Shown: in pieces, positions 1 through 64,000 of the stretch
How the letters are laid out: the number at the start of each line of letters is the position of its first letter
How positions within the stretch are numbered: the first letter of the stretch is position 1
Source: Malacoraja senta
Lineage: Eukaryota
DNA: 64,000 nt
Reading direction: 5' to 3'
Assembly: GCA_038087875.1 (NCBI GenBank)
Contig: CM075991.1
Coordinates: 3,410,001-3,474,000 of the forward strand
The notes under the pieces: generated by a model
What the model was told of the DNA's origin: nothing
Databases searched by the model: none
Seen by the model: the letters and a program-made list of their open reading frames with translations, nothing else
Translations under genes and position numbers: made by a program

Positions 1-250
1 TTTTCTCACAGAGAGTGGTGAGTCTGTGGAATTCTCTGCCCCAGAGGGCGGTGGAGGCAGGTTCTCTGGATGCTTTCAAGAGAGAGCTAGATAGGGCTCT
101 TAAAAATAGCGGAGCCAGGGGATATGGGGAGAAGGCAGGAACGGGTACAGATTGGGGATGATCAGCCATGATCACATTGAATGGCGGTGCTGGCTCAAAG
201 GGCCAAATGGCCTACTCCTGCACCTATTGTCTATTGTCTATTGTCTATTG
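1..250 (+). mobile_element. CR1 LINE 3' end fragment with (CTATTGT)n tail
   Basis: Encodes FSQRVVSLWNSLP...GYGEKAGTG like the CR1 at 34989-36383, then the 3'UTR stem GGGCCAAATGGCCT and a tandem CTATTGT terminus. Confidence 0.9.
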
Positions 251-340
251 TTCTCTTTGATCTTATTTGATTGTGCACGCCAGGTTGATTGCATTCGTCG
301 AAACAGGGCGGACCACGTGAAGTTTGCAATCTCCCACCCC
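251..340 (-). mobile_element. 3'-truncated copy of HDV-like ribozyme-headed short retroposon (family A)
   Basis: Near-identical to ~936-1025. The ribozyme part spans 287-340; the 3' part is replaced by the adjacent CR1 end. Confidence 0.85.
287..340 (-). ncRNA. Minimal HDV-like ribozyme, with one P3 mismatch
   Basis: GGGGUGG GA GAUUGCA AAC UUCACGU GGU CCGCCCU GU UUCGA CGAA UGCAAUC: 7-bp P1 with G1-U wobble, 7-bp P2, canonical CGAA J4/2. Confidence 0.8.
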
Positions 341-565
341 ACTGCAGATGCTGGTTTACACCGAAGATAGACACAGCATTTTGCAGTAACTCAGCGGGTC
401 AGGCAACGGCCCTGGAGAAAAGGAATAGGTGACGTTTTGGGTCGAGACCCTTCTTCAGACGTCACCCTGTCTGAGGAAGGGTCATGACCCAAAACATCAC
501 CTATTCCTTTTCTCCAGGGATGCTGCCAGACCCTCTGAGTTACTCCAGCATTTAGTGTCTGTCTT
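341..565. repeat. Palindromic pair of Penelope pseudo-LTRs carrying minimal hammerhead motifs
   Basis: Inverted arms centred near 460-470. Each arm matches the pLTR flanking the GIY-YIG fragment at 43158-43968. Confidence 0.8.
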
Positions 566-883
566 GGGATAGGTTCTAGCGCCTATGAAGCCTTCGTTAA
601 TGTCCTAATACCTGATGCATTCTTATTATCTCCATTTGCTCACCAGCTCAAGTCAAGTTTATTGTCACTTGCACAAGAAGGGTGAGGTACATTGAAAACT
701 ATTGGCACATAGAATCAGCATAGACCTGGTCAGCACACTTGATACAAGATGGCACAGTGGTGCAGTGGTAGAGTTGCTGCCTCACAGTGTTACAGGCCTG
801 GCTGCTGTCTGTATGGAGTTTGTATATTCTCCCTGTGACCGTGTGGGTTTTCTCCTGGTGCTCCAGTTTCATCTGAATGTACT

Positions 884-1025
884 TCTTCTTCTTCTTGTGT
901 ATGGCGTGCACAGCCTAAAGTTGTCGGACAACTTGTTCTATTTGATCTTATTTGATTGTGCACGCCAGGTTGATTGCATTGGTTGAAACAGGGCGGACCA
1001 CGTGAAGGTTGCAATCTCCCACCCC
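884..1025 (-). mobile_element. Full-length HDV-like ribozyme-headed short retroposon (family A), 142 bp
   Basis: TSD ATCTGAATGTACT at 871-883 and 1026-1038, (AAG)n tail, and a 5' end at ribozyme G1. Confidence 0.9.
972..1025 (-). ncRNA. Minimal HDV-like ribozyme
   Basis: GGGGUGG GA GAUUGCA ACC UUCACGU GGU CCGCCCU GU UUCAA CCAA UGCAAUC: P1, P2 and P3 all pair; CPEB3-type L3 and J1/4. Confidence 0.85.
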
Positions 1026-1120
1026 ATCTGAATGTACTGAATGCAGTGCTTAGAATGCAGAAGGGCGCTATGTACACGTTTATCATCAGTTTAAACCCAT
1101 TTACCTGCATCTGTAGCCTT

Positions 1121-1790
1121 TATAATAATAATAATAATCATCATTTTATTTACTGGCACCTTTCTAAAACCCAAGGACACCTTACAAATGCATAGAATCA
1201 CAACAAAACAAAAAAAACACATAATCGGAATAAATTAAATAAAAAAACACCACAGTACACAAATCAAGGACAGAATTCAATTTCAAAGCACCAAAAGAAA
1301 ATAAGAAACACAATTTGAGGAGAGAGCAGCGGCGACCAATTCGCGCCAGCGTCCACTCTCCCCTCGACCGCCATCTTGTACACGGACTGACAGGCACAGG
1401 CACAGGCACAGGCACAGCACACAAAATCATCCCCCCACAATGACCACCACTGTGGGGGAAGGCACAATGTCCAGTCCCCAACCCAGTTCTCCCCAGAGTC
1501 AGGCCCAATTGCCTCCACAGTTGCCTCTACGGAGGCCCGACGTTCCTGGCCGTCGGGAGAGGTCCTCGGAGCGGCTGGAACGGCCGGTTTCCCGACGGAG
1601 TCGATGGCACCTGAAGCCGACAGGGCCGCGCTGATTTGGAGCCACGAGGCTCCCGATGTTGGAGTCGGCGCCGCCGCCCGCAGCTGGTCTTGGAGTACTT
1701 GACTCAATGCTTTATAAACATCATTCGTATTTGCCTCCATCATCTCTTCAGGTCGGACGTTTCCAGACTTCAACTACCTGAGCTTAACCT
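1121..1790 (-). mobile_element. Non-LTR element 3' fragment with (TTA)n tail and GC-rich body, L2-type end
   Basis: (TAA)n run followed by TTTATTTACTGGCACCTTTC...GGACACCTTACA, resembling the L2 3' end at ~25035-25100; the inner boundary is uncertain. Confidence 0.5.
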
Positions 1791-1809
1791 AGCATCATGT
1801 TCAGTTTAT

Positions 1810-2195
1810 TTTAGTTTAGTTCAGTTTAGAGATACAGCACGGAAACATGCCCTTCAGCCCACCCAGACCGCACCGACCAGCGATCTCCGCACATTAACAC
1901 TATCCTACACACTCTAGGGACAATTTACACTTATACCAAGCCAATGAACCTGCAAACCTGTACATCTTTGGAGTGCGGGAGGAAACCGAAGATCTCAGAG
2001 AAAACCCACGAGTAGAATGTACAAACAACCGTACAGACAGCACCCGTAGCCTGAATTGAATCCGGGTTTTCTTGCCGCTTTGAGCACTAGACTGCAAGGC
2101 AGTAACTCTACTAGGTATGTTACAATACTTACCTTGTACATCGGTGGAGCTGCATACTAAATCTCGTTGCACTGACGTGCAATGACAATAAAAGA

Positions 2196-2229
<34 letters not shown>

Positions 2230-3245
2230 CGGCGCTGCAGTTCTGCCACTGGCTGTGTGCACGACTTTGGCACCTTTGGGATTAAAATGCCGTTTTCTTC
2301 TGCCTGTCCGAGATATATTTTCTCGGGCTGCTAGCTGATGCAGAAAAATTGTTCCGACTTCTGTTCTCGGAAGTTAAAAAAAAATATCGCGGGACAATTT
2401 AATCGCTGGATTAAAAATCTACTTCTAACGCCCTCAAGGCCGACAACAGGACGGATCTCGCGTAGGAGACAAAACACGGGGTAAGTTGTGTATTTTACAT
2501 ATAAACTTGCTTCTTAGGATGACTTTAATCCAAATTTCATTGGCGAAAATGTGATTTTGGCCCCATACGAACCGGCAGTGTTTTTCCTGCCGATATGGGG
2601 TTCAAATTCACCGCATCCGCAACGTTCCAATCGATCGCGTTCAACAAAAACCCACTCGCAAGATGATTTAAATGGCCATTAATTTACGGGAATTAAACAT
2701 TATATTCCTTCCATTTGGCCTATAAATTCATGACAATGAGATTTAAAAATTGTTATTTTGTGAATTCTTGTGTGAATGTTATTTGGACACTTAGGCTATT
2801 TAAAAATGTTAACCTTTTCTTAAGAAATGGATAGATGTCTAGATCTAGTAATTGAATTTTGTAATTAGCTACAATTAGGTAACTAACTAATTATATGCTT
2901 TAATTTCAGGTCATCCAAGTAAGATTGTTTCATATTTGTTTCAGAATGCTTAAATCTATAATAACAGAAAATTTCATTCAGTTCTCATAATTTTTAAGAA
3001 AGTTATGGGCTTTTGACTGTCCTCGATCACAGCCTTTGAGTTAAGTCAATGGAAAAGCAATAGGGAACAAGATGCTTATTTTAGAGTATGAAAATGGCCA
3101 TAACTTTTTTTAATACTGAAGATATGAAGGTGAATTAGGTGTCAAAATAAACATCTTTTTATGCTTTATCTGATGGGATAAATTGCAGACTTGATTTTTT
3201 AAATCTCAAAATTTTGTAACATTGCTAACTCTACCGCTGCGCCAT
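1810..3245 (-). mobile_element. HE1-like tRNA-derived SINE interrupted by the TIR element at 2112-3227
   Basis: (CTAAA)n-like tail, conserved body, and the head ...AACTCTAC|CGCTGCGCCA split by the insertion. Confidence 0.8.
2112..3227. mobile_element. Non-autonomous TIR DNA element with 7-bp TSD, superfamily unclear (copy 1)
   Basis: Ends TAGGTATGTTACAA / TTGTAACATTGCTA; TSD ACTCTAC at 2105-2111 and 3228-3234; contains a ~90 bp retroposon tail at ~2135-2225. Confidence 0.85.
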
Positions 3246-3496
3246 CATTGTGGGCCGAAGGGCCTATTCCTGTGCTGTTCTATTCTATGTTCTAGGTTTT
3301 ACCTGAGATTCTTGTGTCTATTATTTAGTGTATAGAGTATAGATTCTTGTGTCTATTATTTAGTGTATATAGTGTATAGAACCAAGCCCTTCAGCCCTAC
3401 ATACTGACCATTGTTCATCTACACAGTAGTTCCAACCACCTGGCTTTCTGGCTGAAAGCGTTTCCTAATTTCTACAGCCTAATGCATGTGAATAAA

Positions 3497-4024
3497 GGCC
3501 CTGTCCCACTTGGGCGACCTAATCCGCGAGTTCTGGCGAGTTTGCCCTCGACTCATGCTCGCAGCATGGTCGACACGAGGTCGTAGGAGGTCTTCGTAAC
3601 TCTCCTTCATGCTCGAGAGTGGTCTCCGCGTACTCGAGGCCTCAGCTGTTAAAAAATGCCCGCGAGTAAAAAAAGGTCGCCATGGAAAAAATTGATACTT
3701 TTTTTACTCGTAGGTTTAGTCGTAGTAGGTCGGCATGTTGGTCGTAGGTAATCGAGGGTAGCCAAAGGTAGTCAAATGTAGTCGTAGATAGTCTTCATCA
3801 TAGTCGAAGGGAGGTCAAAGGAGATCGAAGGAGGTCGTCTTCACTCTCCACCATTCGGTGTCCGAAGTTAGTCATAGCTAGTCGAAGCTAGTCTTCAACA
3901 TAGTCGAAGGAGGTCGAAGGAGGTTGAAGGAGGTCTTCTACATAGTCGAAGGAGGTCTTCAACGTGTCATTTTTTCAAACTCTTCTAAACTCGCCAATTA
4001 GGTCGCCCAAGTGGGACAGCCCCT
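3497..4024. mobile_element. PIF/Harbinger-like MITE
   Basis: TIR (AG)GCCCTGTCCCACTTGGGCGACCTAAT, flanked by TAA and TTA; internal GGTCGTAG/GGTCGAAG repeats. Confidence 0.8.
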
Positions 4025-4729
4025 TTAGATAATCTCATCTGGAATGCTATGGGCCAGTTGGAAAGGTTTTGGTGCGATTTTATTCTTCCATTTACTTGGG
4101 CCTGGTTGCAGGAGTCTCGTGGGCCAGAGACCTATGATCCACAGCTTGAACGGATATTCCTTTTCAGGGAAATGGCTGTGACGTAAAGAGAAACAGATGG
4201 GTCTATGAAAGAGTGAGTTATGCAATGCGGACAGAACAGGCTGTTAAGGGAGGAGATGGATCATTAAATGTGCAACCTGGTAATGACCCGGCTCCATACA
4301 CTCAGATAATTTTAATCCCATAAACCTGTGCTAGCCAGCTAAGAGATGTGTATTTAACATGTAAGTGCTGATACTGTAATTCACACCATTACTAAAGGCC
4401 TCTGGGCAGCAGCACTATTACTTTGGAGCACAATTTATCCACAACTAACTCCCAACATTCTAACATTACTGTTTAATTTAAACTATTTTCGGTAAACCTG
4501 CTATCTAATCTCTATTATATATTTCTATCAGCGCCACAGACTAGCACTGGTTGCTCAATGCAATTTCACTGGGGAACGTTGGCAATTAAATTAGATACTA
4601 GTGTGTAATTCACAGCACAAAATTACCTGCCACCCATTTACTGCAATGATCAATTTGTACTGCCTGCCGGTTTTAACACCTTCTGCCTGCAGGCCATATC
4701 TTAACACTCATCGAGTAACACAGCACATA

Positions 4730-6350
4730 CAGTGGATTGCAAAAGTATTCATACCCCTTGAACTTTTCCACATTTTGTCACGTTACAACCACAAACGTAA
4801 ATGTATTTTATTGGGATTTTATGTGATAGACCAACACAAAGTGGCGCATAATTGTGAAGGGGTGGAAGGTAAATTATACATGGTTTTCAAATATTTCTAC
4901 AAATAAAAAACTGAAAAGTGTTGCGTGCAAAAGTATTCAGCCCCCCTGAGTCAATACTTTGTAGAACCACCTTTCGCTGCAATTACAGCTGCAAGTCTTT
5001 TGGGGTATGTCTCTACCAGCTTTGCACATCTAGAGACTGAAATTTTTGCCCATTCTTCTTTGCAAAATAGCTCAAACTCAGTCAGATTGGATGGAGAGCA
5101 TCTGTGAACAGCAATTTTCAAGTCTTGCCAGAGATTCTCAATTGGATTTAGGTCTGGACTTTGATTGGGCCATTCTAACACATGAATATGCTTTGATCTA
5201 AACCATTCCATTGTAGCTCTGGCTGTATGTTTAGGGGTCGTTGTCCTGCTGGAAGGTGAACCTCCGCCCCAGTCTCAAGTCTTTTGCAGACTCTAACAGG
5301 TTTTCTTACAAGATTGCCCTGTATTTGGCTCCATCCATCTTCCCATCAACTCTGACCAGCTTCCCTGTCCCTGCTGAAGAAAAGCATCCCCACAGCATGA
5401 TGCTGCCACCACCATGTTTCACAGTGGGGATGGTGTGTTCAGGGTGATGTGCAGTGTTAGGTTTCCGCCACAGATAGCGTTTTGCATTTAGGCCAAAAAC
5501 CTCAATTTTGGTCTCATCTTACCAGAGCACCTTCCTCCACATGTTTGCTGTGTCCCCCACATGGCTTGTGGCAAACTGCAAACGGGAATTCTTATGGCTT
5601 TTTTTCAACAATGGCTTTCTTCTTGCCACTCTTCCATAAAGGCCCGATTTGTGGAGTGCACGACTAATAGTTGTCCTGTGGACAGATTCTCCCACCTGAG
5701 CTGTGGATCTCTGCTGCTCCTCCAGAGTTACCATGGGCCTCTTGGCTGCTTCTCTGATCAATGCTCTCTTTGCCCGGCCTGTCAGTTTAGGTGGACGGCC
5801 ATGTCTTGGTAGGTTTGCAGTTGTGCCATACTCTTTCCATTTTCGGATGATGGATTGAACAGTGCTCCGTGAGATGTTCAAAGCTTGGGATATTTGTTTA
5901 TAACCTAACCCTGCTTTAAACTTCTCCACAACTTTATCCCTGACCTGTCTGGTGTGTTCCTTGGGCTTCATGATGCTGTTTGTTCACTATTGTTCTCTAA
6001 CAAACCTGTGAGGCCTTCACAGAACAGCTGTATTTATACTGAGATTAGATTACACACAAGTGGACTCTATTTACTAATTAGGTGACTTCTGAAGGCAATT
6101 GGTTGCACTGGATTTTATTTAGGGGTATCAGAGTAAAGGGGGCTGAATACGTTTGCACACGACACTTTTCAGTTTTTTATTTGTAAACTAATTTGAAAAC
6201 CATGTGTCATTTTCCTTCCACTTCACAATTATGCGCCACTTTGTGTTGGTCTATCACATAAAATCCCAATAAAATACATTTACGTTTGTGGTTGTAACGT
6301 GACAAAATGTGGAAAAGTTCAAGGGGTATGAATACTTTTGCAAGCCACTG
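4730..6350 (-). mobile_element. Full-length Tc1-like (IR/DR type) transposon
   Basis: TA TSD; ~215 bp TIRs starting CAGTGG(A/C)TTGCAAAAGTATTCATACCCC with an internal direct repeat TGCAAAAGTATTCAGCCCC; 1621 bp. Confidence 0.95.
4951..5971 (-). pseudogene. Tc1 DD34E transposase, disrupted
   Basis: Paired-like HTH with GRPPKL, VLW*DETK (premature stop at ~5519), [16 protein letters not shown]-terminal KGGSTKY; frameshift near 5235. Confidence 0.93.
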
Positions 6351-6629
6351 TAAATGAGCCCTGGCTCACAATGCTCATGCCTGTCTTTATACCCATCCAA
6401 ACTAATTGTACTTGCCTGAATTAGGACTCTATCATTCTATCTAAATGTCTCCTAAACATAGTAAAAGTGTCGGACTCCACTAAAGGTGGACGCGAAAAGC
6501 TGGAGTAACTCAGCGGGTCAGGCAGCATCTCTGGAGAAAAGGAATAGGTGGCGTTTCGGGTCGAGACCCTTCTTCCAACTCCACCACCTCCTCTGGCAGA
6601 GAGACCCAGACATCAACCATGCTCGTGTG

Positions 6630-6910
6630 TAAAAAAACGTACCTCGCAAGAGATCTGGGTTCAATCTTGACCTCGGGTGCTGTCCGTGCGGCGTTTGCAT
6701 GTTTTCCCTGTGATTGCGTGGGTTTCCTCCGGGTGTTCCGGTTTCCCTCTACATTCCAAAAATGTGCGGGTTTATAGCTTAATTGGCCTCTGTAAATTGT
6801 CCCTAGTGTATAGGATGTGGATGGGAAAGTGGGATAAAATAGAACTAGTGTGAAGAATAGTCGGCATGGACACAGTGGACCAAAGGCCCTGTTTCCGTGT
6901 TGCATCTTTC
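6630..6910 (+). mobile_element. HE1-like tRNA SINE, 5' truncated
   Basis: B-box GGTTCAATCT, conserved core GGGTTTCCTCCGGGTGTTCCGGTTTCC, CR1-like tail. Confidence 0.8.
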
Positions 6911-7414
6911 CATTAAGTAGTCCCCTTTAAATCTCTGTCCTCTCATCTTAATCCTGTGGACTCTTGTATTTTATCTACTGACCATGGGAATCCGATTCTA
7001 ACCACCTACCCTATTTATGCCTTTTATAATTTGATACACCTCCGACAGAACACCACTCAGCCTCTTTTGCTCCAAAGAAAACAAACACTATCTTATCTCT
7101 CCCCATGTGTAAAGTCGTCATATCCAGGAATCTCTGTTGCACTCTCTATAGTACCACCAGGTAATTTCCCGAACTGCACACAAGACTCCACACATATTTA
7201 CGCACATATACACACACAAAAACCACAATAATAGTGCAAAAAGACAAAGCCAATGCCCCCAAGTCTATGCAGTTCAGAGCTTATTTGGAGGTTGTAGTGT
7301 TTAATAGCCTAACGGCTGTAGAGAAGAAGCTGTTCCTGAACCTGGATGTTACAGTTTTCAGGCTCCTGATGGTGCGAGTGCAATGAGTGTGTGGACAGGG
7401 AGGTGCATGCATTA

Positions 7415-8460
7415 ATCCAAAGGTAACCTAACCAAAGTCCTGTAAAACTGCATCATGGCTTCCTGAATTTTATATTCAAAGCCCCGACCTATAAAAGCAA
7501 ACATATCATCTGCCCTCTTCACCACTCTATCTATTGTTGCCACTTTCAGGGAGCTATGGGCTTGGTCTCCAAGATCTCCCTGTGCATTAATGTTCAAGGG
7601 TCTTGCCCTTAACAGTATGCTTTCCCCTTATATGTAACCTCCCAAAGTGCAATACTCCGCATATATTCAGATTAAACTCCATCTGCCATTCCTTTGCCCA
7701 TTTCTGTAGCAGATCTAGTTTAGTTTGGTTTAGTTTAGAGATACAGCGTGGAAACAGGCCCTTCAACCCACCGAGTAAGCACCGACCAGCGATCCACGCA
7801 CATTAACACTCCCTACACATACTAGGGACAATTTTCACTTATACCAAGCCAATTAGCCTACGAACCTGTACGTCTTTGGAGTGTGGGAGGAAATCGAAGA
7901 TCTCAGAGAAAACCCACGCGGCCACGGGGAGAAGGTACAAACTCCGTACAGACAGCACCCGTAGTCGGGATCGAACCCGGGTCTCTGGTGCTGCAAGCAC
8001 TGTAAGGCAGTAACTCTACCGCTGCGCCTGTGATTTACATCCCAGTGTGTACTTAACAGCCTTCCTCACTGTTCGCACCCCAGCGATCGTGGATGCCATC
8101 TGCAACCTTACTAAGCAATCCATCCACATTTACGTCCAAGTCATTTGTAAGTCTGCACAACCCAGAGTGCATTTTCTTACCCCAGGAGTAGATGGGCAGA
8201 GTCTTCTAGCAAGAGTAGTGGAATCAAGAACCAGAGGACACACTGTAGGTTTAAGAGGGGAGGGGAAAGATTTAATGGGAATCTGAGGGGCAACTTGTTC
8301 ACAGAATTAGCATTTGGACAGGTGATGGATGGGAAAGGTTCAGAGGGATATGGGGCAAATGCGGGTTGGTGGGACTCGTGTAGATGGGGCAGCTTGGTCG
8401 GCATGGACAAAATGGCTATAATGTCCCATTTCCATGGTGTATGACTATGACTATGATTCT
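7415..8460. mobile_element. Cluster of CR1 fragments (7415-7715 minus, 8180-8460 plus) and an HE1-like SINE (7720-8030 minus)
   Basis: MFAFIGRGFEYK...YRTLVR peptide; SINE B-box GGTTCGATCC on the minus strand. Confidence 0.8.
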
Positions 8461-8987
8461 ATGAGAATTAATGACCGAAGTTGTTCCACCATTGGCAAAC
8501 AGCCATGCATAACCAACCACATAATCAGCAAAGTGCTGGCAATACCTTGTACTGTTTCGGCCAAGTGAAGCTAACCTGCTTTACAATGGTCCTAACAAGT
8601 AATGAGCACGTGGGAACATAATTCAAAGGCATCGGCTATGAATCTTTGTAATTCTCCACCTCAGTAAACCGTACATGCTGTATCGCTGAAGATATTCAAG
8701 GCTGATATTGCATTTACAGGGAGTCAGGGTATGCAGGCGGAGAGATGAACAGAGAACATCTGAAGGGCAGCGCAGGGCCGAAGGTCCTGAAGGGCCGTGG
8801 AGTGCTGCCATACCCTGGCAGGTGGCAGGCCTGGCATGCCCGCCATGGAACCAGGGAACCCGCCTCGTGCAAAGCCCGTCTCCTGCTCGTCCCCAAGGAC
8901 CAGGAACCCCGAAGAGGAGGGTGGAGGAAGTCAGCGATGGCAGCAGACGTGGACAAAGGGCCAGTAAGAAGGAGGTGAGAGCTCTAA

Positions 8988-9203
8988 AGGGCCTGTCCCA
9001 CTTTCACGACCTAACTCAGACCTTTTTTACTCGTGGACATTTTTCATCATGCTAGAAAAAACGCACCGACCTACTTGATGCCACGAGTACCTACGACTAG
9101 CATCACGGCCTCCTACGACCTACCTACGACCTCGTGACGACCATGCTGCGAGTATGAGTCAAGGGAAAACTCGGCAGAGGTCGTGAAAGTGGGACAGGCC
9201 CTT
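8988..9203. mobile_element. Short PIF/Harbinger-like MITE
   Basis: TIR AGGGCCTGTCCCACTTTCACGACC, flanked by TAA and TTA. Confidence 0.8.
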
Positions 9204-9544
9204 TACCTTCCGCGCCCTCAAGGTCGGCTGCGGGAGGCACGAAAGGCGGACGGCAACCGCGCGAGGAGAGGGACGACAGTTCGCGGGACGATCCGGACGG
9301 ATGCAACGAACAGGCCTTTATGGCCAGCTGTAGCTGCGACTTTAAAAATGGCGCCAAAACCTGGCGACTCTTGTATATGGTCTCAGTGGGATGTTTCCGT
9401 GCATCCTCTACTTAACCAGGGACTGTACTTATACATGGCAATAATCTTACTGATCTCTATGCAAAAAGGAAAATTCACTGTACCTTGGTGCACACGCTCA
9501 TAAAAGAACTATTGTACTGTTGTACCATTAACATTAGCAAATTA

Positions 9545-9948
9545 TAGGAGTAGAATTAGGCCATTCGGCCCATCGAGTCTACTCCGCCATTCAATCATGG
9601 CTGATCTCAGCATCCAAATCCCATTTTCGGGCCTTCTCCCCATAACCCTTGACACCCGCTCTAATCAAGAATTTGTCTATCTCTGCCTTAAAAATATCCA
9701 CTGACTTGGCCTCCACAGCCCTCTGTGGCGATGAGTTCCACAGATTAACTGCCCCCAGACTAAAGATGTTCCTCCGCGCCTCCTTTCTAAAAGAGCGCCC
9801 TTTAAATCTGAGGTTGTGACATCTGGTCCTAGACTCTCCCACCAGTGGAAACATCCTTTCCACATCCACTCTATCTATGTCTTTCATTATTCTGTAAGTT
9901 TCAATGAGGTCCCCCCTCAACCTTCTAAACTCCAGCGAGTAGAGGCCT
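9545..9948 (-). mobile_element. CR1 3' fragment
   Basis: ORF 9591-9920 RGDLIETYRIMK...NLWNS matches the CR1 ORF2 C-terminus. Confidence 0.9.
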
Positions 9949-10149
9949 ATATAGAATATCCCTTATAGAATATCAGAGCAAGTTCAAGGAGCCACCCCAC
10001 GTATATCTGAAGTCTCCTCTCATGGTCTTATGCATGTTAACAACAGTGAATGACTTCACCACAGAATTGGCTATTTTGAACAGCACTTGACTGAAAATCA
10101 GGAGTGGCAAGTGGTCGAGATTTCACAAAATATACTTCCGAGTCATGCA

Positions 10150-10490
10150 AGACACAAAATGCTGGAGTCACTCAGCGGGACTGGCTGCCTCTCTGGATAG
10201 AAGGAATGGATGACGTTTCAGGTCGAGTCCCTTCTTCAGACTGAGAGTTAGGGAAGAGGGAAACGAGAGATATAGACGGTGATAGAGATATTGAACAGAT
10301 GAATGAAAGATATGCAAAAAAGTAACAATGATAGAGGAAATAGGCTGTGAGCTAGGTGAAAATTAGTTACAGACAATGAGACTCAACAAGACAACTTTGA
10401 AGCAAATATATCACGACTTGGGTTGGGGTGGGACGGAGAGAGAGGGGATGCAAGTGTTACTTGAAGTTAGAGAAATCAATACTCATATCG
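10150..10490 (-). mobile_element. Penelope-like 3' fragment with pLTR
   Basis: Hammerhead-like core at ~10212-10240 and a 3'UTR homologous to 18650-18980 and 40050-40430. Confidence 0.7.
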
Positions 10491-11199
10491 AGATAAGGAA
10501 GGGGAGAGGGAGTCACAGAGATAAAGCAGGCTAAGGTGTGCATCTGAGTTCCTTCCTACACATCCAAGTCATGCAAGTTGAATCCAAATAAAACACTTTG
10601 GCACACATACAACCCGCTAATACATGACTTAGCTCACAAAAGCTTTTCTTATATCAGTACATGATACTGGCGCTCGTTACTTTAATGGCGATTTCCTGAA
10701 ATAGCAGGGGAAAAAAGGTTTTTGAAATAAGCGTTGCAGGACCTTGCAGTTTCAGGCAGGTTGCTGTATTGTTTTGACTTCTTATGCAATAAATGTTTGG
10801 CTTTGGAAGCGTTTGGGCTGTGATCAGAACTGCGCTTCCTCTCACACTGCCACGACGTGCCGACATGTACATAATTTATTTGCATAATGGTGTTTTAAAT
10901 TATATGCTTCATGCCATGGCATCTTGCAGCGGCCTATCCCGTTAGATTTTGTTTGCAGTGTTGCTGTGATTTATGCTCGAGTTTCCACACAGGTGGGAAG
11001 ATTTCATCTTTGCGCATCTGAGTTCGGGCAGTGTGAAGAGATCCGTTGTGCAAAAAAAAAAATCACAGCTGTCATTCAGCAGATGGCAGATCGCAGGCTG
11101 AGACCTATTACCGAAACAGAGTCAAATACTTTCCAGCACATTGTGGCTAATTCTGTCCCAGGATTGTGAAGAAACAATCCTGGTTTTCATTGATTTCAG

Positions 11200-12400
11200 A
11201 AGTCAACTTTTTCACGCAAAGCGTGGCGGGTGCATGGAACGAGCAGCCGGAGGAGGTCGTTGAGGCAGGTACTATTGCAACATTTAAGAAACGTTTGGAC
11301 AAGTGCATGGATAGGGTAGGTTTAGAGCGATTATAGGCCAAGCGCAGGCAGGTGGGACTAGTGTACCACATCTGGAGTATTGTGTACAGTTTTGGTCTCC
11401 AAATTTGAGGAAGGACATCCTTGTGATTGAGGCAGTGCAACGTAGGTTCACGAGATTGATCCCTGGGATGGCGGGACTGTCGTATGAGGAAAGATTGAAA
11501 AGACTAGGCTTGTATTCACTGGAGTTTAGAAGGATGAGGGGATATCTTATAGAAACATATAAAATTATAAAATGACTGGACAAGCTAGATGCAGGAAAAA
11601 TGTTCCCAATGTTGGGCGAGTCCAGAACCAGGGGGCCACTGTCTTAGAATAAAGGGGAGGTCATTTAAGACTGAGGTGAGAAAAAACTTTTTCACCCAGA
11701 GAGTTGTGAATTTATGGAATTCCCTGCCATAGAGGGCAGTGGAGGCCAAATCACTGGATGGATTTAAGAGAGAGTTAGATAGAGCTCTAGGGGCTAGTGG
11801 AGTCAAGGAATATGGGGAGAAGGCAGGCACGGGTTATTGATGGGAGACGATCAGCCATGATCACAATGAATGGCGGTGCTGGCTCGAAGGGCTGAATGGC
11901 CTCATCCTGCACCTAATTTCTATTTTCTATGTTTCTATGTGTAGATAGGACATGTTGGCCATCTTGGGCAAGTTGGGCTGAAGGACCAGTTTCCACGCTG
12001 TTTGTCTTTGACATTGGAGCAGAATTAGACCATTTGACCCGTCAATTCTACCTCACCGTTCATTCATGGCTGATCTATCTTTCCCTCTCATCCACATCAC
12101 CTGCCTTCTCCACTTAACCAGTGACACCCTTAGAAATCATCAACCTGTCAATTGCTTTAAAAATACCTAATGACGTGGCCTCCACAGCTGTCTGTAGCAA
12201 TAAATTTCATAGATTCACCACGCTCTGACTAAAGAAATTCATCTCCATCTCTTTTCTAAAGGTACGTCCTTTTATTCAGAGTCTCTGCCCTCTGGTCCTT
12301 GAGTCTCCCACTGGTGGAAACATCCTCTCCACGTCCACTCTATCCAGGCTATTCACTATTCTGCACGTTTCAATGGGATTTCTCCTCATCCTTCTAAACT
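11200..12400. mobile_element. Nested CR1 fragments (plus 11200-11990 containing 11365-11940; minus 12010-12400)
   Basis: [12 protein letters not shown]...[12 protein letters not shown] sequence and CR1 3'UTRs. Confidence 0.85.
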
Positions 12401-12449
12401 TTTAGTTACAATTGCTGCAAATGTATGTTTTCCCCAATTGCACTAACGC

Positions 12450-12556
12450 AGAGAGAGAGAGGGAGAGAGGGAGAGAGGGAGAGAGGAGAGAGGAGAGAGG
12501 GAGGGAGAGAGGGAGAGAGGGAGAGAGGGAGAGAGGGAGAGAGGGAGAGAGGGAGA

Positions 12557-12643
<87 letters not shown>

Positions 12644-12659
12644 AAAAAAAAAAAAAAAA

Positions 12660-12718
<59 letters not shown>

Positions 12719-12719
12719 T
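12450..12719. repeat. Compound microsatellite (GAGAGAGG)n/(GA)n/poly-A/(GACA)n
   Basis: Directly visible in the sequence. Confidence 0.98.
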
Positions 12720-13069
12720 AGATGGATGTGCAGGGAATGGGGGGATATGGATTATGTGCAGCCAGATAAGAGTTGGTCTTGGCATTGTGTACGGCACGGA
12801 CATTGTGGGCCGAAGGGCCTGTTCCTGTGCTGTACTGTTTCATGTTCTAGTATTGCTGCCGAACATTGCACCTCAAGTTTTTATACGAAATGTATTTATT
12901 TTGCAAACTAGATTCATCTGAAACACTTGCATTGAAAACTGTAATGCACCAACTCATTACTTCCACCTAAATAACATTCCATCAGCTTATTGCATTTGTA
13001 ACTAAATAATAAAATTAGAACTCAACGTTGAGACTGCATGGCACCATGCAAAACAGGACGAAGGGATAG

Positions 13070-14165
13070 TCATAGAGTGATACAGTGTGGAAACAGGCCC
13101 TTCAGCCCAACTTGCCCACACCGGCCAACATGTCCCAGCTACACTAGTCCCACCTGCCTGCGTTTCATCCATATCCCTCCAAACTTGTCCTATCCATGTA
13201 CCTGTCAAACTGATTCTTAAACGTTGGGATAGTCCCAGCCTCATGTACCTCCTCTGGTAGCTTGTTCCATACACCCACCACCCTTTGTGTGAAATAGTTA
13301 TCCTCAGATTCATATTAAATCTTTTCACCTTAATCCTATGTCCTCTGGTCCTCGATTCCCCCACTCTGGGCAAGAGATTCTGTGCATCTAGCTGATCTAT
13401 CCCTCACATCCGACCTCGAGGCTCCGGAGGCAGAGCCAGGACTTACCAGCGCGGGGCTGGCCTGCTTCGGGGCTGCGGTGGCGTTCCGGCGGTGGCGACC
13501 AAAGACGCTGGTGGCGACCTGAATCCGGAGGCTCGGCCGCGGGCCCGGTGGACGACATCGTCGGGAGCTCGCAGGTCACAGGTGGGTGACCTGTTTTTCT
13601 GGGGCTCCCGCAACTACAGCTGCGTCCGCTGGACTGGAGGGCGGCAGCTTCGGCCACCCCGGGCCGCGGAGTTTGAACCGGCCCGTCGCGGAGCTCGGAT
13701 TCAGCCGCAGGACTGACTTACCATCACCCGGCGGGGTCACAACATCAGAAGCCCGGATCGCCTCGGCGCAGAGGAAGAACAAAGCGGGAAGAGACAGAGA
13801 CTTTAAGACTTTTGCCTCCATCACAGTGAGGAGGTGCCTGGTGAACTCACTGTGGTGGATGTTAATTTGTGTTTATTGTGTGTTTTGTTATTTATTATTA
13901 TATGTATGACTGCAGGCAACGAAATTTCGTTCAGACCGAAAGGTCTGAATGACAAATAAAGGAATCTCTAATCTCTAATCATTTTATACACCTCTATAAG
14001 ATCACCCCTCATCCTCCTGCGCTCCAAGGAATAGAGTTCCAGCCTACTCAACCTCTCCCTATAGCTCAGACCCTCTAGTCCTGGCAACATCCTTGTAAAT
14101 CTTCTCTGAACCCTTTCAAACTTGACAATATCTTTCCTATAACATGGTGCCCAGAACCGAACACA
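13070..14165 (-). mobile_element. CR1 3' fragment interrupted at ~13405-13980
   Basis: The CR1 C-terminal sequence resumes at 13981 (ATTTTATACACCTC). Confidence 0.8.
13405..13980 (+). mobile_element. GC-rich non-LTR 3' fragment, Rex-Babar-like end
   Basis: Terminal hairpin CGTTCAGACC-GAAA-GGTCTGAATG, then AATAAA and a tandem AATCTCT tail. Confidence 0.6.
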
Positions 14166-15947
14166 TCATAGGTTCATAGAGAGATACGGGATGGAAACAG
14201 GCCCTTTGGCCCATCAAGCCTATGCTTGACCATCAACTACCCACTAACCCCATTCTCCACACCTTCTGTCGGCTCTCAGATTCTGTCATTTGCACACTAG
14301 GGGAGATTTATAGTGTCCAAGGACCTTACCAACCTGCATGGCGTTGGACCTTGGGAGGAAACCAGAGCACCCAGAGGAAACCCACGTGGTCACAGGGAGA
14401 ACAAGCAACCTCCCCACAGATAGCACCCGAGGTCAGGATCGAACCTGGATTCCTCACGCAGTGAGACAGCAACTGTACCATCTACCTGCCTGCTCTGCAC
14501 TCCCTTCCCATCTGAGTACCCCCCCACCACCATCTGCTGGCATCTCCCTGCTCTCTCTAGCCATGCAGCAAAGAAACAGGCCCTTCAGCCCATCGTGTCC
14601 ATGCCAACCACCCAGCAATCATCTGCACTAATCCCATCCTCCAGCACTTAATCCATAACCTTATATGCCTTGAATATAGACACAAAATGTTGGAGTAACT
14701 CAGCGGGGCAAGCAGCATCTCCGGACAGAAGGAATGGGTGACGTTTTGGGTCGAGATCCTTCTTCAGACCCATTCCATCTCTCAAGAGATGCTGCCTGTC
14801 CGTCACCCATTCACCACCATCTACAGTTCCTTCCTTTAACCTTTTATGCCTTGTTGATTCAAGTGGTCATCTCGTTATTTCATAAGTGTTGTGAGAATAT
14901 CTGCCTCCACCACTGGCCTCAGTTGCAGTAGCATGGGGTGCATTTGTGCAGTGTTTTGGAATAGAGCCTTGTTTAATTCCCTTTGTCCAGCGATCAGGTG
15001 CCACACTTTGGTCTGCCTCTACCCTTTTACGGCATGGACTTTACTAACAAATGTTTTAAAATAAAAATCCTCTGCTTCCCAAACCCACAATGTCACCGAC
15101 CGCTTCTTAAATCTCACCGAGCTAGCAGTCTTTTTTTCATGAGCGCTCTACGAATTTGCCAGCGCTTGAGTTGTGAGAAGGCGAGGCGCAGCAGAATAAT
15201 ATTGCCCTGTGTCTTGTCAATACCCGATGCCAACACCCACTACCGCTTATTTAAAAAAAAAAGAAACATTTTCATAAAGTTTGTTTGCTGCACAAGACTT
15301 GGCTCAGAGACTTTTAAACGATTCTTAAAAGGCTCGTCGAATAACCAAAGAGCGTTTTTCATACTTGTTTACTCAACATCGATTCTGAAACCTTGCTAGT
15401 GTTTGCATTCACCCTAATCTAATAAACGCTCCCCTTGAACGACTTGACCAACTTCTTCAGTGAATGGACAATTCGTTTCACACCATAAAAATCAACGGAC
15501 ACATCATCTTTCTCCGCTGAGCATCGAGAGAGTCATATGACCCTGGCAGACTTTAAGACCAGCTGTTTCGAAGTCTGTGAAATTGCAAACAGCAATAAAA
15601 GTTAACCGTGGCACAATCAAAGGATTTTTGTGTTGTCGAAAGTGCTTTCTGGTCAGCTTTATTAATGAAAGAAAAAGCGGTGGCTAATATTGTCACTGCA
15701 ACATCATGCGAATTGTTGAACTATTGTAAAACGATTACCACGGTTAAAAGACTATCTTGGTTTTCCCCCCAAAGCAGTAAAACCAAATCTAAGTGGTGGT
15801 ACCCATAATAGTACACTGGTATTTTATTTGAGTTAAACATACTTTCTTTACTCACTGCTCCTATTTGTAAAGGCTGGCATCTAATTTGTTTTAAGAACTG
15901 CTTCACCGGCATGTTCAGCCTCTTTGGCTATAAGATTGCAAGCTTGG

Positions 15948-16116
15948 TCTTCTTATCGAGTCCACACACACACACAGATTAGAAGTTGTTCAGCCAGAGC
16001 TGGACACACTTCTCGGCATCTGCATACAATGGTGTCTGTCTTGTCGCTTCTTGTGCGTGGTGGTGGAAAGATTGGTGGAAACAGGGCCGCGACGTGAACG
16101 CTCTTTCCTTGACCCC
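15948..16116 (-). mobile_element. Full-length HDV-like ribozyme-headed short retroposon (family B), 169 bp
   Basis: TSD GCAAGCTTGG at 15938-15947 and 16117-16126; tail ATAAGAAGA; 5' end at ribozyme G1. Confidence 0.9.
16065..16116 (-). ncRNA. Minimal HDV-like (CPEB3-like) ribozyme
   Basis: GGGGUC AA GGAAAGA GCG UUCACGU CGC GGCCCU GU UUCCA CCAA UCUUUCC: 6-bp P1 with G1-U wobble, 7-bp P2, P3 GCG/CGC. Confidence 0.85.
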
Positions 16117-16817
16117 GCAAGCTTGGGAATTCCATAGTAATGAAAGGCTGGTCACCTCCGCAATCAATCGCACTTTGGTAACCCGAACTCTGGAGAAGCT
16201 GAAGGGACGGCCAAGCTGAGGCAGGGATGGGGAAAGCTCACAGTTGACTATTATTGAGCTATATGGATAGGCTGGGGCTTTCCCACGCTGGAGTGCAGGA
16301 GGCTGAGGAGTGATCTTATAACGGTATCGGGGCATCGATAAAAGATATTTTCAAGAGAGACTTTGATATAGCTCTTAGGGCACATGGTACACTAGCACCA
16401 TCCTACACTCCAGGGACAATTTTGCATTTTGATTATTAGAACCATACAGCATGGATGCAGGCCCTTCTTGCCAATGCTGACATACATGCCCCATCTACAC
16501 GTCCCACCTGTCTGTGGTTGGCCCATAACCCTCTAAACCTATCCATGATGTACCTGTCTAAATGTGTCTTAAACTCAACTACCTCCTCTGATAGCTTGTT
16601 CCATACACTCATCATGCTTTCTGTAAAAAGGTTACCCCTTAGGTTCAAATTAAATCTTTCCCCTCACAAACCTATGCTCTCTGGTCCTTGATTCCCCTAC
16701 TCTGGGCAAGCGCTTATCTAATCTAATCCTCTCATGATTTTGTACACCTCTATAAGTTCACCCCTCATCCTCCTGCGCTCCAAGGAATAAAGTCCTAGCC
16801 TGGTCAACCTCTCCTTA

Positions 16818-17312
16818 AGGCTCTGTCTCACGGTGTTGCGGTCATCGGCGGTTAAGCGCGGCATCGCCGTAGAGGGGACCGCACGGCAACGGCGAGAGCG
16901 TCGAGCCTATGCCACGGAGCGCCGCACGGATGCTGCGGCGGGGCCGAGTGATTTAAGTACGACTGTTCCAACGAGCTTGCGCTAAGTAAAAAAAAAGGGC
17001 GGGCCTACTGCGATGACGTCATTTTGGATCTGCGGGGCTGTGGCGGCGGCCGTGCTGATCGCGGCGCTGTGGCGGTGGCTGTGGCGGCGGCCGTGCTGAT
17101 CGCGGCACTGTGGCGGCGGCCGTGCCGCATTCGTGCATCACTGGCGGCGGCTGTGCGGTAGGAACATATTTTTGAACAGTGTTGGTTTTATTTTAGCACC
17201 GTGCGGTGTTGGGAACAACGCCGCACGGCCACGGAATTGTGCGTTTGACTGAGCCCGCGGTAGATAGTTCCTGTTTCGCCGCCAATGGACCGCAGACTCG
17301 TGCGACAGGCCT
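16818..17312. mobile_element. GC-rich PIF/Harbinger-like MITE inside a CR1 fragment (16440-17380, minus)
   Basis: TTA on both sides; imperfect TIR AGGCTCTGTCTCACG / CGTGCGACAGGCCT; internal GCTGTGGCGGCGGCCGT repeats. Confidence 0.7.
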
Positions 17313-17824
17313 TTAAAGCTCAAGCCTTCGAATCCTGGCAACATCCTCGTAAATCTTCTCTGTATCCTTTCCAGCTTGATATCATGTAGGTAAATCTATT
17401 TTGAATGACAGGGAGGTGAGGGAGGAAGAATTTAAAATGGTAATGCTGACATACATGCATGTAAACACTGTACTTGTCTGAAACAGGTTCAAGGCAGAAA
17501 GATGCGTCCAAAATATTAACAGAAATCGCTGGAAACACTCAGCGGGTCAGGCAGCATCCGTGGAGAGGGAAACTTCACATCTCCAGTCCATGACCCTTCT
17601 AGAGAAGGATGTATACGTGCACCAAACTAACAATAGCCAAAGCAGCAATCAAGGAAGCTCTGAACTAAAATAGACACAAAGTGCTGGAGTAACTCAGCGA
17701 GTCAGGGAACATCTCTGTTGATTTTTGACTTTAGACTTTAGCGATACAGCATGGAAAATAGTCCCTTTGCCCGCTGCATCCACGCCAACCACCGATCACC
17801 CTGTACACTAGCACTTGTCAAGGT

Positions 17825-18100
17825 TTAGTTTAGTTAGAGATACAGGGTGCGGGTAACAGGCCCTTCGGCCCAATGAAACCACGCCGACCAGCGATCCCCA
17901 CACATTAACACTATCCTACACATACTAGGGACAATTTACACTTAGACCAAGCCAATTAATACAGAAGCCTGTACGTCTTTGGAGTGTGGGAGGAAGCCGG
18001 AGCACCCGGATAAAACCCACGCGGTGACAGGGAGAACGTCCCAACTCCGTACAGACAGTACCCGTAGTCAGGATCGAACCCGGGTCTCTGGCCCTGTGAG
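17825..18100 (-). mobile_element. HE1-like tRNA SINE
   Basis: B-box GGTTCGATCC on the minus strand and the conserved body. Confidence 0.8.
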
Positions 18101-18649
18101 ACCAGGTGTCATTTGCCTGGGCATCTGACGAAGGGTGCTTCCCAGTTCTTAGATGGACAACAGGCTTTAGGTGCCTGTCCTCAGGAAAACAACACCTGCA
18201 TGGCTTAAGACTCTGGGGGAACAGCTGGAGAAAATGGCCGTTCAATTATGGCCACGTTTCCCCAGTTAAGGGCTTGTGAAAGAGTGCAGGAGGTCAGTGA
18301 AATGGAGCACTGCTTCCTTCCCTACTGCTAGTCGAGGTCCGCAGGGGATAAGAAATCAAGCTGTGAAATTAATGCCTATGACCTTGACTGAGGATATTTC
18401 ACCATACACATTCTGAGTTGTTGCCAAATATTTGAATTATTAAGTTTATGCTTTTTGAAAAATGAAATGCAATTATATCCGAAATTTGCCTTGTTGGCAA
18501 GTTTCAATAAACTTGGGATTAACCTGTGCGACTGACTTTAATAGAGAACTAACTTGCAGGCTGTTTTTGGAAAGAACTGCAGATGCTGGAAAAATTGTGC
18601 GGGCTTATCAGTTTAATAACATTCTTTTCCCCTCAAATTACATGTAGAA

Positions 18650-18980
18650 GCAGACAAAATATCTAAGATAGACGCAAAAAGCTGGAGTAACTCAGGGGGT
18701 CGGACAACATTTCTGGAGGAAAGGAATACGTGACGTTTCGGGTCGAGACCCTTCTTCAGACGGAGAGTCGGGGGAAAGGGAAATGAGAGATATAGATGTT
18801 GATAAAGAGAGATACAGAACAAATGAATGATATGCAAATGATAAAGGAAACAGGCCATTGTTAGCTGTGGGCTAGGTGAAAACCAGTTACAGACAATGAA
18901 ACTCACCTCGACGACAGTGAAACTAGTACAATGACTAGGGTGGAGGAGGGGCGGGGAGAGTGGGGATGAAAGAGTTACCT
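18650..18980 (-). mobile_element. Penelope-like 3' fragment with an intact minimal hammerhead core (18732-18759)
   Basis: Minus strand reads CUGAAGA-AGGGUCUCGACCC-GAAA-CGUC. Confidence 0.75.
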
Positions 18981-19739
18981 GTCGGTCCAGATGTTGTCAG
19001 CCTTCCTCCTTGTTCAGGCTTCTTGTTCAGTTTTTCCTTTCCATGCCGAAATCCAGAAGTCGCCATCACAGATCTACTTGTCACAGATGTGTCGCTGGGT
19101 TTCCTCTTATGGCCAAGTTAAGAGTCAACCTTTGGACACTAATAATACAAAATGGCGGCAGAAACGTGGCGACTCTTGTGCGCTGTCTCCGTGAAGTCTA
19201 GTGTTTCTGTGGCGCGTTGGCCACTCTAAAATCAGCGCCACAAGTCAGGAAACAACAGAAGGAAGATTTTGCAATGTGTAGAGCAGACTTTTTTTTGGGT
19301 TACATCAAGAACCAAGAGTCAAGGGTGTTTCATTATCATGAATCACAACAACGGAACAATGAAGTTCTTCTTTGCCACCCTGCAGCACTGCAACAGGCTT
19401 GTGAAAAGATTCTCATAATAAACATAATATATATTTTTTAATATTTAAACAAACAATAATAAAAACAATTTAAAAAAAAGAGGGCAGCACATTGGCACAG
19501 CTGTTAGAGCCGCTGCCTCATAGGGCCAGAGACTTGGGTTCGATCCTGACTACAGGTGCGTGTCTGTACGGAGTTTGTACGTTCTGCCTGTTATTGTGTG
19601 GGTTTTCTTCGTGTGAGACCTTTACAGCCTTCAGGTACGTTAAGTGAGTGTGTTCAAAGGATTGGACTATCTCTGAAACCTCTCTTCTCATTCTCTCTGG
19701 CCCCATCACAGGGGACAGACTATCGACTGAAAGAAACAC

Positions 19740-20160
19740 CGAAACATAGAAAATAGGTGCAGGAGTAGGCCATTCGGTGCTTCGAGCCAGCACCGCCATT
19801 CAATGTGATCATGGCTGATCATCCATAATCAGTACCCCGTTCCAGCTTTCTCCCCATATCCCTTGATTCCGTTAGCCCTAAGAGCTAAACCTAACTCTGT
19901 CTTGAATCCATCCAGTGAATTGGCCTCCACTGCCTTCTGTGGCAGAGAATTCCACAGATTCACAACTCTCTGGGTGGAGAGGTTTTTCATCATCTCAGTC
20001 CTAAATGGCCTACTCCTTATTCTTAAACTGTGTGACCCCTGGTTCTAGACTCCACCAACATTGGGAACATTTTTCCTGCATCTAGCCTGTCCAATCCCTT
20101 AAGAATTTTATATGTTTCTGTAGGATATCCTCTCATCCTTCTAAATTCCAGTGAATAAGT
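19740..20160 (-). mobile_element. CR1 3' fragment
   Basis: [10 protein letters not shown]...LDRLDAGKMFP peptide and 3'UTR. Confidence 0.85.
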
Positions 20161-20174
20161 GAATTCCATCCAGC

Positions 20175-21440
20175 GATCCCTCGATGGAGGTGAGTGAGAG
20201 GGCAGGGGGGCAGATTTTACACCTCCTGAGGTTGCAGGGGAAAGTGAGGGGGTGGTTCGGATGGGAAGGGATGAGTGAAACAAGGGTTTGTGGGTGGAGT
20301 GGTCTCTTTGAAAGGTAGAAAGGGGTGGAGATGGGAAGATGTGGTTGAATGTGGTCGGGATGTCAGGGAACGTCGAGTTGGATACGGAGGCTGGTGGGGA
20401 GAAAGGTGAGGATCTGGGGAACTCTATTCTCATTCTGTCTGTGGGAGGGGGAGCAAGAACATAACTACCGGACGAAGAGGAGACATGGGTGAGGAATCTG
20501 TCTTGCTATTTTTAAGAGCCCTATCTAGCTCTCTCTTGAAAGTATCCAGAGAACCGGCCTCCACCGCCCTCTGAGGCAGTGAATTCCACAGGCTCACAAC
20601 TCTCTGGGCAGGGTGGAAGGAGCTGGATGCTTTCAAGAGAGAGTTAGATAGCATCAAGCAATATGGGGAGAAAGCAGGAATGGGGGTACTGATTTTGGAT
20701 GATCAGCCATGATCATATTGAATGGCAGTGCTGGCTCGAAGGGCCAAATGGCCTACTCCTACACCTATTTTCTATATTTCTATGTTTCTAATGATCCCAG
20801 CAGCCCTTCCATGTGAGATTGAGGTTTATGTGCACCTCCTCTTACCTTATCTACTGCATTCATTATTCCCGTTGTGGCCTTCGTTACTTCAGCAAGTCCA
20901 AGCACTGACTAGGCGTCCATTTCACTCAACACTTGCGTTTGGTCCACCAAGGCCTGCCGGATCTCTGGGTTGCTAATGACTTTAACCCCCCCCTTCCAGT
21001 TCCCACTCTGACCTTTCTATTCTGGGCCTCCTCTATTACCAGAGTGAGGTCACACAGAAACTGAAGGAACAGCACCTCATATTCCATTTGGTGGGATGCT
21101 TACGACCCAACGGTATGATCATTGAATTTTCCAATCTTAAGTAGCTTACCAGCAAGCTCATCCCTCCACTCCCTTCACCCCACCTCCCCCTTTTTTCCTC
21201 CATCTCTTTCCCTGTGGCCATCATGGATTTGCACCTACTTCACCCCTCCTCTCTCCCCCAACCGACCAGCCGCCCCTCACCCAACCCATCCCACCTATAT
21301 TCATTCCTCTGGCTTCACAATTCACACTTCTTCTCACATGTTTTGTCTTTACATCTCTGGATTTTCCCCAACCATTTGGCAATCAACCCTCCCCTCCCCT
21401 CCATCCCTATCTACGTCCATCTATCATTTGCCAGGCAATG
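20175..21440. mobile_element. Degenerate Penelope (Neptune-type) endonuclease region split into oppositely oriented halves (20175-20495 minus; 20793-21440 plus)
   Basis: Both halves align by eye to consecutive parts of 43365-43780. Confidence 0.75.
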
Positions 21441-21447
21441 AACAAAT

Positions 21448-22617
21448 TAGGTATGTTACAAAACTTACCTTCAGCGGTGCTGCAGTTCTGCCACTGGCCG
21501 TGTGCGCGGCTTTGGCGCCTTTGAGGGGGGGGGGGTGGGGTTAAAATGCGGTTTTCTCCTGCCTGTCCAAGATATATTTTCTCGGGCAGCTAGCTAATAC
21601 TGAAGAATTGTTCCGACTGCCGTTCTGTGAATTTTTTTTAAACCGCGGGACAATTTTAGCGCGGGAGTAAAATAAAAATCCGCTTCTAATGCCGTCAACG
21701 CCGACAACGGGACGGATCTCCCGTACGGGACAGCTAAAGGTAAGCCGTTTATTTTACATATAAACGTGCTTCTTAGGATTACCTTAATCCACATTTTGCG
21801 TTGCGAAAAGATGATTTAGGCCCCATATGAACCGGCAGTGTTTTTCCTGCCGATATAGGGTTTAAATTCACCGCAAACTGCAACGTTCCAATCGATCGCG
21901 TTCCACAAAATCCCACTCGCAAGATGATTTAAATGGCCATTAATTTATGGGAATTAAACACTAAATCCTTCCATTTGGCCTATAAATTCATGGCGAGATT
22001 TAAAAATCATGTTATATTGTGAATTCTTGTGTGAATGTTATTTGGACACTTAAGCTATTTAAAAATGTTAATCTTTTCTTAAGAAATGGATAGATGTTTA
22101 GATCTAGTAATTGAATTTTGTAATTAGCTACAATTAGGTAACTAACTAATTATATGTTTTAATTTCAGGTCATCCAAGTAAGATTGTTTCATATTTGTTT
22201 CATATTTGTTTTAGAATGCTTCAATCTATAATAACTGAACATTTATTTCAGTTCTCTTAATTTTTAAGAAAGTTATGGGCTTTTGACTGTCCTCGATCAC
22301 AGCTTTTGTGTTAAGTCAATGGAAAAGCAATAGGTTGCTTTTTGCAAACGGTATGATAATTGAATTCTCCAATCTTAAGTAGCTTACCAGCAAGCTCATC
22401 CCTCCACTCCCTTTTCCCCACCTCCCCCTTTTTTCAACAAGGGCATCAACATCTTGGCAAAAAGATGCTAATTTCAGGGTATGAAAATGGTCATAACTTT
22501 TTTTAATACTGAAGATATGAAAGTGAATTAGGTGTCAAATTAAACTTGTTATGCTTTATCTGATGGGATACATTGCAGACTTGATTTTTAAAATCTCAAT
22601 TTTTTGTAACATTGCTA
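21448..22617. mobile_element. Non-autonomous TIR DNA element with 7-bp TSD (copy 2)
   Basis: Same ends as 2112-3227; TSD AACAAAT at 21441-21447 and 22618-22624. Confidence 0.85.
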
Positions 22618-23424
22618 AACAAATCCCCTCCCTCCCAACCTCTCTCCCAGTTTTCTCCCCCTATTACAATCAGTCTGACGAAGAGTCCTGGTCTGGAACG
22701 TCACCAATCCATGTTCTCGAGAGACCCTATCTCCGGTGTAAACCAACATCTGCACTTCCTTCTTATCCAGTCAACATCTGCAGTTCCTTCTTATCCAGTC
22801 TGACGAAGAACCCTGATCTGATACGTCACCCATCCATGTTCTCCAGAGATGCTGCCTGACCCGCTGATTTACTCCAGCAATTTGGGGCTTTTTCTTTAGC
22901 TCATAAAGAACCCTATGCAGCTTGCATCTAGTCTGACCTGAAAGAAGATAGACACAAAAACCTGGAGCAACTCAGCGGACAGGCTGGAGAGAAGGAATGG
23001 GTGACGTTTCGGGTCGAGACCTTTCTTCAAACCTGAAAGATGAATTAACATTGTTGAGATAATCAAGGAAAATTTACCGAACTGCCATATTTGATTGATT
23101 GGAAATAAGGAAGAATATATTTATACTTGTATAATTCTCTCCACCTGAAATATCAATGTGCAAACTAGAAGTATTTTTGTTTATAATTTGTCTATTTATT
23201 TGAGCCTGTTACCAGGAAACCCTTTCCCTGGTCAGCAGTCATCCATGATAAACAATTTTGTTCTCATTATAAAGAGAAGTCAATGGGACTTGAGGAGAAA
23301 CAGATGAGGTTGTATTAGAGTGCTGGGGTGAACTATGTACAACAGGGTTCAGGCTTTTGTGGATAAGCAGCCGTATACCTTTCATGAGGGAGAAAAAGAG
23401 GGCTACCCTGCACACTGTATGAAT

Positions 23425-23740
23425 AGTTTAGTTTAGTTTAGTTCAGTTTGGAGATCCAGCATGGAAACAGGCCCATTGGCCCACCGAGTCCGCACCGACC
23501 AGCAATCCCCGCACATTGACACTGTCCTGCACACACTAGGGAGACAAGTTACAATTATACCAAGCCATTTAGCCTACAAACCTGTACTTCTTTGGAGTGT
23601 GGGAGGAAACTGAAGCACCCGGAGAAAACCCAGGCAGGTCACAGGGACATCAGACAAACTCCACAAAGACAGCACCCGTGGTCAGGATCGAGCCCGGGTT
23701 TCTGGAGTTCTAAGGCAGCAACACTACTGCTGCGCCACCG
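23425..23740 (-). mobile_element. HE1-like tRNA SINE
   Basis: A-box-like GGTGGCGCAGCAG, B-box-like GGCTCGATCC, (CTAAA)n tail. Confidence 0.8.
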
Positions 23741-24043
23741 TATAGATCAGTTATATTTGTGTAACATCTTTCGCATCAACAAAACGCCCATCACAACTCA
23801 CTATTTGGAAGGCAGTCTCTGCTGTGATGCATCAGGCCTTTCTTTAGTTTAGTCTCTGGATGTGACAATAAATCACTTCCATTGGCACTCGTGCAGTAAT
23901 GCTGCAATGAACAACGTCAACAACACAGCCTTTAATATTATTAGCTTGTGGTAACAAAAATAAGCTCATTGCTGTTGAAAATACTTTTATTTTTGAAAAT
24001 TCTTCTAGAAAAATGACATTGCTATTGTGAGTTGAAACTCTAA

Positions 24044-24365
24044 AGCCCCTGTCCCACTTAGGAAACCTGAACGGAAACCTCAGGAGACTTTGCGCCCCAC
24101 CCAAGGTTTCCGTGCGGTTCCCGGAGGTTCCCGGAGGTTTTTCCTCAGTCTCCCTAATGGTCGACAGTGGTTTCCGCTTCTTTTATGTTCCGGCGAATAT
24201 TTCAAAAAATTCAAAACCGGCCGCGACTAAAAATAGGTTGCCGTTTTAAAAATCGGTAATTTTTTAGTTGAAGCCAGTTGCAATGCTAGTTGAAGGTGGT
24301 TGCCGGAGGTTGCAGGTAGTGGAAGGTAAGACCTTTTTTCACCCAGTTTTATTCCACCAGGGAGG
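24044..24365. mobile_element. Half of a long-palindromic Harbinger-like MITE (TIR plus loop)
   Basis: TAA|AGCCCCTGTCCCACTTAGG...; direct near-copy at 30637-30961; breaks just after the central loop. Confidence 0.8.
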
Positions 24366-25034
24366 CTCTTTAATAGCTCAACTAGACACTATTTAAATAC
24401 TGGAAGCAACTTTCTCCGGCAATGCATTGATTCTACAACACTATAATCTGCAATGCACACCACTTTCTGGGCGAAAAGGTCCCTTCCAAATCTCTTATAT
24501 CTTGCTCTTAGTCTATGAGCACTGGCTTTAATCACCTTTGATAAGGGGAGAGGTTGCTGAAATTGCCCCTATCTATTTCCATTCATAATTATACGTACAT
24601 CAGTCATGTTAGAGTCTCTGGATGGAGTGGATGTGGAGAGTGTGTTTGCACTCATGGGAGAGTCTAGGACGAGAGTGTACAGCCCCAGAATAAAAGGACG
24701 TAACATTAAAAAGGTGAGGAGGAATTTCTTTAGTCAGAGGGTGGTGAATCTTGGGAATTCATTGCCACAGACGGCAGTGGAGGCTGTCATTGTGTATTTT
24801 TAAGGCAGAGATTGAGATGGTCTTGATTAGTGAGGGTGTCAATGGTTACGGGGAGAATGGGGTTGAGAGAGAAAAAATGATCAGCCAAGATTGAATGGCG
24901 GAGTAGAATCGATGGGCCGAATGGCCTGATTCTGCTCCTATGTCTTGTGGTCCTATGGTCGGTGGCGTACCGAGGTACTGTGAAAAGCTTTGTTTTGATT
25001 GCTGTTCAATTAGATCAAATAACAGCACGTTAAT

Positions 25035-27165
25035 AATAATAATAATAATAATAATAGATTTTATTTATATAGCGCTTTTCAGGACTCAACGTCACTTTAC
25101 AATTGAGAGTCAGGAATAAACAAAACAAAATAGAGCAGTAAGACAGAGGGGAGGGGAACATGGGACTAAGGGTATGCAGAGGTGAAGAGATGGGTCTTGA
25201 GGGGGGACTGGAAGATGGTGAGGGACTCAGAATTTCGGACCGGTTGTGGGAGGGAATTCCAGAGCCTGGGAGCTGCCCTGGAGAAGGCTCTGCCTCCTAA
25301 AGTGCAGAGGTTTGATTTCGGAGTGGAGAGGAGACCAGCTGATGTGGATCTGAGGGACCGTGAGGGTTGGTAGGGGGAGAGGAGGTCAATGAGATAAGGG
25401 GGGGCCAAGTTGTTGAGGGCTTTGTAGGTGAGGACCAGGATTTTGTAGGTGATCCGGTGGGAAATGGGAAGCCAGTGAAGTTCTTTGAGAACTGGGGTGA
25501 TGTGGTGCCAGGATTTGGTGTGGGTAATGAGTCGGGCGGCTGCATTCTGGACCAGTTGGAGTCGTTTGATGCTGCTGGAATTGATTCCGAAGAGAAGAGA
25601 GTTACAGTAGTCCAGTCGGGAGGAGATGATGCATGGATGAGTCTTTCAGCAGCGGGGGGTGTGAGAGACGATCTGATTTTTGCAATGTTGCGGAGGTGAA
25701 AAAATGATGTTTTGACAACATGGCGGATGTGAGGCTCAAGGGAGAGGGTTGAGTCAAGGATCACGCCAAGGTTGCGTGCCTGAGGAGATGGGGAGACAGT
25801 GGTGCCGTCGATAGTGAGAGTGGGGTTGTTAATTTTAGTGAGTGTTGAATTGGAGCCAATGAGGAGAAATTCTGTTTTGCTACTGTTTAATTTAAGGAAG
25901 TTGAGTTGCATCCAAGATTTGATGGCTGATAGGCAGGAGTTGATATGGGAGAGAGGGGGGTGGTGGGGGGACTTGGTGCTGAGATAGATCTGGGTGTCAT
26001 CAGCATAGCAGTGGAAGTCCAGGTTGAAGTGACGGAGTATATGACCAAGGGGGAGGATGTAGATGATGAAGAGGAGGGGACCAAGAACGGAGCCTTGGGG
26101 AACGCCTTGAGTGACAGTGGCTGTGGCAGAGGTGTGGTTATGGAGAGAGATGAAGTGGGATCGGTTGGAAAGGTAAGAACGGAACCAGCTGAGTGCAGAA
26201 CCTTCAATGCCAAGGTCCCTAAGTCTGGTGAGCAGGATGTTTTGGTTGACGGTATCGAAGGCTGCACTCAGGTCGAGGAGGATGAGGATATTGAGGGAGC
26301 CAGAGTCAGCAGAGGTAAAGAGGTCATTGAGGACTTTGAGGAGAGCAGTTTCTGTGCTATGGAGGGGGCGAAAGCCAGATTGGAGGGGTTCGAATAGGTT
26401 ATACGCGAGGAGGTGGGAATGAAGTTGTGACGCGACGATGCGCTCCAGGGTTTTTGAAAGAAAGGGGAGGTTTGAGATGGGGCGGTAGTTAATGAGAGAG
26501 GAGGGATCAAGACCAGGTTTCTTTAAGATTGGTGTGACAGCAGCAGTTTTGAAAGCAGAGGGGACAGTTCCTTGGGACAATGAGGAGTTGAAAAGATTAG
26601 TGAGGTAGGGGCAGAGAGCAGGGAGGCAGGACTTCAGCAGGGGAGTGGGGAGAGGTTCAAGGGAGCAGGTAGTGGGTTTGGAAGAGCTGATGAGTTTGGA
26701 GATTTCAGTAGGGGTGACCGGGTCAAACTGGGAGAGGAAGCAGTGAGGGGGAGGGGTATGGAGATCAGCGGAGATGTTGAAAGGAGGGGCCTTGGTAGGT
26801 GGTGGCGTAGATGCTGGGGAGTCGGGTACAGGGGATAGGGATTGATAGATGGTGCTAATTTTATCAGCAAAAAAGTGGAGGAATGAGTTGCAGAGATCCG
26901 GAGTGGAGGTAGGGAGAGTGATGGCTCGAGGCTTGAGGAGGTTGCAGACTGTGGAGAAGAGGGTTCTGTGGTTTAGGCAGGGGTCAGTGAATATGGAGGA
27001 GAGGTATGCAGATTTAGCAGCAATGAGGGCATCTTTGTAGGCAGTGAGGTGGAGTTTGTAAGCTTCATGGTGGACTGTGAGAGGTGATTTCTTTATGAGT
27101 CGTTCAAGTCGGCGACCAATCTGTTTCAGCTTACGAAGTGCAGGTGTGTACCAGGGTGAAGATTT
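25035..27165 (-). mobile_element. L2-clade LINE, 5' truncated, with RT domain
   Basis: NYRPISNLPFLSK, LLDLSAAFDTV, GVPQGSVLGP, YADDTQIY; frameshift at ~25625; stop after HLFTSAYP at 25166; (TTA)n tail. Confidence 0.93.
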
Positions 27166-28436
27166 CAATCAAGTTAAATACAATCAAGTTAAACTCAAGC
27201 ACAATAGGTAGAGCAAAGGGGAAGATACAGAGTGCAGAATATAGTTCTCAGCATTGTAGCGCAACAATTCCAAAGACAGTCCAAACAAGGATGAAATAAA
27301 CGAAGGCAGAGATTAAGAGGTTCTTGATTAGCATGGGCGTCAAAGGTTACGGGGAGAAGGCTGGAGAATGGGGCTTTCCCCTGCTGCCCTTCTTGAACGG
27401 AGGGAGCACATTTACCATCTTCCACTTTGATCAACCTGGGACACTGCAACCCCTGCTCACATTCTCTTCACTGTGGACACTAACTGAGCATTTTATACTC
27501 TCCTTGCTGACTGTCTCCAATTCCAATTCCTATCCCACCGAGCCTGTGGCAACCAGTGATCACCCTGAGATTACACCAACACCGTCCAACACACGAGACA
27601 CATTTACAATTTGACATAAGCCAATTAACCTACATACAAGCCTGTACGTCTTTGGAGTGCAAGAGGAAACCTGCAAAGGGGCTGCCTTTGAGCTTCCTGT
27701 TACTTCACCCTGACACACACAGCACTATTTTGGCGGTGCTTTGGTATAAAATGTGGGCTACGGCCTGGCAGCTGCAGTGCTATCTGTTGGAGTCATAGAG
27801 TCACACAGCACGGAAACAGGCCCAACTTGCCCACACCAACCAAGCTGCCCCATCTACACTAGTGAGAAGGAATGGGTGACGTTTCGGATCGAGACCTTTC
27901 TTCGGAAGAAGGGTCTCGTCCCGAAACGTCGCCCATTCCTTCTCTCCAGAGATGCCGCCTGTCCCGCTGAGTTACTCTAGCATTTTGTGTCTATCTCTGG
28001 TTTAAACCAGCATCTGCATTTCCTTCCTAACCATCTACTCAATATTCACAGTCAAGTGAAGAAACTTACTGTATAGCTGACAAGTCAGGATTCTGACTTA
28101 ATTCCAGATAAATGTGTGTAGACATGTCGTAATGTTTCCACAGGCAAATTGAATCGTTTAGACTTTAGACTTTCAGAGATACAGCACAGAAACAGGCCCT
28201 TCACCGCACCGAGTACGAGCCAATCAGCGATCACCCCACACACCAGCACCATCCTACACACTAGGGACAATTTATAATTTTACAGAAGCCAAATGAACCT
28301 ACAAACCTGCACGTCTTTGGAACGTGGGAGGAAACCAGAGCACCCGGAGAAAACCCACATGGTCATGGGAAGAAAGTACAAATTCCACACAGACAGCACC
28401 TGTAGTCAGGATTAAACTCGGTCTCTGGCGCTGTAA

Positions 28437-28704
28437 AGGGCCTGTCCCACTTGGCGATTTTTTTTGGCGATTGCCGGCATTGACTGACGTATCATTGACT
28501 GATGTATCAGGGTCGCCAAAAGATGTTGAACATCTCAAATTCCAGCGGCGACAAAAAAATGTTGCGACACTTGAGGAAACACCACGCATCAACACGCCAT
28601 CATGCCGCGTCACGACGCATCACGCTGCAACTTTTTCGATAACCTGATACGTCAGTCAATGATGCCAACAGTCGTCAAATAAATTGCCAAATGGGACAGG
28701 CCCT
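28437..28704. mobile_element. PIF/Harbinger-like MITE inside an HE1-like SINE (mirror copy at ~32030-32297)
   Basis: TAA on both sides; TIR AGGGCCTGTCCCA. Confidence 0.85.
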
Positions 28705-28809
28705 TAAAACAGCAACTCCACAGCTGCGCCTGATTGCATTTGGCCCATATCCCTCTAAATGATTCTTGGAGTACAGTAAAACTCTATTAATCAAGAATCT
28801 GGATTAGCA

Positions 28810-29960
28810 TAGTGGGTTAGCATCTGATGAGCGTTTGACAGCACTGGGCCTCGACTCACTGGAGTTTAGAAGGTTGAGGGGGCACTTCATTGAAACTTAC
28901 AGAATAATGAAAGGCATAGTTAGAGTGGATGTGGAAAGGATGTTTCCACTGGTGAGAGAGTCCAGGACGAGAGGTCACATCCTCAGAATTAAAGGGTGCT
29001 CTTTTGGAAAGGAGGTGAGGAGGAACTTCTTTAGTCAGAGGGTGGTTAATCTGTGGAACTCATTGCCACAGAGGGCTGTGGAGGTCAAGTCAGTGGATAT
29101 TTTTAAGGCAGAGATAGACAAATTCTTGATTAGAACGGGTGTCAAGGGTTATGGGGAGAAGGCAGGAAAATGGGATTAGGAGGCGGAGATCAGCCATGAT
29201 TGAATGACGGAGTAGACTGGATGGGCCGAATGGCCTAATTCTACTATAATTGGTGGTTGTGAATCTGGATGTTTGGATATCTTGATAGTCTGGCATCTGG
29301 TCCGCTCATTAGTTTAAATGTGACCTTGGATTATGGAATGCTAGTGAGCTGCAGAGACAGAGCTGGGGTCCAGAGTATGACTGGAGCCAGGATCAGGCTT
29401 GTTGGCTGAGTATGCAACCAGATGTTTACAGTCAGGACAACTGTCTAATGTGTATACAAAGAAGATGAAGAGACATGTCTATAGTCAGAGGGTGGTGAGT
29501 CTGTGGAACTCATTGCTGCAGAAGGCTGTGGAGGCTAAGTCAGTGGATATTTTTAAGGCAGAGATAGATCGATTCTTGATTTGTACGGGTGTCAGAGGTT
29601 ATGGGGAGAAGGCAGGAGAATGGGGTTAGGAGGGAGAGATAGATCAGCCATGGTTCTATGGCGGAGTAGACTTGATGGGCCGAATGGCCTAATTCTACTC
29701 CTATCCCTTATGAAGAGAAATTTCTTTAGTCAGAGGGTGGTGAGTCTGTGGAATTCATTGCCACAGACGGTGGTGGAGACCAAGTCACTGTGTATTTTTA
29801 AAGTGGAAATTAAAAGTTCTTGATTAGTAAAGGTGTCGTGGGTTATGGGGGGAAGGCAGGAGAATTGTGTTGAGAGGGGCAGATAGATCAGCCATGATCG
29901 AATGATGGAGAGACAGACGGAGCCGAACGGCCTAATTCTGCCCCTGTGTCTTATGTCTTA
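28810..29960 (+). mobile_element. Tandem CR1 3' fragments
   Basis: Three RVV(N/S)LWNSL...GYGEKAG ends. Confidence 0.85.
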
Positions 29961-30126
29961 CGTATGTTTGCACATTTCTCACTCGCTTTAACTTGACTGG
30001 GTTTACTTGAAGATTTGTTGCAGGTAGTTCTGCTGCAACCCAATCGTTGCATTCCTAAGGAAATCCGTGTTATAGAAAATTATGATACAAAGACAATTGT
30101 ATCAGTGGGGGGACAACAGGGAGTTA

Positions 30127-30620
30127 AGGGGCTGTCCCACTTGGGCGACCTAATTGGCGAGTTTGGAAGAGTTTGAAAAAATGACATGTAGAAGACCTCC
30201 TTCGACTATGTAGAAGACTATCTTCGACCAGCTATGACTAGCTACGACTAACTTTGGGAAAATTGGACACCGAATAGTGGAGAGTGAAGACGACCGATCT
30301 CCTTCGACCTCCCTTTGAATATGATGAAGACTATCTACAGCTACCTTTGACTACCCTCGATTACCTACGACTAACATGCCGACCTACTACGACTAAACCT
30401 ACGAGTAAAAAAAGTATTGATTTTTTCCATGGCGACCTTTTTTTTACTCGCGGGCATTTTTTAACATATTGAAAAAAAACGCCGCGACCAAGCTGGGGCC
30501 TCGAGTACGCGGAGACCACTCTCGAGCATGAAGGAGAGTTACAAAGTCCTCCTACGACCTCATGTCGACCATGCTGCGAGTATGAGTCGAAGACAAACTC
30601 GCCAGATTAGGTCGCCCTTT
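30127..30620. mobile_element. PIF/Harbinger-like MITE of the 3497-4024 family, opposite orientation, right TIR partly deleted
   Basis: TTA|AGGGGCTGTCCCACTTGGGCGACCTAAT; the body is the reverse complement of the 3.5-4.0 kb copy. Confidence 0.8.
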
Positions 30621-30636
30621 AGGGATTAGAGAGTAA

Positions 30637-30961
30637 TGCCCCTGTCCCACTTAGGAAACCTGAACGGAAACCTCTGGAGACTTTGCGCCCCACCCAAGGT
30701 TTCCGTGCGGTTCCCGGAGGTTTTTGTCAGTCTCCCTAATGGTCGACAGTGGTTTCCGCTTCTTCTATGTTCCGGCGATTATTTCAAAAAATTCAAAATC
30801 GGCCGCGACTAAAAATAGGTTGCCGTTTTAAAAATCGGTAATTTTTTAGTTGAAGCCGTTTGCGATGCTAGTTGAAGGTGGTTGCCGGAGATTGCAGGTA
30901 GTGGAAGGTCAGACCTTTTTTTCACCCAGTTTTATTCCACCAGGGAGGTCTTACCTTCCAC
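30637..30961. mobile_element. Second half-copy of the long-palindromic MITE
   Basis: TIR, loop, then AGGTCTTACCTTCCA (30946-30960), the reverse complement of TGGAAGGTAAGACCT that precedes the loop in the 24 kb copy. Confidence 0.8.
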
Positions 30962-33900
30962 CACCGTCTGTGGCAATGAATTCCACAGACTCACCACCCT
31001 CTGACTAAAGAAATTTCTCTTCATAAGGGATAGGAGTAGAATTAGGCCATTCGGCCCATCAAGTCTACTCCGCCATAGAACCATGGCTGATCTATCTCTC
31101 CCTCCTAACCCCATTCTCCTGCCTTCTCCCCATAACCTCTGACACACGTACAAATCAAGAATCGATCTATCTCTGCCTTAAAAATATCCACTGACTTAGC
31201 CTCCACAGCCTTCTGCAGCAATGAGTTCCACAGACTCACCACCCTCTGACTATAGACATGTCTCTTCATCTTCTTTGTATACACATTAGACAGTTGTCCT
31301 GACTGTAAACATCTGGTTGCATACTCAGCCAACAAGCCTGATCCTGGCTCCAGTCATACTCTGGACCCCAGCTCTGTCTCTGCAGCTCACTAGCATTCCA
31401 TAATCCAAGGTCACATTTAAACTAATGAGCGGACCAGATGCCAGACTATCAAGATATCCAAACATCCAGATTCACAACCACCAATTATAGTAGAATTAGG
31501 CCATTCGGCCCATCCAGTCTACTCCGTCATTCAATCATGGCTGATCTCCGCCTCCTAATCCCATTTTCCTGCCTTCTCCCCATAACCCTTGACACCCGTT
31601 CTAATCAAGAATTTGTCAATCTCTGCCTTAAAAATATCCACTGACTTGACCTCCACAGCCCTCTGTGGCGATGAGTTCCACAGATTAACCACCCTCTCAC
31701 TAAAGAAGTTCCTCCTCACCTCCTTTCTAAAAGAGCACCCTTTAATTCTGAGGCTGTGACCTCTGGTCCTGGACTCTCCCACCAGTGGAAACATCCTTTC
31801 CACATCCACTCTAACTATGCCTTTCATTATTCTGTAAGTTTCAATGAGGTCCCCCCTCAACCTTCTAAACTCCAGTGAGTCGAGGCCCACTGCTGTCAAA
31901 CACTCATCATATGCTAACCCACTATGCTAATCCAGATTCTTGATTAATAGAGTTTTACTGTACTCCAAGAATCATTTAGAGGGATATGGGCCAAATGCAA
32001 TCAGGCGCAGCTGTGGAGTTGCTGTTTTAAGGGCCTGTCCCATTTGGCAATTTTTTCGGCGACTGTTGGCATCATTGACTGACGTATCAGGTCATCGAAA
32101 AAGTTGCAGCGTGATGCGGCGTGACGCGGCATGATGGCGTGTTGATGCGCGGTGTTTCCTCAAGTGTCGCAACATTTTTTTATCGCCGCTGGAATTTGAG
32201 ATGTTCAAAATCTTTTGACGACCCTGATACGTCAGTCAATGATACGTCAGTCAATGCCGGCAATCGCCAAAAAAATCAGCAAGTGGGACAGGCCCTTTAC
32301 AGCGCCAGAGACCGAGTTTAATCCTGACTACAGGTGCTGTCTGTGTGGAATTTGTACTTTCTTCCCGTGAACATGTGGGTTTTCTCCGGCTGCTCTGGTT
32401 TCCTCCCACGTTCCAAAGACGTGCAGGTTTGTAGGTTCATTTGGCTTCCGTAAAATTATAAATTGTCCCTAGTGTGTAGGATGGTGCTGGTGTGTGGGGT
32501 GATCGCTGGTTGGCTCGTACTCGGTGCGGTGAAGGACCTGTTTCTATGCTGTATCTCTGAAAGTCTAAAGTCTAAACGATTCAATTTGCCTGTGGAAACA
32601 TTACGACATGTCTACACACATTTATCTGGAATTAAGTCAGAATCCTGACTTGTCAGCTATACAGTAAGTTTCTTCACTTGACTGTGAATATTGAGTAGAT
32701 GGTTAGGAAGGAAATGCAGATGCTGGTTTAAACCAGAGATAGACACAAAATGCTAGAGTAACTCAGCGGGACAGGCAGCATCTCTGGAGAGAAGGAATGG
32801 GCGACGTTTCGGGACGAGACCCTTGTTCCGAAGAAAGGTCTCGATCTGAAACGTCACCCATTCCTTCTCACTAGTGTAGATGGGGCAGCTTGGTTGGAGT
32901 GGGCAAGTTGGGCCTGTTTCCGTGCTGTGTGACTCTATGACTCCAACAGATAGCACTGCAGCTGCCAGGCCGTAGCCCACATTTTATACTGATGAGGGAT
33001 AAATATAGGCCAAAGCACCGCCAAAATAGTGCTGTGTGTGTCAGGGTGAAGTAAGAGGAAGCTCAAAGGCAGCCCCTTTGCAGGTTTCCTCTTGCACTCC
33101 AAAGACGTACAGGCTTGTATGTAGCTTAATTGGCTTATGTCAAATTGTAAATATGTCTCGTGTGTTGGACGGTGTTGGTGTAATCTCAGGGTGATCACTG
33201 GTTGCCACAGGCTCGGTGGGATAGGAATTGGAATTGGAGACAGTCAGCAAGGAGAGTATAAAATGCTCAGTTAGTGTCCACAGTGAAGAGAAAGTGAGCA
33301 GGGGATGCAGTGTCCCAGGTTGATCGAAGTGGAGGATGGTAAATGTGCTCCCTCCGTTCAAGAAGGGCAGCAGGGGAAAGCCCCATTCTCCAGCCTTCTC
33401 CCCGTAACCTTTGACGCCCATGCTAATCAAGAACCTCTCAATCTCTGCCTTCGTTTATTTCATCCTTGTTTGGACTGTCTCTGGGACTAGTGCGCTACAA
33501 TGCTGAGAACTATATTCTGCACTCTGTATCTTCCCCTTTGCTCTACCTATTGTGCTTGAGTTTAGCTTGATTGTATTAACTTGTGCTGTTATTTGATCTA
33601 ATTGAACAGCAATCAAAACAAAGCTTTTCACAGTACCTCGGTACGCCACCGACCATAGGACCACAAGACATCGGAGCAGAATCAGGCCATTCGGCCCATC
33701 GATTCTACTCCGCCATTCAATCTTGGCTGATCTTTTTTTCTCTCAACCCCATTCTCCCCGTAACCGTTGACACCCTCACTAATCAAGAACCTCTCAATCT
33801 CTGCCTTAAAAATATCCAAATGACAGCCTCCACTGCCGTCTGTGGCAATGAATTCCCAAGATTCACCACCCTCTGACTAAAGAAATTCCTCCTCATCTTT

Positions 33901-34280
33901 TTAATGTTACGTCCTTTTATTCTGGGGCTGTACACTCTCGTCCTAGACTCTCCAACGAGTGCAAACACACTCTCAACATCCACTCCATCCAGAGACTCTA
34001 ACATGACTGATGTACGTATAATTATGAATGGAAATAGATAGGGGCAATTTCAGCAACCTCTCCCCTTTTCAAAGGTGATTATAGCCAGTGCGCATAGACT
34101 AAGAGCAAGGTATAAGAGATTTGGAAGGGACCTTTTTCGCCCAAAGAGTGGTGTGCATTGCAGATTATAGTGTTGTCGGAGAAAGTTTATAGTGTTGTCG
34201 GAGTGCATTGCAGAAATGCATTGCCGGAGAAAGTTTCTTCCAGTATTTAAGAAGTGTCTAGTTGAGCTAATAAAGAGCCT
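30957..34280 (-). repeat. Right arm of inverted segmental duplication
   Basis: Reverse complement of the left arm without the L2; empty L2 site at ~33575. Confidence 0.95.
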
Positions 34281-34988
34281 GGACATGTAAGACTTTGGTC
34301 CAAGAGCTGGAAGATGGGATTGACTCAGATGGATCCACTGGTCAGGATGGAATTGGTGGAGTGAATATATCTATGTGTGACCCATGACCCTGTGACACTA
34401 AATTATCTTCTCGACTGAAAGGAACGTCAAGTCGATGGATGGTGTAGAGGGTAGACAATGTGGCAGGGCAGGATGAGGTGGACAAGAACGAGAGCTTAAT
34501 CAGGGATGAGTCGCACCCCATCCACTCCCTCTTCTCCCCTCTCCCATCAGGCAAAAGGTATAGAAGTGTGAAAACGCACGCACCTCCAGATTCCTCCCAG
34601 CTGTTATCAGGCATCTGAACCATCCTACCAACAACTAAAGAGCAGATTGGACTTTACTGGACTTTATCTTGCGCTAAACGTTATGTCTAGGAAGAAACTG
34701 CAGATGCTGGTTTACACCGAAGTTAGACACACAATGCTGGAGTGTTCCATAGCTGCATGAAAATAACGAGGAGAGAGAAATGCAGAAAAATGCCAACACA
34801 ATAGGGAGTATATTACCTTTCATTTCCAATAATTGTCCTGTCATAACATGTCCGCCACATGGTTTGAAGTGTGGCCTTCGAACTGGGATGGCATGCTGCT
34901 TTTGGGCAAGTGATGCCTCGAGCAATATTTTGGCTAAGATTACAAGGCCCACAACTCCAATAAGACCAAATGTAAACTTTCCAGACTG

Positions 34989-36383
34989 ATGTCAGCGTTA
35001 GTTCCTGAGGATTGGAGGGTAGCAAACGTAACCCCACTTTTTAAGAAGGGAGGGAGAGAGAAAACGGGGAATTACAGACCAGTTAGTCTAACATCGGTAA
35101 TGGGGAAACTGCTAGAGTCAGTTATTAAAGATGGGATTGCAGCACATTTGGAAAGTGGTGAAATCATTGGACAAAGTCAGCATGGATTTACGAAAGGTAA
35201 ATCGTGTCTGACGAATCTTATAGAATTTTTCGAGGATGTAACTAGTAGAGTGGATAGGGGAGAACCAGTGGATGTGTTGTATCTGGACTTTCAGAAGGCT
35301 TTCGACAAGGTACCACATAAGAGATTAGGATACAAACTTAAATCACACGGTATTGTGGGTTCAGTATTGATGTGGATAGAGAACTGGCTGGCAAACAGGA
35401 AGCAAAGAGTAGGAGTAAACGGGTCCTTTTCACAATGGCAGGCAGTGACTAGTGGGGTACCGCAAGGCTCAGTGCTGGGACCCCAGCTATTTACAATTTA
35501 TATTAATGAACTGGATGAGGGAATTGAAAGCAACATCTCCAAGTTTGCGGATGACACTAAGCTGGGGGGCAGTGTTAGCTGTGAGGAGGATGCTAGGAGA
35601 CTGCAAAGTGACTTGGATAGGCTGGGTGAGTGGGCAAATGTTTGGCAGATGCAGTATAATGTGGATAAATGTGAAGTTATCCACTTTGGTGGCAAAAACC
35701 GGAAGGCAGACTATTATCTATATGGTGGCCGATTAGGAAATGGGGAGATGCAGCGAGACCTGGGTGTCATGGTACAGCAGTCATTGAAAGTAGGCATGCA
35801 GGTGCAGCAGGCAGTGAAGAAAGCGAATGGTATGTTGGCTTTCATAGCAAGAGGATTTGAGTATAGGAGCAGGGAGGTTCTACTGCAGTTGTACAGGGTC
35901 TTGGTGAGACCACACCTGGAGTATTGCGTACAGTTTTGGTCTCCAAATCTGAGGAAGGACATTATAGCCATAGAGGGAGTGCAGAGAAGGTTCACCAGAC
36001 TGATTCCTGGGATGGCAGGACTTTCATATGAAGAAAGACTGGATAGACTTGGCTTATACTCGCTAGAATTTAGGAGATTGAGAGGGGATCTTATAGAAAC
36101 GTACAAAATTCTTATGGGGTTGGACAGGCTAGATGCAGGAAGATTGTTCCTGATGTTGGGGAAGTCCAGGACAAGGGGTCACAGCTTAAGGATAAGGGGG
36201 AAATCCTTTAAGACTGAGATGAGGAAAAACTTTTTCACACAGAGAGTGGTGAATCTCTGGAACTCTCTGCCACAGAAGATAGTTGAGGCCAGTTCATTGG
36301 CTATATTTAAGAGGGAGTTAGATGTGGCCCTTGTGGCTAAAGGGATCAGGGGGTATGGAGAGAAGGCAGGTACGGGATACTGA
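34989..36383 (+). CDS. CR1 LINE ORF2 reverse transcriptase portion, 5' truncated, uninterrupted frame
   Basis: [53 protein letters not shown]; 3'UTR and TATG-type tail to ~36483. Confidence 0.93.
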   Translation: MSALVPEDWRVANVTPLFKKGGREKTGNYRPVSLTSVMGKLLESVIKDGIAAHLESGEIIGQSQHGFTKGKSCLTNLIEFFEDVTSRVDRGEPVDVLYLDFQKAFDKVPHKRLGYKLKSHGIVGSVLMWIENWLANRKQRVGVNGSFSQWQAVTSGVPQGSVLGPQLFTIYINELDEGIESNISKFADDTKLGGSVSCEEDARRLQSDLDRLGEWANVWQMQYNVDKCEVIHFGGKNRKADYYLYGGRLGNGEMQRDLGVMVQQSLKVGMQVQQAVKKANGMLAFIARGFEYRSREVLLQLYRVLVRPHLEYCVQFWSPNLRKDIIAIEGVQRRFTRLIPGMAGLSYEERLDRLGLYSLEFRRLRGDLIETYKILMGLDRLDAGRLFLMLGKSRTRGHSLRIRGKSFKTEMRKNFFTQRVVNLWNSLPQKIVEASSLAIFKRELDVALVAKGIRGYGEKAGTGY

Positions 36384-36484
36384 GTTGGATGATCAGCCAT
36401 GATCATATTGAATGGCGGTGCAGGCTCGAAGGGCCGAATGGCCTACTCCTGCACCTATTTTCTATGCATGTATGTATCTATGTA

Positions 36485-36984
36485 AGCCCCTGTCCCACTT
36501 TCACGACCTAATTGGCGACCTCTGCCGAGTTTGCCCTTGACTCATACTCGCATGGTCGCCACGAGGTCGTAGGAGGTCTTCGTAACTCTTCCTCATGCTC
36601 GCGAGTGGTCTCCGCGTACTTGTGGCTTCAAGTAGGTCGCGCCGTTTTTTCCAGCCTGATAAAAAATGTCCACGAGTAAAATAAAAGTCGGCATGGTCGA
36701 TGCCTTTTACTCGTAGGTAGGTCGTAATGGTAGTCGTAGGTCGGTACCTGGAGAACAAAAATGCAAACATGACATCTTTTTATCATGTGGTCATTTTCCA
36801 TCCGTAGCTAGTCTTAGTTGGTCTTAGGTGTGGACAACTGAGGTCGAGGAGGGTCGTAGGAGGTCGTAGACATAGTCGTAGGAGTTTTTTTACTTCGGCG
36901 AGTCAACACGACCTTGACATTTTTTTCAACTCGTCTAGGGTCTTCTAAACTCGTGGATTAGGTCGTCCAAGTGGGACAGGCCCT
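36485..36984. mobile_element. PIF/Harbinger-like MITE
   Basis: TIR GCCCCTGTCCCACTT / AAGTGGGACAGGCCCT|TTA; related to 3497-4024 and 8988-9203. Confidence 0.8.
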
Positions 36985-38454
36985 TTACAATGGGTTAATG
37001 GGAAAAGGGTGCAGCATTTGACATCAACTCCCAATGTTCTGGTCAACATGTATTCTGAGTGCCCTCCCAGATGGCACGCACTGGCGACATACTTTTTCCG
37101 CCAGACTACCCTACACACACCAGGGACAATTTACATTTATATCAATCCAAATAACCTACAAACCCATACGTCCTTGGAGTGTGGGAGGAAACCGAAGCTC
37201 TCGGAGAAAACACAACCAGGTCACGGGGAGAACGTACAAACTCCGTACAGACAAGCACCCGTAGTCAGGATCGAACCCGAGTCTCTAAGGCTATAGCTCT
37301 ACCGCTGCGCCACCGTGCCGCCCATAAACACACACCATTTAACACACTACCCCTTGCTGCAACCCATTCATTAACACGCACAATCGATCGCTGTGTATGT
37401 ACAGCTAGCCCTTTTCTTTTGGGAACACCGGGGCCTCGAAGGGCACTCAAAATGTTTAGTGCTGAGCGCCAAAGTCTTACTTTCTTCATGTTCTTGCATG
37501 CTGGAAACTGAACCACAGGTCTCCAAAGGTTTGCAGCCTTCAGAAAGCGATTCTTAAAGATTTTGAAAGGGACTCCCGCTGGTAAGAGTTTCTTCATGTC
37601 AGGAGATATGTTTTATGGAGAAGGCTTACACGAATATCAACCAGGGCTTCAAATAAAAAAATACTAGAAATGATGAATGATGATAAGCCCAGATGTAAAT
37701 CATTTCATTATTTAGTGCTGTTGCAGCTTTACATCTAACTTCACATGCAAGCCTTGAAAAGTAGGACAGGTAATCTGATACAGACCTCGTTTTGTTTCAC
37801 TGCCTGCAGACTGCAAAGCTTGATCCAAAAAGCTACATTGCTTAGGAGATGCTTTCTTTGACTGTGCTGCCTACCTACGCTTCACTGAAGATAGACACAA
37901 AAAGCTGGAGTAACTCAGCGGGACAGGCAGCATTTCTGGAGAGAAGGAATGGGTGATGTTTCGGGTCGAGAAGCTTCACCATCTTGTTCCCACACGTCAC
38001 ACTGCACATCCCCAGCGAAAGGACATAACCAAGCAGACTAGTTTGGGAACACTCAGCAGGTCAGGCAGAATCTGTGGATGGAGAAACAGTTCATCTTTCA
38101 GAACAGAAGGATTCGAGAACTGAATTTGTATTTCTCCAAGTTCTTGTACGCGTTTTATGACCACAGTTCACTGTGACTCAAAATGCTGGAGTAACTCAGC
38201 CGGACGGGCAGCATCTCTGGAGAGAAGGAATGGGTGACGTTTTGGGTCGAGACCCTTCAAACTGAAAGTCACAGGAAAGGGAAACAAGAGATATAGACGA
38301 TGAGTGAAAAATGAGTGAAAAATATGCAAAAAAGTAACAATGACCGCTTTGATTTCCTCCCACATTCCAACGATGTACAGGTTGGTAAGTTAATTGGGGT
38401 TGCAAGGGTCTTGACCCGAAACGTCACCCATTCCTTCTCTCCAGAGATGTTGCC

Positions 38455-39430
38455 TGACCTACCTTTCACTCTAATGGGGACGTACACATCCTGATCTCCC
38501 TTCAGTACACTTTTAAAAACATCCCACTTGGCCGATGTTCCTTTCCCCTCAAATAACCTGCTCCAGTCAAATTGAGCGAGACCTTCTCTCATATCCTCAA
38601 AGTTGACCTTACCCCAGTTGAGCATTTTAACACGTGGACCCTCTCCGTCCCTATATATTACTATCTTAAACCTAATCGAACTGTGGTCACTGGTCCCAAA
38701 AGGCTCCTTCACACACACTTCATTAACGTGCCCTTCCCAATTTCCCAATACTAGATCCAGCGTTGCCCTCTCACGTGTGGGGGCCTCCACATACTGCTTA
38801 AGAAAACTCTCCTGAACACTTTTGAGGAAACACTTCACGCTATGATTTTCCCAGTCTATATTGGGAAAGTTGAAATTCCCTACTACACCAAACTTATTTG
38901 ACCTGCAATTGTCTGTAATCTCCCAGCACATTTGTTCTTCTAATTCCCGTTGACTATTTGGGGGTCTGTAGTACATCCCCAACAAGGTGATCATCCCTTT
39001 CTTGTTCCTCAGCTCCACCCATATAGTCTCACTAGACGAACCATCTGTAATGTCACCTCTGAACACAGCCGTGACATCCTCCTTAACCAACAATGCAACC
39101 CCACCTCCTCTTTTTCCCTCACCCCTGTCTGTCCTGAAGCTCCTGTGCCCCGCAACATTGAGCTGCCAGTCCTGCCCCTCGCTTAACCAGGTTTCAGTCA
39201 TGGCTATAACGTCCCAGTCGTTCATACCTATCCACGCCCTAAGCTCATCTGCCTTACCCGTCAAGCCCCTTGCATTAAAATACATGCAGTTTAAACTAAC
39301 CCTCCTTCCTCGCTCTCTGGCTTTTTGCCTATTCTGTCCATTGACCTTTCCCACACCACCCTCCATACCAACTTCTAGCCTCTTCTGTGCCTCTGTCCAG
39401 CACGAGATCCCACCCCCCTGCCAATGTGCG
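38455..39430 (-). pseudogene. CR1 ORF2 N-terminal APE endonuclease fragment
   Basis: YFNARGL, AMTETWL, GGGVALLVK, YYRPP, GNFNFP, LDLVL, SDH motifs. Confidence 0.9.
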
Positions 39431-40945
39431 GGGATCGCTAGTCGGTGTGGACTCGGTGGGCCGAGGGGCCTGTTTCCGTGCTGGATCTCTAAACTAAACT
39501 GAACCACTGGCACTACATTCACATTCCAACCATCTGCCATAATCACTATCACAGCTTTCAACTAACAGTTTATTTATCAAGCCCTGTTCCAAAGGGAAAA
39601 AAAACATTATTTTTCCTCCATAAATTTAAAAATGCTTTGTTTTTCAGAGAACACCCTGTTTGTCTTGGCTCTCACAGAACCTAATGCTTTATCCAGCCTT
39701 TCACATCAGCAGCGACCTGATTACTGTTTAGATCCCTGGATTTCTATTTCTCTTTCAAGTATAAATGCAACATTCAAGCTATTTGTTTTCTTGACTATAA
39801 ATTGGACATTGCTTGTAAAATGGCGTTCCAAATACAAATTTATTTAACAATCTATTTTCTTCCAGAGAAGGCAGGGCAGATGTGAAATTTGATTGACTGT
39901 ATGAGTGCAGAAAATGAAGATTGCAAGCTGGAGAATAGATTTACATTTCCTATGTTCTTCTCCAAGGATATAATCAATTCTCTGGAAATGTCAATGTATG
40001 TCATATTTTAATTTAAAATTGCTCTAATTTAATATAACAAATGTTGATTGGGCAGCTTACAACCCAGCAGTATGTGTATTGATTTCTCAAACTCCAAGCA
40101 ACCCTTCCATCCCCTCTCTCTCCACCCCTCCCCCACCCAAGTGGTTGTAGGAGCTTCAGTCGTCTTGTTAAGTCTCATTGTCAGTAACTCGTTTTCACCT
40201 AGCTCACAGCTAAAAATGGCCTGTTTCCTTTACCATCATAACTTTTTCGCATATTTTTCATTCATTTGTTCTATATCTCTCTCCATCACTGATTATATAT
40301 CTCGTTTCCCTTTCCCCTGACTCTCTGTTTGAAGAAGGGTCTTGACCCAAAACGTCACCTATCCATGTTCTCCAGAGATGCTGCTTGACCCGACCCGCTG
40401 AGTTACTCCAGGTTTTTGTGTCTATCTTCAGTTAGTTGATCACCCCTTGTTTATTATTTCTCCACCTATTATAGTGTCTCTCACTATCAGCATCTAGATG
40501 TATCAATGCCATGCCTTCTGTTTAGTGACAAGTAACTTATAATATAGATTGAGAGTTATAAAACCAAAACATAACGTTAGTGGAATTGGTTTCACACAGA
40601 GGGTCATAGGAATATGGAACAAGCTGCCAGAGGATGTTGGAGTAACTCAGCGGGACAGGCAGCATCTCTGGAGAGAAGGAATGGGTGACGTTTTGGGTCG
40701 AGACCCTTCTTCAGTCTGCCTGTGGAAGTAGTTGAGGCAGGTCCAATAACAATTCCCAGTGATGCTCCCAAATATCTCCCAGGGGTGAAGAAGATTGCAA
40801 AACATGGTGAAGACTGCCCTGTCCATCACTTGGTTCACCCTGGTCCTTCCTTCTTCTCAATGCTCCCGCCTGGCAGAGGATACAGAAGTGTGCACCACCA
40901 GACTCCGTCCCTATCTCTTGTTATCCCTTTCCCCTGACTCTTAGT

Positions 40946-40973
40946 CTGAAGAAGGGTCTCGACCCGAAACGTC
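40946..40973 (+). ncRNA. Minimal type-I hammerhead motif in a Penelope pLTR
   Basis: GU-CUGAAGA-AGGGUCUCGACCC-GAAA-CGUC-AC, with palindromic ACGU in place of stem III. Confidence 0.7.
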
Positions 40974-41494
40974 ACCTATTCCTTTTCTCGAGAGATAGAT
41001 GCTGCCTGACCTGCTGAGTTACTCCAGCTTTTTGTGTCTATCTCCAGTTTAAACCAGCATCTGCTGTTCCTTCTAAACACAATCATAGACTTGTCCCACC
41101 CTGGTCATTCCCCCTTCCCTCCGCTCCCGTCAGGCAGAAGATAGAGAAGCCTGAAAGCGTGCACCACCAGGCCCCGGAACAGCTTCTTCCCCCCTGTATT
41201 CAAGCTTCTGAACGGCCCTTCCATAAGCGAGGGTGCTGTCCGATTCACCTCTACCCCATTGCGGACATTGGGCTTTGTCTATGGAACTGATGCGCTACAA
41301 TGCTGAGAACTATATTCTGCACCCTTAGCTCTATCCATTCTACTGGAGTTTGACGATGGTTTTTATGTATAATCTTATCTGATCTGGTTGGATATCCATG
41401 CAAAAAGAAGCGTTTTCAATGTACCTCGGTACATATGGCAATAACAAACCTAAACCTAAGCTTAAACCTAAAGTAACCTTTGTCCCTTCCACCA

Positions 41495-42430
41495 ACACTG
41501 AGGGCACCATATCTGAGGAAGGATGTGCTGGCTCTGGAGAGGCTCCAGAGGACATTTACAAGAATGATCCCAGCAATGAATGGGTTAACGTATGAGGAGC
41601 GTTTGTCGGCACTGGGCCTGTACTTACTGGAGTTTAGAAGAATGAGGGGGGACCTAATTGAAACTTACCGAATAGTGAAAGGCTTGGATAGAGTGGATGT
41701 GGAGAGGATGTTTCCACTAGTTGGAGAGTCTAGGACTGGAGGTCACAGCCTCAGAATTAAAGGACGTTACTTTAGGAAGGAGATGAGGAGAAATTTCTTT
41801 AGTCAGAGGGTCGTGAAACTGTGGAATTCTTTGCCATAGAAGGCTGTGGAGGCAAAGTCTGTGGATATATTTAATGCAGAGATAGGTAGTTTCTTGATTA
41901 GTATGGGTGTTAGAGATTATGGGGAGAAGGCAGGAGAATGTGGTTAGGAGAAATAGATCAGCCATGATTGAATGGCGTGGTGGACTTGACGGGCCGAATG
42001 GCCTAATTCTACTCGTATCACTTATATTTGCTGGAGTTTAGAAGAATGAGGGGGGATCTCATGGAAACGTACAGAATAGTGAGAAGCTTGGATAGTGGAT
42101 GTGGAGAGGATGTTTCCACTAGTGGGAGAGTCGAGGACTAGAGGTCACAGTCTCAGAAATAAAGGACAGTGTTTTAGGAAGGAGATGGGGATGAATTTCT
42201 TTAGTCGGAGGGTGGTGAATCTGTGGAATTCTTTGCCAAAGAAGGATGTGGAGGGCAAATCAATGAATATTTTTAAAGCAGAGATAGATAGATTCTTGAT
42301 TAGTTCGGGAGGTTATGGGGAGAAGACAGGAGAATAGGCGTTTGGAGGGCGAGATAGATCAGCCATGATTGGATGGCGGAGCAGACTTGATGGGCCGAAT
42401 GGCCTAATTCTGCTCCTATCATTTATGACC
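41495..42430 (+). mobile_element. Two tandem CR1 3' fragments
   Basis: APYLRKDVLALERLQRTFTRMIP...LWNSLP peptide and 3'UTRs. Confidence 0.88.
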
Positions 42431-43157
42431 TGAGAAATGTGGCCGGAAGATTGTGAAAATAGCAGTGTGGAGGGCAAAGAGCAAATTGTCATTAGAATCC
42501 CAGGAATTAAAAATTCCTTCTTGTAATTGCACACTTAATTCAATTCCAACTCTGAAATTCTGCTACCGGCAAATCATGCAGCAAGACAAACACAACGTAT
42601 CTGAACAATTAAACAACGCAGTTGTCGATGCAAATCTCTAGGAGGAACTGATCTTCATGTTAAGCTTAAAAGGTGCATATTTTCCACACAGTGGTTAGGA
42701 AATTAAAATGTAAATGTATCTCAGCCCTGACCCAACTCTCTGCTGCCATCTTCTAATAGCAGATTGACTGTGCAATTGAGAATTGTTTCTGCAGAACTGC
42801 TGGCTCTGAATTAGTCATTGGTGATCCGAGTGTATGTTAAACAGGGATCACAAAGGACTAATTGTAAAGCACTTTTATTGCGTAACTCAATTATAAATTA
42901 CTCAATGTTAACAGAGTTCTTCTCGGTTTCTAGTTTCACACAACATGGGCTGATAGAATTACACATGTTTCAAGAAGTTAGAGACTTTAGATCAGTGGTC
43001 ACGAGGAAAAAGCATCCCTCATCTCATTATATTATCATGGCGTAGAAAATGGAAACCGGACAACATGATCAAGTTGGATGGACAATAACAAATAATGTGC
43101 ATGCGTAAATGAGATCAGAAGGAAGGTTTAAGAAAGAACCGCAGATTCAGGAGAAAT

Positions 43158-43968
43158 AGAAGGTAGACAGAAATGCTGGATAAACTCAGCGGGTGAGGCA
43201 GCATCTATGGAGCGAAGGAATAGGTGACGTTTCGGGTCGAGACCCTCCTTCAGTCTGAAGAATGGTCTCGACCCGAAACGTCACCTATTCCTTCACTCCA
43301 TAGATGCTACCTCACCCGCTGAGTTTCTCCTGCATTTTTGTCTACCTTCAGAAGGAAGGCGTTTACTTTCCCTTGCAACCGCAGGAAATGCTACACTTGT
43401 CGCTTTATCTCCCCCCTCGACTCCATCCAAAGACCCAAGCAGTCTTTCCAGGTGAGGCAGAGGTTCACCTGCACCTCCTCCAACCTCATCTATTGCATCC
43501 GCTGTTCTTGGTGTCAACTGCTCTACATCGGTGAGACCAAGCGCAGGCTTGGCGATCGCTTCGCCCAACACCTCCGCTCAGTTCGCATTAACCAACCTGA
43601 TCTCCCGATGGCTCAGCACTCCAACTCCCCCTTCCATTCCAAATCCGACCTTTCTGCCCTGGGCCTCCTCCATGGCCAGAGTGAGTCCCATCGCAAATTG
43701 GAGGAGCAGCACCTCATATTTCGCTTGGGTAGTTTACACCCCAGCGGTATGAACATTGACATCTCCAATTTCAGGTCGTCCTTGCTTTCTCCCTCCTTCC
43801 CAGCTCTCCCACAGCCCACTGTCTCCGCCTCTTCCTTTCTTCTTCCCGCCCCCCCCACCCCCACATCAGTCTGGAGAAGGGTCTCGACCCGAAAAGTCAC
43901 CTATTCCTTCGCTCCATAGATGCTGCCTCACCCGCTGAGTTTCTCCAGCATTTTTGTCTACCTTCAGA
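43158..43968 (+). mobile_element. Penelope-like (Neptune-type) element, truncated: inverted pLTR, direct pLTR, GIY-YIG region, 3' pLTR
   Basis: Palindrome centred at 43254; pLTR repeated at ~43868-43968. Confidence 0.9.
43365..43780 (+). pseudogene. GIY-YIG endonuclease of a Penelope-like element
   Basis: CNRRKCYTC knuckle, FTCTSSNLIYCIRC..C..LYIGET.R.L..RF..H, EQHLIFRLGSLHPSGMN. Confidence 0.92.
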
Positions 43969-44559
43969 TGGGAGGTGGGTTGTTTAAACTACAAAGTGAC
44001 TGGAGAAAGAGATTGAATGTTTGTAGCTTGAGTAAATGCATCTTGCATCAAAGAGATTTTTAGGAGGGTTTTACATGGGCACGTGGAGATGCAGGGAATG
44101 GAGAGATATGGATCACGTGCGGGTAGAGGAGGTTAGTTTAACATGCCATCATATTCAGCAAGGGCATTAGTACGGGTGTCAGAGGTTATGGGGAGAAGGC
44201 AGGAGAATGGGGTTAGGAGGGAGAGATAGATCAGCCATGATTGAATGGCAGAGTAGACTTGGCCTAATTCTGCTCCTATCACTTATGACCTTATGACATT
44301 GTGGGCTGAAGGGCCTGTTCCTGTGCTGTTCTGTTTTAGTGTTACCAGGGAAGGTGGTGGAGACAGATACTTTCATGGCATTTAAGAGCCTTTATAGATT
44401 GCAGGGAATGGCAGGAAATGATTCACTTGCAGGCAGATGAAATGAGCTCAACTTGACATCATGTTCAGTACAGACATTGTGGGACGAAGGACCTCTTCCT
44501 ACGGTGCTGAGGAGGAGTTGAAGAAGAAATGGTGACTTATCTGACAATCCAGGAATCCC

Positions 44560-44940
44560 TGAACAGAGTGGGTTAACATATGACGGCACTGAGCCTATAC
44601 TCACTGGAGTTTAGAAGGATGAGGGGAAACCTCATTGCAACTAACCGAATAGTGAAAGTCTTGGATAGAGTGGATGTGGAGAGGATGTTTCCACTAGTTG
44701 GAGAGTCTAGGACTAGAGGTCCTAGCCTCAGAATTAAAGGGCGTTCCTTTGGGAAGGTGATGAGGAGCAACTTCTTTAGTCAGAGGGTGGTGAATCTGTG
44801 GAATTCTTTGCCACAGAATGCTGTGGAGTCTGTCAATGGATAATTTTAAGGCAGAGATAGATAGATTCTTGATGAATATGGGTGTCGGGGGTTGTGGGGA
44901 GAAGGCACGAGAATGAGGTTAGGAAGGAGAGATAGATCAT
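44560..44940 (+). mobile_element. CR1 3' fragment
   Basis: [11 protein letters not shown]...NLWNSLP peptide. Confidence 0.85.
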
Positions 44941-45329
44941 GGTCAAATTGTCCCCTTTGATGTCTCATTTTCACACCTTACCCTTCCAGATATCTCTCTG
45001 TCTCCCCCTCCCCCTAGTACCTGCCTCTACTACCTGTTCTGTATAATGTTTACATATTCTGTTGTGCTGCAGCAAGCAAGAATTTCATTGTCCTATCTGG
45101 GACACATGACAATAAAACTCTCTTGACTCTTGAAAAGCTTTGTATATGTACTAGGCTGTCAATTCTATAGATTCATGGAGCATGGAAACAGGCCCTTTGG
45201 CCCAACTTGCCTATGCTGACCAACATGCCCCATTTACACTAGTCCCACATACGATACCTGGGTGCAATCAACCCACTACACAAGTACAACAGGTAGTACA
45301 AAGAGAAGAATATATCCAACTGCAGTGTT

Positions 45330-45611
45330 AAGGGCCTGTCCCACTGACGCCACCTTTACAGGCGACTGCCGGCACCCATGATAGGTCGTGAGAAGTCTCT
45401 TATGGTCATGAGAGGTCATGAGAGGTCTCCTATGGTCGTGAGTGGTCACCCGCGACATGTCGTCAGGGGTTGCCTGTATGGTCGTGAGAGGTCTCCTATG
45501 GTCGTGAGAGGTCTCCGAAGAGTCTTTCTAGTCGCCGCTGAATTTTCAACATGTTGAAAATGTCAGCAACCTATCACGGGTGTCGGCAATCGCCTGTAAA
45601 GGACAGGCCCT
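45330..45611. mobile_element. PIF/Harbinger-like MITE with internal GGTCGTGAGA repeats
   Basis: TTA|AGGGCCTGTCC ... GGACAGGCCCT; right TIR partly deleted. Confidence 0.7.
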
Positions 45612-48600
45612 ACACAGTGTTACAACATCACAGATATGGGGAAAGTGCAGATTTTAAAAAGTGCAAGGTCCATAGTGAGGTAGGTTGGAGGTTGAAGTAA
45701 GCGGTCTAGTTATATTTAAAAATTAAGTTACAAGACTCCTAGCTCTGTGAAAATATTCATCTCTTATTTACCCTTTTTTTGCCTTTGTTTTCTCCGACTG
45801 ATGCTTTAATGAAATTCTAAACTTTGCGAGATCATTAACAAAATTGGGGATATATATCCTCCTGTCTGTGCGAAGGACTTGAAAATACTGAGCTGAGATT
45901 AGTTTTTAACAAGAACCCTGTAAGATAATTCCACCATTACACATCAGCCACAGGAAAAGCACTAGACATGTGAATTTATTATGGCGGTAAGGTGTCATAA
46001 CAATTTTGTACTCGGTAAACATTTCTCACCAGCCGTGAAGAGGGAAGTAATTAAAGATTCATTGGACAAGTTGAATGCGTTTTCCTACTTGCCAATGTTT
46101 TCATGACCTCTGCTCTTCCAAGCTGTTGAATCCTTGCAGGCTATGGTTTTATCGGTCCTCATCCATCACATTGACAGGCCTACAAACATCAGGAACATCG
46201 GCTAATATTCTCCTCTTGAATTAGAGACGTTACCTTCTGAACCGTCTGAATTTTATAGTCGACAGGGCAGTACTCTGCATATCGCCAACTTGGACAATTT
46301 TTACATTTTTATCAAGCCAATTAATCAATCCAATTAACCTACAAACCTGCACGTCTTTGGAGTGTGGGAGGATACCGAAGATCTCGGAGAAAACCCACGC
46401 AGATCACGGGGAGAACGTACAAACTCCATACAGACCTGGATCTCTGGCGCTGCATTTTGCTGTAAGGCAGCAACTCTACCACTGTGCCACCGTGACTGCT
46501 AAATCCTATGTGTAGGAAGAAACTGCAGATAGACACAAAAAGTTGGAGCAACTCAGTGGGACAGGCAGCATCTCTACGAGTGAAGGAATGGGTGACGTTT
46601 AGGGTCGAGACCCTTCTTCAGGAACTGCAGACACTGGTTTAAACCGAAGACAGGCGCAAAATGCCGGAGTAACTCTGCGGGCCAGACAGCGAGAAAAGGT
46701 ATAGGTGACCAGCGATCCCCGCACATTAACACTACCCTACACACACCAGGGACAATTGTGACATTTACCAAGCCAATTCACCTACATACCTGTACGTCTT
46801 TTGGAGTGTGGGAGGAAACCAAAGATCTCATAGAAAACCCACGCAGTGACAGGGAGAATGTAGAGACCTTTCTTCAGATTGGCAGGCTGTTACTCAAATC
46901 TTGCTCCAAGGAGAATCCTTGATTATAGTCTATTACAAGCTGTTTCTAATTTGTTCTAATGACTTAGATAAAGCCTAATGTAGCCAAGTTCATCATCGTT
47001 AAAAAAAAATCTAGCAGGGATAGAGAGCTCAAAGGAGGGCACTGTCTAAGATTTCTACTTTACATATAAGTTTAGATCTATTATTGTCACCTGTACCGAG
47101 GTGCAGTGAAAAGTAGCCTCAGAATGAAAGGACGATGAGGAGGATTTTCTTTAGTCAGAGGGTGGTGCATCTGTGGAATTCTTTGCCACAGAAGGCTGTC
47201 GAGGCAAAGTACGTGGATATATCTAATGCAGCGATAGGTAGATTTTACTTCGGAGTCACGTGAGTCACTACGTGAAGAAGACCCCGTCCAGCCGCACACG
47301 CGTCATATCGATCAGACGCATAGCGTTCATGACCGTGTGTGGAGGAGCAGGAGCTCCTCCGACCGGTGAGTAAAGCAAACGTAAAGCAAAAGTCGGAAGG
47401 TAAGTGGGTTTACTTTCACTTACAGGAGCGTTTCCTTCCCATGCAGACTTGTTGGTGGAGCTCCACACAAGTTTATTATGGAGAAAGGGGAAGGAGAGGT
47501 GGCCAGGGATGCACCGTAGTAAAACCCCAGATCCTAAGGGTAGCGGGCGTCAGTCAAGGGAGTCAGTGGCAGCGAAGCCATTAGCTCCCGTTGTGGTCGA
47601 GTGTGCCGTTAAACCGCCGGCGGCGGGGCGCAAGGCTGGACAAAAGTCGGCCCGACCTGTAGACTCGGATGAGTCAGACCCGGAGGTATACCCTCCTCAG
47701 GCAGGAAATAATATTGCACTGCAAGGGTCAAAACTTTAGAACTCCTGATGGGGAAGATGATTTATAAAGAACCCCCACAGGAGGATTTAAGTCGGTGTTG
47801 GCCAATGGAGGATATAGCACAGGGGGTGCCTTGGATGGGACAGGCACAAGGGTGGCCTACAGGAGAGCCATCACAAATGCCTGTGCAGAAACATTACAGT
47901 GGTTGGCCTACAGGAGAGCCAGTACCCAAAAATGCCAGAAAAAAGGCAATATATGTGTTGGCCTATTGGAGAGCCAGTATTAGAAATGCCTGAACAAAAG
48001 GCAGCACAAACGTGCAATGACAAATGTGCCAGCACCGACAATAAAAAGAGAAAAAATAATGAAGCGTTGGCCTAGAATTGAGCCAGCGCCAGCAGCACCT
48101 GAAACAGGGCTGCCTATCCGGGGGCCTACAAGAGAGCCCGCGCAGGGGGAATCTGGCAGAGACTTACCAGAAACAGGGGAGCCAGAAATTACCCAACATA
48201 AAGATTAATATCTAGATTCAGATGATGATTTATATGAGGACCAGAGCCCATTATCAGAGCTAAAATGTTCCAAGGCTGGCACAAAAGTTTGCTGTTCCCA
48301 GAGTAACAGGGGAACCTTTGAGAGAGGAAATAGCTATGACTATAAATTATCTACTCTCCCATCAGCCCCAGGAATAAACTATGGATGAGACTATCAAAAA
48401 GTATGAGACCCCGGAAAATTGTGAATTGCTAGCAGTTCCAGCAGTGAATAACTTGAGATGGGTTATTTGAGCAGTGGTTTACGCTCACAAGAAATGAAAT
48501 TACAACGTGTGCTGAAATTGCTGGGGTCAGGCATTACGGCATTGCCAGTGGCATTGGATGAAGATTTTATATCGGATTCACAACAAAATGCCTTAGCACT

Positions 48601-48949
48601 CATGTGTAGTGCGCACTTTGAAATAAATTGTATTCGTAAAAATGCAATAAGACCAAATATTCATCCTAAAGTATGCAGGCTCTGCAAACCATCCAATATA
48701 CAAATGCCTAAATCTGCTTTTTGGAGAAAATCTAGCAAAGAAGCTAAAGGATCACCTATGCTGAGCAGAGCGGTGCGATTGCAGTATCCCTACAGGCGAA
48801 ATGCTGGTGCTGGAGAAGGAACAAGCCTATCATTCTCGTATACACGTTGACGTGCTGCACCAAGGATACGTGGAGGTTACAATGTGCCTACTAGAAGGGG
48901 ACAACAATTGCCGGTGGCAAACCCCGAGGTAGGGGGGCTTGGTCTGGTA

Positions 48950-50845
48950 AGAAACACAACAAATGTTTCACACTCACAAATAGGGGGAAGGTTACGATTC
49001 TTCCTAAAAGAATGGCAATCAATAACAAATGATTCATTTATTCTATGTAGCATTGTAGGATTCAAAATTGAGTTCTCTCCACGTTTGGATCTTCCAATTC
49101 AGCATAATTCAAACTGGTCACGGAATTTCTCAAAGGAAGAGAATAAGTTGATCAAGGGAGAATTGAAAATTTTATGCGGAAAAGGGGTAATAGAAAAGTC
49201 AGTAGAACAACACCATCAGTTTGTGTCATATATTTTCCTAGAACAAAAAAGGATGGTAGATGTAGAATCATTTCGGATCTGACAAATCTTAACCTTTATG
49301 TACAATAGAAACATTTCAAAATGGAAACATTTACAAATGCCATTCAGCTGGTCACAAAGAATTGCTACATGGCAAGCACAGATCTGCAAAATGCATATTA
49401 TTCTGTGGCAATGCATGGTAATGATCAAAGATATTTGTAATTTAGATGGATGAGTCAGTTATGGCAATTTAAAGCATTGCCCAATGGCCTGACTTCAGCA
49501 CCAAGATTATTCACTAAATTACTCAAACCAATTTTAGCTCTGCTAAGAGCTGAGGGCCATGTATTAATGGTTTATTTAGATGATATTCTGATTGTAGGAC
49601 ACTTTGGCTACAGCAAAATTGTCCGTATCTAGAGTCAAATACATTTTGAAAAAATGGGTTTCATTATTCACCTACAAAAATCAAAATTGTTACCAAGCAA
49701 GAACATTGATTACCTAGGGTTCACAATTAACTCTGAACACATGGTAATCACCTTGCCAAAAGAGAAGGCTGCAGTTAATTGAAGATTGCACTAAACTCAT
49801 AAACGAGGACAAGCCTTCAATTAGAGAAGTGGCAAGCTTGCTGGGCAAATTAATTGCTGGGTTTCCAGCTGTCAGGTTTGGACCATTGCATTATCAATGT
49901 TTGCAGAGGGCTAAGGTACAAGCATTAAAAATGAATACAGGGCATTTTGACAGGCCCATGAAATTAACAATTGGGTCCATTACAGAAATAGAATGGTGGA
50001 TTAACAATGTCTCTAATGCTTCCAGAAAAGTTCTGGTAGAAACACCTTCTGTCATTCTACAGACTGATGTAAGTGCTCTTGGATGGGCGCAACTAACACG
50101 ATTTCCAGCTGTGGAGGTAGGTGGAATGTCGATGAAGTACCTTTGCAGGAAAATTAAGGAATAAATTACCTAGAGCTGTTAGGAACATTTCATGGCCTTA
50201 AAGCTTATTGCACTAATATGGGAAATGTGCATGTTCAGGTACAGGTTGACAATACTACAGCTGTAGCATACATAAATCACATGGGTGGTATCAAATCAGA
50301 ATCATGTGATAGATTGGCAAATGAAATTTGGACCTGGTGTATTGTCAGGAAAATCTGGCTGTCAGCAATATATTTACCAGGAAAATTTAACACAATTGCA
50401 GACAAAAGATCACGTAAATTTAATGATAAAACAGAATGGATGTTACATCAGGAAATATTTAAGCAAATTGTAACACGATTTGGAATGCCAAAGATTGATT
50501 TGTTTGTATCAAGACTAAACCACCAATTGCCTAAGTATGTGTCATGGGAAACTGATCCTGGTGCAGTAGCGGTAGATGCTTTCTCGCTACATTGGGGTGA
50601 TATGTTTCTGTATGCATTTCCTCCATTTTGTTTAAATCAATAGATGCATACAGAAAATTAAACAGGACTCAGCCTCGGGGATTTTGGTGGTACCAGATTG
50701 GCCTACACAGCTGTGGTATCCACTGGTGTTAAACATAATCAAAGAACCCCTTATGGTTATTCCAAAGCAGGTGAAACTGCGTGTAAACCCTGTAACTAAT
50801 GAACCACATCCTTTACATGATCGTATTGGTTTGTTGATTTGCAGA
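48950..50845 (+). pseudogene. DIRS RT, RNase H and adenine methyltransferase-like region
   Basis: GGRLRFFLKEW, DLQNAYY, LPNGLTSAPRLFTK, YLDDILI, QTD.S..GW, DNTTAVAYINHMGG, IDLF.S..N...YAFPPF; stops and frameshifts. Confidence 0.92.
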
Positions 50846-51811
50846 TTCTGAAAAGGCCATATCTTGGAAGAGGATTATCAGACCGTACGGTGGATGTTAT
50901 AGCAGCAGCCTGGAGGAATAGTACACAGAAGCAGTACATTTCTTATATAAAGAAATGGGAGGTGTTTTGTTCAGGAAAGAATATTGCATATAACACAGCA
51001 GAAATTTCAGATGTATTAGAGTTTCTTTCAACTCTTTACTACGAATTAAAAATTAAGTTATAGTGCAAACAATACTGCACGAAGTGCACTCTCTGCATAT
51101 TAAGCAGTGAATTAGAACAAAATCCAATATGATCACATCCTTGGGTCTGTAGGTTTAGGGAGGGAATTTTCAATTCCAATCCTCCTAGACCTAGGTATAC
51201 AGAAATCTGTAATGTAAAAGATGTACTGATGCTGCTGAGGGATTGGAATCCTATTGAAACTCTGTCATTAGGCGAAATCACCATGAAATTGGTTATGCTG
51301 ACGGCATTAGTTTCAGCTCAGAGAGTTCAAACATTACAGAAATTAAATTGACAGAATGAAAGTAGGGGCAGATGCCGTTACATTCTATGTCTATGATTTA
51401 CTGAAGCAAAGTAGACCTGGGTTCACGGGATGTAAGTTGGAGTTTTCAGCATATCCTACGGATCCATGGCTATGTGTAGTAACATATGTAAGGTGTTACA
51501 TGGAAACAAACAGAATCTTAAGAGGCACAGAATTAGCATTTTTTATTAGTCATAAAAGTCCTCATAAGAAAGTGTCAACACAGACAATTTCAAGATTGAA
51601 ACAGGTGTTGATTTATTCAGGTATTGATACTGATAAATTAAAATCTCATTCCACCAGGGCGGCATCATCATTGGCCAGGGATTCAGACATTCCAATAGAC
51701 CTTATCCTCGCTGCCGCAGGATGGGCAAGTGAACAGATGTTTCACAGTATTACCATAAGGAGATTAAAGATCCCAGGGTGGTTGGTGATGCCGTGCTGGG
51801 TTCAGTATTAA
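50839..51811 (+). pseudogene. DIRS tyrosine recombinase
   Basis: STQKQY...W, LVSAQRV, HSTRAAS...AAGW motifs; frameshifted. Confidence 0.9.
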
Positions 51812-53506
51812 ATCCCCCATTATGATAAATGGGTTAATTTGTTAAAATAAATAAAACCATTAACTGATTACATTTAATGTTGTGGTTATGCATTGTGGAT
51901 TGTGCTTACTCAAATAGAGTCAATCGATGCAGTGAACACCTGGATTTTAATCCACGGTGTGAAATCACAGAGCTTTGAAATCTTCACGTAGTCACTCACG
52001 TGACTCCGAAGTAAAATAGTAAGATTAAATGAGAACTTACCAGTTTGAAGTTTGATCTTTATTTTATGAGGAGTAACGTTGAGGGATTACGTGCCCTCCG
52101 CTCCCACCCTCATAAAAGGATTGAGCTGGTAGTTCTAGTCTTTATGCATCTTACTATCCTACTTCTGTAATTATCGTCTGTGATTTTCACTCCGCTGCTT
52201 TGAAGATTGACGCGTGTGCGGCTGGACGGGGTCTTCTTCACGTAATCCCTCAACGTTACTCCTCATAAAATAAGGATCAAACTTCAAACTGGTAAGTTCT
52301 CGTTTAATCTTACTATTCTTGATTAGTACGGGTGTTAGAGGTAATGGGGAGAAGGCAGGAGAATGGGGTTAGGAGGGAGAGATAGATCATCCATGATTGA
52401 ATGGCGGAGTGGACTTGATGAGCCGAATGGACTGATTCTACTATCGCTATGATATCAGAGGTACTAGGGAGAAGGCAGGAGAAATGGGGTTGAGAGCGAA
52501 AGATAGATCAGCCATGACTGAATGGTGGAGTAGACATGATGGGCCGAATGGCCTAATTCTGCTCCTGTAATTGATGTACTTATGTTTTGCATACTATCCA
52601 AACAGGTCAGACATGTCATACATAGATACAATCAGTTCAAACTCAATTACAACAGGTAGAGTGAATATAGTTCTAAGCATTGTAGCGCACCAGTTCCATG
52701 GACAAAGTCCAATGTCCTCAATAGGATAATGGTGCTCGGACAGTACATTAGCTTATTTTCTATGTTTCTCTGTTTCTAAGCGTTATAAGACATTGATGAG
52801 GTGGCATTTAGAGACTCTGGCCGGTGTGGGATAAGTTGGGCTGAAGGGTCTGTTTCCACACGTTATCACTGTGACTCTATGACTTTAGAAACCTGCATGT
52901 CTTTGGGGTGCGGGAGGAAACCGGACCTCCCAGAGGAAACTCACGCAGTCACAACGAGAACGTACAAATTCCACATGGACAGCATCGAACCTGGGACTTT
53001 GGTGCTGTTAGGCAGCGGCTCTGCCAGATGTGCCACTGTGCCGTCCTGTCTGGTTTAGGACTCGGTGGCAGAGGAAGGCTTTGCTGTGGAGAATTTTCTT
53101 TGAGTAAATCTCAGAAATGTCAATATCAGCGGAACCTGGATGCTGAATTATTGGGCCTTACGAATGCTTAGAGTGTTGTGGGTTGTTGAACGTGAAGGAA
53201 ATCAAGGGAAATGTTGATTGGAGAGAAATGTTGATGAATTGTAGCGGCAATTGTTGAATGGTGGAGAAAGCCCAGAGGGTTGTACCACAGACTCCAACTT
53301 TTATTTCTTATTTTCATGTTACATTGTCCACAGTGGTGGTCCATAGGCACGTGAAAGAAGGAACTCGGGGAGAAATAAAAAGATTCAATATATTCTAAAA
53401 ATCCAGAGAAAGAGATGGTTCAGCAAATCCATTTTTTGAATGATACAATGTCCGAAAATCTGTAGGCGTTTTCTATATTCATATCTGGTCAAGCACATAA
53501 AGCACA

Positions 53507-53810
53507 GGGGTGGCAAGATGGTGCAGCGGTAGAGTTGCTGCCTCACAGCACCAGAGTTCCGGGTTCGTTCCTGACTATGTGTGCTGTCTGTACGGAGTTT
53601 GTATGTTTTTCTCGTGACCGCGTGATTTTTTCCGGGTATTCCGGTTTCCACCCACTTCCCAAAGACATACAGGTTTGTAGGTTAATTGGTTTCGGGACAA
53701 ATTGTAAATTGTCCCTAGTGCGTAGGATGGTGCCAGTGTACGGGAATCACTGGTCGGGGCGGACTCGTTGGGCCGAAGGGCCTGTTTCCACTCTATCTCT
53801 AAACTAAATG
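53507..53810 (+). mobile_element. HE1-like tRNA SINE, full length
   Basis: A box TGGTGCAGCGG, B box GGTTCGTTCC, tail GGGCCGAAGGGCCTGTTTCC...CTAAACTAAA. Confidence 0.85.
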
Positions 53811-54254
53811 AAACACATTTCATCATTATACATATGCCCCATTTGCATTTCTCTTGCAGTGGCTCTGAACATTTCAGCAGCTGTAGAGAAGTGTCACCAT
53901 CACTTTCTGAGAAAGAAAGTAATTTGTAAACTAAAGAGTATAAAATGTAAAAAAAATTCGCACTACATTTCATCGAGAAAATCATAAGGAATGAATTATA
54001 GAGTAAATAACATACACATTTAGAAATTAACCAGTCAATTTAATAAAGATTTAATGGAAAATATTGCATCATTTAAGTTCCACACCGGAGACAAAAGAGG
54101 CTACAGATGCTGGAATCTTAACAAAACACACAGTGCTGGAGGAACTCAGCGGGTCAGGCAGCATCTGACAGACTATCTTTTGGGTCGGAACCCTTCTTCA
54201 GACTGCTGGATTGAGTGTATCAAATTAAAACTGTACATTGTCCTTTGTTCATTT

Positions 54255-57200
54255 ATTTTATTTCGAAGTCACGTGAGCATGGCGCGCGAGTCGGAGCAGT
54301 TCGAAACTGCTCCGGCAGGTAAGTTAATTTTGTTTTCAGCGGGCTGCTGCGGGCTCCGAACGGGAGCAGGTACGGCGGGCCTGGAATAGCTGACAGGCGC
54401 AGCCTGTGCAGCTGCTGCCATTGGAGCTCCGAACGGGAGTAGGCGGCCGAATTTGGAGGCCGCCGTGGAAGCTCCATAGGAGCTCGGATTCAATATTGCA
54501 GCTGCCGGCATTGGTGCTCCAATCGGGAGCAGGCGGCCAGATTTGAGGCCACCTTGGAAGCTCCATTGGGAGTTGGGGCTGCCGGCGCAGCTAGGCTAGC
54601 GATCGCTGCTAGATTAGCAGCAGGCCGTAGTTTAAATATAGCCGCGGCTAGGTTACCGATGGATGCTAAAGCTAACAGCAGCCAGTGCTTTCGAAAATTA
54701 GCCGTGGCCGGGGCAGCGAATGCTAGGTAAGCTCAGCTGCCATAGCGCCTCTCAATTTTTAAACATAGATGCTGCTGGTTGAGGCAGCATAGGCTGTAGA
54801 CCAGCATATAGTGTGTGCTCTATTTATAGGGCGGTTATAAATAGAGCTGGCAGTTTTTAATAGCGGTTGCCGTTCGATCACGTTTGTGACTATCGCAGCA
54901 GATAAGCATACAAAGGTTCTGATCGAGTGGCGGATCAAAGAGATTGTGTTGCGCACTCTGGCGACTCAGACAAGTGGTTTCAGTCAGAGGACTGCGAAGC
55001 AATTCCTGATTCAGGCTTGCATTATGCTAAATTCCACTCTGAGAAAGAACGCTGAGGATTTGTGGTGACTCATATAGTCAAGAGTTGACAGGGAACTCGT
55101 ATTCCCACCTCAAAGGGAGACTGTGTTTTAGCTCTAGTCATAAGGTTCTGATTTTACTTCGGAGTCACGTGAGTGACTACGTGAAGAAGACCCGTCAGGG
55201 CGCATGCGCGTCATTACGTCTGACGCATTGGCGCGAACGGCAGCAGGAGGACGGAGCTCCTCCTCCAGGTGAGTAGATACAGCTCCACCAAAGTCGGGGA
55301 GACTTTGGAGGAGTTAGAAAAAAGTAGAAATTGTTGCTGTATTTTTTTCCCCATAATGCAGGAACAAGTAAAAAATCATCAAGGTGCAGGCCTGCTACGG
55401 ACAAGGAGAGAGAGAGCTGCGGGAGCGCAGTATCTGAAAGGCAGCCTGTCACCTCTGGGGAGTCGCAAGCCGGTAGCGGTGTGGCGACATACTTGGCAAA
55501 GTGCCCAGCCGGGTACACAGCCAACGCCAGTCGGGCGGTAGGCATAAGCCAAGTCTGTCAGGGCCATTGACTCCGCAGAGTCGGGCCAGGTGAGTCCCGT
55601 CGGGGACAGGATACCGTTCCCCAGCGGTTATCCAAAAGGAGCAGCGCATACAGGGGCTGCTCCACAAAGCCACACACCAGGAGGAGTAGTGCAGGCGGGA
55701 GGCCGTGGGGACGGCTCCGCCGGCAGTGCCTAGGAGAGGCCTGCTTCACAAAGCCACACTCCAGGAGGAGTTGTGCAGGCGGGAGGCCGTCGGGAAGGCT
55801 CCGCCGGCAGTGCCTAGTAGAGGCTTGCTTGAAAGCACCCTCTTTGCAAGAAGTGAGTGCAGAAGGGCAGATACGCTCTGACCCTGAGTCTGACGACGAC
55901 TTCCAAAGGGAGGGCATGCAGCGGCCAGAGCTGACACCATGTGCAGCACGGTTTGCCATGTCGTCGGACGCTGGTGAGCCTCTGGGTGAGGAACTTGCCA
56001 CCAGCATAAAATATGCTTCACTCTGCCAGCCTGGCACAGTGCAACCGGCACAGCTGTTTGGCGAGGATTTCGCAAAGCAGGTGAAGGAGCTGGAGGAGGA
56101 GGCCAAGACGGTGGGCTTGATTAAGCAGCCAGCAGCCACATATCCACCAAAGCGGAAATATCCCTATAAGCGAGGAGACTGGTCCGGGCAAGGGACGAGT
56201 CCAGCTACGATGCAGCGCAGTAGGCGTTCGGCTGTAGCAGCGCCAGGGAAGGTGAGATATCCAGCTCGAGGCCGGGGAAGAATGCCAGGTGGTAAGGAAG
56301 TAAGTGGGTCTGGTTCTCATGTAGACAGATCTAATGTGATACAATTAAATGTTTACCTCAGATATGTTTATACTGAAGGTTATTGAAGGGTATCGAATAA
56401 AGCTTAATGCAAATTCTGATTTACCCATGCAACATGTTCCAAAAAGGTGTTTGACTTCAGTATCACTGAACAATTGGAAGTTCAGGTGGAACTTGCAAGC
56501 TTATGTAATAACGGTGTAATTGCTAAGGCAGTTTACCAAAGCCATCAGTTTGTGTCCAATATCTTTCCCAGACCAAAAAAGAATGGGGGATGCAGAATTA
56601 TACTGGACCTGAATAGGCTTAACCCTTTTGTACGATATAGACATTTTAAGATGGAAACGTTTGTGAAGGGCATCTTAAAGATGTGGATTCAGTGTCTGTT
56701 CATTTGCAGGATAAAAGATTTAAAATTCAGCTGGATGGGGCAATTATGGCAATACAATGCACTGCCTAATGGTTTGTCTTCAGTTCCTAGAGTGATTACA
56801 AAGTTGTTGAAACCTATTCTAGGCATGATGAGAAGTCAAGGGCATGTGCTCATGGCTTAGCTAGATAATATCTTGATTGTAGGACAATCAAAGGAAACAG
56901 CTGAAGCATCATTGGCAGTTGGTAAAAAACACTTTTTAAAAAATTGGTCTTCATAAGCTATCCAGAGAAATCTAAATTAATACCTGTGACACAAATTGAC
57001 TAGTTGGGTTCACAATAGACTTAATCAACATGATTGTGACCTTGCCCAGGCAAAAAAGGGTTGAGCTAATTAAGAGCTGTATCAAGTTAATTGCTGACAC
57101 ACAGCCTTCAATTAGCCAGGTGACGAGTCTGCTGGGGAAATTGCTGGCAGCATTTCCAGCAGTTCAATAGTGGCCACTTTATTATCTACAATTACAAAGG

Positions 57201-60200
57201 TCAAAGGAACAAGCACTGAGGATACATTAGGGTCATTATAATAGACCTATGCTTTTATCAATGGAGGCTGTTGCTGATGAACAATGGTGGATTCAGCATG
57301 TGTCCACTAGTAGTTCCAAAGTGTTATTGGACCAAGCTTCCATGATTTTGCAGACAGATGTCAGAGCACTTGGTAGGGTGCTACTGATGCAAGATCCAGC
57401 TGTGGAGACAGATGGACATTGCTTCTGCAAACATGGGGAATTAACCAAGAGTATTTTATGGACTCAAGGCTTATGGCACTAACAAAACTAGCTTGCATAT
57501 GCAGTGCCAAATAGACAACACTACAGCAGTTGCTTATATGAATCACATGGGTGGAATCAAATCGTTATCATGTGACAGGTTGGCAAATAAAAATGGACCT
57601 GGTGTATGGATAGAGATATTTGGATTGGAGCTATCTATCTGCCAGGGAAACTTAATGTAGTACCAGATGGCAGCTCACGAAAATTCCGTGATAATACAGA
57701 GTGGATGTTGAACCAGGATGTGTTCAAGAACATAGTACTTCTATATGGAAGGCCAAAATATGTTTCATGGGCACCAGATCCAGGGGCAGTGGCAATTGAT
57801 GCTTTTTCACTAAATTGGGATGATATGTTTGTGTACATTTTCCCATCATTCTGCCTCATAGGTCGGTGTTTGAGAAAATCAAGCTGGATGCCGCTTCAGG
57901 GGTTTTGGTGATACCAAATTGCCCGATTCAACCATGGTTCCCTTTGATGTTACAGATAGCGATCCAACCTCCTTTTGCTGATTCCAAACAGTAGGAATTT
58001 GCTGGAGCATCCAGTAACGCGTTAAGTTCATCCGTTATGTGATCGTATTGATCTGTTAATTTGCAGGTTTTTAAGAATGCCTTACATTGGTCGAGGACTT
58101 TCTAGGCCAACGGTGGATATACTCACTGCAGCCTGGAGAAAGAGTACTCAAAAGCAGTATATGACGTAAAAAAATGGGAACAATATGGTGTTCAAAAGAA
58201 TATTCAATATGATACTGTAGTTATTGAAAATGTGTTAGAGTTTTATCTACGCTTTATTATGATGAGGGTCTTAGCTATACTGCTATCAATACAGCTAGAA
58301 GTGCTTTGTCGGCATATCTTGTAATAGGTACACGGACACAAAGTATAGGTTCTCACCCTGTCATATCTAGGTTGATGAAAGGAATCTTTAATTCCAAACC
58401 GCCTAAGCCTAGGTATATGGTAATCTGCGATGTAAGCGTTGTTCTTAACATGCTTCGTCATTGGGTCCCTGTCACGTCTATTACTTAGTTAAAATTAACC
58501 ATGAAATTGGCTATGCTAATGGCATTGGTGTCAGTACAGAGAGTGCAGACTTTGCAAAAACTTCAGTTAGATAGAATGGAAGTGACTACAGAGAATGTTC
58601 TGTTTTATATTTATGACCTGCTCAAACAAAGCAGGCCAGGTGTGACAGGATTTAAGATTGTGTTCTCAGCATATCCTACAGCTCCATGTTTATGTGTAAG
58701 GACACATTTCTTACATTACATTGAAGCCACAAGGGCTTTAAGACAAGAAGAAACAGGATTATTTGTCAGTTACAAGAAGCCAACATAAAAGAGTGGCAGT
58801 TCAGACTATCTCAAGGTGGTTAAAGCAAGAGTTGGTTCAGGCAGGAATTAACATTTATGTGTTTACATCTCATTCCACTAGCACAGTAGCAACATCCGCG
58901 GCCAGGGCGATGGACGTTCCCATCGACCATATATTAAAAGCCACAGGTTGGAAAAATGAACTTGTGTTTCAGCAATACTACCATCGGCCGATTGCCGATG
59001 GAGGGCTGTTTTCCAACTCAATATTGAGTGCTGTTGCTATTGTTTAAAGTCTGTTTTCAATACTGTTTAATTCTGTTTCGTTTGTTGCCCCTACATTAAG
59101 AGGGTTTATTGGTTGTTTTATGACCCAAAATAAAACTGTTTTGTTTTTGCATGATATGCAATGTCAGGTTTACAGCATTATTGATGATACTCAGAGTCAA
59201 TCGATGCAGTGAGAAGCCGGGATTTTGATCTGCGGCATAAAAATCACAGAGCTTTAAAATCTTCACGTAGTCACTCACGTGACTCCGAAGTAAAATAGTA
59301 AGATTAAACGAGAACTTACCAGTTTGAAGTTTGATCTTTATTTTATGAGGAGTTACGTTGGTGATTACGTGCCCGCCACGCCCAACCCTCTCTCATAGAA
59401 AAAAGGTCATAATGTTAGTTCTCATGTTGATCATCTTAATATGTTACTTCAATTATGGTGTTGTCTGTGATTTCATACCGCTGCTTTGAAGATTGACGCA
59501 CATGCGCCCTGATGGGTCTTCTTCACGTAATCACCAATGTAACTCCTCATAAAATAAAGATCAAACTTCAAACTGGTAAGTTCTCGTTTAATCTTACTAT
59601 TATATGTTATCCGCGAAATGTATGAATAACTAGATAATGCATCTTCCGTGGCAAAAGAAGCCAAAACTATTCCGTCCGTATGGTCAATAGAGGAACGGTA
59701 GTTCCAAGTGGAATCAGTGACATCTCACGAAGGATATGTGGTCTGCCCGAGAACAAGAGGGGTATATTTCTGATACTTCTCAAGATCACAGAAACATGGA
59801 GCATGCCGAATCAGGTTAGGATTTGGCTAATCTGATCATGTGTTTAGTTACCCAGTTTAAGATGGATGATTGGCTTTCAGCAATTTAACTGATTCAGAGT
59901 ATCGATCTTCAAGATGCATACTTTGCCATATCTATACAAATGAGGCACAGATTATCTGGTGTTTGATAACAAAGCCAGTGGTGGACGCTAATGCTGCCCT
60001 ACTCAGATCAAAGGGCATTGTGTCATCGAGTTTGATAATATGTGAAATTTGCAGCTGATAAAACTTAGGGGTTTATCATTAGATACCTCTTGCAATATTA
60101 AGGATGAGGCAACATTAAATTTAATAGGGCCAACTTTGCCTATGCATTCAGGCCTTGGTAAGGCGGCTGAAGCAACTCCTATTTACTCGGTCACGAGTGA

Positions 60201-61503
60201 TGGCTGGGGCAGCCTGTCTTCTCGGGCAGCTAGCTCTGCGCGATTGTATGGGAAGTTTGTGAACTAAATATGTGAGTTATTTTTAAACGGACGTAACAGA
60301 GGTTTGTGTGGCTTTCAGTTTGGGCTTAGAGAAACGTTTATGTGATAGCACTGACGTTGACACTGCTTGTACTGCTTTGTCATTCTCTATAGTCCCATAA
60401 GTGGGACAATAAAGGAATGGTTATTCACCCGCTGCTCACTAACATTATGCAGGGTGTCTTTTACAGTATATGACCACTCTAAAAGCCTACACTCATTGTA
60501 GTGTGCAATGTATACCAGTAAATTATTATGCAAATATTCTTCTACTGTATTCCTAATGGGAGCAGTATTTTTTAAGTTGATTATGCTTTTAGCAATTGAT
60601 TTCAGCACAAAGAACACAGCCTGTACTCAATCTCTGGCTCGGTCTCAGGGTCATAACTGACATTAGGGTAGCTTGTTATGGGAATGATCTCATAAATAAA
60701 ATGGGCATGATTGCGTACATTTGAAGTCGACAGCATACCCACCAGAGCAGAGATTGGGGGTGTCATTAGGTATACAAGTGCACTGAGCTTGCTAGTACCT
60801 ATGAGATGAAAGATAGTTTCTTTATTGTTATTCAATAGTCTCAAGATATTGCTGATGGCTCATTAGCAGCCAATAGAATGGATTTTCCCTTTCATCATAC
60901 AGCAAGAGGCTTACATAGTGTGTGTTAATAAATTATAAAATTTGGTTGAATATGTCTGGATATTTGCAGATAGAATTCTGCACAGTGTTGCATGAGTTAT
61001 TGTCTAACTCAAAGTCAATTGGGACTATGGTCCGGTTAAGAACAATGGCCATGTATGCAAGTTAGCATCATGGTATTAATAACCCATGTTTTTCTACCAT
61101 TAATGGTTTATCTGTTTAAGTGTTTCACACACAGATTGGGTTACTGCATGAAACCACAGAGCTTTGAAGTCTTCACGTAGTCATTCAGGTGACTTCGAAA
61201 TAAAATAGAAAGATTAAACGAGAACTTACCGTTTGAAGTTTGATCTTTATTTTATGAGAAGTTGAAGTGAGGGAATACGTGCCCTCCACTCCCAACCCTA
61301 CTTCTCATAAAGATCATTCGGTAGTTCTAAGGTCGTTAATCTTTCTATAGCTTAAGTACGGCAACTAGTCTGTGGTTTCATACAGCTGCTCTGAAGATTG
61401 ACGCGCATGCGGCTGGCGGGCTCTTCACGTGTTCCCTCACTTCAACTTCTCATAAAATAAAGATCAAACTTCAAACGGTAAGCTCTCGTTTAATCTTTCA
61501 ATT
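54255..61503 (+). mobile_element. Shrunken DIRS derivative (~2.8 kb of its own sequence) hosting a nested DIRS
   Basis: Left end ATTTTATTTCGAAGTCAC matches its own ICR (~61170-61281); right end ...TTTAATCTTTCA-ATT; RT remnant SIDLQDAYFAI at 59898-59930. Confidence 0.85.
55151..59601 (+). mobile_element. DIRS1-like retrotransposon, nested, ORFs decayed
   Basis: ATT at both junctions; ITRs ~55178-55213 and ~59494-59529; ICR ~59260-59371; RT RIILDL...HFKME, MT-like YIFPSF, YR LMALVSVQRV and HST...ATGW. Confidence 0.95.
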
Positions 61504-62254
61504 TCATCCTTGTCTATGGAACTGGTTATGGAACTGGCTATGGCACGTGTTATTGATTGGGGATGATCAGCCATGATCACAATGAATGGCAGTGTTGGCT
61601 CGAAGGGCCCAATGGCCTCCTCCTGCACCTATTTTCTATGTTTCTATGGTGCGCTACAATGCTGAGAACGATATTCTGCACTCTGTATCTTCCCCTTATT
61701 GTACTTGAGTTTAACTTGATTGTATTTACTTGTGTTGTATTTTATCTAATTGAACAGCAAGCAAGACAAAGCTTTTCACGGTACCTCGGTACGCCACCGA
61801 CCATAGGACCACAAGACATAGGCGCAGAATTGGGCCATTCAGCCCATCGAGTCTACTCCGCCATTCAATCTTGGCTGATTTAATATTCTCTCTCCACCCC
61901 ATTCTCCCCGTAACCTCACTAATTAAGAACCTCTCAATCTCTGCCTTAAAAATACCCAAAGACTTGGCCTCCGCAACTGTCCGTGGCAATGAATTCCACA
62001 GATTCACCACCCTCTGGCTAAAGAAGTTCCACAGATTCACAAATTCCACAGATTCGCCACCCTCTGGCTAAAGAAGCTAAAGAGTTCACCGTACCTTGGT
62101 ACACCTGACAATAAACTAAACTGAACTGAGAGGAGGCTAAAGGGGTAGCAAGGAGCCAGATTGAATTTGTACTCTTTTTACTGAATAAGACATACTCGGG
62201 CAATCTTGTACTTTGTTAGTTTATTACTAGTGAAGCAACTGTATTGGAGCAGAC

Positions 62255-62470
62255 ACCAAACGCTGGAGTAACTCAGCGGGACAGCCAGCATCTCTGGAGA
62301 GATGAATGGGCGATGTTTCGGGTCGAGACACTTCTTCAGGTCTGAAGGAGGGTCTCGACCCGAAACTTTACCCTCTCCTTCTCTCCAGGGATGCTGCCTG
62401 TCCCGCTGAGTTACTCCAGCTTTTGGTGTCCATCTTCGGTTTAAACAAGCATCTGCAGTTCCTTCTTACA
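62255..62470. repeat. Palindromic Penelope pLTR pair
   Basis: Inverted arms centred near 62340. Confidence 0.8.
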
Positions 62471-62738
62471 CAACTGTACTGGGACAGCTTGGAACATTCG
62501 TATTACAGTTTGTACTCTTGTTATTCTCAGTACTTCTGCCAAGTGTGGCTCGGCATGGAGGAGGGATGATTCATCGACTGAGGAGGAGTGGCAGGTGGTA
62601 ATCAAGAGGATTGCTCACCTTTGTTTGACATGATACTGGAGGCATTCCCAGGTGCACTTCTTCTGACCTGTATTGCTCAATAGAAACATCTCTTGGTAGG
62701 TCCTGCCATGGACCTACCTATGCATTATGGTGGAGGAT

Positions 62739-63240
62739 TAGGATTGCCAATTGTTCCGTATTAGCCGGGACATCCCGTGTATTGGGATCAATTGGTTTGT
62801 CCCGTACGGGACCGCCCTTGATCTGTATTTGACTGCTACTACTCGGGTCGAGGGGACTGTCGGGTCGGAGCACCGCGTCCGGCCCCGCCTCACCCGTCCC
62901 GACGTAGTGCAGCCCATGGTGTGCAGCAGCAGCAGCTCCTCGCCCGTGGCCCCGTCGCTCGGCAACCCGGCCACCCGGCCAGCTGCCCGACCTTCGGACC
63001 GTTGCTTACCGCCAACACCACCACCACCCCTTCTCATGGCCGATCATCGGTTCATGAGTTGGATGGGGTGCTGGACTTCGCAGCTGGCCTGCCGGCTGGG
63101 CTTTGTGTGCAGTCCAGCACCCGGGCCAACTCATCGTTCACCCAGCCACAGCCGAGTCGGTCAATGAATTGCAGTCAGGAATTTGTCCCTTCCTTTGACC
63201 TTTTGTCCCTTATTCAGGAGTGAGAACGTTGGCAACCCTA
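62739..63240. mobile_element. hAT non-autonomous element
   Basis: TIR TAGG(A/G)TTGCCAA; 8-bp TSD TGGAGGAT at 62731-62738 and 63241-63248. Confidence 0.9.
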
Positions 63241-63289
63241 TGGAGGATCCAAGACTATCGGCAGTAAGGTCATTATATCAGGCCACAAG

Positions 63290-63560
63290 GAGCGGCACGG
63301 TGGCACAGCGGTAGTGTTGTTGCTTCACAGCGCCACAGACGCGGGTTCGATCCTCACTCTGGGTGCTGTCAGCACGGAATTGGTACCTTCACCCTGTGAC
63401 CGCATGGGTTTCCTCCGGGTGCTCCGGTTTCCTCCCGCATTCCAAAGACCTGCAGGTTTGTAATTACATTAGTCTCTGTAAATTGCCCTTAGTGTGTAGG
63501 ATAGAACTAGTGGACGGGACGATCGCTGGTCTGCGAGGTCTCGGCGGGCCGAAGGGCCAG
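63290..63560 (+). mobile_element. HE1-like tRNA SINE
   Basis: A box TGGCACAGCGG and B box GGTTCGATCC. Confidence 0.85.
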
Positions 63561-64000
63561 TACCTCTCAGCTAAACGAAAATGACTTACAATATTGGAAT
63601 CTTCAGCAAAGCACAAAGTGCTGGAGTAAATCAGCGGGTCAGGCAGCATCTGTGGGGGCGAATGGATCCTTCTTCGGACTGATTGTGGTAGAGGAGGAAC
63701 GATGGAAAAGAGAGCTCAGTGTGGAACAAAGCCCAGCAAGTAATAGATGGATGGAGGTGAGGGTGGAGAGGGGGGGCGTGGAGGAGGGGGGGGGGGGAGG
63801 GTAATGGTGGAATAGGTGACTAAGGCCAGCGATAAAAATTAGTTGGAAAGGTGTCAGATAAGGAGAGAGGAGAAGTGAAATGTAAAACCAGTGGGATGGA
63901 AAATGTTTCCCAACCTGCAACATTGTCTGTCCATTCCCCCCATGGATGCTGCCCGACCTGCTGAATTACTCTAGCATGTGGTGTTTTTGTCATTATCAGG

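What the first reader, a model, noticed from the sequence alone, without database searches (positions are those of the whole stretch)
884..1025. 142-bp non-coding retroposon whose head is a minimal HDV-like ribozyme (family A)
Seen: the minus strand reads GGGGUGG-GA-GAUUGCA-ACC-UUCACGU-GGU-CCGCCCU-GU-UUCAA-CCAA-UGCAAUC. This gives a 7-bp P1 with a G1-U wobble, a 7-bp P2, a 3-bp P3, a 7-nt L3, a C-N-A-A J4/2 and almost no P4 (54 nt in all). It is followed by ~75 nt and an (AAG)n tail. The 13-bp TSD (ATCTGAATGTACT) abuts the predicted cleavage-site G, and I see no Pol III A/B boxes. Established: HDV-like ribozymes define the 5' ends of R2, RTE and ingi/L1Tc elements and of some non-autonomous derivatives. 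Inference: this is a SINE-like family that cuts itself out of read-through transcripts instead of using a tRNA promoter, mobilised by an (AAG)n-tailed LINE such as Vingi or RTE. I cannot tell whether it is already catalogued.
Basis: partly seen in the sequence, partly recalled or inferred. Interest (0 to 1): 0.9.

Follow-up and report, generated by a model that had tools for sequence, protein, structure and literature searches.

The report
Ribozyme-headed mini-retroposon of a Vingi LINE
This 142-base repeat, present in roughly ten thousand copies, is the front and back end of a Vingi-type jumping gene with the middle deleted; it starts with a very small hepatitis-delta-type self-cutting RNA fold, and its two ends can pair with each other, as they can in most related full-length elements.

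Summary
Observation confirmed. The element (884-1025, minus strand, 13-bp TSD) belongs to a family of about 10^4 copies; 25 of 30 copies picked by their 3' end start at the ribozyme's G1. The partner LINE was found in the same genome. It is a single-ORF, RNase-H-less Vingi-type element (V1). Element positions 1-81 are its 5' end and 95-142 its 3' end, so this is a short internally deleted element (SIDE), not an independent SINE; the genome's (AAG)n-tailed RTE does not share the 3' end.

The HDV-like fold is supported by covariation across eight Vingi-type heads; this one has the shortest P4 (5 nt against 14-35). Cleavage was not tested.

New here: a 5'-3' helix of 8-10 bp that starts 4-7 nt after the ribozyme and ends 0-2 nt before the terminal motif. 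It is present in 11 of 15 rows, in six different sequences with compensatory changes; absent or weak in four. The main SIDE subfamily lengthens it. A sister LINE's head passes Rfam's CPEB3-ribozyme cut-off (63.8 bits).

Ribozyme-headed SIDEs are a known kind; the P4-less head and the end-to-end helix were not found in the papers searched.

The parts
884..1025 (-). Whole element, 142 nt; short internally deleted derivative of the Vingi-type LINE V1
972..1025 (-). HDV-like ribozyme fold, 54 nt: P1 1025-1019/996-990, P2 1016-1010/978-972, P3 1009-1007/999-997, L3 1006-1000, GU 989-988, P4 stub 987-983, J4/2 982-979 (predicted catalytic C at 982); predicted cut 5' of 1025
   Evidence: activity inferred
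945..1025 (-). Part homologous to the first ~81 nt of V1's ~106-nt 5' UTR
   Evidence: L123, L135
957..967 (-). 5' strand of the end-to-end helix (element 59-69)
932..944 (-). Junction filler of ~13 nt with no match in V1; looks like a local duplication
   Evidence: origin inferred
918..934 (-). 7-bp hairpin (element 92-108) spanning the deletion junction
884..931 (-). Part homologous to V1's 3' end, including V1's stop codon (917-915) and 3' UTR
902..912 (-). 3' strand of the end-to-end helix (element 114-124)
884..902 (-). Terminal pentamer (A-Y-A-C-G in most copies and in related LINEs) and (AAG)n tail
871..883 (.). Target-site duplication, 13 bp, tail side
1026..1038 (.). Target-site duplication, 13 bp, abutting G1
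248..340 (-). Second copy, element 1-93; its remainder (96-138) lies ~700 bp further on, outside the window, beyond a later repeat insertion

Best explanation
The element is a short internally deleted element (SIDE) of a Vingi-type LINE (V1). Shown: it consists of V1's first ~81 nt, ~13 nt of filler and V1's last ~48 nt; copies are dispersed, have 10-13-bp TSDs and an (AAG)n tail, and begin at G1 with unrelated upstream DNA. Inferred: (1) copies are transcribed by Pol II, mostly by read-through from host promoters; (2) the 54-nt P4-less HDV-like ribozyme cuts 5' of G1, giving a uniform 5' end, and its pseudoknot may protect that uncapped end; (3) the strand just behind the ribozyme pairs with the strand just before the terminal pentamer, closing the RNA end to end; (4) V1's endonuclease-RT protein recognises this closed end in trans and inserts the RNA by target-primed reverse transcription. 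Identity as a V1 SIDE is about 0.95 likely, real self-cleavage by the family consensus about 0.8, a functional RNA role for the end-to-end helix about 0.55.
For: Both termini shared with one LINE: L123 carries element 2-77 at its 5' end and 102-138 at its 3' end ~2.8 kb apart with an 11-bp TSD; a LINE-like copy (L094) differs from L123 at 2 of 79 and from L135 at 1 of 72 head positions. V1's C-terminus ends at a stop codon inside the element's 3' part; 369 V1 3' ends at <=2 mismatches. V1 falls in a 100/100 clade of ~1000-aa APE-RT proteins without RNase H, next to ~1300-aa relatives with RNase H. 25 of 30 copies chosen by the 3' motif start at G1+-2; of the other five, L031 is a V1 3' end and L047 has a near-G1 head beyond an insertion. 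TSD found in 60 of 70 full copies, mode 11-12 bp, against 8 of 210 mismatched flank pairs. Across eight Vingi-type heads P2 pairs in 55 of 56 cells and P3 in 24 of 24, with several pair types per column; sister heads match Rfam HDV-like families. End-to-end helix of 8-10 Watson-Crick pairs in 11 of 15 rows, at a near-fixed register, in six different sequences. The 3' 88 nt fold with z = -4.0, 0 of 200 shuffles as good.
Against: No cleavage assay and no raw RNA reads: all four runs laid were contigs, and 'RNA' is a guess for three. The G1 pile-up cannot tell cleavage from an internal promoter. Rfam misses this head, and the nested part of the fold is not unusually stable (z = +0.66). Only 10 of 25 full 3'-picked copies pass a strict all-pairs test (three more are shifted by one J1/2 base). 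The helix is absent in V2 (3 bp, 984 of 1000 shuffles as good), weak in L148 (5 bp, 248 of 1000), 6 bp in L129/132, and decayed in L123 itself (4 bp); six of the metagenome rows are one related clade, so they are not independent. P1 position 1 pairs in only 4 of 7 heads and one P1.1 position in 2 of 8 (single decayed copies). No intact V1 ORF was among the V1-like hits listed, so the driver may be extinct. No reference labelled Vingi was in the tree.
Confidence: 0.8

Rival explanations
1. Same V1-derived SIDE, but the 5' end is set by an internal Pol II promoter at G1 (as Pr77 does for L1Tc/NARTc). The ribozyme fold is secondary, slow, or serves only as a nuclease barrier.
For: Pr77 is both promoter and ribozyme (PMC4035085, passages); some well-folded trypanosomatid heads did not cleave in that study. 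In R2 templates the fold, not necessarily the activity, improved insertion (PMC11331408, passages). The P4 here is only a 5-nt stub.
Against: Catalytic C, L3 and the J1/4 G are kept while P1, P2, P3 and P4 sequences turn over across families, which a DNA promoter would not predict. CpG decay is lower at L3 and the catalytic C (17 of 271 cells) than at stub and J4/2 sites (36 of 271; hand count, Fisher p = 0.009), though sequence context could also cause this.
Confidence: 0.15
2. The 5'-3' complementarity is real but acts at the DNA or cDNA level (for example in strand transfer or 5' junction formation), or is an inherited by-product without function.
For: The 5' strand has the same sequence as the first bases of the cDNA. 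The V1 version contains a palindrome. V1 shows frequent 5' inversions (L118, L120, L122, L136). V2 lacks the helix.
Against: Register is fixed relative to two RNA landmarks; L144 and L147 each change both strands in step relative to L143; the main SIDE subfamily converts V1's A-C mismatch into a G-C pair (36 of 55 copies reach 10-11 bp, against 1 of 11 in LINE-like copies).
Confidence: 0.3
3. A Pol III SINE with a tRNA-like or other small-RNA head that borrowed an RTE or Vingi tail.
For: The stub resembles a B-box core, and the element has no run of four T. An (AAG)n-tailed RTE family exists in the genome.
Against: The head is V1's own 5' end; strict A/B boxes do not match; no Rfam tRNA or small-RNA match; none of three RTE families shares the 3' end beyond the tail.
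Confidence: 0.03

Closest known systems
Non-autonomous internal-deletion derivatives of Vingi-1_EE in hedgehog (Kojima et al. 2011; not held, known from PMC5786205 passages and section 23)
   Same: Bipartite 5'+3' ends of a Vingi LINE, moved in trans.
   Different: Different host and family. [quoted passage not shown]
R2 SIDEs of Drosophila (PMC3414825, passages)
   Same: HDV-like ribozyme head plus LINE 3' end, no ORF; cleavage shown there.
   Different: R2 SIDEs are rDNA-specific, ~530 bp, low copy, with a large J1/2; this one is dispersed, 142 nt, ~10^4 copies, APE-type driver.
NARTc, RIME and SIDER of trypanosomatids (PMC4035085, passages)
   Same: Short derivatives of an Ingi-group LINE with an HDV-like head; the closest functional analogue.
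   Different: Their drivers carry RNase H, and the 77-nt head includes a P4 helix; here P4 is a 5-nt stub and the tail is (AAG)n.
Minimal (P4-less) HDV-like ribozymes and theta ribozymes (PMC10879173, passages)
   Same: Double-pseudoknot core without a P4 domain.
   Different: That paper places nearly 99% of theta and minimal hits in phages and calls the origin and function of minimal ones undetermined; here one heads an animal LINE and its SIDE.
Mammalian CPEB3 ribozyme (Rfam RF00622)
   Same: L3 UUCACGU, GU after P1 and CGAA J4/2 match the Rfam consensus shown; the sister family V3 scores 63.8 bits (cut-off 35).
   Different: This element itself does not match RF00622; CPEB3 has a full P4 and is a single intronic locus.

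Membership tests
SIDE / bipartite non-autonomous LINE | 5' part homologous to the 5' end of an autonomous LINE | tested here: met
   Element 1-81 aligns to L123 and L135 heads
SIDE / bipartite non-autonomous LINE | 3' part and tail homologous to the same LINE's 3' end | tested here: met
   Element 95-142 aligns to L120, L122, L123 3' ends
SIDE / bipartite non-autonomous LINE | No ORF; TPRT hallmarks (TSD, simple-repeat tail) | tested here: met
   142 nt; TSD in 60 of 70 copies against 8 of 210 controls
Vingi clade (partner V1) | Single ORF with APE and RT, C-terminal zinc knuckle, no RNase H | tested here: met
   P0003 (closest full-length relative, 60-80% identical to V1 pieces) and V3; V1 C-terminus; ORF starts ~106 nt from G1
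Vingi clade (partner V1) | Sister to RNase-H-bearing Ingi in an RT tree that includes named references | tested here: inconclusive
   100/100 clade beside RNase-H-bearing relatives, but no row is a named Vingi or Ingi; the name rests on the definition in PMC13708176 (passages)
HDV-like ribozyme | Nested double pseudoknot P1-P2-P3-(P1.1) with L3 and C-N-R-A J4/2 | tested here: met
   P1.1 is a single C-G pair
HDV-like ribozyme | Rfam model match at gathering score | tested here: not met
   0 matches for this head; sister heads V3 and L144 pass
HDV-like ribozyme | Metal-dependent self-cleavage 5' of G1 that needs the J4/2 C | not testable with these tools
   Bench assay needed
Pol III SINE (tRNA, 5S, 7SL head) | Small-RNA-derived head with A and B boxes | tested here: not met
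   head is LINE-derived
RTE-derived bipartite element | Termini shared with an RTE LINE | tested here: not met
   25 RTE-type loci of three families share at most the tail; RTE 5' ends were not examined
Catalogued repeat (Dfam/Repbase) | Existing entry | not testable with these tools
   No repeat library on hand

The most novel reading that the evidence does not exclude
Vingi-type LINE RNAs close end to end: a ribozyme-cut 5' end is followed by a strand that pairs with the last bases before the terminal motif, and the RT protein needs this closed structure. That would explain why this clade yields derivatives with both ends, and the 142-nt element would be a near-minimal natural template (54-nt P4-less ribozyme plus panhandle) that out-replicated its parent by tightening the helix. 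In the boldest extension, the mammalian CPEB3 ribozyme is the stranded 5' end of an ancient Vingi element (about 0.3 on its own).
Probability: 0.45. Interest if true: 0.82.

Novelty: new variant of a known kind. Interest (0 to 1): 0.66.

Why it matters
PMC5786205 (section 23 and passages) states that it is not known why only RTE, Ingi, Vingi and R2 give bipartite non-autonomous elements. A covarying 5'-3' helix gives a direct test of one answer with two mutations and a rescue. PMC10879173 (passages) calls the origin and function of P4-less HDV-like ribozymes undetermined and finds them almost only in phages; this family supplies an animal, retrotransposon setting with thousands of natural variants. 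Vingi-1 is being developed as an RNA-only gene-insertion tool whose donor RNAs carry both UTRs (PMC13708176, passages), so the rules for pairing between them bear on template design. The CPEB3-like head of the sister family offers a lead on where that mammalian ribozyme came from.

Tried and rejected
RTE as partner: a DUF6451 search gave 772 candidates (150 scored). I examined 25 loci in three families; one has an (AAG)n tail, none shares the element's 3' end. An endonuclease-domain search (10 of 150 loci read) returned other LINE types and no ribozyme head. 20 copies picked by the 5' motif and lacking the exact 3' motif held no LINE: 18 were full elements, 2 were interrupted. Viral contigs held no relative of P0003. 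Rfam does not detect the minimal head. From I first read the L3 CpG as nearly invariant; one search showed 7 and 6 of 100 changes there, so the constraint signal is weak. A possible circular permutation at L035 (head-like 10-mer after the tail) was seen once in 30 and not pursued. Papers not held: Ruminski 2011 and Kojima 2011; Ruminski's 'Ingi' ribozymes may include elements now called Vingi. Searches that found no report of this family, of a Vingi ribozyme, of the helix or of a Vingi-CPEB3 link: (listings; most subscription papers, patents, Repbase and Dfam are outside them). No supplements were read. The short (61-65 nt) CPEB3-like genome hits remain unread.

Full report
VERDICT. The element is an internally deleted derivative of a Vingi-type LINE that I found in the same genome. 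That kind of element is known. Two features were not found in the papers searched: a P4-less HDV-like head on an animal LINE, and a covarying helix between the 5' and 3' ends. Self-cleavage and the role of the helix are inferred, not shown.

1. The sequence. Window 1025-972 (minus) parses as P1 (7 bp, G1-U), J1/2 (2 nt), P2 (7 bp), P3 (3 bp), L3 UUCACGU, GU, a 5-nt stub in place of P4, J4/2 CCAA and the P2 3' strand. A descriptor scan gave this one hit in the window and 0 in 100 resampled windows. The 13-bp TSD is at 871-883 and 1026-1038. Rfam gave no match at gathering score and no ribozyme at E<=10. The 54-nt head is not unusually stable as a nested fold (z +0.66); the 3' 88 nt are (z -4.0), through an 11-bp helix 59-69/114-124 and a 7-bp hairpin 92-108. 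A second copy at 248-340 is split by a later ~700-bp insertion.

2. The family. The host genome G000 has 1.94 Gb; that it is a cartilaginous fish is my recalled impression from its repeats and was not tested. A 3' 22-mer has 3518 exact matches and a 5' 28-mer 4052, with 0 for reversed controls. 33 of the first 100 5' matches also have the exact 3' match (hand-matched), which gives roughly 10^4 copies; subfamily structure and some duplicated contigs make this rough. Of 30 copies picked only by the 3' motif, 25 start at G1+-2. The other five: L031 is a LINE 3' end, L035 a very short LINE-type end, L047 a copy interrupted by an insertion whose head begins near G1, L034 starts at 6 and L051 at 20. 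TSDs were found in 60 of 70 full copies (four duplicated loci dropped first), mode 11-12 bp, against 8 of 210 mismatched flank pairs. 43 copies differ from their majority sequence by 5% on average. 19 public runs hold half or more of the element's words, under seven organism codes; nine may be the source itself. Contigs of three runs guessed to be RNA contain it, which does not show transcription from G1.

3. The partner. RTE was tested first and rejected. Loose ends at element position 102 in two runs matched the DNA upstream of L031, which encodes a LINE C-terminus with a zinc knuckle whose stop codon is element 109-111. This 3' end has 369 matches at <=2 mismatches, so the SIDE outnumbers its parent by about an order of magnitude. 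A public full-length relative, P0003 (1019 aa), has APE and RT domains and no RNase H. Searching the genome with it showed three families: V1 (the partner, 60-80% identical), V2 (~48%) and V3 (~40%). L123 is a ~2.8-kb V1 copy with the element's head at its 5' end, the element's 3' end at its other end and an 11-bp TSD. Element 1-81 is V1's 5' end, 95-142 its 3' end, and ~13 nt are filler; V1's ORF starts ~106 nt from G1. In an RT tree of 36 rows V1, V2 and V3 fall in a 100/100 clade of ~1000-aa proteins. The six of these scanned lack RNase H; the five ~1300-aa neighbours scanned carry it. This fits the definition of Vingi as the RNase-H-less sister of Ingi (PMC13708176, passages), but no named reference was in the tree. 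No V1-like hit listed had an intact ORF.

4. Is the head a ribozyme? V2, V3 and metagenome relatives (27 loci) carry HDV-like folds at the same place. A relaxed parse found complete ones in L141-L144 and L153; L146-L148 have truncated or damaged heads seen by eye; L140 gave none, and the first scan found none in the more distant loci. Over eight heads, P2 pairs in 55 of 56 cells and P3 in 24 of 24, and P1 columns 3-7 in 34 of 35, with two to four pair types in many columns; P1 column 1 pairs in only 4 of 7. P4 is 14-35 nt in the others and 5 nt in V1 and the SIDE. V3 heads score 63.8, 52.6 and 40.7 bits on Rfam CPEB3_ribozyme (cut-off 35), L144 43.3, and L153 39.9 on HDV-F-prausnitzii (cut-off 44). 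Within the family, 96 of the first 100 matches keep the catalytic C; CpG decay is 17 of 271 cells at L3 and that C against 36 of 271 at stub and J4/2 sites (p = 0.009), a weak sign of selection on source copies. The G1 pile-up does not separate cleavage from an internal promoter; L1Tc's Pr77 is both, and some well-folded relatives did not cleave (PMC4035085, passages).

5. The end-to-end helix. I compared the 22 nt after P2 with the 16 nt before the terminal pentamer in 15 rows. 11 rows have an 8-10-bp Watson-Crick run; it starts 4-5 nt after P2 and ends at the pentamer in nine, and is shifted by 2 nt in V1 (L122) and a LINE-like SIDE because of one A-C mismatch. 10 of the 11 were reached by at most 3 of 1000 shuffles, L141 by 25. 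The sequences differ: V1/SIDE, V3, L141-143, L144, L146 and L147 types, and L144 and L147 each change both strands in step relative to L143. Cross-family pairs reached 8 bp or more in 10 of 186 cases, all among four relatives that share nearly the same helix. Against: V2 has none (3 bp), L148 5 bp, L129/132 6 bp, and L123 is decayed (4 bp); L141-L147 form one clade. The main SIDE subfamily turns the mismatch into a G-C pair: 36 of 55 copies reach 10-11 bp, against 1 of 11 LINE-like copies (66 of 70 copies could be scored). Whether the helix forms in RNA and matters is untested.

6. Mechanism. Shown: origin from V1, TPRT hallmarks, uniform 5' ends, conserved folds. Inferred: read-through Pol II transcription, cleavage at G1, protection of the uncapped end by the pseudoknot (as proposed for R2 templates, PMC11331408, passages), end-to-end closure, and insertion in trans by V1 protein.

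7. Known and new. Bipartite derivatives are known for RTE, Ingi, Vingi and R2, and the reason for that bias is stated to be unknown (PMC5786205, passages and section 23); that paper's list of ribozyme-bearing clades omits Vingi. Ribozyme-headed SIDEs with shown cleavage exist for R2 (PMC3414825, passages) and L1Tc/ingi. P4-less ribozymes are described as of undetermined origin and almost wholly phage-borne (PMC10879173, passages). I could not read Ruminski 2011 or Kojima 2011, and could not check Repbase, Dfam or patents, so prior description of the family or of a Vingi ribozyme is possible. Rating: new variant of a known kind, interest 0.66.

Noticed in passing
L127, L128, L129 (V3 5' ends); The V3 head passes Rfam's mammalian CPEB3 ribozyme cut-off (63.8 bits) and shares a 17-nt run with its consensus, including P2 bases not fixed by catalysis. 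39 of 51 listed genome hits pass the cut-off. The human genome holds old Vingi traces (PMC5753468, passages). This suggests the CPEB3 ribozyme may be a stranded Vingi 5' end; not found.
   Followed up: partly
G000, e.g. C13:8596080-8596144 and C2:95332788-95332852: About 30 RF00622 hits are only 59-65 nt long (32-44 bits) and the first look had ~102,000 rough candidates; possibly a second, abundant family with a minimal ribozyme head. Not read.
   Followed up: no
L127 and L129: The V3 head carries 4 and 6 tandem copies of a 26-nt unit spanning part of P1 to P3, with only the last followed by P4 and J4/2.
   Followed up: no
L118, L120, L122, L136: V1 copies often have inverted 5' segments; three inverted heads begin at element positions 9-19, consistent with twin priming on an RNA that starts at the ribozyme.
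   Followed up: partly
P0001, P0002: V1's C-terminal 101 aa are 81% identical to a metagenome protein and 74% to one named from the eel Synaphobranchus kaupii; may point to horizontal transfer. Untested.
   Followed up: no
L138 and other V3 hits: V3 has copies with ~1000-aa open frames and an (AAG)n tail; it looks younger than V1 and may still be mobile.
   Followed up: partly
window 24474-34136: Large inverted duplication: arms 27177-29777 and 30957-33577 about 98% complementary, plus 24474-24791 and 33819-34136.
   Followed up: no
L141, L143: Their P1 5' strand appears split by an inserted hairpin of about 20 nt.
   Followed up: no
L089, L104: Two copies are interrupted by the same GC-rich repeat, probably a DNA element.
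   Followed up: no
At several CpG sites G-to-A on the sense strand exceeds C-to-T (for example 15 against 9 of 100 in the stub); cause unexplained.
   Followed up: no

What the first reader, a model, noticed from the sequence alone, without database searches (positions are those of the whole stretch)
15948..16116. Second ribozyme-headed retroposon (family B) with a CPEB3-like core
Seen: the minus strand reads GGGGUC-AA-GGAAAGA-GCG-UUCACGU-CGC-GGCCCU-GU-UUCCA-CCAA-UCUUUCC. A 10-bp TSD (GCAAGCTTGG) again abuts G1, and the tail is AUAAGAAGA. Compared with family A, P2 and P3 change almost completely yet still pair (GAUUGCA/UGCAAUC vs GGAAAGA/UCUUUCC; ACC/GGU vs GCG/CGC). L3, the GU after P1 and CNAA stay fixed, which is covariation support for the double pseudoknot. 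From memory, AGCGUUCACGUCGC followed by ...CCCUGU also occurs in the mammalian CPEB3 ribozyme. Inference: mobile vertebrate elements of this type are a candidate source of that intronic ribozyme. The 3' part reads ...LYADAEKCVQLWLNNF-stop, possibly the last codons of the partner LINE.
Basis: partly seen in the sequence, partly recalled or inferred. Interest (0 to 1): 0.92.

Follow-up and report, generated by a model that had tools for sequence, protein, structure and literature searches.

The report
Skate retroposon headed by CPEB3-type ribozyme
A 169-base jumping element in a skate-like genome starts with a miniature self-cutting RNA of the same type as the one in the mammalian CPEB3 gene, and the same genome holds a complete jumping gene with the full-size version, pointing to where the mammalian ribozyme may have come from.

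Summary
Observation confirmed. Window 16116..15948 (-) is a 169-nt retroposon ("B") with a 10-bp target duplication abutting G1 and an (AAG)n tail. Its first 52 nt fold as an HDV-like double pseudoknot without P4. B has at least 1462 candidate copies in this 1.94-Gb genome, and family A at least 2552. RAG2 places the genome among skates.

Searching the genome with Rfam's "Mammalian CPEB3 ribozyme" model gave 39 matches above the curated cut-off. The best (64 bits, cut-off 35) heads a 3.1-kb LINE encoding endonuclease and reverse transcriptase, with the same (AAG)n tail and an 11-bp target duplication. Seven head families covary strongly: 18 of 26 pairs change on both sides.

B's last codons match the extreme C-terminus of this LINE family, so B is a two-part, ORF-less LINE derivative. 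A relative on metagenome contigs has P1, P2 and P3 identical to the mammalian consensus.

Self-cleavage, expression and the direction of descent are untested. The window's own copy scores below the Rfam cut-off.

The parts
16117..16126 (-). 5' target-site duplication CCAAGCTTGC, directly upstream of G1
   Evidence: only two copies in the window, flanking the element
16065..16116 (-). 52-nt HDV-like (CPEB3-type) ribozyme without P4; predicted cleavage 5' of G at 16116
16111..16116 (-). P1 5' strand GGGGUC; G1 forms the G.U wobble with U at 16083
   Evidence: pairing counted
16102..16108 (-). P2 5' strand GGAAAGA (after J1/2 AA at 16109-16110)
   Evidence: 6 of 7 P2 pairs change on both sides across families
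16089..16101 (-). P3 GCG / L3 UUCACGU / P3' CGC, identical to the Rfam CPEB3 consensus
16083..16088 (-). P1 3' strand GGCCCU
16072..16082 (-). J1/4 GU (16081-16082), 5-nt linker UUCCA in place of P4 (16076-16080), J4/2 CCAA with the presumed catalytic C at 16075
   Evidence: the second letter of CNAA varies among A copies; the 4-nt J4/2 with catalytic C57 in CPEB3 is from passages of PMC4836649
16065..16071 (-). P2 3' strand UCUUUCC
16049..16060 (-). 5' strand CCACGCACAAGA of a long-range stem closing the body
   Evidence: 3' domain fold -35.2 kcal/mol, z -2.6
15979..16029 (-). last 16 codons plus stop of a LINE ORF (LYADAEKCVQLWLNNF*)
15962..15978 (-). 3' strand of the stem, with a (TG)n run 5 nt longer than in most other copies
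   Evidence: (5 letters left out at 15971 in most contigs)
15955..15962 (-). terminal motif GACUCGAU just before the tail; compare GACACGA in the LINEs
15948..15954 (-). tail AAGAAGA; (AAG)n of varying length in other copies
15938..15947 (-). 3' target-site duplication CCAAGCTTGC
882..1025 (-). family A copy: 54-nt P4-less ribozyme, hairpin body, (AAG)5 tail; TSD TACATTCAGAT at 1026-1036 and 871-881
252..340 (-). 3'-truncated family A copy, abutting the (CTATTGT)4 tail of an unrelated LINE 3' end on the + strand

Best explanation
[quoted passage not shown] It keeps only the LINE's 5' head and its 3' end. The 3' end comprises the last ~16 codons, the stop codon, about 24 nt of 3' UTR ending in GACUCGAU, and the (AAG)n tail. 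The head is a CPEB3-type HDV-like ribozyme in which P4 has been replaced by a 5-nt linker. Proposed mechanism: a copy with no promoter of its own is transcribed as part of a longer host transcript. The ribozyme cuts just 5' of G1 and frees an RNA that starts with the ribozyme itself. The LINE protein, supplied in trans, recognises the 3' end and tail, nicks a target and copies the RNA to its very 5' end. That produces the ~10-bp target duplication abutting G1. What is shown: the anatomy, copy number, 5' boundary, duplications, covariation, the autonomous LINE with the full-size head, and homology of the C-terminal codons. What is inferred: self-cleavage itself, read-through transcription, and mobilisation by this LINE lineage.
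For: Copy number is. The 5' boundary at G1 also shows in another organism's contigs. The fold is supported on an alignment of 14 heads from seven families: 93.2% of cells are paired against 37-44% for slid partners, 18 of 26 pairs change on both sides, and 0 of 500 shuffles reach the observed values on four of the five measures (72 of 500 for further pair types). L3 is identical to that of CPEB3, with GU after P1 and a 4-nt CNAA (CPEB3 features from passages of PMC4836649). There is no tRNA, 5S or 7SL match at E<=10 around B or A. Full-size heads reach 64.2, 59.7, 54.5, 51.4, 50.6, 48.2, 47.7 and 45.8 bits, and one B copy reaches 43.7 bits, on RF00622; that is 9 of 9 loci scanned, and 39 of 59 scored genome matches are over the cut-off. 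The LINE runs about 3.14 kb from the head to (AAG)4, with TSD ACAGAACAAAA and a 940-aa ORF carrying Exo_endo_phos and RVT_1. B's P2 differs from the LINE's at 3 pairs, all compensated. B's C-terminal peptide aligns to the last residues of P0008 and P0005. The LINE, a metagenome relative and B share GAC(N)CGA before the tail.
Against: No RNA data: no listed run is on record as RNA, and the runs laid were contigs, which cannot show starts. The window's copy scores only 26.9 bits (local) on RF00622, and family A scores nothing. Cleavage by a P4-less head of this type has not been tested. The bodies of B and A share nothing with the sequenced LINE copy beyond the 15-nt core and the tail. Junction-negated pattern searches found only indel or truncated SINE variants and no LINE with B's head or 3' end. 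The peptide match is short (12-13 residues). The recurrent A variants CCACCCU and CUGCCCU are CpG-decay products, not evidence of selection. In one search the pair 39-67 is an alignment artefact for A and B, which have no P4.
Confidence: 0.8

Rival explanations
1. The likeness to the mammalian CPEB3 ribozyme is convergence forced by the small HDV-like core, not common descent.
For: A review states that only about six nucleotides are invariant in HDV-like ribozymes and leaves convergence open (passages of PMC8256844). Family A keeps L3 but has a different P3 and gives no RF00622 match. The window copy is below the cut-off.
Against: Helix sequences are free to vary: the seven skate families carry six different P2 sequences. 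Yet a LINE relative on metagenome contigs has P1, P2 and P3 identical to the mammalian consensus (55.6 bits). Skate family E shares the consensus P1, nearly the same P4 letters, and a P2 that differs by one compensated pair. Matches reach E 3e-16.
Confidence: 0.12
2. The head is a relic that no longer cleaves. The uniform 5' end at G1 comes from an internal promoter that starts transcription there, as Pr77 does in L1Tc, or from Pol III.
For: L1Tc combines a promoter and a ribozyme in the same 77 nt (abstract and passages of PMC3383444). P4 is missing. No RNA evidence was obtained. There is no TTTT run inside A or B that would stop Pol III (sequence).
Against: Every core feature of the fold is kept in the consensus of two young families (A 97-98% and B 94-96% identical among copies), with compensated helix changes between them. 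No tRNA, 5S or 7SL likeness. P4-less HDV-like ribozymes exist in nature (passages of PMC10879173). A promoter and a ribozyme are not exclusive.
Confidence: 0.12
3. B is moved by a different, unidentified LINE, not by the 3.1-kb LINE found here. That LINE shares only a head type and a simple-repeat tail with B.
For: B's C-terminal codons are closer to P0008 and P0005 (CVQLWLN) than to the sequenced skate LINE copy. The bodies are unrelated. No LINE with B's ends was found.
Against: Same (AAG)n tail, same duplication length of about 10-11 bp, the same GAC(N)CGA motif before the tail, and the same head class. No other (AAG)n-tailed LINE 3' end was seen in about 250 kb of sampled loci plus the window. 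Only one LINE copy was read in full, so subfamilies may exist.
Confidence: 0.3

Closest known systems
Mammalian CPEB3 ribozyme (Rfam RF00622)
   Same: Same fold. L3 UUCACGU, P3 GCG/CGC, GU after P1 and a 4-nt J4/2 starting with C are the same. The LINE heads of this genome match the whole 78-position model at 44-64 bits.
   Different: CPEB3 is a single conserved copy in an intron and is stated not to be found outside mammals (passages of PMC8233481). Here the ribozyme is the 5' end of thousands of dispersed mobile copies in a cartilaginous fish. B lacks P4, and the window copy is below the cut-off.
L1Tc and its 263-nt non-autonomous partner NARTc (Trypanosoma cruzi), and ingi/RIME
   Same: An HDV-like ribozyme at +1 of both the LINE and a short ORF-less element that shares only the LINE's 5' head and 3' end. 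Cleavage defines the 5' end (abstract and passages of PMC3383444).
   Different: Protist versus vertebrate. The L1Tc head is 77 nt with P4, doubles as a promoter, and has a poly-A tail. Here the head is 52-54 nt without P4 and the tail is (AAG)n.
R2 SIDEs (Drosophila)
   Same: Internally deleted elements that keep the ribozyme head and the 3' end and use the R2 protein in trans (abstract of PMC3414825; passage of PMC6765202).
   Different: R2 inserts only in 28S rDNA and uses a restriction-like endonuclease. B inserts genome-wide with ~10-bp duplications, and its LINE has an APE endonuclease.
Bipartite non-autonomous LINEs of the RTE and Vingi clades
   Same: They keep only the 5' and 3' parts of compact LINEs. 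Vingi-2_Gav is 3128 bp, against about 3.14 kb here (passages of PMC5786205).
   Different: [quoted passage not shown] The clade of the skate LINE was not resolved here.
Minimal (P4-less) HDV-like and theta ribozymes
   Same: A double pseudoknot with P4 replaced by a few nucleotides (passages of PMC10879173).
   Different: Those are reported as nearly 99% confined to bacteriophages, with origin and function otherwise unknown. Here P4-less heads sit on about 6000 retroposon copies in a vertebrate genome.

Membership tests
HDV-like self-cleaving ribozymes | Nested double pseudoknot: P1 and P2 interleaved, P3 inside P1, P1.1 | tested here: met
   93.2% of cells paired against 37-44% when slid. P1 has 3, P2 6, P3 2 and P4 7 pairs with changes on both sides. 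The C-G of P1.1 is invariant in 14 of 14.
HDV-like self-cleaving ribozymes | G1 at the cleavage site, closing P1 as a G.U wobble | tested here: met
   G 16116 with U 16083. Pair 1-36 is GU in 7 sequences, other in 2, and gapped in 5.
HDV-like self-cleaving ribozymes | Catalytic cytosine at the start of a short J4/2 before the P2 3' strand | tested here: met
   CCAA at 16072-16075. It reads CNAA in A copies and CGAA or CUAA in heads with P4. The role of the C is inferred by position from C57 of CPEB3 (PMC4836649 passages).
HDV-like self-cleaving ribozymes | Self-cleavage leaving a 5'-hydroxyl on G1 | not testable with these tools
   Only indirect evidence: element 5' ends and target duplications coincide with the predicted site.
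Rfam RF00622 'Mammalian CPEB3 ribozyme' | Score at or above the gathering cut-off of 35 bits | tested here: not met
   The window copy gives no hit at gathering and 26.9 bits local. Other B copies do pass (L103 43.7 bits), as do the LINE and the other heads at 45.8-64.2 bits.
Rfam RF00622 'Mammalian CPEB3 ribozyme' | P4 hairpin between J1/4 and J4/2 | tested here: not met
   In B and A it is replaced by UUCCA or UUCRA. It is present in families C to G.
Rfam RF00622 'Mammalian CPEB3 ribozyme' | Single orthologous copy in an intron of the CPEB3 gene | tested here: not met
   Dispersed on many chromosomes, each copy with its own target duplication. The CPEB3 locus of this genome was not examined.
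Classical SINE | Head derived from tRNA, 7SL or 5S RNA carrying an internal Pol III promoter | tested here: not met
   No such Rfam match at E<=10 in 501-nt stretches around B and A.
Bipartite non-autonomous LINE (NARTc, RIME, SIDE, Vingi-N type) | 5' end homologous to the LINE's 5' end | tested here: met
   B's head aligns with the LINE head. J1/2, P3, L3 and GU are the same, and the 3 P2 differences are all compensated.
Bipartite non-autonomous LINE (NARTc, RIME, SIDE, Vingi-N type) | 3' end homologous to the LINE's 3' end, no ORF, same tail and target duplications | tested here: met
   C-terminal codons match (short, E 0.001 and 0.012). GAC(N)CGA motif and (AAG)n tail. Duplications of 9-13 bp. 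The exact parent LINE was not found.
Vingi or RTE clade (for the 3.1-kb LINE) | Placement in a reverse-transcriptase tree with named reference elements | not tested
   Only the architecture is known: single ORF, APE plus RT, no RNase H hit, a C-terminal Cys/His motif, about 3.14 kb. Relatives of 960-1000 aa occur in aphids, psyllids, crabs and sea urchin.

The most novel reading that the evidence does not exclude
The mammalian CPEB3 ribozyme is a domesticated 5' head of this compact LINE lineage (Vingi- or RTE-like), or of one of its ORF-less derivatives. The lineage is still represented by young copies in skates and occurs in other animals. These heads would be the outgroups that studies of CPEB3 ribozyme evolution say are missing. 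The P4-less heads of A and B would be the first abundant minimal HDV-like ribozymes of a vertebrate.
Probability: 0.6. Interest if true: 0.93.

Novelty: new variant of a known kind. Interest (0 to 1): 0.87.

Why it matters
The origin of the CPEB3 ribozyme is open. A 2021 study states that it has not been found outside mammals, so deeper ancestors cannot be inferred for lack of outgroups (passages of PMC8233481). Here sequences that pass Rfam's own cut-off for that family form the 5' ends of an autonomous LINE and several derived families in a cartilaginous fish. A related LINE on metagenome contigs has the same P1, P2 and P3 as the mammalian consensus. That makes 'a retrotransposon head was exapted in the CPEB3 intron' directly testable by phylogeny and by inspecting the intron's flanks.

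It also shows natural P4-less HDV-like ribozymes at thousands of copies in a vertebrate. It would add a ribozyme head to a compact LINE type that is now being engineered for gene insertion, if the LINE proves to be Vingi. It gives a clean natural series, from full head to mini head, for studying what P4 does.

Tried and rejected
1. Looking for the parent LINE by patterns that keep an anchor from A or B and forbid the neighbouring SINE letters (flanks read). All deviants read were indel, truncated or interrupted SINE copies.
2. (AAG)n-tailed LINE ends in about 250 kb of sampled loci plus the window: none. The LINE fragments in the window have other tails.
3. Word-based protein search with the 45-aa frame-0 peptide, longer proteins: no candidate. 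This is weak evidence; the match was later found by aligning the family's C-termini.
4. Expression: no RNA holder was listed among the public runs. The four runs laid were contigs, and no table of starts could be made. Nothing can be said about expression.
5. Earlier findings of this scan: three look-ups, nothing held.
6. ESM Atlas look-up of the RT gave only generic RVT_1 clusters and no clade.
7. Family E census by DNA search: only 3 further places cover the head. The other hits belong to an unrelated repeat in the query's 3' part.
8. Rfam at gathering on 40 metagenome LINE loci: 3 hits, one element on three near-identical contigs, and 0 in the second batch. My own model found 6 hits in 80 loci. 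About 37 loci reach the expected 5' end and 5 of them carry a hit; the sixth hit, L178, starts short of it. Most relatives therefore show no detectable head; they may be truncated, divergent or headless.
9. A pattern for heads whose P3 starts with C or U found only 2 mutated A copies.
10. The idea that the A variants CCACCCU and CUGCCCU show selection on P1 was rejected: both are CpG-decay products.
11. Papers not held: PMC3308841 (Ruminski 2011) and PMC3002237 (Kojima 2011). What I say of them is recalled or taken from papers that cite them.

Full report
THE OBSERVATION. The sequence is GGGGUC AA GGAAAGA GCG UUCACGU CGC GGCCCU GU UUCCA CCAA UCUUUCC, followed by a 117-nt body ending in GAUAAGAAGA. 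The 10-mer CCAAGCTTGC occurs only twice in the window, at 16126-16117 and 15947-15938, touching both ends of the element; 0.13 occurrences are expected by chance. The two family A copies used for comparison are at 1025..882 (-) and 340..~252 (-). The first is complete, with an 11-bp duplication TACATTCAGAT and an (AAG)5 tail. The second is truncated.

IT IS A HIGH-COPY RETROPOSON. The window lies in a 1.94-Gb assembly. A search with the 169 nt gave 1462 first-look candidates. All 40 of 40 scored are 94-100% identical over the full length. Family A gave 2552 candidates at 97-98% identity. The shared core pattern occurs 3254+2874 times, against 0+2 for the reversed control. Some of those hits are overlapping registers of one copy.

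In the loci fetched, copies align from the same 5' end at GGGG, and the flanks differ from there. Exact target duplications of 7 bp or more, mostly 9-13 bp, were found by script in 17 of 26 non-duplicate B loci and 17 of 25 A loci. They abut G1 directly in 13 and 11 of these, and lie within 1-2 extra bases in the rest. The remaining loci have imperfect duplications or none detectable.

Nine coded organisms in public runs hold the element. In one run, 292 contigs have unrelated loose ends at exactly 16116. The window copy has the family's majority head. It differs from most copies by one base at 16003 and by a (TG)n run 5 nt longer.

THE HEAD IS AN HDV-LIKE RIBOZYME WITHOUT P4. The 52 nt parse as follows:
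- P1: 6 bp, with G1.U
- J1/2: AA
- P2: 7 bp
- P3: 3 bp
- L3: UUCACGU
- GU after P1
- a 5-nt linker where P4 would be
- J4/2: CCAA
- the P2 3' strand

The nested P1+P3 part is worth -9.5 kcal/mol and P2 -5.7 kcal/mol. In A copies the second letter of CNAA is C, G, A or U. That fits a catalytic C followed by a free position and two A's, as in CPEB3, which has a 4-nt J4/2 with C57. The U20.G25 wobble and the weak P1.1 of CPEB3 are described in passages of PMC4836649.

No tRNA, 5S, 7SL or other head-type RNA matches either element at E<=10. P4-less 'minimal' HDV-like ribozymes are known, but are reported as almost confined to bacteriophages (passages of PMC10879173).

LIKENESS TO CPEB3. The whole-window Rfam scan at gathering found nothing. 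With the E-value threshold, B gives a local match to RF00622 of 26.9 bits (cut-off 35), E 4.9e-5, model positions 13-46. Family A gives none. Searching the whole genome with RF00622 changed the picture. Of 59 scored candidates, 39 are above the cut-off, all matching model positions 1-78, with scores up to 64.2 bits.

I fetched 15 of them, four with long flanks and one of those then extended. A cmscan of nine loci gave nine hits above the cut-off:
- 64.2 bits: family C
- 59.7 and 54.5 bits: family D
- 51.4, 50.6 and 47.7 bits: family E
- 48.2 bits: family F
- 45.8 bits: family G
- 43.7 bits: a B copy

Families C to G have a P4 hairpin. Family E is old, with few copies that are 84-88% alike. It has the consensus P1, a P2 one compensated pair away, and nearly the consensus P4 letters. 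Family C has the consensus L3 and P3.

COVARIATION. On a MAFFT alignment of 14 heads from the seven families, I counted the pseudoknotted structure I wrote down:
- 93.2% of cells are paired, against 36.7-43.8% when partners are slid by 1-3 columns.
- 18 of 26 pairs change on both sides.
- 0 of 500 column shuffles reach the observed value for paired cells, for pairs and cells with a change on both sides, and for the covariation score; 72 of 500 reach it for further pair types.

By helix, the pairs with changes on both sides are P1 3 of 7, P2 6 of 7, P3 2 of 3 and P4 7 of 8.

Caveats: the copies are related and some are decayed. For A and B the P4 columns are an alignment artefact at pair 39-67. 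The recurrent A variants in the P1 3' strand are CpG-decay products.

THE AUTONOMOUS ELEMENT. Family C heads a LINE. In the copy read in full (L092+L095):
- A 73-nt ribozyme is followed after about 30 nt by an ATG.
- The open frame is 940 aa, with Exo_endo_phos (36.8 bits), Exo_endo_phos_2 and RVT_1 (113.6 bits).
- An in-frame stop follows, then 88 more open codons holding a Cys/His motif.
- The element ends in ...GACACGA plus (AAG)4.
- It is about 3.14 kb long and flanked by ACAGAACAAAA on both sides.
- This copy's 5' end departs from GGGGAUC in its first bases. Three other copies start with GGGGAUC where their flanks diverge.

Relatives of the RT are single proteins of about 960-1000 aa on contigs of about 3.0-3.6 kb. 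Those that carry names come from aphids, psyllids, crabs, a sea urchin and a pseudoscorpion, at 39-67% identity.

The size and single ORF fit the Vingi or RTE clades. Vingi-2_Gav is 3128 bp, and Vingi-1 is described as a compact single-ORF APE element without RNase H (passages of PMC5786205 and PMC13708176). I did not place the LINE in a tree. [quoted passage not shown]

WHAT B IS. B's head is the LINE head minus P4. J1/2, P3, L3 and GU are the same, and three P2 pairs differ, all compensated. B's body shows no nucleotide similarity to the LINE copy beyond the 15-nt core and the tail.

The alignment of LINE proteins shows C-termini such as ...CVQLWLNHI and ...AKSCVQLWVKHNI. B's AEKCVQLWLNNF-stop aligns with residues 985-996 of 996 of P0008 (E 0.001). 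YAD-AEKCVQLWL aligns with 974-986 of 990 of P0005 (E 0.012).

About 24 nt after the stop comes GACUCGAU and then the tail. The skate LINE has GACACGA before its tail, and so does a metagenome relative. A 12-bp long-range stem closes B's body, and a 10-bp stem closes A's.

B is thus a bipartite, ORF-less LINE derivative of the NARTc, RIME, SIDE or Vingi-N kind (PMC3383444, PMC3414825, PMC5786205). I found no LINE in this genome with exactly B's head or 3' end.

BEYOND THIS GENOME. A scan of metagenome contigs with the RT alignment returned 80 loci. Rfam at gathering on 40 of them gave 3 hits, which are one element on three near-identical contigs, and none in the second 20.

That head scores 55.6 bits. 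Its P1, J1/2 (bar one weakly conserved letter), P2 and P3 are identical to the mammalian consensus. L3 differs by one letter, P4 is different, and J4/2 is CUAA. The element has an 11-bp duplication abutting G1 and an (ATC)n tail.

A model built from the seven skate heads found these three hits plus three weaker heads in the 80 loci (30.3, 28.9 and 18.3 bits). Five lie 29-68 nt upstream of the expected LINE 5' end, and the sixth near the start of its contig. By my estimate 37 of the 80 loci reach that far. Most relatives therefore show no detectable head.

WHICH ORGANISM. The genome has one RAG2 gene (480 bits, open frame). Its protein is 97% identical to that of a skate, 84-85% to other rays, 74-82% to sharks, 68% to a chimaera and about 53% to mammals.

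WHAT IS NEW.
- Already known: HDV-like ribozymes at the 5' ends of non-LTR retrotransposons, and short derivatives that keep them.
- Not found in the held library: any report of CPEB3-type heads on mobile elements, or of the CPEB3 ribozyme outside mammals. I searched, with listings and passages only.
- A review says structure-based searches found 'CPEB3 related sequences' in non-mammals, meaning HDV-like ribozymes in general (PMC8256844).
- I could not see Rfam's full alignment, Repbase, or the two key papers that are not held.

VERDICT. The finding is real and its reading is right in substance. The step from 'same family of sequences' to 'source of the mammalian ribozyme' is inference, which I put at about 0.6. 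Cleavage and expression are untested.

Noticed in passing
window 47270-61430, both strands: Eight of the 13 TTCACGT hits belong to an unrelated repeat with ends like TTCACGTAGTCACTCACGTGACTCCGAAGTAAAAT, in inverted pairs about 250 bp apart (for example 51983/52237, 59262/59522, 61172/61424). It looks like a short element with terminal inverted repeats.
   Followed up: no
window 25297-27168 (-), tail at 25031-25054: A LINE fragment with a 623-aa open frame (RVT_1, 126 bits) and a (TAA)8 / (ATT)n tail. This is a different LINE family from the ribozyme-headed one.
   Followed up: partly
window 34938-36383 (+) and 38269-39561 (-): Two more LINE pieces. One is an RT (114 bits) whose 3' end carries the widespread ...GGCCGAATGGCCTACTCCTGCACC motif. 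The other is an APE endonuclease frame (47 bits).
   Followed up: partly
window 224-340: The truncated family A copy (minus strand) abuts the (CTATTGT)4 tail of a LINE 3' end lying on the plus strand, so one element inserted into the other.
   Followed up: partly
L094 (C19:3349247-3349335) and L105 (C1:59793712-59793800): Family D: CPEB3-type heads with a long 29-nt P4 (59.7 and 54.5 bits), followed by a shared ~40-nt body unlike the LINE. It may be another non-autonomous family. Its 3' end was not read.
   Followed up: partly
after the P2 3' strand in B, D, E, G and in the metagenome element L111: The first bases after the ribozyme are ACCAC in five otherwise different families (B, D, E, G, L111). 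Family F has UCCAC, and the LINE (family C) and A differ. The conserved extension is unexplained.
   Followed up: no
run X1, joint 16116 to 15949: One contig joins the end of one B copy to the start of another, head to tail, 'going back 168'. It is either a tandem dimer or an assembly artefact.
   Followed up: no
window 12501-12715: A dense simple-repeat block: (GAGGGAGA)8, (GA)38, (ACAG)12.
   Followed up: no
L126 (metagenome contig), positions 12-84: A LINE relative (41% identical in the RT) whose contig starts 11 nt before an HDV-like head with P3 ACC/GGU, as in family A, and L3 UUCUCGU, as in family E. This suggests A and B took their heads from different sublineages.
   Followed up: partly
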